A DNA stretch of 64,000 nucleotides from Pyrodictiaceae archaeon (GCA_027036135.1 JALVSY010000016.1:448001-512000), one strand, 5' to 3'. Positions 1 through 64,000 are shown, counted from the first letter of the stretch. Numbers and translations: made by a program. The notes: generated by a model not told the origin, from the sequence alone.

Positions 1-470
1 GCATAGGACTGGGCGGGAGAAGCAAGGGCTTCATACTAGGCTTCCTAGCAGGCTATGTTGCAGCACTGCTCCTAGTGATAAAGCCAAGCTACATAGAGAA
101 CAATATAGCCGTAATAGTGGCAGCTGTTGTAGCGGGGCTCCTCATAGCCCTGCTACGAGACACGTACACAAGACTAGGCCTGGTAGCGATACCCTCTCCC
201 TCTCTGATAGCAGCTATAGCTTCTCTCATAACGGTGTCCGAGAAGGCAAGCCTAGCAATCCTGCCACCACTATTCATTGTCGCTGCGGCAGCATACACTG
301 GGAACAAGCTACTCGTACTAGCAGCGCCACCCGCGTTCATTGCGCTGTACCACTTGCTTAGAACCAGGCTAGTTACGTCAAAGGAGTCTTCTCCGGGCCT
401 AGGCAGAGCTATTACCGGGGGAGACGATAACGAGTCCAGTGACGGCGAAAGCAGCGAGGCCCTAGCTTGA
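1..470 (+). CDS. Hydrophobic membrane protein, 5'-partial
   Basis: Frame is open from base 3 to TGA at 470; several hydrophobic segments; no family motif recognised. Confidence 0.6.
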   Translation, partial: IGLGGRSKGFILGFLAGYVAALLLVIKPSYIENNIAVIVAAVVAGLLIALLRDTYTRLGLVAIPSPSLIAAIASLITVSEKASLAILPPLFIVAAAAYTGNKLLVLAAPPAFIALYHLLRTRLVTSKESSPGLGRAITGGDDNESSDGESSEALA

Positions 471-1086
471 CTCAGATGGTTTCTCATCCCCCTCTATCTC
501 TATAACGTTCCCCATTATCTTGCTACTAGGCACTAATACCTTCTTGTCGCTGTCCATCAAGACAGTGTACATAACACCTATGTCCATCACTTTGCCCTTA
601 GCCTTGGCCCCGGTACATTAATCAAGTTCCCTATCGTGAACGGTCTCGAGATCGCGATAAAGAGCCCCGCGAGGCATTCCCCGAACCTACTGGGAAGCGA
701 AGCCAGCGTCCACGCCGAGGAAGCTTCCAAGAGCTATAGCAGCGGTAGTGTTCGCCTTGAACACGGACGCAGACGTTGTTACCAGCACGCCGTAACCTAT
801 TATCCTCGTTATAGTCCTTATTAGCCTAGAAGGCTGGGGCCAGTAGCTGCAAAGAATGCCTCAGCTGCTTTCCCCAGGTACTCAAAATGACTATGCCTAG
901 TCCCAGCACAATGCTAGCCTCAACGCATGCCTGGCTTCTTACCAAGAAGTTCTTCTCGGCGCTCGAGACATATGTTAGGAGAAACGAGGCCATAATTGTG
1001 ATCAGTATTGATGTAGCTATGTAGGGAGTGGCACGCTTAACGCCGTGCACACTTTTCTCAGCGCCCTCTATAACCTCGTTTAACAT
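462..1086 (-). pseudogene. mscS: Degraded small-conductance mechanosensitive channel (MscS family)
   Basis: Stitching minus-strand frames gives TM helices, then RLIRTITRIIGYGVLV...GSFLGVDAGFASQ* / LAGLFIAISRPFTIGNLI / KGKVMDIGVMYTVLMDSDKKVLVPSSKIM, the MscS core; needs about 3 frame changes. Confidence 0.75.
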
Positions 1087-1228
1087 CTTTTTGTGCCTCT
1101 ATTGCTTGTTTGCTAATTCTCTTTAACCTTCTAATCCGTGAGCTGGGGCTGGTACTTTAGCCTGTCCCTAGGGTTTCAGAGAGATTGAATACCTCTTTGC
1201 CTTGGACCCCTCGGGATGAAAACTGTTA

Positions 1229-1242
1229 TTAACACGTGTTAA
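1229..1242. promoter_or_regulatory. Perfect 14-bp palindrome TTAACACGTGTTAA, candidate operator
   Basis: Seen directly, 28 bp upstream of the nth ATG in a divergent intergenic region. Confidence 0.4.
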
Positions 1243-1270
1243 CGGGAGAGTTATTGACTAGAGGGGGTGC

Positions 1271-2020
1271 ATGGCGGTGAAGAGTATAGCAGAGAAGGCT
1301 AATGGCGAAGAGGTCTACAAGAGGCTCGAGCAGGGCCTCAACCCCGACTGGCGCGAATACGTCGTACTCGTAGCCGATAAGCTCGACGGCGACAAGCATC
1401 CATTCGCGGTCCTAGCAGCCATAATCCTTAGCCAGAACACGAGCGACAAGAACTCAATCAAGGCCTACTACCAGCTCAGGGAAGCAATCGGGGTCTCCCC
1501 AGAAGCTATCCTGGAAGCACCCCTAGACAAACTAGTAGAGGCCATAAGGCCAGCAGGGCTACCTAACCAGAAAGCTAGGAGCCTCAAGGAAGCAGCCAAG
1601 AGGATACTCGAGGCAGGAGGCGAGCACATACTCCTAGAGATGCCCTGGGAGAAGCTAAGAGAATTCCTCCTCACAATACCCGGCGTAGGCGAGAAGACAG
1701 CAGATGTCTTCCTCTCGGTCAAGAGGCGAGCCCCAGTATTCGCAGTCGACACCCATGCTATGAGGATAGCTAAGCGCTGGGGCCTCGTACCACCCAACGC
1801 CGGGTACCGAGAGGTTTCCCGTGCCCTCCTAGAGTTCTTCGGGCCAGAGAAGAGTGAGGAGGCTCATCGCCTCATAATAGCGCTTGGTAGGAGGTATTGT
1901 AGGGCTCGCAACCCCTTGTGCAACGAGTGCCCGCTAAGAGACATATGTCCAAAGATAGGGGTAAAAGAGGCAGAGCGGAAGAGACCAGCTATGCCTCGGC
2001 AGCTCTCCTCACGAGGCTAG
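1271..2020 (+). CDS. nth: Endonuclease III (HhH-GPD DNA glycosylase, 4Fe-4S)
   Basis: ILSQNTSD, HhH LLTIPGVGEKTA, VDTH, C-x6-C-x2-C-x5-C cluster motif. Confidence 0.95.
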   Translation: MAVKSIAEKANGEEVYKRLEQGLNPDWREYVVLVADKLDGDKHPFAVLAAIILSQNTSDKNSIKAYYQLREAIGVSPEAILEAPLDKLVEAIRPAGLPNQKARSLKEAAKRILEAGGEHILLEMPWEKLREFLLTIPGVGEKTADVFLSVKRRAPVFAVDTHAMRIAKRWGLVPPNAGYREVSRALLEFFGPEKSEEAHRLIIALGRRYCRARNPLCNECPLRDICPKIGVKEAERKRPAMPRQLSSRG

Positions 2021-3402
2021 CAACGATATAGGCTGTGGTGGAGACCGTTATCGTTATCGTGAAGCTCAGCATGAATACATCGAGGAGAAGCACTGGCGGC
2101 CTTACATGAGCGATGCTGGCCCCTACCCTGGCCACGGCTATCGCGAGAGCAGTCGCTGCACCGGCGAGCGCCGAGGCCCTTGCCGCTACGGGGTCGCGGT
2201 GCCCAAACACGGCTGCAAGCACTGGTACTAGTAGTGCTCCAGCGGTGAGACTCCACCCTGCTTTGAACACTCCCGTTAACGCGGTATAGATTGTCTTAGG
2301 GAGCGAGAGCACGGCTATGGCTGCTAGAGTCGCTGCAACAACTACCCCCGCACTAGCGAGCCGGAGCCTACCTGGGTCACGGCTACCAGCAGCATCGTAG
2401 ACGAGGGCACTAGCCGCGGTAAGTGCTACCGAGTCAGCAGTACTCATTGCCGCAGCTAAGACAGCTGCAGCGAGCACAGCCAGCCCTGGCTCACCAAGCA
2501 GCCTCGCCACTAGCGATGGCAATGCATCTATCGGCTTGCTTGGCGACGCCAATTGGTGCGCGGCTAGCCCTGCTAGGAAAGAACCAAGAGCAACAATAAA
2601 AGCGAAAAGTGTTGCCAGCCCCGTTGCCCTCCTAACAGCCCGTGTATTCGGAACAGTATAGAACCTGTTAAGCAGCTGCGGCAGCCCCCATACAGCGAGG
2701 CTCGTGAGCAACGCTAAGTCGATTATGAGCAGTGGGCTTGGCGGCTTAGCTGTTACAGCGTCTAGGCTAGCTGGCCCAGCCTTGCCCAGTGCTAGGAAGG
2801 CTACCACGCCGACTATGCTAGCCATTATCACTCCCTGGAGTACATCGGTGAGCACTACGCTATACATGCCGTCGAGAGCCACGTAGCCCGCGAGCACAGC
2901 AGCTATGATTGCAGCAGAGACCCCTAGCCCTATGTGCAGGGCGCTACTAAGCACCACTGCTACCCCGCCAGCCACTGTAACGAGGTATAGTAGTAGCCCG
3001 ATAGAGACCGTGATACCTAAGTAGTCTCTGAAGCCCCTTGTCGCCGTGAAGCCTCGCCACGAGCTCTGGTATAGTGAGTGCATCAAGCATCCTGCCCAGC
3101 TTGTTAACCCTCTCGCCAACAACGATGAATGCGAGTAGAGCCCCTATCGCTATGTTCGCTAACGGTATGACCAGGGACAATGGGCCCCAGGCATACGCCC
3201 ACGAGCTACCAACAATCATCACTACGCTAGAGAAATACGTAGCGCCGAAGGTGAATGCGAGCATCCAGTCCCTCATAGACCGGTGGGCTACCAGGAAGCC
3301 CTTGAGCGACGCAGCCTTGTCCTTGACAGCAACGCCTATAGCGAGGCTAGCAGCTAGGTATGCAGCAACCACACTACTAGTATCCAACGGAAGCGGCGGC
3401 AT
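1989..3402 (-). pseudogene. Sodium:solute symporter (SSS family), split by a frameshift near 3018
   Basis: N-part (FLVAHRSM, ATYFSS, ALTIPE) in ORF 2947-3402; C-part (SVVLTDVLQG, GLPQLLNRFY, AAAMSTADS) in ORF 1989-3122. Confidence 0.85.
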
Positions 3403-3408
3403 AGGGTC

Positions 3409-3495
3409 TCAATCCTCCTCTTCAACTGGTAAGAGGCTGTAAACGAACCCAGCGACAACAAGTAGTAAGCCGAGAACAATCGCAGCGATGACCAT
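3409..3495 (-). CDS. 28-aa single-TM peptide, likely symporter small accessory subunit
   Basis: MVIAAIVLGLLLVVAGFVYSLLPVEEED*; GGAGGTGA SD upstream; fills the gap between paaK and the SSS gene; below the ORF-track cutoff. Confidence 0.65.
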   Translation of the reverse strand: MVIAAIVLGLLLVVAGFVYSLLPVEEED

Positions 3496-3502
3496 TCCTT
3501 GC

Positions 3503-4823
3503 TCACCTCCTCTTATCAATAACCCTCTTGGCCTTTCCTCCCTCTCCGCGCGGAAGCTCGCCAGGCTCGACAATAATTACTCGTGGATTCACAATGATTG
3601 ACTCCCTTAGCCTCTCTTGTAGCCTCCTAGCTAGCTCTCTCTTCTCCTCATCGCTTAGCTTCTTAGCAGCCTCTACCACTACGGCGAGCTTGTCCATGGA
3701 GTCCTCTCGCTCAACTATTACCTGGTAATAGGGGGCAGCTAGTGGCTCCGATAACACAATCATCTCTATGGTCTGCGGGAACACGTTAACACCATTAATT
3801 ATCAACATGTCGTCTGCCCTTCCCTTTATCCTGGCAATCCTCTTCATGGTTCTCCCACAGTCACAGCTCCTTGCATCAAGGATGAACGTTAAGTCATTAG
3901 TCCAGTACCTTATCAGCGGCATAGCATCATGGGTTAGTGGCGTGACAACCAGGACACCTTCCTCCTCCGGCTCGAGTGGCTCCCCGGTCTTTGGGATCAA
4001 CTACCTCGACTAAGTAGTGGTCCTCCCATACATGGAGCCCGTCGTGAAAATGGCAGTCAACAGCTGTGCCCGGTCCATAGAGCTCACTCATACCATACAC
4101 ATCATAGCTATCCATGTCCCACAGCCTGTTAATCCTCCTTCTCATCTCCTCGCTCCACATCTCTGCCCCGAAGAACCCGAGCCTAACCCCGGTATCATGG
4201 GCAGGATCAACACCCATCTCCAGCGCGGTCTCCGCAAGCCTTATCGCATAATTAGGCACAGCGGCGAGAGCCGTGGCGCCTAGGTCACGTATCATCTGTA
4301 CATGGCGCCTCGTGTACCCAGGACCAGCAGGCACTATCGTAGCTCCTAGGCGCATTGCTCCATAATGGAATCCTAGGCCACCAGTAAACCAGTGATAATT
4401 GAGTGTAGAGTACAATACATCCCCGCGAGCAAGACCACCAGCGGCGAAGGTGCGGGCCATGAGCTCTGCCCAGTTCTCTAGATCTCTTCTCGTATAGGCA
4501 ACAACAGTGGGTCTACCAGTCGTGCCACTACTCGCATGAACCTCTAGTACCTCGCTAAGTGGGACAGCTAGTAAGCCAAAGGGGTACTCTCTGCGTAGAT
4601 CATCCTTGAAGGTGAAGGGGAGCCTCCTTATATCCTCTAGGCTCTTGATATCCTCGGGGCTTATCCCTGCCTCCTTCATCCTCTTCCTATAGAGCGGCAC
4701 ATACTCGTATGCGCGCTTTACGGTTAGCCTTAGCCTCTCTAGCTGTATCTTCTCTATCTCTTCGCGCGAGGCAGACTCTATACTAGGCTGTAACATGTAG
4801 GGCTTCACAAGCATAATTACCAC
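3503..4823 (-). pseudogene. paaK: Phenylacetate-CoA ligase family, split by a +1 frameshift at about 3990
   Basis: HASSGTTGRP, YGMSE, RYWTND, GRADDMLIINGVNVFP; removing one A from CCCAAAGACC restores EVVDPKTGEPL. Confidence 0.9.
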
Positions 4824-5179
4824 CTAGAACACGTAGTGCTTATAGAATTGGCGCAGCAAGGACCTTGGCGAGAATATGCTCTACTAGTCTCTTCTCTACA
4901 AAAACACGGTAGATACAGTCCTACATTAGGTATTGATATTGGTGCAAGGGACTCACCCCATTTATCGCCATTGGGGCATCGGAGCCACCTCCCTCACATA
5001 GCGACATAGGGGTATAGAGTATGGGGTGTACTAGTCAAAGGCTGGTCTACATGCTCACCCTAGCCGGGTATTTAAGGCTTACCCAGGTAACCGATACAGA
5101 AACCGTCACGTGTTTTTAGACGCGTGGCACTACTCCTTATCTGGGAATGTGCCCTCCAGCCAAGAGGTAGGGGAGATGC

Positions 5180-5554
5180 TTGGAGCCGAGACTCTATCCC
5201 AACGAGTGCGTAAAGAGGGTAGTAGCGTTCGTGCCTAAGGGGCATCTCCATGCACGCTTCATTATAGAGCTATGTGACCAGACCCTAGTGCTCCACGAAG
5301 CGGCTGTCGCGGGGCTTGTACGAGCATTTGCCTCGGTAGCGCTACACCCAACCAGGGTAGCGGTAGAACTCGTGTCGAAGAGGCTCTCTAAGGACGAGAA
5401 GAAACCAGTGTTTGCTGAGTGGCAGCTAATAGACACGGGGAGAGACGAGGAGGCTGTCCAGGAGGAAGCAGAGAGAATCTGGGCCAACGCCTCTATACCA
5501 GGGTGCTGCACCAAGAACCGAGGCGAGGAGAGACAGTCTGCGACGAGGCCCTAA
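5180..5554 (+). CDS. Hypothetical protein
   Basis: TTG start behind a G-rich SD; globular composition; no motif recognised. Confidence 0.7.
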   Translation: MEPRLYPNECVKRVVAFVPKGHLHARFIIELCDQTLVLHEAAVAGLVRAFASVALHPTRVAVELVSKRLSKDEKKPVFAEWQLIDTGRDEEAVQEEAERIWANASIPGCCTKNRGEERQSATRP

Positions 5555-5994
5555 TGTACAGTTTCTTGCTCACTGCATAGCTTTAGCGAGTAGAGCTTCC
5601 TATTACCATGATCCTCGCTAACAACTACCCCTCTTTCCTCGAGTAGATGAAGCTTTTCACGCACTATTCGGCGAGAAGCACTACCCCTCAACTCCCTCAC
5701 GAGCCGAGTTATTTCGCTAATACTCCTAGGCCTGCAATCAGCCAAGACCTCGACAATAGCTCTTGAGATAGGATCGTTCACAAATCGATAAGCTTCAACA
5801 ACGCGCCTAGCAGCCTCCACAGCCCTCATGGCTGGCATAGAGAACGCGATAGCAAGCCTAGAAGCAACCAACGCCTCCTCGCTCATAGAGCCCAGCAACT
5901 CCTCCAGGCGCTCGAGCCTCTGAAGAGTCTCAGCCAATAATTCCTCAAGCCTTCTCAGCCTCTCCTCAATGCTGGACAAGGAGCCAGCCTCCAT
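5551..5994 (-). CDS. Transcriptional regulator: N-terminal coiled coil plus ArsR-like winged helix
   Basis: SISEITRLVRELRGSASRRIVREKLHLLEERGVV...RKLYSL. Confidence 0.8.
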   Translation of the reverse strand: MEAGSLSSIEERLRRLEELLAETLQRLERLEELLGSMSEEALVASRLAIAFSMPAMRAVEAARRVVEAYRFVNDPISRAIVEVLADCRPRSISEITRLVRELRGSASRRIVREKLHLLEERGVVVSEDHGNRKLYSLKLCSEQETVH

Positions 5995-6065
5995 GGCTTC
6001 CTCAAAGAAAGTTTATTAATATTAATTAAATAAGTTATGCATAAAATAGATAGGATTATGGGAGC

Positions 6066-6539
6066 TTATTGCTCCTCGCTATCCCCCTTCTTTCCTTCCT
6101 CTTCGCCCTCTATACTTATCTCGTAGCCTTCGCCCTTTTCCTTCTTCTCTAGCCGTACTATCTTCGGCTTACCCTCGGTCTTTGCAATGATTACTGGTGG
6201 AGGGGCTCCGCCAGCTATGGTACCTCCACTTATGGATTTTTGGAGCATCTCTATGAAGCTCGAGACTTTCGGGATGGCCTCTAGCTTTGCCTCGAGGAAC
6301 CTCTGCGTAAGCTCGTAGGCCTTGTCGGGCGGCATACCGCTCTCTACAAGGCTCTTGTACATCTGCGCGATTTCCCTACCGAGTTTCTCTCCATCAAAGC
6401 TCTTGCTCAGTGTATCAAGGAACTCTTTTACCAGGTCCTTTATCTGGTACATGAACTCCGCAACGGTTCCGAGCACTTGTCTCAGCTCCTCAACGTCCTC
6501 TGAGTCCTTGGGCTGCGTGGGCTTCTTTTCCTCGGACAC
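6066..6539 (-). CDS. Conserved-looking hypothetical protein (GMP helix-hairpin motif)
   Basis: GTG start after GAGGTGA; YKSLVESGMPPDKAYELTQRF. Confidence 0.75.
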   Translation of the reverse strand: MSEEKKPTQPKDSEDVEELRQVLGTVAEFMYQIKDLVKEFLDTLSKSFDGEKLGREIAQMYKSLVESGMPPDKAYELTQRFLEAKLEAIPKVSSFIEMLQKSISGGTIAGGAPPPVIIAKTEGKPKIVRLEKKEKGEGYEISIEGEEEGKKGDSEEQ

Positions 6540-6599
6540 GTGGACTTCACCTCTTTCTCGTTCTCCGTCAAGTATCTAGTAGGGCCTTGTTCACCCTAG

Positions 6600-6908
6600 T
6601 CAATTCTCCGTCTTCAGAGTGGCCAGTGAGTGGCCTCTCCGAGCCTCGAGCCCGAGGAGGTTGAGGAGCCCAGGGATTCTCGGGCGCTGCTTCTCCAAGA
6701 AAGCCGAGTAGATCGAGGCCAGGGCTTCGCGGTACTCTCTAGGCATCCCTGTCCGAGCTAGTTGCGAGGAGAATGCTCTTCTCCATCTCCAGTACCTTAA
6801 CCGGAAACGTAGCGCGGTGAGCCGGAGAGAAACGTAGAGCGCTAGGGCTCCGAGGAGTAGCTTGGTTGAGGCCCATAGTATTGCTAGTAGCCTTGTCCTC
6901 CGAGCCAA
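6600..6908 (-). CDS. Hypothetical protein with an N-terminal hydrophobic helix (GMP helix-hairpin motif)
   Basis: FSSQLARTGMPREYREALASIY; co-oriented with the two downstream genes. Confidence 0.7.
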   Translation of the reverse strand: MARRTRLLAILWASTKLLLGALALYVSLRLTALRFRLRYWRWRRAFSSQLARTGMPREYREALASIYSAFLEKQRPRIPGLLNLLGLEARRGHSLATLKTEN

Positions 6909-6965
6909 AGCTATTACTCCGCGTAAACAGTGCTCCTCGGTACTCTATAGTAGTTATTCCTCGTT

Positions 6966-8378
6966 CTACGCTGGGCCCGTTTCTTTATGCTCCTCTATTA
7001 TTGGCCTTGTCCACGAGCCATATAGGAGCCATAGTAGCGCTGCTAGCCCTGTCACGTAGTTACTTATAGCCATGCCGAGCCATAGACCCTTCTCCCCCAT
7101 CCCCATCTTATATGCTAGTAGCCATGATAGGGGTACCCTCATTCCCCAGAGCCTTGTAGCGCCGAGGGCTGATACGAAGAATGTCCTACCACTGCTCCTC
7201 GCAACAGTGTTTGCCAACATGAATAACGTGAAGCCAAGGGTGCTCGGAGCAAATATGTGGAGCATATCAACAGTTATCCTCACAACGTCTGGATCATGGC
7301 TAAATATAGTTGCGAATGGTTTCGCATAGATCATTATTACTATTATGAACTCTGTGACTGCTAGGAGGAGTGTCGTGAGCCCTGTCCAGAGAGCCTTCCT
7401 CGCTCTCTCTATCATTCTTGCTCCAAGTGCCTGTGCTACGACGATGCCTGTTGCTCTCCCGAAGGGCATCGATATTATGCGGTCAAAGCCTATGACCACT
7501 TGGCCTATAGAGTATGCTGCTAGGACATCGGTGCCTAGCCCAGATACTATGCCAGCCATAGTCATGAAGCCAAGGGTTATTGCTAGTCTCTGCCCTATCT
7601 GTGGAAGCGAGACATGCATGGCTAGGCGCACATAGGTTCTCCGGGGCGCCAGGTCCGTTAGGGAGAGCTTCACGCCGTGCCTACCATGGGCAAAGCTGTG
7701 TATTGCATAGCTAGCAGAGAATATCCTAGCGAAGAGCGTTGCTAGTGCTGCCCCGAGTATCCCTAGACGTGGTAGCCCGAGGAGGCCGAATATCAGCACG
7801 GGGTCTAGGACCATGTTTATCAGCGTAGCAGCTATACCTACCTTCATCGGGGTCCTTGTGTCACCTACCGCGCTCATGGTCATTGTGAAGAATAGATATA
7901 TCGCGGCAAACGGTATACCGGTAGCAAGCACTGTTAGATAAATATACGCTAGTGGCCTAACATCGCTGGGCACGTGTATAGCCGATAAATAAGTATTAGC
8001 TGTAGCTATAATGACTAGTGCTCCTGGTATCGTTATGGCGAGCATTAATCCGAGAACAGTGCCCGCAGCCTCTCGCGCCTCCCGGTACCTCGCGGCCCCG
8101 ATGTATTGGCCCACTAGTGCAGAGACGCTGCTAGCGAGCCCAAATGATACACCGAATAATATGTCGGGATAGGGCCAGGACACTATAGGTGCTCCGAGAG
8201 CGGCTTTGCCGAGCCTAGAAAGCCAGAAGGTATCAACTATCTCATAGATAGTATTGATGCCCATGGAGAGCATGAGTGGCGCAGCGAGCCACAATATGAG
8301 CTTGAATATGTTGGGCTCGGTGAGTACCTTCTCGCGTAGACTCTTAATCCTGGCACCCATGTCGCCGCTATGCGACAA
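6966..8378 (-). CDS. MATE family efflux transporter
   Basis: About 12 TMs; IVDTFWLSRLG, GQYIGA, GDTRTPM, NMVLDPVLIFG...LGILGAALAT. Confidence 0.93.
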   Translation of the reverse strand: MSHSGDMGARIKSLREKVLTEPNIFKLILWLAAPLMLSMGINTIYEIVDTFWLSRLGKAALGAPIVSWPYPDILFGVSFGLASSVSALVGQYIGAARYREAREAAGTVLGLMLAITIPGALVIIATANTYLSAIHVPSDVRPLAYIYLTVLATGIPFAAIYLFFTMTMSAVGDTRTPMKVGIAATLINMVLDPVLIFGLLGLPRLGILGAALATLFARIFSASYAIHSFAHGRHGVKLSLTDLAPRRTYVRLAMHVSLPQIGQRLAITLGFMTMAGIVSGLGTDVLAAYSIGQVVIGFDRIISMPFGRATGIVVAQALGARMIERARKALWTGLTTLLLAVTEFIIVIMIYAKPFATIFSHDPDVVRITVDMLHIFAPSTLGFTLFMLANTVARSSGRTFFVSALGATRLWGMRVPLSWLLAYKMGMGEKGLWLGMAISNYVTGLAALLWLLYGSWTRPIIEEHKETGPA

Positions 8379-8620
8379 TTCCCTGCTCCACCACTATCAA
8401 TTATTGCTTCAACGGCTCATCGCCTAGACAGTGCAGGCCTCTACGAGGTGCTGTAGAGGATTTGGTGATGTAAGAAGCCTCCAGTCAGCATAGGGACAGA
8501 CAAGGCCTATATATGCAGAGCCAAGAACAGTACCCAGCGTAGTCCTAGACGCGCAAAATGCGCGGCAAAGACGAGGAGGACTACAAAAAGAGTTGCATTA
8601 TTTACCAGGTAGGGGGGAGG

Positions 8621-11600
8621 CTATATCCTTGGCTCTAGTACTCCCTTCTCTATTAACCGTATCAGTACCCGCCTCGCCTCATCAGCCTCGAGGCCCAGTC
8701 TCTCGGCGACAAGTTGCACTGCTTCACGGAATAGGAGCTCTCCTCTACGCCTCCTCTCCCTCACTATTTCCTGGTAGGCCTTCAGCTCCTCGGCTCCGAG
8801 TACCCTGGCTTCCTCGATCAGCCTCCGCAAAGTCTCTAGGTGGGATCTCATCGCCTTTATCGTTGCGAACACGTCACCCCTCTTCTCGGGCCGTGGCGGC
8901 TCCCGGCCTATCGCGCGCAGGGCCTCCTCGAGCGCGGCTGCCTCAGCCTCGAGGCTAGCTAGTACCCGCTTAGCCTCAGCCTCTGCCTCCCGGAGCACAC
9001 GTTGGCCGCGGTCAAGACTGTCCCGTAGTATTGTGCGAGCGCTCTCCACGAGGCTCCTGGCAGCGCGGACGGCCTCGAGCACATCACTGCTATGCATCCG
9101 TAGCGTCTCCAGCGCCTTGTTCTTCATAGCCTCTGCCTGGCCCAGTGCAGAGTCCAGGTCGCTTAGGGCCTCTCCCAGCATAGCTGCCTGGGCAAGCGCA
9201 GCCTCCTTCGCCTCCTCGTATGCACGGGCAAGTGCCTTGTACCAGCTCCTCGCAGCCACAAGGCTCTCCTCAAGCCCAGCAAGCTCCTCTAGGAGGCGCG
9301 TTACTTGCTCATCTAGTTCTACAAGTGGGCGCCTAGCCTCCTCGAGGCTCCTCCGCAGCGCCTTGACGAGCTCCTCTAGCTCCTCTACGCTTAGCTCCTC
9401 TGCGCCCTTGGCCTCGAAGCCTGGGAGCGCTAGTTTCTCGGGAGGTATCTTGACTCCTAGCTTGCCTAGTTTCTCCGAGAGTTTCTCTGCTAATCTACGC
9501 GTCTCTGCAGTATCCTCGAGTATTCTCCTCACAGACTCCAGTATGGCCTCGAGCCTTGCTAGGAGCTGCTCTATGCGGGGCTCCAGCCTAGGCCCGGTCT
9601 CAGCCAGCTGTACTATTCCCAGTTCTTCCAGCCTCTTGTAGAGAAGGTATAGCTTATAGTTGTAGTGAATCACGGGGCCGAGCCCATTAACATAGAATGG
9701 TGTATAGCGCCCGGGGTCCCGTGGATGCTTCTTCTTGGCCTCGTCCCATATCCTAGCAATGTTCTTCTCTAGCTCCTCCTCGCTGAGGTGCAGCCTCTCT
9801 ATCTCCTCGAAGACGCTTAGCGCGCCCTTGAGTCTCTCAATGACCGGTGTCCTAACCCTAACTCGTTTCCCGAGTAGGGTCTCTAGCTGCGAGCTAAGAG
9901 CCTCTACGAGCTCCCCCGCCCTCCTAGTGGTGTTCTCTATCTCTGCCCGTAGCCTCCTAGCATCCTCGGCTGCTCTAGCCACGTGGGCTGAGAGAACCTC
10001 GTCCCTCACGTAGGTAGCTGTATCGTATACTAGGCGTGCGAGCCGGAGGCTCATTAAGCGGTTCCCAGCCCTCAGCGCCTCCACCGCTGTATCGAGTAGC
10101 GCTCTCATCTTCTTCGTGAACTCCTCTAGGCTACCAGCTCGATAATCCCTAGCCTTAGCCGAGACCACTAGCCCCCATGTAGCCGCTACTGGGTTCTTCT
10201 CTATCTCCTCGATTACCTGTCTGGCCTCCTCTACTAGTCTCCAAGCATCCTCGTCGCTATCCGTCAGCCTTAGCCTCGCTCTCTCTGCGTCAACACGCCT
10301 ACTAGACCCAGAGGCCGTGACCACTAATCCCCTATAGAGGAGGCTCTGGAGAATCATCCGCCGGGTACCAGGGTTACGGGCAGCCATTACTAGGTGGTCC
10401 CATATCTGCGAGGCCTGTACCTCGCGGTTTCTTGCATCGAGTTGCTCTAGTACACGTATGACGGCTTTCTCGAAGGGGCTCAGCACGTCTATGTATACGC
10501 TCCCGTTCCTCTTCTCGAGGAACCCGTTCGCCGCCAAGAGCGTCATGTACCTCTCGAGGGTTGTGTACTCGTTGCGATCAATATCGGGGCTGAGTAGGCC
10601 TCTCCCCTCGCCGCCTTGTCCACGATAGAGGTGGTATCTCATAACGTACTCGTAGGCAGCGTTAAGGGCCTCCTGTACAGTGGCCCTAGTACTCGGGGCT
10701 ACTAGGAAGTAGCGTAGCGCTCCACTAAGCTCAGTGGGGCGCTCAACATCGTAGCCCAGTGCTGGGTCGCGGATGATTATTGGTGTATTGTCCACGCCTT
10801 CCTCGAGGCCCCTTATGAGTCTCTCCTTTATCCTTAGCTCCTCGCCTAGTTCTCTCAAGAGATTAGTTAGGCGTAGCGGGTCTAGGCCAGCTGCCTCGGC
10901 CTCTCCGGGTTCTCTCACTACTCGGTCTATGTTCCTGAGGGCCTCCTCTACTCCTCCATAGGCATCGCTCATTCTTATCCCGAGTGCCTGTAGCCTTACA
11001 CGGGTCATCATGGAGTCTATCGGGGCTCTCACTATTTTTACGAAGAATTTTGCCTCAAGGGCCTCTAGTATCCTCTCAGCCTGCGGCTCAACACCACCGT
11101 GGTAGACTAGGAGTATTGCATGGGGCCTCCAGTTAGTCATGAGGGCTGTTAGTAGCTGGCTCTCAAGCCTCTTAGCCTCAGCGCTCGTTACCTGGCCCGG
11201 TACCGTGTAGAGCATTAGCCTCGCCGTGGCGTCACCGAGGAGCCTAAGAGTTACACGGGCTACTCCATCGCCCTGTACAGCTGGCTCAGCGGCAAGCATG
11301 CCCTCGCTCGCTAGTAGCGCTGCTATGCCTAGGAGGAGGTGCTGCTTACCTGCCTCGGTGTAGACTCTGCGAATAATCCTTAGCCTCTCGACGCGATCAG
11401 CTATGAAGTCCAGGTAGTGTAGCTCAGGGCTCACGTAGAGTACTCGCTGCATCTTGGGAGAGAGGAGTAGTGTGTGCTCGCCGCGCATAGGGAGTAGTTT
11501 CGAGAACAAGCCCTCCCACAGTATACCAGCTAGTCTCTCGGCCTCGGAGCGGCTAAGCTCGATCGGCGCTGCATCCGCTACTAGTAGGACGGCATCCTCC

Positions 11601-13060
11601 TCGCTAGGAGGCGTAGCAACGACTAGGCGGCCAGCAGGGTCGAGGTAGACGAGGCTATCCAGTAGCTTCTCGAGTGGCCTAGCCTCGTCCCTTGGTGCTA
11701 GCTGGGGCATCAGCTTAGCTACCTCTGGCTCTACCCCGCGGAGGAGCTTGAACGCGTCCTCCACAGCTGGTACCAGGACGACGCTGTGGACTAGGCGCTG
11801 GACACCCAGCTCTCTACGAGGCCATGCTTGTTCACCGTACATGTTGAGTTCTCTCACAGCCTCGGCTAGGAGCTCTCTGCGGAGACTAGTAGCCTCTACT
11901 AGCTGTTGCCAAGTAGCAGCGCCCCGCGCCACTAGCTCGTCAAGTACCCTCCTAGCCCGGGACGGGTCTAGGCCAGCGAGCTTAGCCCTAGCCTCCCAGC
12001 CATCGATTAGCCTCGCATAGGCCTCAGAGTTTATCGCGGGTATCTCTGCGCCCCCGACGCTTAGCTTGAGGCTCTCAAGCGCCTCCAACAACTCCTCTGT
12101 ATCAAGTATAGCGACGGCGTCGCCACAGCCTCTCCGGCCACGGCTCCACGATACCAGGTAGCGGAAGGCAGACACTATGGCGCCCATGTTGCCGAGGCTA
12201 CTGGAGACAACCGCGTTGGCCAAGCCGTGGTCAACTAGTAGTGCGTCGAGTCCCTCTCCGAGAGAGTAGCGCGAGAGACTCTCGAGGAACGCGAATGCCT
12301 CTCTACGGCTAAGCGGTTGAACCCATATAGTCCTCACCCGTCTCTTGAGACGAGCGGCTATCGTGGCGAAGTCCCTTAGCCCCATGAGCCTACTATAAGC
12401 GGGTGGAGTAAGGCTAGCAACCACGTGGAACCTACCGCTTAGGCACTTCTCTCCCCTGCACCGAGCAGAGACAAGCTCGATGTCACCGTTGAGGAGCCCC
12501 ACTAGCCCAGCAACGATTACTCCTAGCTCCTCCTCGGAGGCCGAGGCGACTAAGTCCTCAAGCTCGTCTATGAACACTATTACGCCCCTGCCCTTGCCTG
12601 CTAGCTCCTCGAGTACGCGCTCCACGTAGTCACGTAGACTGGGAGCCGCGTCAGGTGGTCCGAAGCGTGCAAGGAGCCCGGCATTCTCGAGCCCAGCTGC
12701 GAGCAGAGCAGCCGCGAGGCGATAGGCTGGATCCTTTTCCGAGCGCTGACGAAGAGCCCCGAGGTGAGCTTGTATAGTAGCTGCCCTTGTCTCGAGTGTT
12801 AGCCAGCCACGTCGCTCAGCCCATGGCTTGACCCGGGCATTATAGATGCTTGTCTTGCCCTCACCCCACTCAGCTACTAGCATTACTAGTACGGGGTCAC
12901 TGCTCTTCTCTAGCTCGTTAAGCGCCTCAGCTACTTGCTGATAGACTCGCTGCCTGCTAGGCAGTGGCGGGATGTACTCGTCTAGCATCCCGGCATCGGT
13001 GCCAGTTAGGCTCGGTAGCCTCCGGGGTACAGCGCCGCACCCGGGACTCCTAGTAGCCAT
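8621..13060 (-). CDS. 1479-aa P-loop NTPase with long coiled coil and C-terminal winged helix
   Basis: Walker A-like AEWGEGKTS, Walker B VIVFIDELE, arginine-finger-like ARLKRR; heptad-rich C-terminal third; ends ARRVLIRLIEKGVLEP. Confidence 0.85.
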   Translation of the reverse strand: MATRSPGCGAVPRRLPSLTGTDAGMLDEYIPPLPSRQRVYQQVAEALNELEKSSDPVLVMLVAEWGEGKTSIYNARVKPWAERRGWLTLETRAATIQAHLGALRQRSEKDPAYRLAAALLAAGLENAGLLARFGPPDAAPSLRDYVERVLEELAGKGRGVIVFIDELEDLVASASEEELGVIVAGLVGLLNGDIELVSARCRGEKCLSGRFHVVASLTPPAYSRLMGLRDFATIAARLKRRVRTIWVQPLSRREAFAFLESLSRYSLGEGLDALLVDHGLANAVVSSSLGNMGAIVSAFRYLVSWSRGRRGCGDAVAILDTEELLEALESLKLSVGGAEIPAINSEAYARLIDGWEARAKLAGLDPSRARRVLDELVARGAATWQQLVEATSLRRELLAEAVRELNMYGEQAWPRRELGVQRLVHSVVLVPAVEDAFKLLRGVEPEVAKLMPQLAPRDEARPLEKLLDSLVYLDPAGRLVVATPPSEEDAVLLVADAAPIELSRSEAERLAGILWEGLFSKLLPMRGEHTLLLSPKMQRVLYVSPELHYLDFIADRVERLRIIRRVYTEAGKQHLLLGIAALLASEGMLAAEPAVQGDGVARVTLRLLGDATARLMLYTVPGQVTSAEAKRLESQLLTALMTNWRPHAILLVYHGGVEPQAERILEALEAKFFVKIVRAPIDSMMTRVRLQALGIRMSDAYGGVEEALRNIDRVVREPGEAEAAGLDPLRLTNLLRELGEELRIKERLIRGLEEGVDNTPIIIRDPALGYDVERPTELSGALRYFLVAPSTRATVQEALNAAYEYVMRYHLYRGQGGEGRGLLSPDIDRNEYTTLERYMTLLAANGFLEKRNGSVYIDVLSPFEKAVIRVLEQLDARNREVQASQIWDHLVMAARNPGTRRMILQSLLYRGLVVTASGSSRRVDAERARLRLTDSDEDAWRLVEEARQVIEEIEKNPVAATWGLVVSAKARDYRAGSLEEFTKKMRALLDTAVEALRAGNRLMSLRLARLVYDTATYVRDEVLSAHVARAAEDARRLRAEIENTTRRAGELVEALSSQLETLLGKRVRVRTPVIERLKGALSVFEEIERLHLSEEELEKNIARIWDEAKKKHPRDPGRYTPFYVNGLGPVIHYNYKLYLLYKRLEELGIVQLAETGPRLEPRIEQLLARLEAILESVRRILEDTAETRRLAEKLSEKLGKLGVKIPPEKLALPGFEAKGAEELSVEELEELVKALRRSLEEARRPLVELDEQVTRLLEELAGLEESLVAARSWYKALARAYEEAKEAALAQAAMLGEALSDLDSALGQAEAMKNKALETLRMHSSDVLEAVRAARSLVESARTILRDSLDRGQRVLREAEAEAKRVLASLEAEAAALEEALRAIGREPPRPEKRGDVFATIKAMRSHLETLRRLIEEARVLGAEELKAYQEIVRERRRRGELLFREAVQLVAERLGLEADEARRVLIRLIEKGVLEPRI

Positions 13061-13246
13061 TAGTCCCCCTAGCTAGAAGAAGAGCGGTAACACACGTACA
13101 ACGACACCCATAAACGAGCAGCGGTAACACCGTATATACACCAGTACTATTCCCTGTCCGGCAAAGCTTCGCCAGAGTCTTACATGATAGGTGCTCGTAT
13201 AGCCTAGAACTAGTTTTTTGAACCAAGAAACACCCACTACGAAACC

Positions 13247-14215
13247 ATGGTGACCCTCTTCTTGCGCAGCAACGGCCCGCTCCTAGTGCTAGCCCTCGGC
13301 GGCAACGCTTTCATGAGAAAGGGCGAGGGGATAGAGAAGCAATGGGACAACGTGCGCACAGCAGCTAAGGCAATAGTAGAGCTTGTTGAGAAAGGGTACC
13401 GCGTGGTAGTAACCCATGGTAATGGGCCGCAGGTAGGTCTCATACTCGAGTGGATTCACAAGGTCTCGCCTCACCTAGCGAGTGCTCTTACAATGGACAT
13501 AGCGGGGGCGATGACGCAGGGATGGCTAGGCTACATGCTCCAACAAGCAATAGGCAACGAGCTAGAGGAGCGAGGCCTATCGAGAAGAGTAGCAACAATA
13601 GTAACACAAGTACTTGTTGATAAGAATGATCCAGCATTCGCTAACCCTACTAAGTATGTGGGCAGCTATTATGACTGCAAAGAGGCAGCGGATATAGCTA
13701 GGAAGACGGGCTGGGTGTTCAAGCCCGACCCCCGGGGCGGTTGTAGGAGAGTAGTACCGAGCCCACGGCCGCTAGAGGTAGTTGAGCTAGACGCTATAAA
13801 GAAGCTAGTAGGAAGCGACTACATAGTGGTAGCGGTTGGTGGTGGAGGAGTACCCGTTGTCAGGGAGAACCATGTGCTCCGAGGAGTAGAAGCGGTAATA
13901 GACAAGGACTTGGCCTCAAGCCTCCTCGCTAGGAGCATAGGAGCAGACATATTCGTCATACTAACCGATGTAGACCACGTTTACATAGATTATGGGAAGC
14001 CGTCCCAAAAGCCGCTAAAACTGCTAACAACTAGTGAGGCGAGGAGACTCCTAGAGGAGGGCCAGTTCCCACCAGGCAGCATGGGGCCAAAGGTACAGGC
14101 AGCAATAGAGTTCGTAGAGGCGCGGGGAGACAACGCCTACGCAGCAATAGGAAGGCTAGAGGAAGCACTAGACGTCGTAGAGGGCAGGAAGGGCACTAAG
14201 ATAATCAAGGGCTAG
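13247..14215 (+). CDS. arcC: Carbamate kinase (possibly CK-like carbamoyl-phosphate synthetase)
   Basis: ALGGNA, THGNGPQVG, RRVVPSP, EAVIDKD, GSMGPK. Confidence 0.95.
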   Translation: MVTLFLRSNGPLLVLALGGNAFMRKGEGIEKQWDNVRTAAKAIVELVEKGYRVVVTHGNGPQVGLILEWIHKVSPHLASALTMDIAGAMTQGWLGYMLQQAIGNELEERGLSRRVATIVTQVLVDKNDPAFANPTKYVGSYYDCKEAADIARKTGWVFKPDPRGGCRRVVPSPRPLEVVELDAIKKLVGSDYIVVAVGGGGVPVVRENHVLRGVEAVIDKDLASSLLARSIGADIFVILTDVDHVYIDYGKPSQKPLKLLTTSEARRLLEEGQFPPGSMGPKVQAAIEFVEARGDNAYAAIGRLEEALDVVEGRKGTKIIKG

Positions 14216-14236
14216 GGCCGAGATAGGGATAGCTCA

Positions 14237-15085
14237 TCACTCCTCTACTATCTCTCCCGCGAGAAGCTCTACCCCGAGCTTACTAGCCATCTCCTTAGCA
14301 TCCCTCGTAGCCTCTATCGCTAAGAGCATGCGCCTAGTAGCACTCTTGCCCAGTATGCGCTCAGCTACCCTTGTCTTCTCATGGAACCATAGCACGTCAT
14401 CGGGCTCAGCATACGCCTTAACCTCCAACAACCACAACTCATCGTCGTGAACATAGATGTCTATCTCGATTACAGCACCCCTAGCAATATACCTGCCATC
14501 AACATCAACGTACTGTAGCCTCTGCACACTAAGCGGCTTAATACCATGCCTCTCCAGTAAGTCTCGATAAATCTCCCTAATAAGGCCCTCCATCCTCATA
14601 CCCAGCCGGCGACTAAGAGCGCCAACACTCCTCTTGAGACCCTCAACGCTCTTCTCAAGCCTCCTCTGCCCCTCCATAAGCTCGGCAAACCTCTCCTCGA
14701 GTCTTTGTTGGCGCTCTTCTAGTCGTGCAAACCTTTCTTCTAATCGCTGCTGTCTCTCCGCGAGCTTCTTGAACTCCTCCTCTAGTTGCGCGAATCTCTC
14801 CTCTAATTGCGCAAATCGTTCCTCGAGCTTCTGTTGCCGCTCCTCGATCCTAGCGAATCGTTCCTCCAGTTTCCTGAACTCCTCTTCTAGCCTTAGCTGC
14901 CTCTCCTCAATACTTGCGAACCTCTCCTCAAGCCTTTGCTGGCACTCCTCAAGCCTACTAAACCTCTCCAAAAGCTCCCGGAAACCAAGTAGCCCCATAA
15001 CAGCGTAGCGGAACTTACGGTCAGACTCAAGAAGCCTCAATACCCGCTCCTTGAACTCGGCATCAGAGCCACTATTAATGGACAC
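14237..15085 (-). CDS. Coiled-coil repeat protein with a C-terminal PD-(D/E)xK nuclease-fold domain (DUF3782/DUF1626-like paREP type)
   Basis: Repeated LEERFA/QQRLEE heptads, then EIDIY...LLEVK. Confidence 0.85.
   Translation of the reverse strand: MSINSGSDAEFKERVLRLLESDRKFRYAVMGLLGFRELLERFSRLEECQQRLEERFASIEERQLRLEEEFRKLEERFARIEERQQKLEERFAQLEERFAQLEEEFKKLAERQQRLEERFARLEERQQRLEERFAELMEGQRRLEKSVEGLKRSVGALSRRLGMRMEGLIREIYRDLLERHGIKPLSVQRLQYVDVDGRYIARGAVIEIDIYVHDDELWLLEVKAYAEPDDVLWFHEKTRVAERILGKSATRRMLLAIEATRDAKEMASKLGVELLAGEIVEE
14650..14980 (-). repeat. Degenerate 21-bp (heptad) coding repeats
   Basis: Roughly 15 LEERFAx/LEERQQR units in the translation; boundaries approximate. Confidence 0.8.
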
Positions 15086-15294
15086 AGCTACCTACCCTTC
15101 TCTTCCCCCATAGTGCTAGGAAAGGGATGCGCTCCCTCCTATAAGTATCTAGGAACTTAAAGCGACATAGAATGCTGACCTTGCTCTCTGCGAGAACAAC
15201 GAGAACCAGGTTATCGCTACATGTATACGGGATGGCCAATAAATAAAAGAGAACCTAGTTCATGATGCGTTGTGCCCGGTTGTTATCCGGTACT

Positions 15295-15726
15295 TTATTG
15301 CTTCTTGGCCTCAGCGGCGGGCTTGTATAGTGGGCATAGGCCGCAGAACCATGGAGCCTTCGCGACATTCACTCGGTAGACTTCGCCATCGCTTACAACG
15401 TATTCCTCTCCTAGCTGCTTTGCCGCTTCCTTGCTAAGCCTCCAGAGCTTGCAAACTCCGTTCTCCCTGTAGATACATGTCTGGGACTTCCACGCTCCTA
15501 TCATTGCTGCTATTCTCTGGAAAGCCTCGAGCTTCGAGACCCTTGACTCGTAGAGGCTTAGGGAGGCAGCATAGCCCTCCACGATCTCCTGGAGCGACTT
15601 TACCTCAAAGCCTATTTTCTCTACACGTTCCTCAAGCTCTTCTAGTCTCTCACTCGTCTCGCTTACAACGTCCTTCTCGGGCTCAATTAGCGGGAACACT
15701 CTCTTCTCCTCCAAGCTTATAGACAT
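15295..15726 (-). CDS. Coiled-coil protein with a C-terminal Cys4 putative Zn-binding domain
   Basis: Likely ATG at 15726 (MSISLE); CIYRENGVC...FCGLCPLY. Confidence 0.7.
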   Translation of the reverse strand: MSISLEEKRVFPLIEPEKDVVSETSERLEELEERVEKIGFEVKSLQEIVEGYAASLSLYESRVSKLEAFQRIAAMIGAWKSQTCIYRENGVCKLWRLSKEAAKQLGEEYVVSDGEVYRVNVAKAPWFCGLCPLYKPAAEAKKQ

Positions 15727-15917
15727 CCCACGGCTCACCCCGCACATCCAAGGAGAGGAACGATTTTCCTCGCTCTCCCCGGGGCTGCACCCGTCGTAGA
15801 GTATCGTGAAGAGGAGCAGCGTCAAGCACTAGGCCCCGATAATACCAGGCAACGTGGACAGCGACACCAGAGTAATGAACAACCCCTGCCCAGAGCAACG
15901 CCTCCGGGTACACCGGT

Positions 15918-16343
15918 ATGGGTGTAGAGAAGTGGCTAGCCTACTCCCTAGCCTCGCTAATCCTATGGGGCGCCTGGGGCATACTCGTCAAGTACGTGTC
16001 AGAGACCCTTAATTGGTGACAACTATACTTCTACAGCGGCCTAGCAACAATAACCCTAGTACTCCTCATAGCACTGACCACATCTCACAACGTATTATCG
16101 GTGAGTCCCCGCAACGCGGCGCTAGCAGTACTAGCCGGGGTCTTCGGAGCAACCGGGTACGTAGCAATGATAAAAGCCCTCGAAGCAGGAGGCAAAGCCT
16201 CAATAGTAGTGCCGCTAACATCACTCTACCCAGCAGTAACAGTAATCCTAGCCTGGCTCCTCCTCGGAGAAAGAATAACCCCCAGCAAGGCAACCGGAAT
16301 AATACTAGCACTAATAGCGATATACCTCTTCTCAAGGCCTTAG
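15918..16343 (+). pseudogene. EamA/DMT family small transporter with a premature stop and a frameshift
   Basis: MGVEKWLAYSLASLILWGAWGILVK...NW* (in-frame TGA 16017-16019) QLYF..., frameshift near 16100, then GKASIVVPLTSLYPAVTVILAWLLLGERIT. Confidence 0.85.
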
Positions 16344-16981
16344 TTCTTCTTCATGAAGGCGTCTAGGCCTAGCTGCCTCGTCCTCTCCTCCGTCTTCCTA
16401 AGCGATTCCAGTTTCTCGAGAATGTGCTTAGGTGGTGCTGGCTTCTCGCCCCTCAGTAGCTTAGCGAAGAACGTGTCCCTCACGGGCTCATAGACTAGTT
16501 TGTAGAAGCGCTGGGGGTCTCGGAGCACCCACTCGGGGAACAACGAGACGTACTCGAGGGCCGCCCTCCAGGCCCTATCCCAGTCCATTAGCTTCGAGAC
16601 CTTGTACCTGACCTCCTTGTCAAAGTCGCGCGGCGTCTGCTCCTGACCTCCTATCATGAACCAGCCGCGCCTACTTACCTGGACGCACTCTCCCAGAACC
16701 TCCACCATGCCCTCCGGGCACTTCTCTCCCGGCCTTCTCTTAGCAGCTTTGCGCAATAACTGCTCAAGGGTAACGTTGTAGCGGGGATACCGGGGCCCAT
16801 AGTGCTTAGCCCACGCGTAGAAAATGGCACGGTTAAGCCCAAAGCTCTTAGCCTTGTCAAGATCCTTCTCCAGTACATAGTACCTTGCCGCCTGGAGCAA
16901 AGCCATTACTTGGAAACGCCCAACACCAGCCAGTTTCAACAAGTCCTCTGGCCGAGGCAAACCCGGCGCCACCTCTCCCAT
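16340..16981 (-). CDS. Conserved-looking hypothetical protein
   Basis: Intact 213-aa ORF; GRFQVMALLQAARYY...KAKSFGLNRAIFYAWAK; function not recognised. Confidence 0.75.
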   Translation of the reverse strand: MGEVAPGLPRPEDLLKLAGVGRFQVMALLQAARYYVLEKDLDKAKSFGLNRAIFYAWAKHYGPRYPRYNVTLEQLLRKAAKRRPGEKCPEGMVEVLGECVQVSRRGWFMIGGQEQTPRDFDKEVRYKVSKLMDWDRAWRAALEYVSLFPEWVLRDPQRFYKLVYEPVRDTFFAKLLRGEKPAPPKHILEKLESLRKTEERTRQLGLDAFMKKN

Positions 16982-17111
16982 GGATAAGCATAGCTAGGTG
17001 AGAGGCAATAGCCCCGGAGAAACCATAGTGATGTAACGCCTTTAATACGGGTACAGGCTAGACTAGATACACTTCATGGGGACACGCGGGCCAGGGAAGG
17101 GTTTTCCGGCT

Positions 17112-17199
17112 GCGGGGGTGCCCGAGCCAGGTCGAAGGGGGCGGGCTCAAGACCCGCTGGCGTAGGCCGGCGTGGGTTCAAATCCCACCCCCCGCACCA
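17112..17199 (+). tRNA. tRNA-Leu(CAA), CCA encoded
   Basis: Acceptor GCGGGGG/CCCCCGC; anticodon arm GCGGG-CTCAAGA-CCCGC; long variable arm; TTCAAAT T-loop. Confidence 0.97.
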
Positions 17200-17449
17200 C
17201 ATTCTCCTCTAATTTAGCTCTCTCGTTGCAAAGTTTCCCTCTGAATAAAATAATGCCTTGGCGTCTTCTTTCAAGTATAGCTTCGCTGATACTAGCATTC
17301 AACGAGTTGGTTTCATGGAGGATTTTAGGCTTAGGACGGGGAGGCTAACACAATTATCGTGGCGAGCTGATGTCATGGGCATCTATGGTGTATAAGTAGT
17401 TACGTTTATCCCTCTCTTTTGCCTTGTTTCCTAGAATGGGGCTGGTGCT

Positions 17450-17758
17450 GTGTCGCTTATTAATCGCCTTCTTGAGGAAATGGATAAGGAGCCCGAAGCC
17501 GCTAAGAAGCTTGCCAAGAGACTAGCAGCTGATATTGCCTCAGAGGGGTCCCTAAGAAGCCTATTATTAGAGGCGCTGCTTAGAGAGGCCGCTACTAAGG
17601 ATGACATAGCGAGACTTGAACAGCGACTTGGAGAGAGAATAGATCGGTTAGAGGAGCGCATGGATAGTCTCATTAAGTGGATTATAGGGCTTCTTGTGAC
17701 TATATGGGGCACAGTAGCCGTGATAGGCTTGGCGGTGCTAAGGGTGCTAGCGCACTAA
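17450..17758 (+). CDS. Short coiled-coil protein with C-terminal TM anchor (paREP15/DUF1640-like)
   Basis: ATKDDIARLE coiled coil plus KWIIGLLVTIWGT; paralog of 54624-55148. Confidence 0.8.
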   Translation: MSLINRLLEEMDKEPEAAKKLAKRLAADIASEGSLRSLLLEALLREAATKDDIARLEQRLGERIDRLEERMDSLIKWIIGLLVTIWGTVAVIGLAVLRVLAH

Positions 17759-18005
17759 GGGTCTTTGTTCTCTATGCTTATGCTCTTACTTTACTATTAT
17801 TGTCTCTTTCTTGGCAAGAGACCTTGTTTTCATAGACAATAGGCCTTATTAGCAGTGGTGGCGGGAATGATAGTAATGATAGTAATAAGGGGGAACGAGA
17901 TGTCGTTCTTCTCCCCTTGTGCTTTTAGGAGATACTAACAAGATAGATAGAGAAATAGAAAAGTGCATAGTAGTAACCATTTAATGCACAATGAATCTCC
18001 TTACG

Positions 18006-19634
18006 CTATGTGCTTGCGGCTATTCGTCTTTTCAGAATTCTCGGTGCCTGCGTTACCATGGTTCTGGTCATTATTTTTAATGCTGTCTTCTTATCACGTA
18101 TATTTATCTCGGAGAAGCTCTTCACTATTCTCGGATCCTCCTTTATCCTCCTTATCCAAGTCCTCATGGCGTCTAGTGCTTCTCCTATTAGGGCATTCAC
18201 TATTTTTCGTATTAGCGGGTTCTTGAGGCCTCTTAGCAGGACAGGGTATATGTACTCGGAGAACCTTATGCTGTGCTCCCAGCCAGCAACAATGGCTTCA
18301 ACAGCTTCCTGCGGTATCTCCTCCCATGTCATGAACTCTGCTCGTTTCTCTATCCTTGTCCCGCCTATTGGTACTAGGAATAAGGGGTATATCCAGCCCC
18401 GGAACCCCTCTTCCACGAGCCTGTCTATGAGCTCTGTTGTCCTGACATAGTCCTCGGGGGTGGCGTCTGGGAAGCCTATTATGTAGGTGAGGCATGGGTA
18501 CATGTAGTTATCGTTGAGGAGCTTACTTCCTTCGACTACTACCCATGGCCAGTCCTCGGGTTTCCAGGGATAAGGCTTGCCTCGGAAGTACTTCGCGACT
18601 ATTCTCGGGCTACCGCTCTCGAGCCCGACCTGCGGGAAGATGGGGCTCTTCTCCGACAAGCCATTTATGTCGCTTATGAATCTTACCGCGTCCTTGAGCA
18701 CCAGCGCGGATGACAAGGTTATGTGCGAGAAGGTTATCTGCTCGACGCCGTAGCTTTTTACAGCCTTATAGGTCTCCGCGAAGAGTTTCTTAACAGCCTC
18801 ACCGTTAAGGTGTAGGCCCTTGGCACCGTAAAGGAGCACGTCTTCCGTTACAAACTCTATTACCTTTGCCCCTGTTCTAGCATTCAGCTCCGCTTCTCTG
18901 AGAACCGTATCGAGGGGTATTGAGCGGAAGAAGAAGGTAGTTGGTTTGCAGAACTGACAGCCTCGTGGACATCCACGTGTTATTTGGACTAGGCCGTTCC
19001 TTGAGGGGGTTATTATGGGTGGTATCTCGTCGGGCGGTACTATTCTCCCCGCAACATATCTTGGAACCTTCTCGCCACCTAGGATCTTCTTGACGAGAAG
19101 CGGGAAGTCTAGCTCAGCCTCTCCATCATAGACAACGTCTATCCCGAATCTGTCCTCACGTCCTCGTAGCTGCCAGACCCCCGGACCGCCAACAACTACT
19201 CGGAAGCCGTAGCGCTTCTTAAGCCGCTTGACCTTCTCCATGAGTTTCTCGAACTCTAGCGCTGTGCAGGTCTTCCCGCCACCAGTCATCACCCTCAATG
19301 TCCAGGATACAGGTGCTAAGCCCTGGGGGTCAACTGTGTGAATACCCAGTATCTCTGTATCCTTATCAACTACTTTCTCAAGCTTCTCGGGGGGAGTAAT
19401 AATTACATCCTCTATCCTAAACCCCGCAGCCACTAATGCCGCCTCAACCTTAGCAAGGCCGTAGGGGGCGTAGAGGGCTCTCCCATTCTCGTCGAGTGTT
19501 CTCGGTGCAAGGATATGATACTCCACGAAGCGCGGTATGAGCCGTGCGGGTAGGCAGAGCCCAAACCCAAGTGCATCTACTCCACCAAAGTCCGTGAAGA
19601 GAGCCCGGTCGGCTGTGAGAACTATCCTAGCCGT
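18006..19634 (-). CDS. Radical SAM protein with B12-binding-like N-terminal domain; the conserved frame extends to an ACG codon at 19634
   Basis: TRGCPRGCQFC; APYGLAKVEAAL; VVVGGPG; upstream in-frame RIVLTADRALFTDF beyond the GTG at 19526. Confidence 0.88.
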   Translation of the reverse strand, partial: TARIVLTADRALFTDFGGVDALGFGLCLPARLIPRFVEYHILAPRTLDENGRALYAPYGLAKVEAALVAAGFRIEDVIITPPEKLEKVVDKDTEILGIHTVDPQGLAPVSWTLRVMTGGGKTCTALEFEKLMEKVKRLKKRYGFRVVVGGPGVWQLRGREDRFGIDVVYDGEAELDFPLLVKKILGGEKVPRYVAGRIVPPDEIPPIITPSRNGLVQITRGCPRGCQFCKPTTFFFRSIPLDTVLREAELNARTGAKVIEFVTEDVLLYGAKGLHLNGEAVKKLFAETYKAVKSYGVEQITFSHITLSSALVLKDAVRFISDINGLSEKSPIFPQVGLESGSPRIVAKYFRGKPYPWKPEDWPWVVVEGSKLLNDNYMYPCLTYIIGFPDATPEDYVRTTELIDRLVEEGFRGWIYPLFLVPIGGTRIEKRAEFMTWEEIPQEAVEAIVAGWEHSIRFSEYIYPVLLRGLKNPLIRKIVNALIGEALDAMRTWIRRIKEDPRIVKSFSEINIRDKKTALKIMTRTMVTQAPRILKRRIAAST

Positions 19635-19802
19635 CCGGGCACCACCTCAGTTATTTTAACATGTGATAAACCCCCGTATTTAGCTTATCACCGATGATTC
19701 TCAAGACCTAGTTACAGGTTCGCAAAGAGAACCCGGCGAGAAGCAACAATAGCTTAATTATTTCCCCTGGGCCCTCTGGAGAGCAATAAGGGTGTCCAGA
19801 TA

Positions 19803-20213
19803 GTGTCTGGTGTTCTTAGTAGCCTTCTTCTCGGCTATCGGCTTAACTTAGAGAAGGCTGAGGGCTTGGAGGAGAAGGGGCTTCTTGTCCCAGCGGCTTA
19901 TCACCTATATGTTGCTCTCCAGCTTCGTGCATCTGCTCTCCTCTACCTAGTGGATCCCGGTTCTAGCCATAATTGCTCCGTGTCGGTTATCCTCCGCTTG
20001 ATTGAGAAGAGGCTCCGTGAGCGGGGCTTCGCTGGGCTCGCCGAGAGGGTTGGGAAGCTGGTTGAGGAGTATCGTGACGCTATTGTGTGGGCTGAGAAGG
20101 TGCATACACTGGCTATGTATAAGCCCGTGGAGATAGACAGGGATAAGATGAGGAGGGTCAAGGAGCTTATAGAGAGGCTCGATGAGCTGGAGAGGGTATT
20201 GACTAGGCGCTAG
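19803..20213 (+). CDS. Solo HEPN-domain protein (divergent)
   Basis: Helical pattern AAYHLYVALQLRASALL...SHNCSVSVILRL; no adjacent MNT gene. Confidence 0.6.
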   Translation: MSGVLSSLLLGYRLNLEKAEGLEEKGLLVPAAYHLYVALQLRASALLYLVDPGSSHNCSVSVILRLIEKRLRERGFAGLAERVGKLVEEYRDAIVWAEKVHTLAMYKPVEIDRDKMRRVKELIERLDELERVLTRR

Positions 20214-20548
20214 TCGCTGCACTCTGCCCCAGTGTCTAGCCCGTCTAGGAGCCCTGCCTCGCGTAGTCTCCTCGTGGCCTCTTGGTATGCCGTGATTATC
20301 TTCTTTGCTTCCTCTGTTAGCTTTGAGCCTCGCTTATCGCTCACTACTAGCCTCTTTCCTAGTAGTTTCTCGGCTTGCTTGATCCTTGTCCATAATCTGC
20401 GATAGTTTATGCCTAGCTTCTCTGCTGCTGAGCGGAGGCTCCCTGCCTCCTCTATGGCTTGGAGCGCTGCTACTAGTCCTCGTCCCCCTATCCGGGTCTC
20501 GTTGCACACTATGTAGAGGATTGGCTCTATTCTTATTCTTCCCGTTAT
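20210..20548 (-). CDS. ModE-type winged-helix regulator (DNA-binding domain only)
   Basis: LQAIEEAGSLRSAAEKLGINYRRLWTRIKQAEKLLGKRLV...GSKLTEEA; the frame extends upstream of the GTG at 20509 to ATA/ACG. Confidence 0.85.
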   Translation of the reverse strand: MTGRIRIEPILYIVCNETRIGGRGLVAALQAIEEAGSLRSAAEKLGINYRRLWTRIKQAEKLLGKRLVVSDKRGSKLTEEAKKIITAYQEATRRLREAGLLDGLDTGAECSD

Positions 20549-20660
20549 GGGTCACCGTTTAGTAGACTTTGTGTGATATTTTTAGTTGTTTTTTGGCCGT
20601 AAGTGTCCGGGTACGTGTTTTTCTATTGTCTCTTGTTCTTGCTTTAAGCGGTGGCGCCTA

Positions 20661-21626
20661 GTGAAGGCATCACATCTTGCCCTCGCAGTGATCATCGCTG
20701 CCATTATAGTAACAGGCACGGTCATAGCAATCCATAAAGCCGAGCATAACGTCCACCCAGTAGGCATAAGGCTAGGCGTTGAGTTTAACACCCATGCGAC
20801 AGCTGCGTGGATAGCTCTATCAGAGCACCTCTTCTCCCAGCACGGGCTCAGAGTAGAAAAAGTAATCAAGTTCAGGACGGGCCCCGAGCTTGCAGCAGCA
20901 TTTGCCCGCGGAGACATAGATGCTGCTTGGGCATGCCTAGCACCAATAGTAAAAATGATAGACAAAGGAGCCAAGCTCTACATAGTTGAAGCAGCCCATT
21001 ACTATGGATACGGGTGCGTAGGTAGCCCGCACATAAAGAGCATAGAGGATCTCAAGAAGCTTGGCAGGGAGCCAGTCATAGCAATACCTGGGAAAGCTAG
21101 TCAAGTCCACCCGATGCTTCTCCTAGCTGAGGAGAAATACGGGTTCCACGCAAAAATCGTCTACATAAAGCCTCCAGCAATACTCTCTGCTGTCCTAAAA
21201 GGCTCTGTTGACGCAGCATGCATCCCGGAGCCTCTGCTAAGCGTTGCTCTCAACAAGGGACTTCACCTATTGTTCCTTGCCCAGCAAGTGTGGCCGAGCA
21301 TGCCAGGCAGCTACCTGGTAGTATCGCAACGATTCCTCAAAGAGCACCCGGAGGCGGTTTGTAAGCTGGCAGAGGTAAACGAGGAGGCTACAAGCCTCAT
21401 CTACAAGGACCCCGGGAAAGCAGTAGACATTGACGCGAAGATGCTAGGCCTACCAGCCTCGGTTATAAACGAGAGCCTAAAGCACCTCTACTTCACGACA
21501 AGGCTCAACGTGGCAGAGATGCAGAAAATGGTCGATATCATGTACGAGCACGGCCTAATAAGGCACGACATAAACATTTCGAAATACATAGTGAACCTTG
21601 GTAAGCTCTGCGGAAAGCACAGCTGA
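20661..21626 (+). CDS. ABC transporter substrate-binding protein, NitT/TauT (SsuA-like)
   Basis: N-terminal anchor; FRTGPELAAAFARGDIDAA; VDAACIPEP; likely GTG start at 20661. Confidence 0.85.
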   Translation: MKASHLALAVIIAAIIVTGTVIAIHKAEHNVHPVGIRLGVEFNTHATAAWIALSEHLFSQHGLRVEKVIKFRTGPELAAAFARGDIDAAWACLAPIVKMIDKGAKLYIVEAAHYYGYGCVGSPHIKSIEDLKKLGREPVIAIPGKASQVHPMLLLAEEKYGFHAKIVYIKPPAILSAVLKGSVDAACIPEPLLSVALNKGLHLLFLAQQVWPSMPGSYLVVSQRFLKEHPEAVCKLAEVNEEATSLIYKDPGKAVDIDAKMLGLPASVINESLKHLYFTTRLNVAEMQKMVDIMYEHGLIRHDINISKYIVNLGKLCGKHS

Positions 21627-21650
21627 GAAACCGAGAGCATTGCGTCAAGG

Positions 21651-22457
21651 GTGCTCGGCGTCTTGAGGAACCGGGTTAACACAGCACTGGCTTACATCGC
21701 GCTAATAGGTATCTGGCAACTCATAGCCAGCGCTGCAAGAACCCCCTGGATAGTAGGGCCAATCGATATTCTCCGCGCCCTCCTCAACGAGGCCTTCTTG
21801 TCTAGGCTTGTAGCCGCATACACCGATACACTAGTCCGGTCCCTTGCGGGGTTTACTGGCGGCCTTGTTCTCGGCGTCTCGCTTGGGGTATTAACGGGTC
21901 TTCTCTCCATGAAGCTGGGCGGTGTATTTGAGAGCTTAGCAGCATTTGCTGCCTCTGTACCAGGTGTAGCTTGGATACCCCTGCTCATAGCGGTTATGGG
22001 GATTAATTCCTTCCTCTTACCCGTAACGGCTAGCATACTTGCCTCGTTCCCGCCGATATTCTACCAAATCTACTCGGCTCTAAGGAGTATTGATCCAAGC
22101 GAGGTAGAGGTAGCCGTAACACTTGGGGCTGATAACCAGTTCCTCTGGAGGACAATAATAATGCCGAAGCTAATGGCTTCTCTCTTCCCGGCGTTAAAGA
22201 TTGAGGCTGTGCTTGCCTGGAAAATAGTATTCGCTGTGGAAATGATAGCGGCGACCAGCGGGCTAGGCTACCTAGCCATGATGTACGCCGACCTACTAGA
22301 TGTACCACACGTCGCAGTACTGGTGATAGTGCTCACGCTGAGCGTGGCCCTAATGGTGAAACTAGTCTCACTCTTAGAGAAACTCGTACTAGGCAAACTA
22401 GGCCTAGGTGTAGAGCAATGGGGCTCCATATACGTATACGCCGGGCAGGGATACTAA
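21651..22457 (+). CDS. ABC transporter permease, NitT/TauT (SsuC-like)
   Basis: PGVAWIPL, EAA-like EVAVTLGA, AWKIVFAVEMI...GLG. Confidence 0.88.
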   Translation: MLGVLRNRVNTALAYIALIGIWQLIASAARTPWIVGPIDILRALLNEAFLSRLVAAYTDTLVRSLAGFTGGLVLGVSLGVLTGLLSMKLGGVFESLAAFAASVPGVAWIPLLIAVMGINSFLLPVTASILASFPPIFYQIYSALRSIDPSEVEVAVTLGADNQFLWRTIIMPKLMASLFPALKIEAVLAWKIVFAVEMIAATSGLGYLAMMYADLLDVPHVAVLVIVLTLSVALMVKLVSLLEKLVLGKLGLGVEQWGSIYVYAGQGY

Positions 22458-23086
22458 GAGACATAAGCCTAGACCTTCCCAGTTGCGGGGTCATACTAGT
22501 ACTTGGGCCCAATGGCGCCGGGAAAACAACGCTACTCAAGACAATAGCGGGCGTGGTAAAAGCAGACGCAGAAATAATACTGAATAGTACACCGTTGCAT
22601 AAGCTCCCGCCAAGCAAGAGAATGATAGGCTATGTGCCACAGAACCTGGCACTATTCCGCCACATGAGCGTCTACGACAACATAGCCTACGGGCTAAGAG
22701 CCCGCCGCTTACCCGAGAACCTTGTCGAGGAACGGGTAAGGGAGATCGCGGCCAGGCTAGGCATACAGCACCTCCTAGCAAGAATGCCATGGCAACTAAG
22801 CGGGGGAGAGCAGCAAAGAGTAGCACTCGCAAGAGCCCTAGTACTAGACACAAAGCTCCTCCTACTCGACGAGGCGTTCGACCACATAGATGAGGAGACG
22901 CGAAGCGAGCTAATGAGGCTAGTAAGTAGCGAGGCAGAGCAGAGAAAAATACCAGTGATAATGGTCACGCATCACCCAAGCGAAGCCAGGAAACACATGA
23001 ACGTAAAGGCAATAGTAAAGCTACGGGATGGAAGACTAGTATCCGTGGAGAACCTCGTGGAGGCAGCAGCCCTAGTAAGAGTCTAA
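22418..23086 (+). CDS. ABC transporter ATP-binding subunit
   Basis: GPNGAGKT, LSGGEQQRVALARAL, LLLDE, VTHH. Confidence 0.93.
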   Translation: MGLHIRIRRAGILRDISLDLPSCGVILVLGPNGAGKTTLLKTIAGVVKADAEIILNSTPLHKLPPSKRMIGYVPQNLALFRHMSVYDNIAYGLRARRLPENLVEERVREIAARLGIQHLLARMPWQLSGGEQQRVALARALVLDTKLLLLDEAFDHIDEETRSELMRLVSSEAEQRKIPVIMVTHHPSEARKHMNVKAIVKLRDGRLVSVENLVEAAALVRV

Positions 23087-23174
23087 GAGTCTAAGCACCT
23101 CTTCTAGGAGCGCATAGGGCTCATAGAAAAATATATGGCGAGGTTATTGTCTAAGGGCTTATCTTTGCTCTTCT

Positions 23175-24233
23175 TTACTCTTGTGTCATATTGACTATTG
23201 CGTGTGGGTTGAATACTCGGAGCGTTATTGTCTCCCATGCTCTGAACTTGTGCCCGGTCTCCTCTAGCCCTATGTAGTCTACCTTGGTGTCGATGCCTAC
23301 TACTATGTCGAGCCCGGTCTTCTCTGCCGAGACCAGTATTGCTTGCTCCTGCGACAAGAACGGCGTCTTTACTACCTTGGCTAGCTTCTCTATCCTGGAT
23401 AACTCCATTACGCCAGTACGCTCGTGTACTGCTAGTAGCTTAGCGTAGCGCTGCGGGGAGACCAGTAGGACATAGGGGCCCCTAAACCCCTCTGCCTCGA
23501 GCCCGGCTACTGCGCGGGCAACATCATCTACCGCCTCTCCCGGCCTCTCCCACGAACCTATACTCGTTCTCAGCGAGTCCTTTGCCTCAAGCAGCCTGGT
23601 TACTAGGAGCTTCTCCTCCTCGGCTACGAAGCGCTTAGCAGCGTACTCCACCAAGGGCTCCAAGGGCTCTCCTAGGCGCTCGTGCCGGTTGAGCAGCCTC
23701 TGGGGCACAACGAGCTCTATTGCTACCTCTCGTAGCGGTATAACGGTCTCGGATTCAACGCCTACACCGGCCTCGCTGAAGGTCACACTAGGCGCGACAA
23801 CGTAGTCTATTCCGGGCCCGAGAACAGTGACAGGGAACACCCTCCTAATACTCCTCGCCGAGTCCGCAACCCCTCTAAAGAGCCTAGAAATCTTCTCCTC
23901 GAATCCCTCCTCGCTGGGAGGATCGGCAGGGTCATCCCCGCCACTCTTCTTCTCTGTTAGCTCTACTACCTCTTCGGCTCCTTTCCGGAGTTCCTCAGCC
24001 TGCTCTGGGTCAAGCCTCTTCAATAGCTCGAGGAACTCGCCGACATGCGTCTTCTCCTCCCGGGCAACATCGGCGAAGACCTTCTTAGCGTCCTCCAAGG
24101 GGGCTCGCTCAGCGACTTGTAGGTAGAAGCTAATAGCATCAAGCTCAGCTATAACAGCTAGGCGCAGGGCATCGATGAGGTCCTTCTCGGAGAGCTTATC
24201 CTTAGAAAGCTCCAAGGGATGGCGAGCAAACAC
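23175..24233 (-). CDS. Ferritin-like protein fused to a family 1 encapsulin shell
   Basis: Flp domain (AELDAISFY, REEKTHVGEF), acidic/Pro linker, then shell motifs GFRGPYVLLVSPQRYAKL and FRAWETITLRVFNP, as in the Pyrococcus furiosus fusion. Confidence 0.9.
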   Translation of the reverse strand: MFARHPLELSKDKLSEKDLIDALRLAVIAELDAISFYLQVAERAPLEDAKKVFADVAREEKTHVGEFLELLKRLDPEQAEELRKGAEEVVELTEKKSGGDDPADPPSEEGFEEKISRLFRGVADSARSIRRVFPVTVLGPGIDYVVAPSVTFSEAGVGVESETVIPLREVAIELVVPQRLLNRHERLGEPLEPLVEYAAKRFVAEEEKLLVTRLLEAKDSLRTSIGSWERPGEAVDDVARAVAGLEAEGFRGPYVLLVSPQRYAKLLAVHERTGVMELSRIEKLAKVVKTPFLSQEQAILVSAEKTGLDIVVGIDTKVDYIGLEETGHKFRAWETITLRVFNPHAIVNMTQE

Positions 24234-24321
24234 TCAGAGAGCACCTCCTCTCTGGTATCTGGGAGAGGTGCCCAGAGGGATAAGACTCCTACCACGAAGA
24301 GAATAGAGACCTCTACGGTAA

Positions 24322-24873
24322 ATGGGAGGCGCTAAACACTTGTCCGCACGTCTACGACGACTAGGAGCTACGAGTACTGCGAAGACCGCTGTGGAGCGGT
24401 GGCTAAGCGAGGCAAACCTGTGGCTCGAGGAGTTCTACGCCGAGCGTACCAAGTCCCCTAGGCAGAGCTTGAACAAGGTGTTTACAGCGTGGAAGGCCCT
24501 AGTAGCGGTACTACCCCAGCTAGCCTCAGAGCTAGACCCCGTGCTCCGGGAAGAGCTTCGCCGAAGAGGCTTCACCGAGGACGGTGCCGTTAAGGTCACT
24601 ACCGCTACTGCGCCTAAGATAAGCCACCTAGTCGCCGAGAAAGCCGAGCAGGAACCGGTGCGCGAGCTAGCCCAGAGCCTCCTCAGCCTCCACAAAGGCG
24701 CCTACATACTGCACACGGCCTTCTACGAGGGCCCAGAGCACGCAGGGTTCACTGGAACCGAGGAGGCCCTCGAAACAGCGATAAGGCTCGCCGAGAAGCT
24801 CCAAGAAGTAGCGGGGCGGCTCCAAGACCTTGTTCGAAACCCTAGACTGAAACGGGACATAACGAACTCCTAG
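24322..24873 (+). CDS. PaREP1-like (HEPN-fold) protein
   Basis: QSLNKVFTAWKALV and AYILHTAFYEG. Confidence 0.7.
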   Translation: MGGAKHLSARLRRLGATSTAKTAVERWLSEANLWLEEFYAERTKSPRQSLNKVFTAWKALVAVLPQLASELDPVLREELRRRGFTEDGAVKVTTATAPKISHLVAEKAEQEPVRELAQSLLSLHKGAYILHTAFYEGPEHAGFTGTEEALETAIRLAEKLQEVAGRLQDLVRNPRLKRDITNS

Positions 24874-24891
24874 ACTCGTGGGAACCAGCTG

Positions 24892-26295
24892 TTGACTATA
24901 CGCTCAGTAATAGGTGTTCTTGTAGTTGTCCTCCTGCTAGCCATGGCATCCATAGCTTATCTTGCTACCCATCATGCTCCTAGTTCTAGCGCTCCTCATG
25001 CAAGCAGGGCTGTGAGCACTAGTACGTCTAGAGCAATCACTGACACAGCTACGCAGCCAGTGGCCAGTAGGACGACTACGGTTATGCAGGGAGGCCTTGT
25101 TTCGCTTATTTATCGGCGCCTAGGCTACCCCATAATCCACTACTATGTCCCAAAGGAACTAGGACTAGGTAACGAGGAGGTAGCAGCAGTTTACGCAGTC
25201 CACGCCTATGGCTCGGAGGAGCCAATAGGCTACATCAATATAGAGGGGCTCCTAGGCCTGAGACAGGTCCTCCGAAGAGCGCTGAGCGTGCTGGGCAGCA
25301 ACTATAGCCTAGTGAGGGCAGAGTATGTACCTGGCCTCGTAGTCAATGATACTCTCGTTAAGAGGCCTCGCTGGGTCCTCGTGCTCGCAAAGACCTATAA
25401 GGGGTATAGGCTCTGGCCCCGTTGCTGCGGCGATGTAGTGGCTGAGGTAGACGCGCTCAACGGCTCAGTAAAGCTGCTCCAGAGAGGCAACTATATGGAG
25501 CCAAAGAGCTCGGTTCTGCTACCGAGCCAGGATAAGCTAGCCTCCATGAGCCCAGAGCAACTAGTGAGGAGAGCCCTTAGGCAGATACTGAGCCTCTACA
25601 AGGGCTGGGGGAGACAAGTCCTAGAGGACGCACTGGCCAATAGGACGCGCTACGACTATAGTATTGATCTGCGCATAGCCCGGCTAGGCGATGAGAGCAA
25701 CGAACTCCTCTCAGCACAAAGCACGGTAACTAAGGAGTTCCTCGGCCAGCCCCGCCTCTACTGGGTAATAACAATAGAGGCTGACCACGTTATAGCAAGC
25801 GCACTAGTAGATGCGGTAACCGGGCGGCTTGCAAGCTACATCGTGGAGCCCCTATGGCCACGGACACCATGGGCAGAGCTACTAGTAGAGCCAACCTACC
25901 CGGGCAAACCAATCAACGTAACTAGGAGTATCAAGGGCCTCGGAGAAACAACCGTCACATTGGTACACGTGCTCCCCGTGAAGACGGGCGAGAAAGGAAC
26001 CCTAGCCCTAGTAGCCTATTGGAGAACCCATGTCAACCCAGCAGCGATAAAGACAGCGCCAAAGATAATCCTAGAGCCGAAAACCATAGAGACCAAGTGG
26101 ATCAAGCTAATTCCTCTCAACAACACAGTAGTCGTAGAGCCCAGCACCGGGGCAAAGAACCAAATACTCTACAAGTACAGAGTGAGCGCCAGTGCTAGCT
26201 CAGGCATATACGTGGCGGAGATAAAGCTAAGCGAACAAGTAGTAGGCTACCAAAACATCTCGCGTTGCATCCCATTAGTTATTGACATAGGTTAA
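24892..26295 (+). CDS. Membrane-anchored/secreted protein with Ser/Thr linker and two PepSY-like motifs
   Basis: N-terminal hydrophobic helix; AEVDALNGSV and ALVDAVTGRL. Confidence 0.7.
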   Translation: MTIRSVIGVLVVVLLLAMASIAYLATHHAPSSSAPHASRAVSTSTSRAITDTATQPVASRTTTVMQGGLVSLIYRRLGYPIIHYYVPKELGLGNEEVAAVYAVHAYGSEEPIGYINIEGLLGLRQVLRRALSVLGSNYSLVRAEYVPGLVVNDTLVKRPRWVLVLAKTYKGYRLWPRCCGDVVAEVDALNGSVKLLQRGNYMEPKSSVLLPSQDKLASMSPEQLVRRALRQILSLYKGWGRQVLEDALANRTRYDYSIDLRIARLGDESNELLSAQSTVTKEFLGQPRLYWVITIEADHVIASALVDAVTGRLASYIVEPLWPRTPWAELLVEPTYPGKPINVTRSIKGLGETTVTLVHVLPVKTGEKGTLALVAYWRTHVNPAAIKTAPKIILEPKTIETKWIKLIPLNNTVVVEPSTGAKNQILYKYRVSASASSGIYVAEIKLSEQVVGYQNISRCIPLVIDIG

Positions 26296-26475
26296 TAGCG
26301 ATGCTCCAAGACCCTGTAGAATGATTAATTAAGAACGTCTATAGCATCTTTGATGCGTAAGAATTGGTTCAGAATAATGCAATTAACGGTATGAAAATAA
26401 TTAATATATGTCTCCTTTAGAGCGTATTTATACTTTGCTCTACATGGCATTTTCACTCAATTATATAAGTAGTCG

Positions 26476-28203
26476 TTGGTGCTGCTCTATATGGTCAGTA
26501 ATGTAATCAAGATGAGAGATATGATTAGATTTAAAAAGGCTATACCGCTAGTAATCCTAGCAGTTCTCGCAGCATCCTCTCTTGCACTCTTCGTAGCCAA
26601 GATGGATGGACTTAATGAACGAGTAGTAGCCAGCGAAGCTTTTGCTAATAACCTCAAAGTAATATATATCAATAAATTGTTTGGGTCACAGAGCGCTAAA
26701 ATATCGCTACAGGGAGTACCTAAGGGTTATCATATATGTGTAAGTGCATGGGGCTGGACTCCGGATAGTAGTATAGTGTCTCTCGGGAAAGCATGCTCGG
26801 CTAGCGGTACCATAGCTTTACCAGTCGATTCTATTAAGAGGTACATGAAGGCTTGGAAGAATTACTTGATAAGAAACAAAGATAGCCTTAACGTTGTTGA
26901 ACCAGGCATACTGATTACAGTGACCCTAGTAAAGCCGGGCAAAGCTATCTATGCAGTATTTAAAGCAGTCCCTATAAACGCTAAGTACTTTCTCGAAAAG
27001 AAGGCATCATTAACTATAACTATAGGATCGGATGCAATAAAAGCAGCGCTCAAGAAACCTGTTATGACCTGGAACGAGTGGGAAAAAGCACTAGCTAGGT
27101 CAATGACTGCAAGGAAGCAAGCGCATAGTACTGAATGGCCGCCGAAGCTAGTACCCATAGGTAATGGAATATATTGGACCTACTATAAGACTATAGCTAA
27201 GAATGACGATATGTATATACCATTAGTCATAGTGAGGCTGCATGGCTATTTAAAATATCTGGAAAGAACCCAGCTGCTTCTCCAGGAATTCTTTGCCTCA
27301 TACGATAAAGGCTATGTCGTCTTTACAGCAACGTATCATGTTGATCAAGATAATGCAGGCATAAGCATAGATTATGGAGATATGGGCCCAGTCTTTAGCC
27401 TTAAGGCAAAGACGAAAGCACTTATGCAGTACCTGGATTTTGAAAGCTACTTCGCGTACAGCGATGACGCCAAAACGCTTAGGAGCATTTCTGGCCTCTA
27501 TAATCACCCGCAAGTTGCTGTACTACATGTAAAGGGTAGCGATGCTATCGCAGCTATTGGTTTCAGAGGACAGAGCATTGTTGCAAAGTACTGCTTAGGC
27601 TATGAGTACCCGATAGGAGGAGGCGTTTCTATCGTTACGTGTCCGAAGAGCAATACAGCCTTTGCAACATTTACTATGTTTAGGCCCATAGTTTATAAGA
27701 ACCACCTATACTACTGGGCAGAGGCTGATAGCAACCCTCACGATGGAATCGGTGTCGCCGAGAAGGCCTTCTGGCCGATATACAATACATGGCACTACAC
27801 TGAAAAGGAATTGTATGAAAAGCCGCTTTATGTCAGTTCCTCTAATCTCACAGCAATATCCAATGCCATTCCGCTGCTCGGTGTAGGTGTGCCAGTACTA
27901 CCACTTCTCATAAAGGATCCATCACCACTTCTAGCACCAGTATTCGCAGCCACACTTGGCTACACAAGCAAATCAGTAACCGTCCTTCATCTATCAGCCT
28001 CGCTATACTCCGATAAAGGTACTAATGTGGGCTTTGTAGCCAGGATATTCGAAACACCGATGAAGCTATACTATGATGACAGAGCGTACACTATAAGCTC
28101 GCCAGTACTAGATATAGGCATATACCAAGGCGGCGGTGCGCCACACCCGTGCACGGCGCCTGGTACCTCATGCCCGACAAATAACAAGGGTACAGAAGCC
28201 TAG
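26476..28203 (+). CDS. Secreted hypothetical protein, AT-rich coding
   Basis: Signal peptide KKAIPLVILAVLAASSLALF (true start probably a downstream ATG); Tyr/Ser/Thr-rich; Cys-pair tail CTAPGTSCP. Confidence 0.75.
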   Translation: MVLLYMVSNVIKMRDMIRFKKAIPLVILAVLAASSLALFVAKMDGLNERVVASEAFANNLKVIYINKLFGSQSAKISLQGVPKGYHICVSAWGWTPDSSIVSLGKACSASGTIALPVDSIKRYMKAWKNYLIRNKDSLNVVEPGILITVTLVKPGKAIYAVFKAVPINAKYFLEKKASLTITIGSDAIKAALKKPVMTWNEWEKALARSMTARKQAHSTEWPPKLVPIGNGIYWTYYKTIAKNDDMYIPLVIVRLHGYLKYLERTQLLLQEFFASYDKGYVVFTATYHVDQDNAGISIDYGDMGPVFSLKAKTKALMQYLDFESYFAYSDDAKTLRSISGLYNHPQVAVLHVKGSDAIAAIGFRGQSIVAKYCLGYEYPIGGGVSIVTCPKSNTAFATFTMFRPIVYKNHLYYWAEADSNPHDGIGVAEKAFWPIYNTWHYTEKELYEKPLYVSSSNLTAISNAIPLLGVGVPVLPLLIKDPSPLLAPVFAATLGYTSKSVTVLHLSASLYSDKGTNVGFVARIFETPMKLYYDDRAYTISSPVLDIGIYQGGGAPHPCTAPGTSCPTNNKGTEA

Positions 28204-28235
28204 GCCTTACTCTGTACTTTAAACTCCAGTATGTT

Positions 28236-29006
28236 TCATATCTCTATTTCTGCTAGTAGGTCTTCTAGTAGTTCTAGTTCGGGGAATTCGAGTACTCCTA
28301 GTTCCTCGGCGAGTACGTAGGGCTTTATCTTCGCGAGGTCTATGTCTTCTCGGAGTATTGGTGAGAGGTAGGTGTCGGGGCTTAGGCTCACTGTTGTCCC
28401 TGTCTGGTACTGGCCGACAGCAGGTAGTACTATGAGGGTTGCTCCTAGCTTCTCGTAGGGCGCTACTAGGAACGCGGGTAGCTTTGCCACGTAGCCTAGC
28501 TTGTCGCGTAGCCTTAGGCTCGGGTGCTCATGCCCCATTATGACGACGTCCACGCCGCCGGGGTAGTTGCCCTCGGGCTTGCGGTGACCGTGTACCACTA
28601 GTACTCCTTTCTCGTAGTACTCGTTCACAAGCTCTATACCATACTCTCTCGTGACCAGGGGTAAGTAGTTATCATGATTACCCCTAACAATCACCACCTC
28701 GGCGCCGCGTTCCTTGACAAGATAGTCTAGTACCCTGCGGACCTCCTCCCTTTCACTCCTCAGCAACCTAGAGAAACAATGCTTAACATCACCAGCAAGG
28801 ATAACCCTACTAGCCCCGGTCTCATCAAGAGCCCTTCCAAGGACCTCAAGGGTTCTCGCAAGCTGTATCCGTGGCACAAAGAAGCCCTGCTTAGCAGCCT
28901 CCTCCTCAAACCCTAGATGAGTATCAGCAATGATGACCGCGCCGATGCGGCGAACATAGATCGCGGGAATACTATCAACAACCTCTACGCCGGGCACCAG
29001 CTCCAA
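28236..29006 (-). CDS. Calcineurin-like metallophosphoesterase
   Basis: IADTHLG, AGDVKH, RGNHD, HGH, MGHEHP; likely TTG start at 29006. Confidence 0.92.
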   Translation of the reverse strand: MELVPGVEVVDSIPAIYVRRIGAVIIADTHLGFEEEAAKQGFFVPRIQLARTLEVLGRALDETGASRVILAGDVKHCFSRLLRSEREEVRRVLDYLVKERGAEVVIVRGNHDNYLPLVTREYGIELVNEYYEKGVLVVHGHRKPEGNYPGGVDVVIMGHEHPSLRLRDKLGYVAKLPAFLVAPYEKLGATLIVLPAVGQYQTGTTVSLSPDTYLSPILREDIDLAKIKPYVLAEELGVLEFPELELLEDLLAEIEI

Positions 29007-29191
29007 GGCCCAGATAGCCCTCCCAAGACCCAGTTCTAAGAGTATTACCGAGCCACACCGAGCTAATATATGGTACCAGAGAAGCCTCTTGTAACCTGGC
29101 CCCAGTACCCGCGAAGCCAGAGACATGGGAGATTTAACTTTATCACTGAGGCCCTATGGCAGCTTTGTGTGCGTGGCGGGAGTGCTTCTCT

Positions 29192-29617
29192 ATGAGTGGC
29201 GAGCTAGCTGAAGCGCTTTGGAGACGGGCCACAGTATATCTCCGCGAGGCTAAGCACCTCTACTCGGAGGGCCAATACGATGTTGCGCTAGTTATGGCTG
29301 AGCAGGCAACACAGCTAGGCATAAAGGCGGTCTATGCTAGGCTCCTTGGCGCCGTGCCGCGTGGGCATAGCCTGCGCCGCCTACTAGGCTACCTCGCCTC
29401 GGTGCTGGAGGAAGCTAGTAAGCAGGAGGAGGAGGCGATGCTTCTCCGAGACTTCGTGGCAAGTAACCGTGACTCCCTAGTCCTGCTAGAAGACGCCTAT
29501 ATACAGGGACGCTACGATGTACCCGGTTATACGAGGAGCGAGGCCGAGAAAGGAATTAGCACAGTAACCCAGCTACTCGAGCTACTAGGGAAGCTACTAG
29601 GGATGCGGCATGGTTAA
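29192..29617 (+). CDS. HEPN domain protein (pair 1)
   Basis: AEQATQLGIKA, PRGHSLRRL, LEDAYIQGRY. Confidence 0.9.
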   Translation: MSGELAEALWRRATVYLREAKHLYSEGQYDVALVMAEQATQLGIKAVYARLLGAVPRGHSLRRLLGYLASVLEEASKQEEEAMLLRDFVASNRDSLVLLEDAYIQGRYDVPGYTRSEAEKGISTVTQLLELLGKLLGMRHG

Positions 29618-29969
29618 CAAAGTAGACGTGCTCATGGCTAAGTGGTTCTACGAGCTACGAGACGGGTGGAGAGAAGCAGCAACCCTTGTAGCAAGGGTGG
29701 CTAAGCGCCTCTACCCAGGAGCAAAGGTATACGTGATAGGCAGCGTAGCCGAGGGCACCTTCACAGCGACAAGCGACCTAGACATACTAGTAGTACTACC
29801 CCGCGACCCAGAGCCCAGCGAGAGGCTCCGGATAAAGACAAGTATCCTCCTACAAGCATTCGACGAGGGACTCCCCTTCCACTACCCAGTAGACCTCCAC
29901 ATAGCAGGGCCAAAGAAACTAACAGAATACAGGAAACACGCCAAGAAAATGATAAACATAGACCCTTAA
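29610..29969 (+). CDS. Minimal nucleotidyltransferase (MNT, pair 1)
   Basis: VIGSVAEG...SDLDILVV; overlaps the HEPN stop. Confidence 0.9.
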   Translation: MVNKVDVLMAKWFYELRDGWREAATLVARVAKRLYPGAKVYVIGSVAEGTFTATSDLDILVVLPRDPEPSERLRIKTSILLQAFDEGLPFHYPVDLHIAGPKKLTEYRKHAKKMINIDP

Positions 29970-30235
29970 TGGAGCATGAATAGGATTGTTAATAACTTAA
30001 TAACCGAGTACCCTTGTGCCCCCGGCTTACTAGTAGCTACTTTGCCCGTGTTCTTTTGCCGAGCTATAAATCCCCCTTGCCACAACTACTTTCTTAGTGA
30101 AGCTTCATTCCACTCATCCTCGTCAATAGTGTTTGCAGTTCAGGATAAGGAGCATGTTTTGCCAATATATAATTAGGCCTATGACTTTCTTTAAGTTTCT
30201 GGAAGCTCCTTAGAGACTAGTGGTGCTAAGAATCT

Positions 30236-30646
30236 ATGAGCCATATAGATGAATATAAGGTTATGATTACTAGGAGTAGATGGTTCCTTGATCTAGCTAG
30301 AGAGGCGTATCGTAGGCAGCAATACGACTTAGCAGTATTTCTCGCCGAGCAAGCAGCACAGTTACGAGTAAAGGCAGCACTCATCCGCCTTGCCGGGCAC
30401 TATCCACGAGTTCATAGTATCCGGTTACTATTAGGAGAGCTAGCGAAGGCAAGCGGTAATGCGGGTAAGAAGATAATAGAGTTCATTAAGAATAATCGTT
30501 CTCTCTTATCAGAGCTAGAGGATGTTTATTTAATAGCAAGGTATGCCCCAAAACAGTACAGCCGCGAGGACGCCGATGACCTCATAACTATAGCAGAGAA
30601 AATCATCAAGCTTGTAGAGGAGACAGAGCGAGGCCAGGAGCATTGA
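30236..30646 (+). CDS. HEPN domain protein (pair 2)
   Basis: AEQAAQLRVKA, PRVHSIRLL, LEDVYLIARY. Confidence 0.9.
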   Translation: MSHIDEYKVMITRSRWFLDLAREAYRRQQYDLAVFLAEQAAQLRVKAALIRLAGHYPRVHSIRLLLGELAKASGNAGKKIIEFIKNNRSLLSELEDVYLIARYAPKQYSREDADDLITIAEKIIKLVEETERGQEH

Positions 30647-30975
30647 GCCTTGTCGTGGAGAGGGCTAGGATGCTAAGGGAATGGAGGAAATGGGTGCCGA
30701 GGGTAGTGGAGGTTATTAAGCAGCTATACCCTGATGCAGAGATCTACGTCATAGGCAGCGTGGCCGAGGGAACCTATACCGGGGCTAGCGACCTAGACCT
30801 CCTAGTAGTGACGAAGAACCCTCCAAGAACGCCCCGAGAAGAGGCGGAGGCGAAGACAAGGATAGAGGATCTAGCCAGCCTACCCATATACCACCCGCTC
30901 GAGATACACTTCGCGAGCCAAGAGGAGAAACAAAAGTGGCTCAAGTGGTCAAGGAAGACAATAAAACTAGCCTAG
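30643..30975 (+). CDS. Minimal nucleotidyltransferase (MNT, pair 2)
   Basis: VIGSVAEG...SDLDLLVV; 4-bp overlap with the HEPN gene. Confidence 0.9.
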   Translation: MSLVVERARMLREWRKWVPRVVEVIKQLYPDAEIYVIGSVAEGTYTGASDLDLLVVTKNPPRTPREEAEAKTRIEDLASLPIYHPLEIHFASQEEKQKWLKWSRKTIKLA

Positions 30976-31027
30976 CCCGCTACGAGGCAGCATCGCTAGT
31001 GATCGCTTCATAATATTTTGGTGATGT

Positions 31028-31126
31028 TGTGGGCCGCGGGGGAACCCGTCCCCCACCAGCAAGGGGCCCTTAGCGGCCCCAAGCCTGTCGGGAACGGTGC
31101 GGGGGCGACAAAGCCACCCGCGGCCC
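31028..31126. ncRNA. Candidate structured GC-rich ncRNA (H/ACA-like on the minus strand)
   Basis: 10-bp closing stem GGGCCGCGGG/CCCGCGGCCC; inner GGGGCC/GGCCCC hairpin; ACA directly after the stem on the minus strand. Confidence 0.5.
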
Positions 31127-31318
31127 CCCGAGTAAGCCCTAGGACATTGTCGCTCAATATAGTCTCTACCTTTCATAATTTTGCGGGAGTCATGTGAAAA
31201 CAATTTGTAATAGTTATTTATTGATTAAATATTAAGAAAATATAACGATATATATATATATATACCTTCAGCATTACTATACTCAATAATAGAAGGGTAT
31301 AAAGAGGTAGATTCAATA

Positions 31319-32089
31319 ATGCTTATAGGCAAGAAAACAATAGCCACAATAGTAATAGTGATGATAGGCATCACGTCACTCATAATACTTCATCCCTGGC
31401 GACACGGGCACAGCTCTAAGCACTATAAGGTCATAGCAATACCTTCTCTAGGAACACCTCAGGAGGCGTTTAGGGAAGGATATGTCTATGGCTACGTAGT
31501 GGGAAAGATTCTATCAATGAAGAATCCTACAGGAGGTCTGCTAAAGATAAAAGTTAAGATAACATATGTAGGGAACGCCTCAGCTCCCGAGGAGCTACTA
31601 GTAAAGCCAGTACTGGATAATGGCCTTGAGGTATCGCTCCCACCAGCTATGGCTAAAGAGATACTCATAAAGTATCAGAACAATGGTAAGGCGCTCCTAG
31701 ACCTATTGTTCCGCGGAGTAATATCCTTCGACCAAGACGTGGGTGGCAGAGTCTGGGTAGAACCATCAAGATTACTTAATGTTGCCTCGGAGAAACCTAT
31801 AATAGTTCATAGAAATAGCTCCGTAGTGGCAACAATACTTGTGAAACCCGCTAATTTATCACTAATAGAGCGCAAAATAGCTTGTAGCCTACTCAATGCA
31901 CGTTTATCAAGAATAGGAATTAGGGGCCCTATATCCATTGATTTCGAATTATTCAATGCAATCACGGGGAAACCTGCTGCGAGGAAGGGTATGAAACTAG
32001 TCTTATTAACATGGCCGATAAGCATTCCAGCAATACAAGTATATTATATAGCATGTATATATAACGAAGTTTATGGGGGTGGGAGGTAA
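31319..32089 (+). CDS. Membrane-anchored hypothetical protein, AT-rich coding
   Basis: KKTIATIVIVMIGITSLIIL anchor; TAATG overlap with the next gene. Confidence 0.7.
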   Translation: MLIGKKTIATIVIVMIGITSLIILHPWRHGHSSKHYKVIAIPSLGTPQEAFREGYVYGYVVGKILSMKNPTGGLLKIKVKITYVGNASAPEELLVKPVLDNGLEVSLPPAMAKEILIKYQNNGKALLDLLFRGVISFDQDVGGRVWVEPSRLLNVASEKPIIVHRNSSVVATILVKPANLSLIERKIACSLLNARLSRIGIRGPISIDFELFNAITGKPAARKGMKLVLLTWPISIPAIQVYYIACIYNEVYGGGR

Positions 32090-33072
32090 TGAAGACTGGA
32101 AATAAATATCACGCCCTCATTATTCTAATAGCTGTAATAGGATTAATCATGTTTAATACCATCTTCGTTACGATTGCTTATGCTGATAACGATCACTATT
32201 ATATAGGAGGATACTTTGTCCATAACGATGTTATAACCGCTACCAGGGCTATCATGGCTGCAAATATAATTTCTCTAAACCCATCGGATATACCACCTGG
32301 TAATACTTTTCAGATGGTGCTAAGCGTTGCTGGCGGCAATGATGGGGCTCCTAGTGGATGTGTTTACCAAAACTCTATCGAAGTACTCCATAACGGTACA
32401 GTCATTGTTGTGCCGCAAGTATGGAATGGCTCTACGCTACTCTCCTATAGGATAACTAATACTAATGTATCAACTGATGCTATTGCTTGGTATGTAGAGA
32501 TACGGGTTCCGGGTAATGGTATAGCTTCTATGTGGCTCTATACCTATGCTACGTGGATCGAGTATGAGTATAATGCTCCTGAAAAGTGTCATCAGGATTT
32601 CAGCCTTGCGGGAACAAATTGTAGGAACGATAAACTCCTTGTAGGCGTAGAGAAGCATGGTGATTACTATGTTAAGTTCCTGCAGTTCGGTATTGAGGCT
32701 AGTAGTCACGTGGGTAGCAGCAATAATGAGTGGGAGGTGCAGACTTATAGTATAGCCTATTATAGTAGGGGGGAATGGCATTATTTGCCTGCTAAATCAG
32801 TGCTTTCTTCAACATCAGCGATAACTTATACAAAATCCGGAGCCCTTATAATAGTAGGTGGCTTGGACTATAATAGTGTTAATATAGATAGAGCGTTTAC
32901 GTATAACGATGACGTGTTCTGGCACTATACTGGTGATACGTTGCCTTCGAATACGACGCTATGGAGTGGCTCCGGCAGTATGACGCCGTATCCTTATCAG
33001 CAATCATGGGTGTTTAGCCTGCCTCCTAGCCCTCTTGGTACTTTGCAGGAGCAAGGGAATAGAACAAAGTAA
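32089..33072 (+). CDS. Secreted beta-rich protein, possibly glutamic peptidase (G1/neprosin)-like
   Basis: Signal peptide ending IAYA; VYQNSI and LQFGIE as a possible Gln/Glu dyad (inference). Confidence 0.65.
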   Translation: MKTGNKYHALIILIAVIGLIMFNTIFVTIAYADNDHYYIGGYFVHNDVITATRAIMAANIISLNPSDIPPGNTFQMVLSVAGGNDGAPSGCVYQNSIEVLHNGTVIVVPQVWNGSTLLSYRITNTNVSTDAIAWYVEIRVPGNGIASMWLYTYATWIEYEYNAPEKCHQDFSLAGTNCRNDKLLVGVEKHGDYYVKFLQFGIEASSHVGSSNNEWEVQTYSIAYYSRGEWHYLPAKSVLSSTSAITYTKSGALIIVGGLDYNSVNIDRAFTYNDDVFWHYTGDTLPSNTTLWSGSGSMTPYPYQQSWVFSLPPSPLGTLQEQGNRTK

Positions 33073-33116
33073 GTGCAGAGACCCCAATTTTTATTTTTCT
33101 TGTATTGTTTTCCTTA

Positions 33117-33680
33117 TTAATATTTTAGTAGTTCTTGTAGTGCTTCTTCGTGCTCCTTGCTCCATTGTTTTCGTTGCTCTAGTTCGGGTTTTACGTGGTT
33201 CTTTATTATCTCTATGAGCTTGTCTAGTAGGATTATGATGTCCTTGGCTGCTTCTTCTCGGCTTCTGTACTTGCTTAGCTCCGCATCGGGATCGGGGCCG
33301 TGGTACTGGTAGTCGTGGAGGTCTAGGGCCTTGTCTGTTGCGAAGCTATAGCCCGGTACGTGTTTCTCTATTAGTTGTCCGAGGGCTTTGAGCCTGGTTG
33401 TTGGGATGCGTGTTATTGCTTTCTCCCTTATCCATTTTGTCTCCTTCTCGGGTAGGTTCTTTGTTATCTTGTCTATGTGGAGGGCTAGTATTGCTGCTGT
33501 TAGTGCTCTCCATGCCTGGAATGCCTTACCGGCTGCGTTCCTTGTATAGCCTTGCTCTAGGAATCTTAGGGCGAGGAGGGCCTCTAGCAGTGCTTCTAGT
33601 GCGCGTGCTGAGGCGTAGGCGGCTAGGTCTCTCCTGGGCTTTGGTAGTGGCTTCTCTAGTAGCTCTGGACTAGTAGTCAT
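33117..33680 (-). CDS. PaREP1 family protein
   Basis: GYTRNAAGKAFQAWRA, ALDLHDYQYHGPDPD. Confidence 0.88.
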   Translation of the reverse strand: MTTSPELLEKPLPKPRRDLAAYASARALEALLEALLALRFLEQGYTRNAAGKAFQAWRALTAAILALHIDKITKNLPEKETKWIREKAITRIPTTRLKALGQLIEKHVPGYSFATDKALDLHDYQYHGPDPDAELSKYRSREEAAKDIIILLDKLIEIIKNHVKPELEQRKQWSKEHEEALQELLKY

Positions 33681-33743
33681 CCCTGTTCCCGCTCTCTTAG
33701 TGCACGGGGTGCCTGGTTATACCCTTGTGCTCTACTCGCCGGG

Positions 33744-34904
33744 TTATTGTATCCTTGCTACGGGTGTTTTGCCGAAGTCTCCTATCTCTATCCATTCGCC
33801 TGGCTCCGCGTCCACGGCTACTATTCTTACTCCTAGTGGTTTCTCTTTGAGGTTGGCGGCAGTGGTTATCTCTGCTAGTATTGCTGCTGTTTTCTCCCTG
33901 GTCCATTGCCTCTTGGGTACTAGTACCATGTCTAGCCCTGCTACGCACGCATAGGTTAGGTGGAGGAGCTTGTAGATGTTTAGCTCGTTGCTCGCTACCC
34001 GCTCTTTCAGCACGTTGTCCTCTGCTACTGGTAGCATTACCTGGTTAAACCCGGTACAGGTGACGTCTAGGCATAGTTCCTCTATTAGCTCCTCTATCTC
34101 CCTAATAGTGGCTGCTACCCCTATCTCTCCTATCCTCTGCCCCGCTACCTGCTCTACTACCCTGGCTACGCTCTGCTCCATCCAGGGCGAGAGCGATAGG
34201 TCTAGGCCCCGGTACTCTAGGCCAAGCTCCTCAGCGATATCCATTAGGTTCTCCTCTAGCTCCACGGCTAGGTCGCTTACATCGTTAAAGCCCTCGTAGA
34301 GGTCTCTGCCCTCTAGCATCCTCGGGTAGAGCAGGGACGCGCTGAGCCCATGGACGGGTCCTAGGCTGGACCCCGCGGGGAAGTAGGGTGACTCGATGAA
34401 GCCGGGCACGGCTATAGCGAAGCGCGCTGCCTTGTCGGGGTGCCTCGCTACCTCGTAGAGTATCTTGGCGGCCTCCTCTATGGGTGCTGGTGTTGCTATG
34501 CTAGCGTAGACCCGGGGACCGAGCCCAAGTACCTCCAGCACCTGCCCGGGCCCAGCATCGACAGCCTCAGCGTGGAAGACGGAGTAGTAGACATCGGTGG
34601 CGAATGCGTCCCTAGCCTCCTTTAGTAGCTCAATGGTCTTGCTGGCTGGTAGGGGTGAGGGGGGAAGAGTTACACGTATACTATCTACGCGTAGCCCCAT
34701 CTTCTCCTCAACCAGCTTCGCGGCCCGCCTAGCCTTCTCGGTTGCACCCTCTATGACGCTGCGAAGAGTATCCCCGTCCCACTCGGGTACAGCTGCATGG
34801 ACAACTATGGCCCTTATCTCTGCCTTCTCTGGCCTCAACGCTGTCCAGGCCTCCGTTACCTTAGGGGCCGTGAACAGAAAATATGCCCCTCCCCCTGCTA
34901 CCAC
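33744..34904 (-). CDS. DUF711 family protein
   Basis: GLDLSLSPW, GFNQVMLPVAED, CVAGLDMV, KPLGVRI. Confidence 0.8.
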   Translation of the reverse strand: MVAGGGAYFLFTAPKVTEAWTALRPEKAEIRAIVVHAAVPEWDGDTLRSVIEGATEKARRAAKLVEEKMGLRVDSIRVTLPPSPLPASKTIELLKEARDAFATDVYYSVFHAEAVDAGPGQVLEVLGLGPRVYASIATPAPIEEAAKILYEVARHPDKAARFAIAVPGFIESPYFPAGSSLGPVHGLSASLLYPRMLEGRDLYEGFNDVSDLAVELEENLMDIAEELGLEYRGLDLSLSPWMEQSVARVVEQVAGQRIGEIGVAATIREIEELIEELCLDVTCTGFNQVMLPVAEDNVLKERVASNELNIYKLLHLTYACVAGLDMVLVPKRQWTREKTAAILAEITTAANLKEKPLGVRIVAVDAEPGEWIEIGDFGKTPVARIQ

Positions 34905-35064
34905 GTGTCGTAATGAAGGATGCTATGTTCTCGCATGGGCGCCGAGAAGAGCTTGCCCTACACTAATATATACTAGAATAAGTATAAATAACTATCCTCT
35001 ATCTAGGTATAGACCAAATACTTATGTACTAGATAATAGTATTGGTAATAAACGGTGAGTAGCT

Positions 35065-35502
35065 GTGGCCGAGAAACCGGTTAACCATGAGAGGCTGCAG
35101 AAGCTACAGGACGAGCTAAGAAGCCTCATAGCCCAGGCCGACCAGCTAAGAGCCCAAATAGACATAGTGAACGCGACGATACAGGACCTAGCAGCGAGCA
35201 TAGAGGTCCTAGACTATATAAAGAAGTATGGCGAGGGCAAGACCGTACTAGTACCGATAGGCGCTGGTAACTTCATACGCGCAAAGATAGAGAAACCAGA
35301 CAAGGTAATCATGGGTGTTGGCGGTAGGCTCAGCGTAGAAGTAGACATCGATGACGCGAGGAAAATGATAGAGGAGAGGATAGGCACACTCGAGAGCCTA
35401 AGACTAGACCTTCTAAGAAAGCTAGAAGAAGTTAATAGGAGAATCAACGAGATACTACCACAGGTAGAGCAACTAGCCCGCGAAGAAGAGAAGAAAGCCT
35501 AA
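35065..35502 (+). CDS. pfdA: Prefoldin alpha subunit
   Basis: Coiled coil - [15 protein letters not shown]...[12 protein letters not shown] (two beta-hairpins) - coiled coil. Confidence 0.92.
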
Positions 35503-35599
35503 GAGAGCACATCGGCTTCGTAGAGCCTTTTGTAATGCTTTTTCCTCGCCAATTACCAATCCCCCATTTCTGTTTCTACTAAGTCTCTTGTAGAGGGGT

Positions 35600-35923
35600 A
35601 TGGAATTGAACAGCAGCGTGAGCGTTGAGAAGCTAGTCGAGGCTCTTAGGAGCCTTGAGGCCCTGCGAAGAGAAATAGTAGCTATTCGCTCACGGCTAGC
35701 CGAGATACGCGAGGCAAGGAAGATACTTGAGGAGAAGAAACCAGGCACCATTTTTCGGGAAATAGGGGGACTCGTAATCGAGGTAACCCTGGACGATGCG
35801 CTGAGCTATCTAAGGGACGAAGAGGAGCTACTAGAGACGAGACTCGCGAGGCTGGAGGCAGAGGAGAAGAAGCTCCGAGAAGAAATAGCTCGGCTCGAGA
35901 AGGAACTAGGGCTACGAAGATAA
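35600..35923 (+). CDS. pfdB: Prefoldin beta subunit-like
   Basis: Coiled coil - IFREIGGLVIEV (one hairpin) - coiled coil. Confidence 0.8.
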   Translation: MELNSSVSVEKLVEALRSLEALRREIVAIRSRLAEIREARKILEEKKPGTIFREIGGLVIEVTLDDALSYLRDEEELLETRLARLEAEEKKLREEIARLEKELGLRR

Positions 35924-35974
35924 GGCCCCCGGGGACTAGGTAATGTAGCAACGAGGAGTAAGTGAAGATTCTCC

Positions 35975-36050
35975 GTGATGTGGAGGGCTGTAGCCGCGTC
36001 ACTGATGGGCCGCTGAGCCCTCTCCCTGGGCGGTGACGTGGCGAGGGACA
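35975..36050. ncRNA. Candidate K-turn-containing structured RNA
   Basis: GCCGC-TGA-GCCC...GGGC-GGT-GA-C-GTGGC fits K-turn geometry; alternative stems exist. Confidence 0.3.
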
Positions 36051-36149
36051 ACCGAATCTCCGGGTCGTCCAGGGTTCTTGCATATTCCTTGGGGCTCTTG
36101 TCCCTAAATTTAGGGCTCCTTGTACTATGCTTAGTTCTGGGACCTGGTT

Positions 36150-36551
36150 GTGCCTAGGCGTTTCAGCGACTGGCTTCGACAAGCTAGGCGAAACCTCTTG
36201 TCTGCTGAAATTAATGCCCAGCACGGGCTCTACGAGGAAGCTTGTTACGAGTCTTACCAGGCAGCGGAGAAGGCGCTTAAGGCTCTCCTGCAATGGCTTG
36301 GCATAGAGAGGCGTGGCCATAGCCTCGTGTTTCTCATGCGTGAAGCCGAGGCCCGGGGCACCCGGGCTCCGGATAGTGTGAGGCGCTGTCTCTTCGCTCT
36401 CGATAAGCACTATATTCCTTCCCGCTACCCGGACGTGTATGACGAGGGTGCCCCTGCTGATTACTACACGGAGGATGATGCTAGGAGCTGTATTCAGTGT
36501 GCTAGAGAGGTCTTGGAGTGGGTAGAGAAGCTTGTTAAACAATCTATGTAA
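36150..36551 (+). CDS. HEPN domain protein (pair 3)
   Basis: YQAAEKALKA, RGHSLVFL, LDKHYIPSRYPD. Confidence 0.92.
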   Translation: MPRRFSDWLRQARRNLLSAEINAQHGLYEEACYESYQAAEKALKALLQWLGIERRGHSLVFLMREAEARGTRAPDSVRRCLFALDKHYIPSRYPDVYDEGAPADYYTEDDARSCIQCAREVLEWVEKLVKQSM

Positions 36552-36909
36552 CAAGTATAAGCGCTATAGGCCCAGACTTGTGGTACTCTTTGGCTCAAGG
36601 GCTCGAGGGGACTGGCTAGAACACAGCGACTACGACGTACTAGTCGTTGCTGATGAGCTACCAAGTGATCCACGCGAGGCCTTCGCAGTCCTCTATGATC
36701 CTAGAGAGCCTCTCGTAATGCCTATCGGTATTAGGAGTGATAGGTTTCTCGAGAGACTCAGCAGAGGGGACACATTTCTCCTAGAGGTAATAGAGGATGG
36801 GAAAATAATTTGTGCAGACAAGGGTTTCCTCGAGAAAGTCATGGAGGTCTACGAGAGGGTTAGGAAGCGTTTCACTCGACGAGGACGTGCATGGATAAGA
36901 CTTGGCTAG
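36532..36909 (+). CDS. Minimal nucleotidyltransferase (MNT, pair 3)
   Basis: LFGSRARGD...SDYDVLVV. Confidence 0.92.
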   Translation: MLNNLCNKYKRYRPRLVVLFGSRARGDWLEHSDYDVLVVADELPSDPREAFAVLYDPREPLVMPIGIRSDRFLERLSRGDTFLLEVIEDGKIICADKGFLEKVMEVYERVRKRFTRRGRAWIRLG

Positions 36910-36925
36910 CTTCTCTAGCTGTATA

Positions 36926-37053
36926 TTGTTCGCCTGGTACCTGTTACTTGGTCATGGACTTGGTTACTGATTTCTCGAACATTTGTTCGCATCTTCTTTC
37001 TATTACTTGATGGTTTGTTTGATTAGTTGTTCGTAGTATGTGTGTATTGTTCG
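36926..37053. promoter_or_regulatory. Repeated TTGTTCG motif with a CGAACA-TT-TGTTCG palindrome upstream of amt
   Basis: TTGTTCG at 36926, 36983, 37027 and 37047; palindrome at 36976-36989. Confidence 0.5.
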
Positions 37054-37115
37054 TTTTGTATGGTAAGGCTTTTATTTGCCTGTACAGCTCTGCTCCGTGT
37101 CTAGGTGCTGGGGTA

Positions 37116-38342
37116 GTGACTAGTGTATCTAGTGGCGATACTGCGTGGGTGCTGGCCTCAACGGCTCTAGTTATGCTTATGACGCCTGGCCTAGCACTGT
37201 TCTATGGCGGGCTTGTTCGGAGGAAGAATGTTCTCAGCGTTATGATGTACTGTCTCGGGGCCTATGCGGTCGTCTCTCTGGTCTGGGTGTTGCTGGGATT
37301 CTCGCTAGTCTTCGGCAGGGATCTCCACGGCTTCATAGGGAGCCTAGGGTATGCTGGCCTCCGCGGACTAGGCATTGGAACTGTGTGGCATGGGACACGT
37401 ATACCCGCTTTGGCTTTTGTCGGGTTCCAGTCAGTGTTCGCGGCCATAGCCACGGCTATCATAGCCTCCGCTATCGCCGAGAAGGGTAGGGTGGATTCGT
37501 GGCTCCTCTTCTCAGCGCTATGGGTGCTCCTCGTCTACAGTGTCATAGGTCACTGGCTATGGGGTGGTGGCTGGGCCTCTAGGCTCGGAGCAATAGACTT
37601 CGCCGGGGGCATGGTGGTCCACATCGCTAGCGGGTTCTCAGCACTAGCACTAGCTCTCGTCGCTGGTAAAAGGAGGGGCGTGAACAGCGTAGAGCCTGTT
37701 CCCCATAACTTGCCGCTCGTCTTGACGGGTACTGGTCTCCTATGGTTCGGGTGGCTAGGCTTCAACGCTGGCAGCGCCCTGGCGGCGAATGGTTTGGCAG
37801 CTAATGCTCTCCTGGTAACCAATATCGCTGCTAGCGCTGGTGGCCTGGCATGGGCGCTGGCAGCCTGGCTTAACCACGGTAGACCCGGGAGCGTTGCTTT
37901 CGCCAGCGGCGCTGTGGCGGGTCTCGTGGCTATAACGCCTGCGGCTGGCTATGTCGGGCCACTAGCAGCGATGCTTATTGGTGCTGTGGCTGGTATGTGG
38001 AGCTACTACTGGGTCTCCTACAGGATAAGGCACGGCCTAGACGAGGTCCTCGATGCCTGGGCTGTCCATGGCATGTCGGGTGTCTGGGGAAGCATAGCGA
38101 CAGCGATATTCGCTGACCCATCCGTGAACAGCGTCAAAGGCCTAATCTATGGCAACGTTCATCTCTTCCTAGCACAGCTCGCTGCCACAGCGGCTAGCAT
38201 TGCCTGGGCCTTCGCGGCATCGTATGCACTGGCCTGGCTAGTGGCGAAGACGCTGGGATGGAGGATACCAGAGCAAGCAGAGTACATAGGCCTAGACTTA
38301 TCAGAGCTCGGCGAGGAAGCCTACGAGACCCTACCAAGCTGA
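37116..38342 (+). CDS. amtB: Ammonium transporter
   Basis: LVMLMTPGLALFYGG, DFAGGMVVH, WFGWLGFNAGS, AVHGMSG; likely GTG start at 37116. Confidence 0.96.
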   Translation: MTSVSSGDTAWVLASTALVMLMTPGLALFYGGLVRRKNVLSVMMYCLGAYAVVSLVWVLLGFSLVFGRDLHGFIGSLGYAGLRGLGIGTVWHGTRIPALAFVGFQSVFAAIATAIIASAIAEKGRVDSWLLFSALWVLLVYSVIGHWLWGGGWASRLGAIDFAGGMVVHIASGFSALALALVAGKRRGVNSVEPVPHNLPLVLTGTGLLWFGWLGFNAGSALAANGLAANALLVTNIAASAGGLAWALAAWLNHGRPGSVAFASGAVAGLVAITPAAGYVGPLAAMLIGAVAGMWSYYWVSYRIRHGLDEVLDAWAVHGMSGVWGSIATAIFADPSVNSVKGLIYGNVHLFLAQLAATAASIAWAFAASYALAWLVAKTLGWRIPEQAEYIGLDLSELGEEAYETLPS

Positions 38343-38365
38343 GACGCTGCGGGGTGGCCCGGAGA

Positions 38366-38719
38366 GTGTCTAAGCTAGTTATAGCGTTCATCCGCTCAGA
38401 GAAGCTCGAAGCAGTCAAGAAGGCACTCGAGGCTATAGGCGTGCCGGGTATGACCGTGCTAGAGGTTCATGGCCGTGGCGAGGAGAAAGGCATAGAGCTA
38501 ACCTACCGGGGCAAAAGGATACACATCGACCTTATCCCAAGGATACAGCTAGAAGTCATAGTCGATGACGACTCCTTGGTAGATAGGGTCATCAACGCCA
38601 TCGCTGGGGCAGCTTATACGGGCAACCCTGGTGATGGCAGGATAATAGTGCTGGGTATTGAGAAGAGCTTACGCATCCGCGAGTACGGCGCGAAGCTATC
38701 TGCAGAGAAGCATGCCTAG
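38366..38719 (+). CDS. glnK: P-II nitrogen regulatory protein
   Basis: GMTVLEVHGRG, TGNPGDGRI, RIR; directly after amt; GTG start at 38354 or 38366. Confidence 0.93.
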   Translation: MSKLVIAFIRSEKLEAVKKALEAIGVPGMTVLEVHGRGEEKGIELTYRGKRIHIDLIPRIQLEVIVDDDSLVDRVINAIAGAAYTGNPGDGRIIVLGIEKSLRIREYGAKLSAEKHA

Positions 38720-39250
38720 CTCTACTTTGTTCCCAGGCTGTTGCCCAAGCTTAGCAATAGAGCCTCACAGACAGCTATGAGAGAGCTACTTGCGAGCTGA
38801 TAATTACGTCAGCTCCTAAGATCTGAGCAGTTGCTGATTCCGCTCTAGTGCTCCAGCCTCTATAGGGCCCATAAGCACTTATCGCTCTACTTACCCTTAT
38901 ACTACATAATCGTTGAGCGAGGCCTCGTAGAGCGTATAGCTCATGGCCTTGATAACAGTGCATCACTCGATTATCTCAGTAGCGGGCTTTATGGCAATTA
39001 TTCGTTCCCCGTACCTGCTCAACGACATGGTTCTGTTATGTTTAACTTGCTTTGTCCAAAGCCTAATGCCTACATGTGTACGCGGGACAAGAAAACCCAT
39101 ATACATGCAAGGAGCTTAAAAACGGAATAGGTTGAAAAACGAGTCCTGCACGAAGTCTATTTCTTTGAGGCAAGAATATGGAATATAATTTATACACGCG
39201 TTAAAAATATAAATGATATATTTGTTTAAAGCCCGTTCCGGGAATGAAGT

Positions 39251-40492
39251 ATGGCATCAATGCAAGTATTCCTTCGCGAGTCGCCGATCAAAAAAGAAAT
39301 TCCCTTGTTACTATCAGCTCTTGTAATCCTCGTAATAGCTGGGATAATCGGAATATCGTATTTATCTACTTTAACAATTCATAATCCGATAATAAATAAT
39401 AGTTGGCTAATTAAGCTCTACGGAGCGCATTGGTTCTTCGCAATAATGGGTTTTACTGTTGGGCTAATTTCTTCAGAAATAATGGTGCTCTTGTCGCTTG
39501 AATGGAGCGGTCGTATGGCTTCTCAATACACCATATTGTTGTTCTTAGCATTATTCTGGCCAGCTATGATACTGTATCCACTAGGTTACACTAAATTAGC
39601 GCTTATCCTCTCTGTTATTTACTTACTGTTTCTCTTCATATATGCGTCACGTGTCCTATTAGCTCCCTCCTTGATGGGGTTCAAGCCAACTCACTATAAC
39701 TATTTATTAACAGCGACACCCCTGCTCTTGGCTGCCTTAGTTACTTCATGGCTAGTAGCAAGGGTAGAAGGCAGAACGCTATTTAACTTGGCAATGGCTA
39801 CTACATCATTTCCAGTGCTGACCATAATAGCTATCGAAGGAAGGGATATACCGCTTCTTCTAGGCATAAAACCGACACGTGAATTTGTCCTAAGGAAAAA
39901 GAAAGCATTATCTAGAAGAGCAGTTACAGCATATGTGTTAGCGTTCCTAGGCATATTGATGGCGTCCTTTGAAGATACTTTAGGTCTGCTACTAGGCGGT
40001 ATAACTATTATACTATCAGCATTATTCTCTATATTTAGTACGGGTCTTATGGAGGCATTATCTCCTCAAGGGTTATCAAGTAAAACTAGGCGTGGTCTCT
40101 TCTATACTGTTATCTTAGCACAAATATGGTTAATTATAGCCGGGATATCTCTAATTGTGGCATCACTAACTAATTATCATATGGCTATCGATATGGCTGT
40201 GCACAGCATAACATTGGGCTTTATGTTCAACACTATATTCGGGGTTGACTCGGTCCTGCTTTATGGGCATGCAGGAATACCATTAAGCATGGTTCCGGAA
40301 CCAACATTTATACCAGTAATACTGCTTAATATTGCGCTGGTGCTAAGAGCGTTCTACGACTTGGCAGGAATAGCTCCTCTCCTAGCAATGCTTTCGGGGC
40401 CTCTCGTGGGAATAGCTATTCTATGGTTTTATATAAGAAACTTTACAAAAATAAGAGCAATATTGATTACTATAAAGAAAAATGTAGGATAA
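39251..40492 (+). CDS. NnrS-like (nitric-oxide response) polytopic membrane protein, AT-rich coding
   Basis: About 12 TMs; His motifs HWFFAIMGF and AVHSITLGFM. Confidence 0.6.
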   Translation: MASMQVFLRESPIKKEIPLLLSALVILVIAGIIGISYLSTLTIHNPIINNSWLIKLYGAHWFFAIMGFTVGLISSEIMVLLSLEWSGRMASQYTILLFLALFWPAMILYPLGYTKLALILSVIYLLFLFIYASRVLLAPSLMGFKPTHYNYLLTATPLLLAALVTSWLVARVEGRTLFNLAMATTSFPVLTIIAIEGRDIPLLLGIKPTREFVLRKKKALSRRAVTAYVLAFLGILMASFEDTLGLLLGGITIILSALFSIFSTGLMEALSPQGLSSKTRRGLFYTVILAQIWLIIAGISLIVASLTNYHMAIDMAVHSITLGFMFNTIFGVDSVLLYGHAGIPLSMVPEPTFIPVILLNIALVLRAFYDLAGIAPLLAMLSGPLVGIAILWFYIRNFTKIRAILITIKKNVG

Positions 40493-40687
40493 AATAATAT
40501 CATTCTTATATATAATATTTTTAATATTAAATTATAAAAATTTATAAAATATAATATTATTGAAGAGAAGTTAAGGATGCTTTTGCTCCGGTACTACTAT
40601 TACCTAGTACCTGGTACTCAGCCACACCACCCCTGGGGGAGTAGGCTGGGGCCTCTGCCTCCTGGGCCCCCTGGGGCGCTATTAGCC

Positions 40688-41617
40688 TTGAGCAGCGACA
40701 TTGTTGTTCTCGACGAATACATGGTGTTTAACGTATTATTGGCTGCCTCGCTCGGCGAGAGCATCGGGATGGCCGCTGTTCTCGGCGTCGACTCTCCGGG
40801 TATTCTTGTCTCCGGGCTCTATGCCTATGGTGCTATAACCGAGGCTATGATGATCCTAGCTGACAACATTGTTGATAATTGTGGGTTTAACCCGGAGGAG
40901 TATGCTGGTTCCTTGGCTGGTCGTGCTAGTCTCGATAACCCGTTGAGGATGTATGATCCGGGAACAGCGGAGGTCTTGCTCAAGGTTAGGAGGGGGGTTC
41001 CGTGGTGGGTTGCTCGGGAGCAGGTAAGTACTCCGAGTTCTAGGCTGGACGCGGCTGCTCGTGGCGTGCCGGTGGTACTGTTCTACTCTAATAGGCGCCT
41101 AGCAGCGACAATGGCTGTTGCCCAGGCCCTGGTCACCCATGTGGATGAGCGAGACCTTGAGGCAGCGAGGCTGTACGCGCTAGCTCTCCACACAATGCTA
41201 TACGCCGGCGTGAAGCCGGACGAGGTACCCCTGCTCCTCATGGACGAGACCGATAACTCGTTGCTAAGAGAGCTCTTGGCTCGAATCCCGGACCTGCTAG
41301 ATGAGCCGGAGCAGCGCGCCGCTAAGCTGCTTCTCCTATCGCCTTGTAAGTCGCCGCACCCTCTCGGAGTCGCCTTGTACACGGCGCTCCGCTACAATCA
41401 GCCAAGCATCGCTGCGCGCCACGCAGCAACCATATGTGGGCAGAGCAATAACGCGGTACCAGCAGCCTCGATGGCGGCAGTGCTAGCACTAGTGCTCAGC
41501 AATGGCGAGCTAGGCGGGGACAGAGTCATAGCCGAGAAGCTTGAGGCGTACGACGACCTACGTAGGAGGGCAGCAGCACTGAGGTGGGCGGCGCTTAAGT
41601 GTAGGAGCCAGTTATGA
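40688..41617 (+). CDS. ADP-ribosylglycohydrolase-fold protein with degenerate active-site motifs
   Basis: AASLGESIG (cf. GDALG), DAAARGVPV (cf. NGAAMR), QALVTH; likely TTG start at 40688. Confidence 0.6.
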   Translation: MSSDIVVLDEYMVFNVLLAASLGESIGMAAVLGVDSPGILVSGLYAYGAITEAMMILADNIVDNCGFNPEEYAGSLAGRASLDNPLRMYDPGTAEVLLKVRRGVPWWVAREQVSTPSSRLDAAARGVPVVLFYSNRRLAATMAVAQALVTHVDERDLEAARLYALALHTMLYAGVKPDEVPLLLMDETDNSLLRELLARIPDLLDEPEQRAAKLLLLSPCKSPHPLGVALYTALRYNQPSIAARHAATICGQSNNAVPAASMAAVLALVLSNGELGGDRVIAEKLEAYDDLRRRAAALRWAALKCRSQL

Positions 41618-41722
41618 AGGATGCCGGATTAGTCTATTCCTTGTCTTTCTCCAGCACCTAAATTAGGGTAACACCCGGCCTCTTACTCGGTGTAGCCGGG
41701 TAGCAAAGACCTAGTCGAGGCA

Positions 41723-42322
41723 ATGATTAATATGGGGCTTGTCTACGACCTAGTAGTCATCATTGTGTTCGCGCTAGTGGGTGGAGCTATAGGCTACGTA
41801 ACAAACGTCGTGGCTATCGAGATGCTTTTCCGGCCAAAGAAGCCTCGCTGCCTGCTCCCCGGCAAGAAGCTATGCATCCAAGGACTAATACCTGCTCGCA
41901 AAGAGGCTTTGGCAAAAAGGCTGGGAGAAGTGGCTGCCAAGTACGCATACTCTGATACGATAAGAGGACGCTACCAAGAACGCCTAGAAAAAGAGGTAGC
42001 AAGCACCGTTAGGGACGCCATAGTTGAGCGCCTAAGTGGATCAGGTATACGCAGTGCTCTAACCGAGATGCTTCTCCCCGGTATAGCGGAGATGGTAGCC
42101 AAGGCGGCAACTCCCCTAATAATGAGACTAGTGGAGGAGGCATCAAAGAGAATAAACATAGCAGAAATAGTTGAAGAGGAATTCATGAACCTGCCTGTAG
42201 AAGATATAGAGAAAATATTCCGTCAGATAGCTGGCCGCGAGCTGCGCTTCATAGAAATAATGGGCTTCGTACTCGGCGCCATAATAGGCCTAGTAGAGGG
42301 AATCATAGCACTAATAGTCTAG
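41723..42322 (+). CDS. DUF445 family membrane protein
   Basis: GGAIGYVTNVVAIEMLFRP, QGLIPARK, ELRFIEIMGFVLGAIIG. Confidence 0.9.
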   Translation: MINMGLVYDLVVIIVFALVGGAIGYVTNVVAIEMLFRPKKPRCLLPGKKLCIQGLIPARKEALAKRLGEVAAKYAYSDTIRGRYQERLEKEVASTVRDAIVERLSGSGIRSALTEMLLPGIAEMVAKAATPLIMRLVEEASKRINIAEIVEEEFMNLPVEDIEKIFRQIAGRELRFIEIMGFVLGAIIGLVEGIIALIV

Positions 42323-42413
42323 TCCTCTAGTAATGAAGAGCACCATCCCCTTCTTTTGAATCATTACTCTCCCGGGGAACCACGTAGCCTAGCCTATCGC
42401 GTAACCCATTGTG

Positions 42414-43013
42414 CTAAGCCTCTTCTAGCACCTTAACTAGCTCCTCTATGATGCTCCTAACCAGCTTGTAGCGGTAACGAAACGCTTCTGGCGGCATGTT
42501 TGCCTCATAGAAGTTCTCGTGGAGCCTTGAAGCAGTGTCTACAAGTCTATAGAACTTGTCGCGTAGGTTCCCGGGCACATTGTTCTCTATGAACCTGTCT
42601 ATCTTGCCTCGGCTCCAATGTATTACTGGTATGCCCCTTAGAGCTGCATAAAGCTTTACGAGAGCCGTGGTGGCTCCCCAGAGCTTCTCCCCAGCTTGAA
42701 TGTAGTCACCTTTCTGGTAGAGTTCATCGGCTTCTGCAAGATACTTCTCAAGGAGCCTCCGGTATCTCTCAGCACGAGTACGGGGACTCTCGTCCAGGCT
42801 TCTCAGCTCCTCTTCCACGTCCTCCACGCTCCAGCCAGAGGCCCTAGCTACCTCCTGTATCCATTCACGGTCATAGCTAGCTAGGGGCTTACCTAGCAGG
42901 AGCTTCCGATGTATATTGTAGAGCTCGGGCCATTCTCTCCGAACAAGAGCCGCCAAGCTACTATGTGTTTTCGTGGCGCGGAGCTTCCTTGCCGTGTCCA
43001 GTGTTGTTTCCAA
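42414..43013 (-). CDS. PaREP1 family protein
   Basis: GDYIQAGEKLWGA, RLHENFYE. Confidence 0.88.
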   Translation of the reverse strand: METTLDTARKLRATKTHSSLAALVRREWPELYNIHRKLLLGKPLASYDREWIQEVARASGWSVEDVEEELRSLDESPRTRAERYRRLLEKYLAEADELYQKGDYIQAGEKLWGATTALVKLYAALRGIPVIHWSRGKIDRFIENNVPGNLRDKFYRLVDTASRLHENFYEANMPPEAFRYRYKLVRSIIEELVKVLEEA

Positions 43014-43196
43014 GACTCTTAGGCCCCCTATAAGGCAGGGGGAAGACCCAATTATAACATTGTTGTATCTAGCGCTCCTAGGCCCGAGGCTGCTCCCGCA
43101 TAGGCCAGCTAATGTTGCTAGCGTTCTAGTCCCCTAGGCGGTGAAGAGAGGTGAATCCTCTCAGCTCGTTGCTGATAGGGTCGCGTAGTACCAGCG

Positions 43197-43547
43197 TTAC
43201 GTCATGCTTCTCAGCCTCGCGGAGCCCGCTAAGCAGGGGATGATGAAAACTAACGACACACGTACCCCCACACGGGCAAGGGCACGAACCATGTCATCAG
43301 AGAGCCTACCAGTCGACACAACAACACCGGGCAATCTGCCAATCTTATCAGCCAGCGCTGACACCATACCAGCAAGCTTGTACGCGGCACTATGCCTACT
43401 AGGATCAGCTACAAAGAACTGAAACGAGAAACCACCATCACTAAGAGAATAGAGCGCGAGACGATGAACAGCCAGAGGGCAGCCACGCTTAGGCAAACAC
43501 GCGACAAAGTCACGATAAATTCCTTCAAGAAAATCTAAGGCCAACAC
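43197..43547 (-). CDS. Hypothetical protein or gene fragment
   Basis: 116-aa ORF; no motif recognised. Confidence 0.35.
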   Translation of the reverse strand: MLALDFLEGIYRDFVACLPKRGCPLAVHRLALYSLSDGGFSFQFFVADPSRHSAAYKLAGMVSALADKIGRLPGVVVSTGRLSDDMVRALARVGVRVSLVFIIPCLAGSARLRSMT

Positions 43548-43571
43548 GCAACACTGCGGAATAATAGCTAG

Positions 43572-44036
43572 ATATCAAGGCTCTTCGTAACTAGCGGCGC
43601 TAGCAGTGGTATAGCAGCAACAATAATAGCAACCAGGATACTAGGCAGCTTCACCCCTGACTATATACTACCAGAGTTCAAGAAGATTAAGGGGAAGTGG
43701 CTAGATATAGCGGGAAGGCTGCACCGCTACGACATACTAGTACTGTGGATGGAAATAGCGATGCTCATAGGCATGCTGATAGAGATATACATCAAGTGCG
43801 GAGCACTCCCAATAAAATGGCTAGTGTCATCAACTAGCGCCGCTATAGCATTCTGGAGCTACCTAATACTTGGCTGGGCAGCACCAATAGCCATGTACTA
43901 CACCATGCCTAAGAAGAACAAGGTCAACATCTACCTAGGAGCAATACTGATAGCAGCCTTCGCACTAGCACTGAGATACGCTATACTACTAGCACCGCAG
44001 CTGGGCTGGAAGAACGCGGGATTCCCATTCCACTAA
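43572..44036 (+). pseudogene. 5'-truncated NrfD/PsrC-family membrane anchor (C-terminal half only)
   Basis: Open frame after TAG at 43569 reads LFVTSGASSGIAA...FWSYLILGWAAP...ALRYAILLAPQ; N-terminal helices missing. Confidence 0.7.
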
Positions 44037-44056
44037 CGAGGGGAGAAATCGCTCTC

Positions 44057-44617
44057 TTACCCAGAGCTTTTTTCTTCTGCTCCCTTCTGGAGCATTGCAT
44101 AGAGCTCGTAGAGCTTATCTATCCTCTTATTAGTCTCATCTATCCTTTTATTTACTTCTTCTATTTTGGCTAGTAGCGTAGCTTGCACAGAATCTATTCT
44201 CTTATTTGTCTCCTCGATCTTGGCAAGTAACGTCTCTTGTACTCTATCTATTCTCTTGTTCGTCTCGTCTATCTTTGCTAGTAGGGTAGACTGTACAGCA
44301 TTAATCCTCTTATTTGTCTCGTCTATTCTCTTGCTGTTTTCATCTATTTTGGCCAGGAGAGTTTCTTGTACCTTGTCTATTCTCTTATTTGTTTCATCTA
44401 TTCTCCGATTTGTCTTCTCTATCTCTTCTCTGAGCTCTCTTCTAGTCTCCCTTATCTCTTCTTTTAGCTCTCTCTTGGTCTCACGTATCTCCTTATGGGT
44501 TAGGTCTAGGTAGAGGAGCAATATATCCTCTGTACTAAGCTTCTGCTTCTTTTCAAGCTTCTCCAGAATCCTCTTCGAAACCTGGCTAAGCACCGTCGAG
44601 AGCAGTGTTTCCTCCAT
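44057..44617 (-). CDS. paREP15-like coiled-coil repeat protein
   Basis: KLSTEDILLLYL head, then IDETNKR and IDKVQETLLAK modules. Confidence 0.85.
   Translation of the reverse strand: MEETLLSTVLSQVSKRILEKLEKKQKLSTEDILLLYLDLTHKEIRETKRELKEEIRETRRELREEIEKTNRRIDETNKRIDKVQETLLAKIDENSKRIDETNKRINAVQSTLLAKIDETNKRIDRVQETLLAKIEETNKRIDSVQATLLAKIEEVNKRIDETNKRIDKLYELYAMLQKGAEEKSSG
44115..44420 (-). repeat. Modular 21-bp/33-bp coding repeats (heptad plus hendecad)
   Basis: Four I(D/N)xVQxTLLAK units interleaved with IDETNKR units; boundaries approximate. Confidence 0.8.
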
Positions 44618-44765
44618 TACTGTTGCCCTCTACCGGGCTCTCCCTCTACTTATCCTTGCTAAGTGGCGGAGATTACTATTTATAGTCTTGGCCCCGGGAT
44701 GGTTGTTGTTCTTGTCCTGTTCTGTGCTGCGTTGCTCTTTTTGACCCTGGATTCTTGTTCACGGA

Positions 44766-45995
44766 GTGCTTGGTGGCCCGGTGCTGCTCGCTTGGCAGCT
44801 CGTGGGCTTCCTGCTGGGTTACGCTGTCCTAGTGCTTGTCACTGTTCGTGGACGTAGCGCCTTAGCCGCTATTGGCTCCATGATAGCAGTCTATGCCTCG
44901 CTGGCATTGTTCCTCGCTGGGCTTGGCTCGGTAATTGGTTCTCTCCGGCACGTACTTGTCTGGAGTGATCTACGCGTATTCGTCTACGTGTTCTTTAGCT
45001 TGATGCTTGCTGGGGTTCTTAGGGAGACGGGTTACCTTGACCTAATGGTTCGCGGAGCCTCGGGTATCGGGTGCAGGTTTAGCTATGCCGCGGTACCAGC
45101 CCTGGTTGGCCTCATACCTATGCCTGGTGGCGCCCTGGTCTCGGCTATAGCTATGCGGCGGAAGTACCTCGAAGAGTCAGGGATGAGGCCTGAGTGGGCT
45201 AGTTTCCTCAACTACTGGTTCCGGCACATATGGGTACCATCTTGGCCCATATTCCAGGCAGTGATAATAACCGGTGCTGTCCTCGGCATCGCGCCTGAGG
45301 CGGTTGTCTCGAGGACTTGGCCCGAGACACTGGCAGCGATAGCAGCGGGGCTAGTAGTCGGCTACCCCGCGTTCAGGCGGTACCGATGCACGCGACGGGA
45401 GGGCGATAAGCCAGTATTGCTCCTCGTTGCCGCATGGCCCCTAATGCTACTAGCAATACTCGTCTTCGTTGTCCGCCTAAACCTCCTCGCCTCACTCGTC
45501 GCTACACTAGCAGCAACAGTACTCGTCCTAAGGCCCTCTAGGCAGCAGCTCGCCGGAGCGCTATGGCTAGCTACTAGCCCGAGGGTGCACGCCTTGCTCT
45601 TCGAGGCATTGTTTCTCAAGAACCTATTGCTCGCTACGAAGGCGCCGCCAGTATTCTATAGCGCTGCCGCTGGTCTCGGGCTACCAGCCTGGCTAATAGC
45701 AATAGTAGTGCCCTTTGTGATGGGGCTTGCTGCTGGCGGTGAGAGCTTCTTCGCGGCCACAACTATACCGCTCCTAGCAACCTATATAGCACCGGGAGGA
45801 GCCATAGACAAGACAATGTTGTTACTGGCCTTCACTGGTGGCTCAATGGGTGTGATGAGCTCGCCGGTGCACCTCTGCTTCGCGCTAACAGTTGACTACT
45901 ACCGGGCAAACCCTGCCAAGACGCTCCTCCTCGCGGCGAGCGCGGCTCTGGCAACGATACTTATAGTGGTGCTAGGCATAAGGCCCATATACTAG
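44766..45995 (+). CDS. DUF401 family membrane protein
   Basis: PALVGLIPMPGGALVSA, NYWFRH, SPVHLC. Confidence 0.88.
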   Translation: MLGGPVLLAWQLVGFLLGYAVLVLVTVRGRSALAAIGSMIAVYASLALFLAGLGSVIGSLRHVLVWSDLRVFVYVFFSLMLAGVLRETGYLDLMVRGASGIGCRFSYAAVPALVGLIPMPGGALVSAIAMRRKYLEESGMRPEWASFLNYWFRHIWVPSWPIFQAVIITGAVLGIAPEAVVSRTWPETLAAIAAGLVVGYPAFRRYRCTRREGDKPVLLLVAAWPLMLLAILVFVVRLNLLASLVATLAATVLVLRPSRQQLAGALWLATSPRVHALLFEALFLKNLLLATKAPPVFYSAAAGLGLPAWLIAIVVPFVMGLAAGGESFFAATTIPLLATYIAPGGAIDKTMLLLAFTGGSMGVMSSPVHLCFALTVDYYRANPAKTLLLAASAALATILIVVLGIRPIY

Positions 45996-46006
45996 GTCAA
46001 GAGGGG

Positions 46007-46783
46007 CTACCTAGTTATCCTCGTCATCTCTATGAGTGTCTTCCGGGCCTCGCTGCTAAGCCTAGCCCCGGCCAAAACCTTCCTCGCAAGCCGGGAGGCC
46101 TTCACCAGTATCTCGCGGAGCAGCCCGACCTCGGGGCCCTCGTAGCCAAGCTCCTCTGCTCTACGAAGAAGCTTAACAACGAGCTCGAGCTCGTTAAAGG
46201 CAAGAGAGCGCAGCACCAATAGCTCTTGGCGAGAGAGACGGGGACGCACCGAGAGCTTTTCAAGCCTCTCAAGAATACTATCGGGGTCCAGGCTAGCTAT
46301 TTGGAGGCGCAGGAGCTCAACCTCGGGGTCCCCTACCTCGTCGCCATTGCTCTCCTCGGCGTTGATACCAGCCTCGTACTCCTCAAGCGCAGCCGCTACC
46401 TCCTCGGGGCTACTGATTCTCCACCAGTGCTGATTCCTACTACTATAGCTCGTCTCCACCACGCCGTACTCGCGCTCAAGAACCCTCAGGAGCATAGAAG
46501 GGTTATACTCAAGCCCCCATGCCCGGAGCCGGTTAACAACATCACGGTAACTAAAATCCCCCAAGCGGACCCCGCGAGAACCCCGGCCAGAATAGTAGGT
46601 CTCTAGGATAGCACGTAGAACAGCATACCCCCTCTCCCCGTAACGCGCAAGGAAATCAAGTACACGCTCCCTGACACCGAGCCTAAGCTCACTCATAGTC
46701 CCCGGCACCATTTCTGCTTCATAAACGGGGAGAGGGGGCGTAGCCCCACACATAATAGGTGTGTATTGCTGCTTAGAAACCAA
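46007..46783 (-). CDS. Hypothetical protein with a probable N-terminal winged helix
   Basis: LGDFSYRDVV...YNPSMLLRVLEREYGVVETSY...HWW; start uncertain. Confidence 0.7.
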   Translation of the reverse strand: MVSKQQYTPIMCGATPPLPVYEAEMVPGTMSELRLGVRERVLDFLARYGERGYAVLRAILETYYSGRGSRGVRLGDFSYRDVVNRLRAWGLEYNPSMLLRVLEREYGVVETSYSSRNQHWWRISSPEEVAAALEEYEAGINAEESNGDEVGDPEVELLRLQIASLDPDSILERLEKLSVRPRLSRQELLVLRSLAFNELELVVKLLRRAEELGYEGPEVGLLREILVKASRLARKVLAGARLSSEARKTLIEMTRITR

Positions 46784-46887
46784 TAGCTAGATGACAAAAT
46801 GCCTTGTTGAAAACCGAGAGTAATACGAGTGTATGCTTTATGATAGTAGTGTTTGGTTCAAGCCTATTATATCTATGCGGGGCGGGA

Positions 46888-47757
46888 TTAGGATGTGTTT
46901 ATAGAGCGAAGATACTTAGCAATGGACTTTGCCAATTCCTCGTGGTACTTTTCATCACTGATTATTAGCTCCACAAGGCTGCTCACAATTTCTCTTCGTT
47001 CATCGGTGAAGAGCAGCGTTATGAGCGGAAACATTGTCCTCGAGTACCGCTCCTCTCCAGCTACATGTTCAAGTCCTACAAGTTTTTCAAAGTACTCAGC
47101 CACGTGCACAGCACTATCCTTAATCTCGTTGAGCTTCCTCTCGAGTTCCTTGACGAGCTCAGCGTACTCCCTAACATGGACATCACTGCATCGTAAAACC
47201 GCTTCCTCGAACCCTTCTGGAACCTCTAGGCCAAGCTCCCTTGCAAGCATGAGCACGACGCTGGCATGTTGCTCACTCTCCTTACTGATATAGAGCGCTG
47301 TACCCGCTACAAGGGGGTCGTTAACGGCCTTAGCTAGTAGCTCGTAAGCCCTTACAGCAATAATCTCCGCCGCGTACGTGCACGAGAAGATTTCCAAGTA
47401 GTCTTGCGGCCTTATAACAGCCTCCTCCCTGGGCGTAATGCCTAGCAATCTATATAGTTCCTCCCACCTCTCCTCCAGAATAAGCTTGGCTAGCACCCTT
47501 GGCTTTGTCTCTAACCCAAATATCTCTACCAAGGGCCTTGCAACGAAGATACAGATAGCCGCATCGAGGCCAGGGCCCTCGCCGTAGATGCTTTTTAGGA
47601 GAGACAATATAGCTGGTAAGCGCATCTCAGCTAAGAGCTCTACATAAGTCTTATTGCAACATCTTTTCGCAGCTGTGTTTAGAAGCGCTAGAGCTCCAGG
47701 GGCTAGCTTCTTCAGAGCTTTCTCTGCTTTCGCTAGAAGTTCATCCTGCAACGACAT
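46888..47757 (-). CDS. Ferritin-like di-iron domain fused to an N-terminal helical domain
   Basis: E...ESEQH and E...EKYH ligand sets in the C-terminal part. Confidence 0.7.
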   Translation of the reverse strand: MSLQDELLAKAEKALKKLAPGALALLNTAAKRCCNKTYVELLAEMRLPAILSLLKSIYGEGPGLDAAICIFVARPLVEIFGLETKPRVLAKLILEERWEELYRLLGITPREEAVIRPQDYLEIFSCTYAAEIIAVRAYELLAKAVNDPLVAGTALYISKESEQHASVVLMLARELGLEVPEGFEEAVLRCSDVHVREYAELVKELERKLNEIKDSAVHVAEYFEKLVGLEHVAGEERYSRTMFPLITLLFTDERREIVSSLVELIISDEKYHEELAKSIAKYLRSINTS

Positions 47758-48089
47758 TACCTCCCTAGCATTATTTATTCCTGCCCGTATTAGGAAAAGT
47801 CTCTAGTTAGAGAATTAGGTGAAAAGAAGGCCTTAAATAACTATTGATAATCATCCGAAAATTTTCGGCACACCTCTCTTGGGAGAAGTGCTGCCGCCGC
47901 GTCCTATCTTGCACCAATTATGGAGAGGAGTGTATGCCGACCACTCTAGCCCAGGAATAATTACTTCATTTCCATCTCTCTATTAGGTTCATGATTAGAG
48001 GAATTAGTAGGAAAGAGGCGATATTTTGTTCCCCGTCATTGTTGGAGCCTTTTTTACAACAAAATGAATGAGGGAAATGTTTACGTGGT

Positions 48090-49592
48090 TTAGCGCTTAT
48101 TGGTGCTCTTGAGTAAGCGTAGTAGTTCTATTGTTGTTCTTACTCCCCAGCCTGTTGCTCCTCCCGGATAGTAGGGTTTCCATGGGCCCTTCTCCTGGAC
48201 CCATGCTACTCCTGCTATGTCTAGGTGTATCCATGGCTTGTCCTCGACGAATTTCTCTAGGAACTTTGCAGCTGTTATCGCGCCAGCGGGTCTTCCCCCG
48301 ACGTTGTTTGTGTCGGCTACCTTGCTTTCTAGCTGCTTGGCGTAGACGGGCCATAGTGGTAGCCGCCAGACCGGTTCCCCGGCTCGTTTAGCGGCCTCCT
48401 CTACCCGTTTCGCTGCCTCCTCGTTGTTGCTGAACATTGCTGCTGCGTGGTTCCCTAGCGCTACCACGGCTGCGCCGGTCAGTGTCGCGTAGTCCATTAT
48501 GAGTCTTGGGTTGTATTTCTCAGCTGCGTAGGCAAGGGCGTCTGCTAGTATGAGCCTGCCCTCCGCGTCTGTGTTCCCTATCTCGACAGTGGTGCCGTTG
48601 TACATCCGTATCACGTCTAGTGGCTTGTAGCTCCTCCCGCTAGGAAGGTTCTCGACAACTGGTATGAGCGCCACTATCCTCAGCGGTAGCTTTAGCCTAG
48701 CAGCGGCAACTATGGCTCCTATTGCTGTTGCTCCTCCACACTTATCGTACTTCATCTCGAGCATTGACTGCGGCGGCTTGAGGTCGAGGCCGCCAGCATC
48801 AAAGGTCACCGCCTTGCCCACTAGCGCTACTGTCTCGTCGCCGCCGTTGTACTCGAGTATGATTAGCCGCGGCTCCACGTCGCTCCCGCGACCAACGGCC
48901 AGTATACCGCCCATGCCCAGGGTCTCAAGGTCCCCTCTGTGGAGAACCCTTATTCCTAGGCCTAGGCGCTCAGCTAGCTCCCGGGCAAAGTGCTCCAGCC
49001 TCACAGGGTTCATGTCGCTGGGCGGCGCGTTACCAATATCCCTTGCCACGCGTACGCCCTCCGCTATTGCTCTAGCCCTTTCAGCTGCGTCTTCGGTGCC
49101 GGGCACCACGCCTATCTCGGTCAAGACGTGCGGCGGCTCCTCCCTGCCCCGGAGAGAATAGGCATAGTTAGCCATGTCGGCCGCGACCATTAGTTGCTCA
49201 ACAACCCAGTCAGTACCCACTCCGGCCTCGGCTGCTGCGGCCTCAACAAGACCCTCACTAACAATAATCCCCAGCTTCTTGACCTGCTTCCTAGAACGAG
49301 CAAGCTTAATAGCGGAAGCAACACCAACCCTCAGCCTCTCGACAGCGTCTAGCCAGTCGCTACGAGAACCAGCACCGCTCAGGATAATCCGGGGCGGCTT
49401 CTTACCGGGATCATAGACGAGCACGGTCTCCTCGAGACCCGCGCGGAAATCACCCAGCTCCAAAACCTTGGCAGCAACACGGCTAACTCCGCGAATCCTC
49501 TCCAAGCTCTTCTCAATCTCGGCCGAGAACACATAGGCTACAGCATCTACCTCATCGGGCTTAAACCCAGACCTAATACTACCACGCAACAA
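48090..49592 (-). CDS. pepA: Leucyl aminopeptidase (M17)
   Basis: VGKAVTFDAGG, MKYDKCG, NTDAEGRL, ATLTGA, WIHLDIAG. Confidence 0.97.
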   Translation of the reverse strand: MLRGSIRSGFKPDEVDAVAYVFSAEIEKSLERIRGVSRVAAKVLELGDFRAGLEETVLVYDPGKKPPRIILSGAGSRSDWLDAVERLRVGVASAIKLARSRKQVKKLGIIVSEGLVEAAAAEAGVGTDWVVEQLMVAADMANYAYSLRGREEPPHVLTEIGVVPGTEDAAERARAIAEGVRVARDIGNAPPSDMNPVRLEHFARELAERLGLGIRVLHRGDLETLGMGGILAVGRGSDVEPRLIILEYNGGDETVALVGKAVTFDAGGLDLKPPQSMLEMKYDKCGGATAIGAIVAAARLKLPLRIVALIPVVENLPSGRSYKPLDVIRMYNGTTVEIGNTDAEGRLILADALAYAAEKYNPRLIMDYATLTGAAVVALGNHAAAMFSNNEEAAKRVEEAAKRAGEPVWRLPLWPVYAKQLESKVADTNNVGGRPAGAITAAKFLEKFVEDKPWIHLDIAGVAWVQEKGPWKPYYPGGATGWGVRTTIELLRLLKSTNKR

Positions 49593-49615
49593 GGCCTAAT
49601 CTCCTCTTCTCTGCC

Positions 49616-50500
49616 GTGTCTCAGCATAGAGACGATGATATGGGACAAAAATACCCCACTACGAAGGGTAAGGGGCCTTATACCACTCAGCGTATATGCT
49701 ACCAAATAGTTAACATGGATAATTCGTCTCGGGGGAAGCACGTGCAGAAAGGGAGCGAAAACGATGAAGGAAAGTGCAGCTCTATTACGAGTATCTACTT
49801 GTTGGAGGCCTTGGAGAAACCTGGCTGCCCTATATGCAGGCTTATCGAGGATGCTGAGAGACAAGTGATAAAGAGCATTCTCTATGAGTACGTTAATGAC
49901 CCTGGTGTGCGCGGCGAGATTAGGAGGAGCTGGGGGCTCTGTACTCATCATGCCTGGTTGTTTCTCCGCCTCGCGCTGAGCCCTGAGACCGCGGGAATGC
50001 TTGGCGCCGCCATTATCTATGAGGACGTGGTCTCGGAGCTACTTGATAGGCTCTCGGGTGGCGAGGTACCATTGGATGATGCGGCTTGCCCCGTGTGCCG
50101 AGCAGCTAGGGAGACAGAGGATATCTACGTGGCTGAGTTCAGGAGATGCTATAACGAGTCCCCGGGCTTCCGCACACTCTATGCCCAGAGCCCAGCTATT
50201 CTCTGTAGACACCACTTAGCCCTTGTTTTACAAGGCCTTAGCAAGGAGGCCCGTGACGCGCTCCTGGAGCAACAACGGGCAAAACTAATGGATGTGAGGA
50301 AGAGGCTGGAGAGCCTCATAAATAAGCATGACTACCGGAACAAGGAGCCGATAACGAGAAGGGAGCAGGAAGCCCTATGGGAGGCGGTGGAGGCTCTAAG
50401 GGGGAGAGAAACCTCCGTAACTCTTTGCACTCCTCGCCGCCTAGGAAATAGGGGCTCGAGTGGCTTGCTGAAGAGATTGCTGCGTAAGGGGCACGCCTAG
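49616..50500 (+). CDS. DUF6062 family protein (duplicated Cys/His metal-binding motif)
   Basis: CPIC...GLCTHH and CPVC...LCRHH; true start probably downstream of 49616. Confidence 0.75.
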   Translation: MSQHRDDDMGQKYPTTKGKGPYTTQRICYQIVNMDNSSRGKHVQKGSENDEGKCSSITSIYLLEALEKPGCPICRLIEDAERQVIKSILYEYVNDPGVRGEIRRSWGLCTHHAWLFLRLALSPETAGMLGAAIIYEDVVSELLDRLSGGEVPLDDAACPVCRAARETEDIYVAEFRRCYNESPGFRTLYAQSPAILCRHHLALVLQGLSKEARDALLEQQRAKLMDVRKRLESLINKHDYRNKEPITRREQEALWEAVEALRGRETSVTLCTPRRLGNRGSSGLLKRLLRKGHA

Positions 50501-50706
50501 GGCAAAGACGCTGGTAGAGTCCCGTGGAAGGTGCTGGGGATAGCACTAATAACCAGGGAGTCTTTGTCCCCTTGTCTCATGTGGCTGCGATGATTTGACG
50601 CTGGGGCCCAACCCTTGGGGAGGGGAGGACGAGCCTGTGCAACACTGAGCAGCCACGCCTAACCCATTTAAACAAGTGTTAATACTGCTCCTCGTGGAGA
50701 GCCGCG

Positions 50707-51102
50707 ATGACCCCGTGCCCGTGCAGCAAGGGCTCCTCGGTACACGACCTCGTTACCTGCCTTGCTCCTCCACCGGGTGACTACGAGGTCGTGTTAGAGG
50801 GTTTCGCGGGCGCCTCCGTGGTTATCAATGACGAGGGAATCTGGGTTCGCAGTGTTACTCGCGATGAGTGGCTCCCGTTTATGGAGTCGCGTGACCGCCC
50901 AGCCTCGAGTGCTGCTCTTGAGCAGGCTCTCCGCCTAAACAATCTCAGCTGGGAAGGTCTCCTATGCATGGTTGCTCAGGGTCTCGTGGAGGCTGCTAGG
51001 CATGGCTCCCTGAGGGCTAGGAGGAGGCTAGAGGCCTGTAGAGAACTAGTCGCGGAGGTATTGTCTCGTTGTGGAGAGGGGCTAGGGGATCTTCAAGTCT
51101 AG
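50707..51102 (+). CDS. Hypothetical Cys-containing protein
   Basis: ATG behind a GGAG SD and an upstream TTTAAA box. Confidence 0.65.
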   Translation: MTPCPCSKGSSVHDLVTCLAPPPGDYEVVLEGFAGASVVINDEGIWVRSVTRDEWLPFMESRDRPASSAALEQALRLNNLSWEGLLCMVAQGLVEAARHGSLRARRRLEACRELVAEVLSRCGEGLGDLQV

Positions 51103-52008
51103 TCGCTCAAAGTACCTAGCCATGGCTAGTACTAGGCCTATTATCGCTACCGTTGTCGCAGCAGCCGAGACAAGTAGTAGCCTTGCTATCGTTACCCCGG
51201 TGTCTATGTCTGAGACCGTGTAGCTCGCCCCGGGCCCGGAGACCGCGGCGTCTAGGACTAGGCGTGGGAGCATGAATGAGTGTATGGGCTCTGCGGCGCT
51301 AGCATAGCTCGTTACCCTCATCATCTTAGCTGTCTCGCCCCTCATCATGTAGGGTAGCGCTATTAGCGAGGTTGCTATGCTCAGCACGAAGTATATTACG
51401 AGGCCAGCTGCTATCGTTGTACCGCTCTTAGCGCTCCTTAGCCCTATTAGCCCGGTCACAGCCAGCATCGGGATACTCGCCGCCGCGGCGAGAACAGCGT
51501 AGACTGGTATGAGCCATGGCATGCTCTGCTCCCCGGCCAGGATATAGAAGGAGGCGTAAGCGGCTAGCCCGGCCTCTAGGAAGAGGAGCAGTAGGACGAG
51601 GTAAGCCGCAGCAGTCTTCGCTGCTACTAGGCCGCGGCGAGACACTGGCCTCGTTACGAGGAGCGAGAGCCTCCCAGAGGCAGTGTCGGAGGCGAATAAG
51701 TAGGCAGCAAATATTACTGCTACTAGCCAGGCGAAACTAGCTATGTTGAGTACAGTCATCCCGCCCATAATACTGGCAGCGTACTCCATTACTCTTCCTA
51801 GGCCCTTTGGGGTCACTCCTAGCGCTACGAGCCAGAGCTCGCTCGTATTAATCCCTATGCTCCGGAGCTTCTCGAATACTGGCAAGTAGTGGCCTCGGAG
51901 CACAGCAGCAACAATAACTGGGACAACGGGGAGCAATAGCAGTGCTTGCACGACGCGCTTGCCCATCAGCCTACGCGTCTCTATGGCTATGAGGCGGCTA
52001 AGCACCAA
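51082..52008 (-). CDS. ABC-2 type exporter permease
   Basis: ASDTASGRLSLLVTRPVSRRGLVAAK; about 6 TMs. Confidence 0.88.
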   Translation of the reverse strand: MVLSRLIAIETRRLMGKRVVQALLLLPVVPVIVAAVLRGHYLPVFEKLRSIGINTSELWLVALGVTPKGLGRVMEYAASIMGGMTVLNIASFAWLVAVIFAAYLFASDTASGRLSLLVTRPVSRRGLVAAKTAAAYLVLLLLFLEAGLAAYASFYILAGEQSMPWLIPVYAVLAAAASIPMLAVTGLIGLRSAKSGTTIAAGLVIYFVLSIATSLIALPYMMRGETAKMMRVTSYASAAEPIHSFMLPRLVLDAAVSGPGASYTVSDIDTGVTIARLLLVSAAATTVAIIGLVLAMARYFERLDLKIP

Positions 52009-52948
52009 CCTTCTCGCCCCTAGCAGCCCTGGCTATTAGCTCCAGGTAGGCCTCCTCGAGGCTCCTACCCCTTAGACGAGACTCGTACACCATGAAGCCC
52101 CTTGAGGAGAGTAAGGAGACAACCCTTGCCGCGTCCTCCCGCGAGCCCAGGCGAACAACAAGCCGCGAGCCACTAGTCTCGGCCACATAGCCCTCCTCTC
52201 TCAGCAGCCTCGCCGCCTCCTCGAGGCGGTCAACACTGAGCTCGGCAACTATTCCTCTACCAGCCATTCTTGCGAGCTCCTCGAGTGCTCCGCTATAGAG
52301 CACCCTGCCTCCATAGATTATGGTGACGCTCTCTGCTAGCTCCTCTACCTCGCGGAGCAAGTGGCTACTAAGCAAGACGGTTGCTCCTCGCCCGAGCTGG
52401 GAGACTAGGCTACGTGCCCAGGCAACCGCCTCGGGGTCCAAGCCGCTAAAAGGCTCATCAAGCACGTAGAGGCTGCGTGGCCGCAGCAATGCCTGGGCGA
52501 AGTAGAGCCTCTTCCTCTCACCCTTACTAAGCCCCTTGACCCTCCTATCAGCGAGTCTATCAAGCCCTACTTCCTCGAGGACGCGGCGAGCCTCCCTACG
52601 AGCACTGAGCTTATCGAGTCCCTCGATGAGCGCTAGCTCCTCCAAGAGCTCCACGGCAACACAGTCATTGGGGAGAACGGGGACCTCAGCTACATAGCCT
52701 ATTTCGCCGCGAAGCCTCCAGCCACGGGGACTAAGCAAGTCCTCCCCATTGAATAATACCTTGCCGGCATCGGGGACAACGAGGCCAACAATACTCTTCA
52801 ACGTAGTAGTCTTACCGGCTCCATTAGGCCCGACAAGCCCATGAACGCCCTTGCCAGCGTTAAAACTGACACCATCAACAGCGACTACCCTGCCATAACG
52901 CTTCCGGAGCCCACGAACCTCAAGCACAGCCATGGCAACAAGCACCAC
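51998..52948 (-). CDS. ABC exporter ATP-binding subunit
   Basis: GPNGAGKTT, LSKGERKR, LDEPFSGLD, SSH. Confidence 0.93.
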   Translation of the reverse strand: MVLVAMAVLEVRGLRKRYGRVVAVDGVSFNAGKGVHGLVGPNGAGKTTTLKSIVGLVVPDAGKVLFNGEDLLSPRGWRLRGEIGYVAEVPVLPNDCVAVELLEELALIEGLDKLSARREARRVLEEVGLDRLADRRVKGLSKGERKRLYFAQALLRPRSLYVLDEPFSGLDPEAVAWARSLVSQLGRGATVLLSSHLLREVEELAESVTIIYGGRVLYSGALEELARMAGRGIVAELSVDRLEEAARLLREEGYVAETSGSRLVVRLGSREDAARVVSLLSSRGFMVYESRLRGRSLEEAYLELIARAARGEKVGA

Positions 52949-53175
52949 TAGCCAACAAGAAGCAACAAGGGACAGCTCCCTAGCTCACTAAGGGGAGGGG
53001 CCAAGGAAGACAAATATATCTTGCGCATAGAGCCTAATAGAGCCATAAGGATCGGTCAAGACAGCCCTGACACGCCAACCACTACACAGGTTTTTTGACG
53101 ACAATTCTTCGCTGAAGATACCCACAACTACTGGAAGCACCTAATGCTGTCAAGGAAAGAAGTCATAGACCGCGG

Positions 53176-53953
53176 CTACATCTTAGCCAATGCGCTCAGA
53201 GCCGCGAGCGCCACTCTCTTCTCAACCCTAGCCATTCTCTCGCAGTCACTATAGACCCTCCATGAACCGGTATAAAGCTCGTCAGTCACTATATGGGCTA
53301 GCCCAAGCTCTACACCCCGGTACACAGCCACCGCCATGAGACCCGTGCTCTCCATGTCGACGCACAGAACACCCATAGAGCTATACTTCCGGACCTTGTC
53401 ACGAGTCTCGCGGAATACGGCATCAATGCTCCACACACCGCCAACGTGGAGCCCTACTCCCAGCTCCCTAGCAGCATCCCTTAGCTCAGCAACGAGTGGC
53501 CTCAACGCCTTCCCACTAGGCCTCGGAACAGCACCGGGAGGCAAGTAGTGATAACTAGTCCCCTCCCCCCCGGATACCCCACGAGGGCACAACAATATCG
53601 AAGACCCTTACCGATGGATTAATGGCTCCACAGCCACCGAGGGCAATGAATCTCCTAATACCAGCAGCGATGAGGAACTCTAAGGCCATAGCAGCAGCCG
53701 GGGCACAACTCCAAACCCTATAAGCACATACCCTGGCACCGCCAAGCTCGCCGACAACTCCCCCGAGAGTAGCTGGGACACGAGGCCTCTCCTCCGCAAC
53801 CAAGACCCTCTCCAAGGAGTCACGCACAGCACCAAGAAGCCTATCTAAGAAAACAAGAACACACCTATCACACAAGGGGCGAAACCTACTCCTCCTCACC
53901 CAGTCCATGGGCGAAACCACTGGCTCCCCCGCACCGGGAACTATCAAGGCCAA
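53176..53953 (-). pseudogene. Nucleoside phosphorylase (PNP/UDP family), frameshifted in a G7 run
   Basis: GGCGAI then EGTSYHY, DAVFRET, CVDMES, VTDEL; G6 instead of G7 at 53565-53571 would fuse the halves. Confidence 0.88.
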
Positions 53954-54623
53954 GGAAGCCTCCTCATACCCTACCTTAGCCCTCCTCTACAGACAAGGTT
54001 CCCGGATCCTCTGTATAATAAGCAGTCAGTACTAGAACCAGGCTCAGGGATTAAGCGAGCACCTAGTGAGGAACAAGACTTGACCATTAACGACTCAAGA
54101 CGAGCCAGCAACAACACATTCCATGCATCTCCTCGCCACGGGTCTCTCATAAAGGACACCAGCTAGGATGAATGCAGTGACCACTGTTGCAGCACCTAGT
54201 TCAACACAATTATTTGTGGGCGCGTATGTAGCGTGAGCGATAAGCCCAGATTACCCGGTTCGTAAGCAGACCAGAGACAGACAATGCGCTCAGCTACCTG
54301 GTCTTTAATCAAGACGGGATGAGGATCATAATCAACACCAGTGACATAGCTAGCGTAGAGGGTGTCGGGGACTGCTTACGGACCGGGTATAATAGAGCTA
54401 CTAGGCATGAGAGAATACATATGAGGAACACGGAGCAAGAAGAATAGCCAATAGCTCTTAAGAAGCAACATTATGATTATATTTGGACTCACTCTAGTAG
54501 GGTTCTTCACAGCCTACGGAGAAGAGACGGAAGAAGCAACAATGAGTTGTCTACAGGGCAGGGGCCTATTGATAAGATGTCAAAAGGACTATTGTGTTGG
54601 CTTTTATTAGTCCTGGGCTCTTC

Positions 54624-55148
54624 CTAGTGTGCTAGTATTCTTAGTGCTGCTACTGCTGCCACTACTATCGTGCCCCAGATTGTTACTAATAGGCCTATTA
54701 TCCATTTCATGAGGCTATCCATCCTGGTCTCGAGACGGTCTATTCTCTGCTCCAGCTTCTCTTCCAGCCGGGCTATCTCTGCTCGTAGCTCGTCTCTTAC
54801 CTGGTAGAGTTCTTCCCGCGTAGCAAAGCTCTTCATTTCTTGTCTTAGCCTTTCTAGCTCATCTCGTGTAGCAAGTTCTCTTATCTCTTCTCGTAGGGTC
54901 CTTATTTCCTCCTCTAGGTCGCTTATCCCTATCTCTACCTTGCCTATCCTCTCCTCTATCCTATCCCCGAGTTTCTCTACGTCGTGCTTAGTAGCTGTCT
55001 CCCGTAGCAACGCCTCTAGCAGCAGCGATCTCAAATGCTCCTCCGAGGCTATGTCAGCAGCAAGCCTCCTAGCAAGCCTACGTGCCTTCTCTGGCTCCTC
55101 ATCGAGCTCTCCTAGTAACTTGTCTAGGATAGACACGCCAGCCCCCAC
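54624..55148 (-). CDS. Coiled-coil protein with C-terminal TM anchor (paREP15/DUF1640-like)
   Basis: Same head (LAADIASE...LRSLLLEALLRE.ATK) and tail (MDSL.KWIIGLLVTIWGT) as 17450-17758, with a longer stalk. Confidence 0.85.
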   Translation of the reverse strand: MGAGVSILDKLLGELDEEPEKARRLARRLAADIASEEHLRSLLLEALLRETATKHDVEKLGDRIEERIGKVEIGISDLEEEIRTLREEIRELATRDELERLRQEMKSFATREELYQVRDELRAEIARLEEKLEQRIDRLETRMDSLMKWIIGLLVTIWGTIVVAAVAALRILAH

Positions 55149-55482
55149 ACAAGTACTAGCAAGGTGTAAGACAGAGATAAGGATAACTATGCCGAGCCTT
55201 CTAACTAAATGCCCTTACTACTCACCACAGCTGCACCCATGGCCGGCATTGATACGGATATAACCAGGTCTGGGCAATGGCAGGCTCTAGACGTAGGCCT
55301 AGCATTCCCCTATCTTGGCTCCTCATAGTATGTCCTATAGACTAGGCAAAGGGAAGCTAGGGCTTTGTGTAGGAATGGGAACGAGAATTCCTTGTGACGG
55401 ATCTATTAGGGTGAGAACCGTGATGACATGGGCGTTTCGTCTCCGGCTTGATTTTAGGGAGAAGTAGTGGGCCCGGTGGGCG

Positions 55483-55597
<115 letters not shown>

Positions 55598-55788
55598 AGC
55601 CACGAGAGGCTGTTGTCCAAGTATTGGTGGATAGCATACCTCGCTGCGGGTTATTAAGCATTCTTTTAGTACCGTGCATTGTTGCCGTACCCTTATAGAT
55701 CGCGTAGTTCTTGACATTGATTGTTGATAATATATCGCGCCATGTATTTTAGCGATGCATTACCCCATGCAGTAATGGATGGGCAAAA

Positions 55789-56331
55789 TTGAGCGCCGTG
55801 AGCGACGCGTTACGCCCCGATATAATCGGCTATGGGCTCAGCGTCATGGCTACCAGGTTGCTGGTTGATTACCTGCCCAGTGAGCTAGAGAGCATTGTGG
55901 GGTCTCGGCAAGCATCGGCGATTATTGCCCGTGTATCAAGTAGGGGTGCTTATGAGGGATTCCGCGCCTTCTTGGAGAAGCTGGGCACCAGGAAAAGCAT
56001 GGATATTGACTCGCTGCTAAGACTCTTCGTAAAGAGCGGTGAGCAACTGCACCCTTTTCAAGTATTTACCCTTGTCGAGAAGAACGGCGAGGACTATGTC
56101 CTGAAATTCGATGAGACAGTAGCCGAAAGGATGAAGAAAACGCCCTCAGTGGCAGCGGTATTTGGCGGAGTAATTGCGGGTTGTTTGTCAGCTATAGGGC
56201 TTAGTGCCCGCTTTGCTCCCAGTGAGGACGCCTTGAGAACAATGTGCCTTAGCAAGACTAGGCCTAGATACATAGTGGTTAGCCAAGAATCATCACTTAT
56301 AATTAAGAAGCTAAAGTGTAATAGGGATTAA
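55789..56331 (+). CDS. Hypothetical protein (weak V4R/HNOX-like appearance)
   Basis: Intact 180-aa ORF; FGGVIAGCLSAIG. Confidence 0.6.
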   Translation: MSAVSDALRPDIIGYGLSVMATRLLVDYLPSELESIVGSRQASAIIARVSSRGAYEGFRAFLEKLGTRKSMDIDSLLRLFVKSGEQLHPFQVFTLVEKNGEDYVLKFDETVAERMKKTPSVAAVFGGVIAGCLSAIGLSARFAPSEDALRTMCLSKTRPRYIVVSQESSLIIKKLKCNRD

Positions 56332-56436
56332 ACAGTATGGAGCAATAGCATGGCATTATTGTCTAACTCTTACTCTTATTTTTCGGCGAACACTGTATAG
56401 TTTTCCTCAACTATACCCAGCTTTGGGGCTCTATGC

Positions 56437-58155
56437 ATGAGTATTGATCTGCGTAGCCTTGTTATAGGCTTGGTTGTCGCTGCTTGGCTTGTCTCGCTTG
56501 TCTCCGGTGGCTATGTCTATTATGTTAACGGTATCTTGGTGGGCTTGCTAGCTGACCCCGTCCTGGTGGTGGTTGTCCGGCTCGTTACTGTTGCTGGTTT
56601 GCTGTGGCTCGTCGCTGGGCTCATGAGGGCTCATGGGGCGATAATTGATTATTATGGGGCTGGTAGGCCTAGGCCTGGTTTCTGGCCCCGTTTCGGTCTC
56701 TGGCTTGGTCTCATTCTCTCCGTTTTCCTCATAGTATATGGTGCTGGTAGTACTGGCGTCGTTCTCTTCTCTAGCTTTGTGCTTGCCCCGCTAATGGGCT
56801 ATGCATATTCGAAGATACTGCGCCGGAGCGCGTGGCTGGTAGTGGGCCTGGTCATGGTTGTCTCGTTGATAGTTATCCCTCTCTACCTATACGAGCCTGT
56901 GGCCTCGTCCCGTCACATAGGCGTCGCCTACACGGAGTCGATGATTAGTGTTAATGGGTTTAAGCGCTTCATACCATTGATGACTGCCTACGTCTATGCT
57001 AGTGACCGTGTGCAGAGCCCTGTTCACTGCATATACCCTGGTGATAGCTATGTCTACTACAATGGTAGCCACAGCGTCTATAACTGGATAATAGAGCCCG
57101 AGGGCCTATGGAACGAGCTGACCCGGCGCCCCCTCGGCGTAGTCTTCGTCTACGGAGACAAGTACCCGCCCAAGGTGAGGTTCATTGAGCATCGTCTCGC
57201 CTGGGGTCTTCACAATAAGCGCTTCCTAGTCTTCCTCGTAAATGAGCTAAAGAGACACATAATGATCAGCTGTGGGCTCCAGTACAAGCCCCTGCTCGAG
57301 GACAACATGGAGATACTACATCACGGGCGCATCTACATACTAGTACCCCTAGAGACTTGGCGAAGAGGCCTACTCTATAGCCTACCAGTACTAGCTGGCT
57401 ACGCCGTGGTAGGGGAAAGCGGCGACATAACTTGTATCCCCACCGCTAAGCTGAGGGAATCACCGCTCATGAAGGGGCTTCCCTTGCTCCCCGAGAAGAT
57501 TGCCAGGGACTGGGTTGAGACGTACCGCTACAGCGTTGGCTTCATCGCCTTCTACTTCTATCACAACACTTACGTGATACGCGACGTAGGCACTAATCCC
57601 CAACCCTACCTAGAGCAAGGAAGCGATGGGAAGCAGTACTGGGTGTTCGTCGCGGAGCCAGCTGGGAAGACGTATAGCGCGAAGTACATCATATACATCG
57701 ACTCCAGGCACATCGGGGAGCCAAGAATACTAATGTACAAGCTCCCGCGCCCAGTTATAGGCGTGAGCAAGGTAGCTAGCTACGTGAAGCAAGCCCACCC
57801 AACGTTTGACTGGAGCCAGCTAAGCATACAGGAACCCATGCCAACAATACTAGGCAACAACCTATACTGGAAAGTAACAGTCACGACAAGGGATTACCGC
57901 GGCCTAGTAAGCATAGACGTCGTCAACGCAGCCACCGGGGAGGTAAAGAGCATGAGGCCAAGCGGCTCGATAACCTACCTAGACGCGATGAACACGCTCC
58001 TGCTCGGCAAACAGGCAAAGCCGGGGCCAAAGAGCATAGCGGAGAAGATAAACGAGCTAGAAAAGAGAATAGACCAGATGATACAACAGCTCACCGAGAT
58101 GAAGAAAGAACTAGAGGAACTAAAACAGCAGCTAGCAACAAACCAGTCCAAGTAG
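56437..58155 (+). CDS. Membrane protein with N-terminal TMs, large extracellular domain and C-terminal coiled coil
   Basis: About 5 TMs; PepSY-like VVNAATGEV; C-terminal heptads. Confidence 0.8.
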   Translation: MSIDLRSLVIGLVVAAWLVSLVSGGYVYYVNGILVGLLADPVLVVVVRLVTVAGLLWLVAGLMRAHGAIIDYYGAGRPRPGFWPRFGLWLGLILSVFLIVYGAGSTGVVLFSSFVLAPLMGYAYSKILRRSAWLVVGLVMVVSLIVIPLYLYEPVASSRHIGVAYTESMISVNGFKRFIPLMTAYVYASDRVQSPVHCIYPGDSYVYYNGSHSVYNWIIEPEGLWNELTRRPLGVVFVYGDKYPPKVRFIEHRLAWGLHNKRFLVFLVNELKRHIMISCGLQYKPLLEDNMEILHHGRIYILVPLETWRRGLLYSLPVLAGYAVVGESGDITCIPTAKLRESPLMKGLPLLPEKIARDWVETYRYSVGFIAFYFYHNTYVIRDVGTNPQPYLEQGSDGKQYWVFVAEPAGKTYSAKYIIYIDSRHIGEPRILMYKLPRPVIGVSKVASYVKQAHPTFDWSQLSIQEPMPTILGNNLYWKVTVTTRDYRGLVSIDVVNAATGEVKSMRPSGSITYLDAMNTLLLGKQAKPGPKSIAEKINELEKRIDQMIQQLTEMKKELEELKQQLATNQSK

Positions 58156-58158
58156 TCA

Positions 58159-58485
58159 CTAGTTGCTCTGTTTGCTCGTCTCCTTCCTCACCCAGTCACA
58201 GTACTCGCCGAGACAAGCAACAACGGGCAAGGCAAGTATCTCTGGTACCTCGTATGGGTGTACCCGCTTAATCTCCTCTACTAGTTCCTCGAGCCGAGAG
58301 ACACTAGTCTTTATCACAAGGAGATCCTCTTTGTCCTCCTCTATCTTTCCCTTCCACCAATAGAGGCTCTCCACACTACCCACGTTGACGCACGCTGCTA
58401 GGCGCTTCTCGAGAATACTCCTCGCTATCTCCTTGCCTTTCCCCCGGGGAGCAGTAACAAGTACAACAACCACGCCCGACTCCAT
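58159..58485 (-). CDS. cutA: Divalent-cation tolerance protein CutA
   Basis: RLAACVN, SLYWWKGKIE, IKT, HPYEVPEI. Confidence 0.96.
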   Translation of the reverse strand: MESGVVVVLVTAPRGKGKEIARSILEKRLAACVNVGSVESLYWWKGKIEEDKEDLLVIKTSVSRLEELVEEIKRVHPYEVPEILALPVVACLGEYCDWVRKETSKQSN

Positions 58486-58576
58486 GCCTCATCTCCGAGA
58501 AGCAGGGTGTTACAGAGGGTTCTCCTTTTTCTCCTTCCCTGGGAGGGCAGAGAAGATGGATAGGAAAAGAGCCCTT

Positions 58577-59161
58577 CTAGCGCCTCGCACCTATACTCTC
58601 CTTGAGCTTTGCTAGTGCTTCCTCGTGCTCCCTCGTCCACTTAGAACTTCTCTGCAATACCGGCTTCACATTACTCTCTATTATCTTGGCTAGCTCAGCT
58701 ACTAGGACCCCTATGTCGTAGGCAGCCTCGCTACGCGATGCGTACTTGCTTAGCTCTAGGTCTGGGTCTGGGCCGTGGTACTGGTAGTCGTGGAGGCTAA
58801 GTGCCTTGTCGGTTAACGAGCTATAATAGGGAATGCATGTCTCCTCTAATAGCTGGCTTAGTGGCTTAAGCCTAGTACTGGGTATCCTAGGTACTGCTTT
58901 CTCTACTAGCCATTTCTCCTGATCCTTCTTGCTTAGCCTTTCCTTGATTTTGCCCTGGCAGATTACTAGGAGTGCCCCGGTAAGAGCCCTCCATGCCTGG
59001 AAAGCCTTCCCGGCAGCGTTCCTTGTATAGCCTTCCTCTAAGAAGCGTAGAGCAAGCAATGACTCGAGCAAGGCCTCAAGGACACGGGCAGCAGCGTAGC
59101 CCAATGGGTCCCGCCGAGGCTTAGGCAGAGGCTTCTCAAGCTTCTCCGCGATTGTTGCTAT
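58577..59161 (-). CDS. PaREP1 family protein; the conserved N-terminus starts at an ATA codon
   Basis: Close paralog of 33117-33680; LEKPLPKPRRD lies upstream of the TTG at 59104. Confidence 0.85.
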   Translation of the reverse strand: MATIAEKLEKPLPKPRRDPLGYAAARVLEALLESLLALRFLEEGYTRNAAGKAFQAWRALTGALLVICQGKIKERLSKKDQEKWLVEKAVPRIPSTRLKPLSQLLEETCIPYYSSLTDKALSLHDYQYHGPDPDLELSKYASRSEAAYDIGVLVAELAKIIESNVKPVLQRSSKWTREHEEALAKLKESIGARR

Positions 59162-59316
59162 GGAGCGTCACCCCTTGTCACTAAAATAGCGTTACTACTC
59201 CTATTAAACCTAGGAGCTAAGCTCCTCTACGTGTTTTGTAGGGGGGATTTTTAATTCCTAGTAGTCGTTTTTATTTTCGACTAGACAGGGGGAGTATAGG
59301 ATGGCCTACTAGGTAC

Positions 59317-59817
59317 ATGTGTAGCTGTGTTCATAGGGCTATGTGGCAGAAGGGCCTCGTTGATGGTGCAGGAGGTATGCCCGAGGGTGTTATTGGGCCT
59401 AGGATGAGGCACTGGGTCGAGGTAGTCTATGTCGCGTTCGAGCTTGTTGCTCTCTTAGCGCTTGTCGTGGCGACCATTGCTGCTATCTATGAGTTCTTCT
59501 CCACGCTTATCCATGAGGGCTTCGTCTATACTGTTGTGCTTGAGAAGATTCTTCTTATATTCGTGTTCATAGACTTGACGAGGACTATGGTGGGCAGTAT
59601 CGTTGCGGGCAGGTTCCGCATGGATATACTGCTTGAGGCAATAACGATAGCCCTCGCGCGAGATCTAATACTCAATATCGCTACTGAGTCACATAGCTTC
59701 TCTATAGCGAGGGTTCTGAGCCTCGGGGGCCTATTGGCCACTATGGTTGTTCTCTGGGTGCTTGCTAAGCGGGTAGAGTATAAGGAAACGGAGGCTATGA
59801 TGGTAAAGGAGGAGTAG
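59317..59817 (+). CDS. PsiE-like membrane protein
   Basis: 4 TMs; ILLIFVFIDLTRT, EAITIALARDLI; true start probably a later ATG. Confidence 0.78.
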   Translation: MCSCVHRAMWQKGLVDGAGGMPEGVIGPRMRHWVEVVYVAFELVALLALVVATIAAIYEFFSTLIHEGFVYTVVLEKILLIFVFIDLTRTMVGSIVAGRFRMDILLEAITIALARDLILNIATESHSFSIARVLSLGGLLATMVVLWVLAKRVEYKETEAMMVKEE

Positions 59818-59856
59818 GGGGTAGCTAGGAGGTAAAAACTGGCTTTGCTTCATGTG

Positions 59857-60873
59857 TTACTTTCTCCAGCCTAGTTCTCCGTTGAGGTACTTCTCTATCG
59901 CCTTGGCAGCGTCTAGCCCGCTCTTGAGGGCGGGGCCTATTAGGCTTGGGCCGTGGCTCACGTCGCCCGCGGCGAATACTGGCTCCCTTGTTGTTCTCTT
60001 GTACTCGTCAACGTCTATTGTGCCCCATTTTGTTAGCTTTATGCCGCAGCATTCGTCCTCGAAGGGCGGTGTCGGTACCAGGCCTATGCTCTCAATGACC
60101 ATATCTGTCTCTATTGTCACGTACTCGCCTGTCCCCTCTATCCCGGGTCTCTTCTCACCAGGTCTCGGTACTAGCTTCATTTTCTCGAACTTTACTGCTT
60201 TGAGGTGTCCATCGGGTCCAGCCACGTACTCTACTGGGCTTAGTAGCTCGTGTATTATTGCTCCCTCTTCCTCGGCTTCCTTGAAGCCCCGTGGACCCGC
60301 GGGAGCGTATTGCCTCGTCCTGCGGTAGGCTAGGTGTATCTCCTTGGCGCCGAGCCACTTGGATACGTGCACAGCGTCTATCGCGGTTAGCCCGCCGCCT
60401 ATTACTACTACGCGTGGCTTTATCATTGGCTTCTCTTTACGGTACATGTATTTCCATAGGTGGTACTGGAATATCCAGTCAAACGCGTCTATTACCTCGG
60501 GGAGGTCGCGGCCAGGTATGTTAAGCCTACGACCCTTCCATGTACCAGTGGCTATGAGGACTGCGTTGTAATTGTCTATGAGGTCTTGGAGAAGTATATC
60601 CTTTCCCACCTTTACGCACTGTTTGAACTCTACGCCCATGTTTATGAGCTCGCGCATACCCTCCTTGACCTTTGGCTTGTTAACGTGTATCTCGAGGACA
60701 CCAAAGATGAGGAGACCACCTGGCTCGGGGAGCATATCGAAGACTGTTACGTTGAAGCCCTTGCACCTCAGGTAGCCAGCGGCTGCGAGGCCAGCTGGCC
60801 CAGCTCCTATGATCGCGACTTTCTCTTCCCGGGGCTTTGCTTCTCCGGGCTTACAGCCAATCACGAAGCGCAC
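59857..60873 (-). CDS. FAD/NAD(P)H oxidoreductase, GltD/SudA-like without the N-terminal Fe-S domain
   Basis: IIGAGPAGL, PGGLLIFG, VIGGGLTAID, YRR, VFAAGD; likely GTG start at 60873. Confidence 0.9.
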   Translation of the reverse strand: MRFVIGCKPGEAKPREEKVAIIGAGPAGLAAAGYLRCKGFNVTVFDMLPEPGGLLIFGVLEIHVNKPKVKEGMRELINMGVEFKQCVKVGKDILLQDLIDNYNAVLIATGTWKGRRLNIPGRDLPEVIDAFDWIFQYHLWKYMYRKEKPMIKPRVVVIGGGLTAIDAVHVSKWLGAKEIHLAYRRTRQYAPAGPRGFKEAEEEGAIIHELLSPVEYVAGPDGHLKAVKFEKMKLVPRPGEKRPGIEGTGEYVTIETDMVIESIGLVPTPPFEDECCGIKLTKWGTIDVDEYKRTTREPVFAAGDVSHGPSLIGPALKSGLDAAKAIEKYLNGELGWRK

Positions 60874-60954
60874 AGAAGTTTCGCCTCCAAGTGTTAAAGA
60901 AAACAATCGCCGTGGGTTAAGAACATGGTGGGAAACAGTGTCCTAAAAGTAGGA

Positions 60955-62106
60955 CTAGGCCCGGGCCCTGGCAAGCTCCTCGGCGACTCTCTTTCCCTGT
61001 TCGGCGCCGAAGAGGCTCCTTATACGAGGCGCTGCCTGGACATAGCCTATCGCTATGGGTGCTTGTATAACTGGTATTAGTGCGGCTGGTAGTGCTGCTA
61101 CAGGGCCGAGAGCCATAACAGCTATGGCTGCAGCTACGCTAGCGTTCTTAGTGGCTGAGAGAAACGCTACTGACATGTGCTCTTCATATCTTAGTCCTAG
61201 TAGCTTATCAGTAAAGGTTACCAGCGATAATAGTATTCCTAGGATTACTGCCTGGAGTGTAAAGATCTTTACAGCTATCATGGGTTTCCCGATTATCATT
61301 CCAGCCTTGTTAGCAACGAGCAACGCTATGAGGATTATCATTGTTATCATTGTCCAGAGCGAGAGATGGGGCTTAACCTCTTCCTCGAGCTTCGCTATAA
61401 TACACTCTTCCACGCTCTTCAAGGCCTCGTAGAGCTCCCGTACCCCAAGCCCATGGACACTAACTCCGTCTTTCAAGCACTTGTAGCCCTCTGCTCCTGT
61501 AGCGATTTTCCTCCTAGCTCTATAGTGTATGATTAGGTACCTTGTTAGCTGTCCAGCTATAAGAGGTACTAGTAGGGTTATTCCCAGCGACTCCATAATA
61601 GGCCCCATGGGGACCCTTATCGTTGCTAGCTTGGCATAGAGGGACATGTAGCCAGGGATGGCTGCAAATGCTCCGAAGAGGCTTATGAGTGCAAGCACGG
61701 TTGCCAGCTCAATGCTTCCACCAGTTAATAGCACATAGCCTATTGAGGCACTGGATGCCGGAACTATATTTGTTAGCACGAATCCCAGCGAGAGCTGCTT
61801 TACAGCGAAGAACTTGGCGAAGAACATTGCTAGTATTGGAGAGACTACGAACACCGAGATAACACCGATAATTATTGCCTTTACACGTGTAGCTGCCCTT
61901 CCCAGTTCTCCTATCCTGAGCTGTATCATTGACGGATATATTGTTAGTATCGCGAAGAATACGATGAGGTCCTTCATCTCCTCGTGGTGAGCCTTTATGC
62001 TTGAGCGTAGCGGGTAGCCTATGGCTAGTCCTATTATCATTGCTAGGATTGCGTATAGTAGAAGGTATTGTTTGAGATGCTTGGCCGCTTTTCTTACCGG
62101 ACTCAT
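60955..62106 (-). CDS. Acr3/bile acid:sodium symporter (BART) family transporter
   Basis: IYPSMI, LLVPLIAGQLTR, KNASVAAAIA; about 10 TMs. Confidence 0.8.
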   Translation of the reverse strand: MSPVRKAAKHLKQYLLLYAILAMIIGLAIGYPLRSSIKAHHEEMKDLIVFFAILTIYPSMIQLRIGELGRAATRVKAIIIGVISVFVVSPILAMFFAKFFAVKQLSLGFVLTNIVPASSASIGYVLLTGGSIELATVLALISLFGAFAAIPGYMSLYAKLATIRVPMGPIMESLGITLLVPLIAGQLTRYLIIHYRARRKIATGAEGYKCLKDGVSVHGLGVRELYEALKSVEECIIAKLEEEVKPHLSLWTMITMIILIALLVANKAGMIIGKPMIAVKIFTLQAVILGILLSLVTFTDKLLGLRYEEHMSVAFLSATKNASVAAAIAVMALGPVAALPAALIPVIQAPIAIGYVQAAPRIRSLFGAEQGKRVAEELARARA

Positions 62107-62250
62107 GTTATCACCCTTATTGACTGTCTGGTTAGTCAGTATATATTTGTTTCCCTGGCCTAGGCGGTCTCAGAATAGAATATCTCAGCAAAACACTTCT
62201 AATCATCGGCGAACCTAATCCATAAAAATCAATGAGCAGGAAGAATAACC

Positions 62251-62814
62251 ATGGGACTCGTGGAGAGGAAGACAGAGTTGCAAGAAATCGATACACGGGA
62301 GAAAATAGTAAGGGCAGCAATGAAGGTCTTCGCGTCCCACGGATTATTTCGTGCACCCTTATCACTGGTAGCAAAGGAGGCTGGGGTATCAAAGGCGCTC
62401 ATATTCTGGTACTTTGGGAGCCGTGACGAGCTAGTAAAAGAGGTTATTAAGAGAGCACTCCCAACAGACGTTGTAAAGGCGTGCCTCGAGAAGAACCTAG
62501 GCGGACGGGAACTACTCAAGTGTACGGGGGAGAAGTACTTCGAGAAGTACAGCGACCCCGTTATGAGAATGCTTCTAATCCACACTATGGCTGCCCGCGG
62601 ACTAATAGACTACGTGGACGAGGCCTTCGAGGAACTATGTACGGAATACTTAGCAAAAATAGCTGAGCGCGTATGGGGCTCACGAGACAAGGAGTCAAGG
62701 ATACGCGCAAGAATGCTGTTCGGTAGCCTCCTCTGCTACGCACTTAACCCGCCAAGAGACATAGAGCCCAAGGAGTACGTTGAGAAAATAGTTGAGGTAT
62801 TGTACAAGAAATAG
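62251..62814 (+). CDS. TetR/AcrR family regulator
   Basis: IVRAAMKVFASHG...VAKEAGVSKALIFWYFGSRDEL; divergent from the transporter. Confidence 0.92.
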   Translation: MGLVERKTELQEIDTREKIVRAAMKVFASHGLFRAPLSLVAKEAGVSKALIFWYFGSRDELVKEVIKRALPTDVVKACLEKNLGGRELLKCTGEKYFEKYSDPVMRMLLIHTMAARGLIDYVDEAFEELCTEYLAKIAERVWGSRDKESRIRARMLFGSLLCYALNPPRDIEPKEYVEKIVEVLYKK

Positions 62815-62844
62815 TCCTAGGTTGTGTAGAAAGAGCTAGGGGGT

Positions 62845-64000
62845 TTAGTCTATCTCTAGTCCTAGCTTGCGTAGATAGTCTAATAGGTTGTAATATGCCC
62901 TTATCCTTGCTATGTTCTTTGCGCCGCGTGGCCCTGGGTCCTTCATGAAGAACGCGTTCACTGGGTAAGCTGTGCCCTTGACTCCTGCGTCTTGTAGTAT
63001 CTTGCCGAGCCTTGCTAGGTCCACCATTAGGCCTGCTAGCGCGGGGCTATCGTTTATCCTCATGTTTACCGCTAGCTCGTCCTCTAGACCGTTGAATGTC
63101 TTCCACCAAATGTGCATGGCTACGAACTTCTTGTCGCCTAGAGGCTCTAGGTAGCCTGTCGGCTTGATGTAGTGCGGTGCATCGTAGCCGAGAATATCCT
63201 TGACAATACTGCTCTTGGTCTCCTCCTTCATCTTGTTCCTCTCGGGTATGGTTAGTGATAGGAAGTCAGTGTTGCCGCCGATATTGAACTGCGCTATGCT
63301 TAGCACATAGCGGTTCCGCTCAGCAAGGTGCTCTAGTAGATCAGCTGTTAGCGGGGTAGCACCAGTCGCGCCGTCATCGCCTAGTACTATGCTCTCAACG
63401 CTCTCGTAGAGCTTCACCACGGCGTCGTCGCGGGCGAGCGGGCTCGGTATAACATTTACCAGGGTTACTTTCCTGCCAGTATCCTTCGCGTATAGATAGG
63501 TAGCGTATGCATAGGCGTGGCTAGCGCTGACGCCCTCACCGGCCTCGATGGCCTTCTCGAGAGCCTCTACATCATTAAAGGCCTTGGCGGGCTCAGTGTT
63601 TATCACGTTGAAGACCACGTCTGGGCTCATCTTTTTGAGTTCAGCGACCAGCGCCTCGATAGCGTCCTTTAGTGAGCCGGTCTCGTCCTCTAGGCCCTTA
63701 GCCTTGAATGGTAGGTCTCGTAGCGAGCCTAGGTGAATACCCCTCTTCACGACAATGTTTCTCAGCGTCTCTGGTACAGGTAGGATATCGCCTACGGCCT
63801 CCTTGGCTACCTCGTAGAGGGTCTTGCCCACCTTGGCCTCGTCGACATCGAAGCTACCAACGATCTCTATATCCTCTATCCTGTAGGGTAGCTTGAACCT
63901 CGCTAGTGGCACGCCATAGGGCTCTACTTCGCCCCTCTTTATCCTCTCAACTCCTACCACGAAGTGAGTTGCGACAAGACCTTGTCCATATATTGCTACG
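62845..64000 (-). CDS. ino1: myo-inositol-1-phosphate synthase, 5'-partial
   Basis: Frame open to the window edge (VAIYGQGLVA); GDDGATG, QFNIGGNTDF, INDSPALAG, AFFMK. Confidence 0.95.
   Translation of the reverse strand, partial: VAIYGQGLVATHFVVGVERIKRGEVEPYGVPLARFKLPYRIEDIEIVGSFDVDEAKVGKTLYEVAKEAVGDILPVPETLRNIVVKRGIHLGSLRDLPFKAKGLEDETGSLKDAIEALVAELKKMSPDVVFNVINTEPAKAFNDVEALEKAIEAGEGVSASHAYAYATYLYAKDTGRKVTLVNVIPSPLARDDAVVKLYESVESIVLGDDGATGATPLTADLLEHLAERNRYVLSIAQFNIGGNTDFLSLTIPERNKMKEETKSSIVKDILGYDAPHYIKPTGYLEPLGDKKFVAMHIWWKTFNGLEDELAVNMRINDSPALAGLMVDLARLGKILQDAGVKGTAYPVNAFFMKDPGPRGAKNIARIRAYYNLLDYLRKLGLEID

Follow-up and report, generated by a model that had tools for sequence, protein, structure and literature searches.

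A large archaeal AAA+ ATPase with HerA-NurA gene partners, probably the DNA-sensing subunit of an unnamed DNA-targeting system

Introduction

What does a 1479-residue P-loop ATPase do when none of the genes beside it suggests a function? The question is raised by an open reading frame in a 64,000-nucleotide stretch of a Pyrodictiaceae archaeon genome (GCA_027036135.1, JALVSY010000016.1:448001-512000; hereafter the window), which an initial annotation, made from the sequence alone, described as a single-gene nucleic-acid sensor resembling STAND or BrxC/BrxD proteins, either antiviral or chromosome-organising. Here, we analysed the conservation, fold, gene neighbourhood and co-occurrence of this protein, called X below. 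The new point on X is its genomic context with HerA-NurA.

Results

The frame is a real gene, as had been assumed: it opens with ATG and its translation contains no internal stop, 20 full-length homologous proteins of 1420-1500 residues share 47-97% identity, and at least 15 genomic copies are free of internal stops. The anatomy described earlier, from an N-terminal P-loop through winged-helix and helical modules and an alpha/beta segment to a C-terminal coiled coil and winged helix, also held (Table 1), and the motifs AEWGEGKTS (residues 63-71), VIVFIDELE (160-168) and ARLKRR (236-241) were found as quoted, with both Walker motifs in the first 170 residues. In the middle segment, RLMLYTVPGQVTSAEAKRL occupies residues 614-632 and HAILLVYHGGV residues 647-657. 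Residues 8-23 form the motif C-G-x-x-P-x-R-L-P-S-L-T-G-x-D-A, in which C8, S17 and G20 are nearly invariant, distant subfamilies included, and T218 lies at the end of strand 211-217 in the AAA+ core. In split relatives, the part up to the end of the region at residues ~321-590 is a separate gene, and the coiled-coil region holds a conserved globular insertion (P1121, F1122, Y1123, N1134 and K1136; window 9653-9700).

Table 1 Features of the X gene in the window
Feature	Position	Strand	Basis
Whole gene for large ATPase X	8621..13060	minus	1479 codons plus stop; ORF call, translation, homologues
N-terminal peptide, residues 1-30	12971..13060	minus	sequence conservation
AAA+ alpha/beta core, residues ~34-250	12311..12961	minus	invariant columns, secondary structure, fold matches
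Walker A, residues 63-71	12848-12874	minus	in AAA+ core
Walker B, residues 160-168	12557-12583	minus	in AAA+ core
Arginine cluster R237/R240/R241	12338-12355	minus	in AAA+ core
Helical AAA+ lid, residues ~252-306	12143..12307	minus	secondary structure, fold matches
Helical, winged-helix-like and alpha/beta modules, residues ~321-590	11291..12100	minus	secondary structure, weak HTH matches, split genes
Small alpha/beta domain, residues ~594-700	10961..11281	minus	earlier 'restriction-endonuclease-like' segment
Helical linker and two or three winged-helix-like units, residues ~701-990	10091..10960	minus	
Coiled-coil/long-helix region, residues ~991-1420 (~430)	8801..10090	minus	
C-terminal winged helix, residues 1422-1479	8624..8797	minus	

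All 31 sequences compared share G66, G68, T70, D165, E166, E168, R237, R240 and R241. The conserved Walker A (GxxxxGK[ST]) and Walker B (hhhhDE) motifs stand in one N-terminal alpha/beta domain, which identifies it as AAA+, and this core together with its helical lid superposes on Orc1/Cdc6 structures. The predicted fold of the ATPase comes nearest to that of archaeal Orc1/Cdc6, and BrxC may resemble it as well, consistent with the nucleic-acid-directed P-loop ATPase first proposed. No Pfam, NCBIfam, PADLOC or PDB family matched X by sequence, in agreement with the earlier view that no named system claims it. An Orc1/Cdc6 initiator was rejected at the level of sequence family, with TIGR02928 giving 18.5 bits, far under its cut-off of 181.3, and with neither Cdc6_lid nor Cdc6_C among the Pfam matches listed for X. 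STAND and KAP assignments were rejected because their models matched only below cut-offs (nSTAND_NTPase5, 13.2 bits against 34; AAA_16, 26.8 against 32.6; KAP_NTPase, 18.7 against 20, over residues 38-83 only), and no long hydrophobic insert of the KAP kind was evident when the translation was read by eye. Membership of BrxC/BrxD was likewise not borne out by sequence models: PF10923 (BrxC_BrxD), DUF499 and the PADLOC BrxC model gave no match to X at E values up to 1, and no BREX partner (PglZ, PglX, BrxA or BrxB) occurred among the window neighbours or the neighbour clusters that recur across the 52 loci. A divergent relative from family f13 reached 33 bits against a BrxC-type model over 35 residues, at Walker A only, and PF10923 occurs in 20% of the members of an Atlas look-alike cluster, which serves as a lead only.

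The middle alpha/beta domain, earlier likened to a restriction endonuclease without a clear D-(D/E)xK triad, indeed lacks one: across 19-31 sequences no PD-(D/E)xK catalytic residue is conserved at residues 594-700, and only H647 is nearly invariant. Its fold matches are weak, to the Rpb5 N-terminal domain and STAS/SpoIIAA. Judged by its conserved residues, the domain is probably non-catalytic, and no recognisable effector domain was found in X. Matches to JetC and LmuB are weak, cover only residues 1022-1369 of the coiled coil and are compositional. An ABC ATPase of the SMC, Rad50 or ClsN type was rejected, in line with the initial annotation, since the Walker motifs fall within residues 63-168 and the protein ends in a winged helix, with no C-terminal Walker B/signature half.

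The reading of X as a single-gene system was not supported by comparison with its relatives. In distant archaea, full-length homologues of X are encoded in tight operons of nurA, herA, the X homologue, DUF5591 (ArcS-like) and TGT (DpdA/TgtA-like), in which gene ends abut or overlap; hhalign of X against the operon-encoded proteins (A2 versus A5) gave a probability of 100% and an E value of 7e-107 over 1342 aligned columns. Among 52 loci, duplicates removed and neighbours named by Pfam assignment, X is accompanied by NurA-like genes at 26, HerA (DUF87) at 21, TGT-like genes at 13 and DUF5591 at 12 (8 found by clustering and 4 more by Pfam). HerA lies directly upstream of X in all 18 distant loci that have upstream DNA (19 loci in total). 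The divergent f13 version has the order herA, an ATPase of ~1000 residues, a small protein and nurA in 4 of 4 loci examined, and its ATPase core matches X with an hhalign probability of 95.9% and an E value of 5e-9. All 26 NurA sequences compared, that of the window's genome among them, keep D65, E130 and D148. The operon TGT-family enzyme, at ~345 residues, has the size of a catalytic barrel and scored 48-53 bits against the NCBIfam DpdA model (cut-off 200) and E 1e-13 to 1e-14 against PADLOC DpdA models. Models of known defence systems matched neither X nor its NurA, and the system HerA reached 57-72 bits against the CedD model, whose cut-off is 600.

The 93 flanking ORFs surveyed at 13 five-gene loci included DndB, a D12 methyltransferase, GmrSD_N, a PLD nuclease, two TIR proteins and Shedu SduA_C, as well as four integrase ORFs, PIN and HepT/MNT. 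QueC flanks one such locus (L070) and a Vut_1 transporter another (L077), which presumably ties the five-gene module to the preQ0 pathway.

As the initial annotation had observed, no partner gene adjoins X in the window, where genes for a MatE transporter and a member of the amino-acid-kinase family flank it. Nor is HerA or NurA encoded beside X in the window or in the five complete or near-complete genomes that were closest among those examined (L031-L035), where the flanks are likewise ordinary. The window's own genome (G000) keeps a matching herA-nurA pair on another contig (C7:565021-567785), with housekeeping flanks like those of X, encoding a HerA paralogue of 562 residues and an adjoining NurA of 360 residues that match Pfam DUF87 and NurA above cut-off. 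This HerA shares 62% identity with the one beside X in a relative (L043), 42-44% with the HerA of five-gene loci and 26% with the HerA at C7:359552-360652, which is the genome's strongest DUF87 match and presumably its repair HerA; HerA and NurA genes of the genome other than this pair could serve repair. Neither X nor herA-nurA adjoins a TGT or DUF5591 gene in this genome, so a restriction-modification scheme cannot hold for it unchanged; with the operon TGT as tblastn query, matches elsewhere in the genome were 22-31% identical.

The X family is closed and rare: a set of 1.84 billion proteins contains 257 representative clusters of it, and the species-genome collection yields at least 38 loci. 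A survey of presence, which the initial annotation had suggested for telling a defence role from a chromosome role, supported each in part: X is patchy across archaea and often in defence-type surroundings, which favours defence, whereas it occurs in every one of the 12 near-complete genomes in the window's family (f1), which favours a chromosome role and looks like the pattern of a core gene rather than of a typical defence gene. The f1 genomes lacking X are all less than 90% complete. The window's genome has one copy of X, whose identity to its homologues tracks kinship: 98, 94 and 77% for members of the genus and 42-65% for other genera. Synteny around X is kept only inside the genus.

Among 201 genomes of the order, in which kin are not independent, X was found in 20 of 27 genomes of f1, 6 of 26 of f4, 4 of 8 of f7 and 1 of 26 of f10, and the HerA paralogue in 19 of 27, 7 of 26, 3 of 8 and 1 of 26, respectively, with both in the same single f10 genome. 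With f9 left out, the HerA paralogue is present in 17 of the 17 genomes at least 90% complete that carry X. In f9, X occurs in 6 of 6 genomes and a close HerA paralogue in 0 of 6 at E 1e-60, the best long HerA matches being 27-28% identical in three complete genomes, and X can evidently persist without that HerA. Relative to the window's genome, six genomes (G018, G007, G194, G014, G075 and G140) show 56-62% identity in HerA and 24-29% in X; X evolves much faster than its HerA, as expected of a specificity or sensor subunit.

Discussion

Given that the operons of relatives join X to a DNA pump, a nuclease and base-modifying enzymes, X is probably a DNA-sensing part rather than a lone gene. We consider it reasonably likely that X is the large subunit of an unnamed archaeal DNA-targeting system, an ATP-dependent DNA sensor or loader working with a HerA-type translocase and a NurA-type nuclease. 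For DNA binding, the order of events and the DNA mark, we infer the following scheme. X would bind double-stranded DNA through its winged helices and, once on DNA, would assemble or switch state in an ATP-dependent manner, the conserved arginines suggesting an inter-subunit arginine finger. It would then recruit or license HerA-NurA, with HerA as a hexameric DNA translocase, and HerA-NurA would thread and degrade the DNA. Since a putative TGT (DpdA/TgtA-like) base-exchange enzyme and the ArcS-like DUF5591 accompany the system in most lineages, the ancestral system was, by its gene content, most likely restriction-modification-like. In that ancestral system, the host's own DNA would be marked with a 7-deazaguanine derivative, and X would tell marked from unmarked DNA.

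It is unlikely, though deserving the most weight among the alternatives, that the trio of X, HerA and NurA has been domesticated in f1 to repair DNA or maintain the chromosome at very high temperature, with no antiviral role, X serving as a Rad50-like sensor of DNA ends or DNA bridges that loads a HerA-NurA resection machine. All 11 sampled f1 genomes with a completeness of 90% or more carry X, as does the window's genome, where it is single-copy, and its identity follows kinship; X and herA-nurA have housekeeping flanks, and neither has modification genes beside it in the window's genome. Rad50 combines a long coiled coil with DNA-binding ends, which the coiled coil and putative DNA-binding ends of X recall by analogy. 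Yet a domesticated role fits poorly with the rarity and patchiness of the wider family, with the base-modification module that relatives' operons carry among defence and mobile genes, and with the far faster divergence of X than of HerA, and the other HerA and NurA genes of the genome could serve repair.

That X acts alone, as an autonomous STAND- or BrxC-like nucleic-acid sensor for which the HerA-NurA link is irrelevant in the window's lineage, we regard as improbable: X lacks a recognisable effector domain and its alpha/beta domain conserves only H647, STAND, KAP and BrxC models were not matched above cut-offs, the HerA paralogue accompanies X in every sampled near-complete genome outside f9, and the relatives are operonic. 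More doubtful still is that X and HerA-NurA process DNA that passes between cells by export or import, as HerA-like and NurA-like proteins are reported to do in Thermus transjugation; the account of PMC5365140 links a HerA-like ATPase and NurA-like proteins to DNA donation. The weak similarity of the system HerA to the CedD model and the integrases near some loci agree with such a role, but the CedD score is far below cut-off, the conserved core holds no membrane, pilus or secretion genes, and the base-modification module fits self-marking better. Least credible is an SMC-like organiser condensing or bridging the chromosome through its coiled coil, because the JetC/LmuB matches that, with the long C-terminal coiled coil, speak for it are compositional, both Walker motifs are N-terminal with no C-terminal ABC half, and the predicted fold is AAA+ ORC/Cdc6, not ABC.

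Canonical archaeal HerA-NurA and Mre11-Rad50 carry out double-strand-break resection. The proposed DNA-targeting system would share with them a HerA hexamer and NurA engine and a large coiled-coil ATPase, but X is AAA+ rather than ABC, the conserved core showed no phosphoesterase like Mre11, and the system HerA is a paralogue distinct from the presumed repair HerA. Compared with archaeal Orc1/Cdc6 initiators (such as PDB 1w5s, 2qby and 1fnn), X is about four times longer, adds the N-terminal Cys/Ser/Gly peptide, extra winged helices, the alpha/beta domain and the coiled coil of ~430 residues, and has HerA-NurA, not replication origins, as its gene context. In contrast to BrxC/PglY and the related ORC-like ATPases (DUF499, DUF6079) of BREX-related systems, as outlined in PMC12839542, the conserved core of X loci holds no PglZ, PglX, BrxA/B, GNAT or STAND partner. 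NurA is a core partner of X and a word absent from the main text of that paper, whose description of BrxC includes no C-terminal coiled coil.

'Capture systems', as outlined in PMC10853773, combine an Orc/Cdc6 ATPase, an inactive restriction-endonuclease domain, a winged helix and HerA/FtsK, and are proposed there to work by an ORC-like ATPase localising the apparatus and HerA intercepting DNA. They have in common with the X system an Orc/Cdc6-clade ATPase, a HerA/FtsK translocase, a nuclease, winged helices and possibly an inactive endonuclease-like domain, but the nuclease of the X system is NurA rather than an enzyme of restriction-endonuclease fold, and X, at 1400-1600 residues, has a long coiled coil and places its alpha/beta domain, of putative fold, after ~590 residues. 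The terms 'NurA' and 'TGT' occur 0 times in the main text of PMC10853773, although its supplementary neighbourhood tables might list the X family. As in the Dpd 7-deazaguanine restriction-modification system (DpdA-K), in the accounts of PMC10164549, PMC5699537 and PMC6884629, relatives' operons encode a TGT-family enzyme that weakly matches DpdA, with QueC or Vut_1 near two loci. In contrast to Dpd, the enzyme scores below the DpdA cut-off, the X system showed no recognisable genes of DpdB/DpdC type, its restriction side would be NurA-HerA-X rather than the Dpd helicase set, and the TGT found at 13 relatives' loci has no counterpart module beside X in the window's genome; the ArcS-like DUF5591 partner suggests a final base other than that of Dpd.

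In the window's lineage, whose relatives carry the names Pyrodictium and Hyperthermus in their sources, X and herA-nurA lie apart, and all near-complete genomes retain the trio; the best reading is that the system in this family lost its modification genes and became fixed. If the reading of X as part of a HerA-NurA system is true, its context reveals a DNA-targeting system that has not been described before.

A conserved giant ATPase with an intact nucleotide site

The 1479-aa ATPase, hereafter X, is encoded by a single minus-strand ORF with an ATG start and no internal stops on translation. Judged from its homologues in a word-indexed search and from uninterrupted full-length copies in many of 201 same-order genomes in a six-frame search, the gene is real. 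The word-indexed search returned 20 homologues, mostly of 1417-1499 aa and 47-97% identical, including proteins named hypothetical by their sources from Pyrodictium abyssi (71%) and Hyperthermus butylicus (65%). Two AlphaFold2 models, each computed with a 31-row alignment, covered residues 1-600 (mean pLDDT 88.6, pTM 0.85) and residues 591-1479 (mean pLDDT 88.6, pTM 0.68). All motifs quoted in the initial annotation were located in X, and the NTPase site is conserved because its alignment columns are invariant or nearly invariant, which answers in the negative the question raised there of whether a functional site might be lacking. X is a conserved AAA+ ATPase with an ORC/Cdc6 fold, DNA-binding-type modules and a coiled-coil tail, and is probably active.

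Coordinates of features in X, the window and related loci (residue numbers refer to X; G000, genome of the window, with contigs C7 and C16; other G numbers, sampled genomes; L numbers, loci holding X family members)
Feature	Nucleotides	Residues	Remark
X gene	window 8621-13060 (-)	1-1479	1479 codons
N-terminal peptide		1-30	conserved and ordered in model; C8, S17, G20 nearly invariant
Motif C-G-x-x-P-x-R-L-P-S-L-T-G-x-D-A	window 12992-13039	8-23	
AAA+ alpha/beta core		~34-250	Walker A, Walker B, T218 closing strand 211-217, invariant R237, R240, R241
AEWGEGKTS		63-71	
VIVFIDELE		160-168	
ARLKRR		236-241	
Helical lid		~252-306	AlphaFold2 model
Helical, winged-helix-like and alpha/beta modules		up to ~590	AlphaFold2 model
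Small alpha/beta domain		594-700	AlphaFold2 model; H647 sole conserved residue
Other quoted motifs		614-632, 647-657	
Further helical and winged-helix-like units		701-990	AlphaFold2 model
Long helices		~1000 to 1383	broken by conserved insertion P1121, F1122, Y1123, N1134, K1136
Motif P-F-Y...N-x-K	window 9653-9700	1121-1136	
AMP-binding_C_2 ORF	window 3503-4000 (-)		overlaps next
AMP-binding ORF	window 3927-4823 (-)		
Coiled-coil DUF3782 and PDDEXK_10 protein	window 14237-15085		
Small HEPN-domain protein	window 19803-20213		
Low-GC stretch	window 26001-28000, 30001-34000		GC 0.43-0.46
System-type HerA	G000 C7 565021-566706		adjacent to NurA
System-type NurA	G000 C7 566706-567785		adjacent to HerA
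Other HerA	G000 C7:359552-360652		genome's strongest DUF87 match
NurA-like 450-aa gene	G000:C7:572981-574330		5 kb downstream of system pair
NurA-like gene	G000:C16:139747-141832		beside another DUF87 ATPase
HerA paralogue, then X-like frame	G040:C241:3619-5386		
HerA paralogue, then X-like frame	G084:C26:4283-8655		
DUF6884 gene	L077:12168-12659		directly after X
DUF6884 gene	L083:11522-12022		directly after X
Additional 255-aa gene	L067:4690-5454		
Shorter X paralogue	L037 (G014:C1), ORF 7499-10294		
Shorter X paralogue	L084, ORF 7947-10709		

The N-terminal peptide motif is kept all the way from the window's family to the remotest subfamilies, f13 among them, and the model shows the peptide as ordered (pLDDT 72-90). 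Near-invariance holds for both C8 and C312. The peptide may cap the nucleotide site, provide a disulfide or bind metal, or serve for docking. The conserved P-F-Y...N-x-K motif lies within a small globular insertion interrupting the coiled coil and might be an apex, a hinge or a partner-binding site.

The middle alpha/beta domain, previously likened to a restriction endonuclease, gave weak matches only, to the Rpb5 N-terminal domain and STAS/SpoIIAA folds. Since these matches are weak and a conserved catalytic triad is absent, H647 being the only conserved residue, an active PD-(D/E)xK nuclease is unsupported. An SMC/Rad50-like identity was rejected by motif order and fold, in agreement with the initial annotation.

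A closed and rare protein family

The X family was absent from every family library searched. Against Pfam, NCBIfam and PADLOC, no model scored above its cut-off, the sub-threshold matches being to P-loop models (AAA_16, 26.8 bits versus 32.6; KAP_NTPase, 18.7 versus 20; TIGR02928, 18.5 versus 181.3) and coiled-coil noise (EzrA, ATG17, JetC), with the EzrA, JetC and LmuB matches confined to the coiled coil. PDB sequences gave nothing below E 0.2 with X alone or with a 19-sequence profile. With the C-terminal 889 residues (591-1479), Foldseek found nothing at E ≤0.001, and a wide structure search with the same model returned mostly helical bundles. In the ESM Atlas, whole X matched generic ATPase clusters only, one with BrxC_BrxD in 20% of members, and residues 591-1000 gave no usable match.

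A profile built from 19 sequences over residues 1-1000, searched against 1,835,955,588 representative proteins, matched 257 proteins at E ≤0.001, 226 at 1e-10 and 169 at 1e-30; among the 150 matches listed, nearly all were 1370-1770 aa long and spanned the whole profile. HMMER found no link from the family to other AAA+ families, and by these profile searches the family is closed and rare. MAG proteins carrying the labels Aenigmatarchaeota and Njordarchaeia are among the named members. Scanning one genome per prokaryotic species revealed at least 38 loci, with titles including Pyrodictium, Hyperthermus, Pyrolobus, Ignicoccus pacificus, Desulfurococcales, Bathyarchaeia, Methanodesulfokora, Thermoplasmata, Hydrothermarchaeum, Archaeoglobales, Methanophagales, Aenigmatarchaeota and Anstonellales, together with four MAGs of bacterial title (Poribacteria, an actinobacterium, Chloroflexota and Bacteroidota), assignments that may be binning errors. 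One genus of the window's family has genomes that hold, in addition to a 1500-aa X, a smaller paralogue of 921-950 aa, which matches the AAA+ core and two later segments and lacks the coiled coil.

Relatives encode X in an operon with NurA and HerA

We clustered four genes on each side of X in 52 non-duplicate loci (51 fetched plus the window), using crude longest-ORF calls on what were in many cases short MAG contigs. Pfam identified a NurA domain protein (310-390 aa) in 26/52 loci, a DUF87 HerA (547-570 aa) in 21/52, a TGT-family protein (338-386 aa) in 13/52 and a DUF5591 protein (175-280 aa) in 12/52, eight of the last through clustering and four more through Pfam. Among 19 distant loci, herA lies directly upstream of X in all 18 that have upstream DNA, with nurA upstream of herA in 16 of these; a TGT-like gene occurs in 13/13 loci reaching at least two genes past X, and the six without it stop at a contig edge. 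The usual order is nurA, herA, X, DUF5591, TGT, with gene ends that abut or overlap, and the operon X and the window's X are full-length homologues (hhalign probability 100%, E 7e-107, 1342 aligned columns). Across archaea, the X family is encoded with HerA and NurA, and in most complete distant loci the TGT and ArcS-like pair is present as well. The closest NCBIfam models were the middle of archaeosine synthase ArcS for the DUF5591 gene, and archaeal TgtA and DpdA for the TGT gene, all with scores far under the cut-offs. PADLOC recognised only a generic HerA and DpdA among the operon genes, with no match for X or NurA.

Two loci with Chloroflexota and Bacteroidota MAG titles (L077, L083) carry a DUF6884 gene in place of DUF5591, with the TGT-like gene upstream of nurA. 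At a further locus, L067, an additional gene between the TGT-like and DUF5591 genes has a weak Hus1/PCNA-like match (E 3e-4, under cut-off). A Pfam survey of 93 flanking ORFs at 13 loci of the five-gene type identified DndB, a D12 adenine methyltransferase with DUF6996/6997, GmrSD_N, a PLD nuclease, TIR_2, a CAP12-PCTIR TIR, Shedu SduA_C, a Cdc6-like ATPase, four integrase ORFs, PIN, HepT/MNT pairs, QueC (L070) and a Vut_1 transporter (L077); ribosomal and metabolic genes were likewise present.

The genome of the window keeps a matching pair elsewhere

In the window, X has no adjacent partner gene, as first noted; its neighbours are a MatE transporter, an amino-acid-kinase-family gene, the DUF3782/PDDEXK_10 protein and a tRNA-Leu. 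The earlier description of a lone gene matching no system holds for this locus and for the unnamed family, but not for relatives, which encode X with HerA-NurA, nor for the genome as a whole, which keeps the pair elsewhere. Closer relatives show intermediate states, in which X is directly followed by NurA (L052-L054), X is split into genes of ~600 and ~885 aa followed by NurA (L041, L042, L057, L058), or X accompanies a divergently transcribed herA-nurA pair (L043-L045).

In the genome of the window, NurA-like matches number four and DUF87-like matches twelve, with one NurA-like gene on the window's own contig (C16). The genome's system-type HerA shares 62% identity with the HerA next to X in L043, 42-44% with those of five-gene loci and only 26% with the genome's strongest DUF87 match, presumably the repair HerA. 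The adjacent NurA retains D65, E130 and D148, three residues that do not vary among 26 system NurAs, and the pair is flanked by ordinary genes, with TGT absent there. A NurA fusion was sought in the longest family members (P0048, P0054 and P0059; 1732-1772 aa), and neither a NurA nor a DUF87 domain was found; complex prediction of X 1000-1479 with the own-genome NurA scored 0.00 versus a mark of 0.32, a result that counts neither for nor against.

Synteny with the window was seen only in L031, the sole same-genus genome with fetched flanks; other genera were not syntenic. The DUF3782/PDDEXK_10 and HEPN-domain proteins both lie within 7 kb of X, only the former being conserved with the same-genus genome, and no link between X and either was found. 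Both parts of an AMP-binding enzyme split in the window match one ORF in L031, which suggests a frameshift or assembly error. The low-GC stretch contrasts with ~0.51-0.57 in the rest of the window and might represent an AT-rich or foreign island.

X and the HerA paralogue largely co-occur

We compared the distribution of X with that of the system-type HerA paralogue, counted at E ≤1e-60, in the 201 genomes of the order.

Genomes carrying X and the HerA paralogue, by family of the order (f1, the window's family)
Family	X	HerA paralogue
f1	20/27	19/27
f4	6/26	7/26
f7	4/8	3/8
f8	1/27 with single protein (coiled-coil-only match), 0/27 with profile	0/27
f9	6/6	0/6
f10	1/26	1/26 (same genome)
f13	one weak match	18/26
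f2, f3, f5, f6, f11, f12	0	0

Within f1, X occurs in 11/11 sampled genomes at least 90% complete, as well as in the window's own genome, and the seven genomes without it are all 60-88% complete. Outside f9, the HerA paralogue occurs in 17/17 X-carrying genomes at least 90% complete, and all mismatches outside f9 and f13 fall in genomes below 90% completeness; this co-occurrence is a pattern rather than a statistic because kin are not independent. X can evidently exist without a system-type HerA, since the long-stretch HerA-like matches in three complete f9 genomes are at most 27-28% identical. By sequence identity, X diverges much faster than its HerA: relative to the proteins of the window's genome, HerA is 56-62% identical whereas X is 24-29% identical in G018, G007, G194, G014, G075 and G140. 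In G040 and G084 the HerA paralogue is directly followed by an X-like frame; the G040 HerA match holds one TGA and one TAG and may be a decaying copy, and G084 has two X-like genes (frames of 1272 and 1379 aa).

The f13 HerA paralogues, 34-40% identical to that of the window's genome, belong to a related but divergent operon, which in 4/4 loci examined comprises herA (534-546 aa), genes for a 985-1020-aa ATPase and a 229-268-aa protein, and nurA (351-364 aa), with a DUF5591 gene immediately upstream in the single locus checked. Its NurA matches the system NurA profile (E 2e-35 to 8e-28). The f13 ATPase gave no match to X-family profiles by hmmsearch, and hhalign related its N-terminal peptide and AAA+ core to those of X (probability 95.9%, E 5e-9, 186 columns). 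That the small protein (~235 aa) is a split-off X tail is unsupported, because hhalign against the C-terminal part of X gave a probability of 1.4%.

A candidate immune system and its possible domestication

A functional partnership of X with HerA-NurA appears likely. In such a partnership, X would sense or select DNA and pass it to HerA-NurA for threading and degradation, by analogy with ORC-like ATPases for which a role in localising HerA/FtsK 'capture' systems has been proposed (PMC10853773), and with BrxC-like ATPases (PMC12839542). The TGT and ArcS-like pair would place a 7-deazaguanine derivative on the cell's own DNA, like DpdA (PMC5699537, PMC6884629); the chromosomal mark, possibly archaeosine-like, would be read by X, which would release the HerA-NurA shredder on unmarked DNA. 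A non-tRNA substrate fits the operon TGT, because this short protein lacks the C-terminal tRNA-binding domains described for arcTGT in a review, a fit that does not amount to proof. We tentatively propose that the five genes constitute an undescribed archaeal immune system consisting of a 7-deazaguanine mark, an X reader and a HerA-NurA shredder, and that the window's family would have lost the marking module, with the X-HerA-NurA trio fixed as core genes.

For the window's own copy of X, an anti-invader role is an evenly balanced proposition. In its family, neither locus has modification genes, X and the pair lie scattered among housekeeping genes and presence is universal; the trio could possibly serve a modification-independent defence, or could possibly have been domesticated for repair.

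The general theme of an ORC-like ATPase, a HerA translocase, a nuclease and an optional base modification is already known. The NurA-HerA-X-ArcS-like-TGT arrangement was not found described in the open-access literature searched, including PMC12839542, PMC10853773, PMC5699537, PMC6884629 and PMC9976892; NurA goes unmentioned in the main texts of PMC12839542 and PMC10853773, whose supplementary tables may list the X family. Should the TGT and ArcS-like pair mark DNA, it would represent a cellular archaeal 7-deazaguanine DNA-modification system coupled to a new restriction engine, and no description of such a cellular system in archaea was found in the open-access literature searched.

The X family has no sequence relative in Pfam, NCBIfam, PADLOC or the PDB, yet its full-length conservation reaches from hyperthermophilic Thermoproteota to entries with the titles Bathyarchaeia, Thermoplasmata, Archaeoglobales, Aenigmatarchaeota and Njordarchaeia. 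Its placement in a NurA-HerA operon offers a concrete, testable function for an orphan giant protein, and also one for the second HerA-NurA pairs, hitherto unexplained, that many archaea have. Mobile five-gene operons, set against a fixed and dispersed three-gene set in one family, provide a natural experiment in how defence systems become core genes; if this reading is true, the hyperthermophile family of the window would have domesticated a defence machine for genome maintenance.
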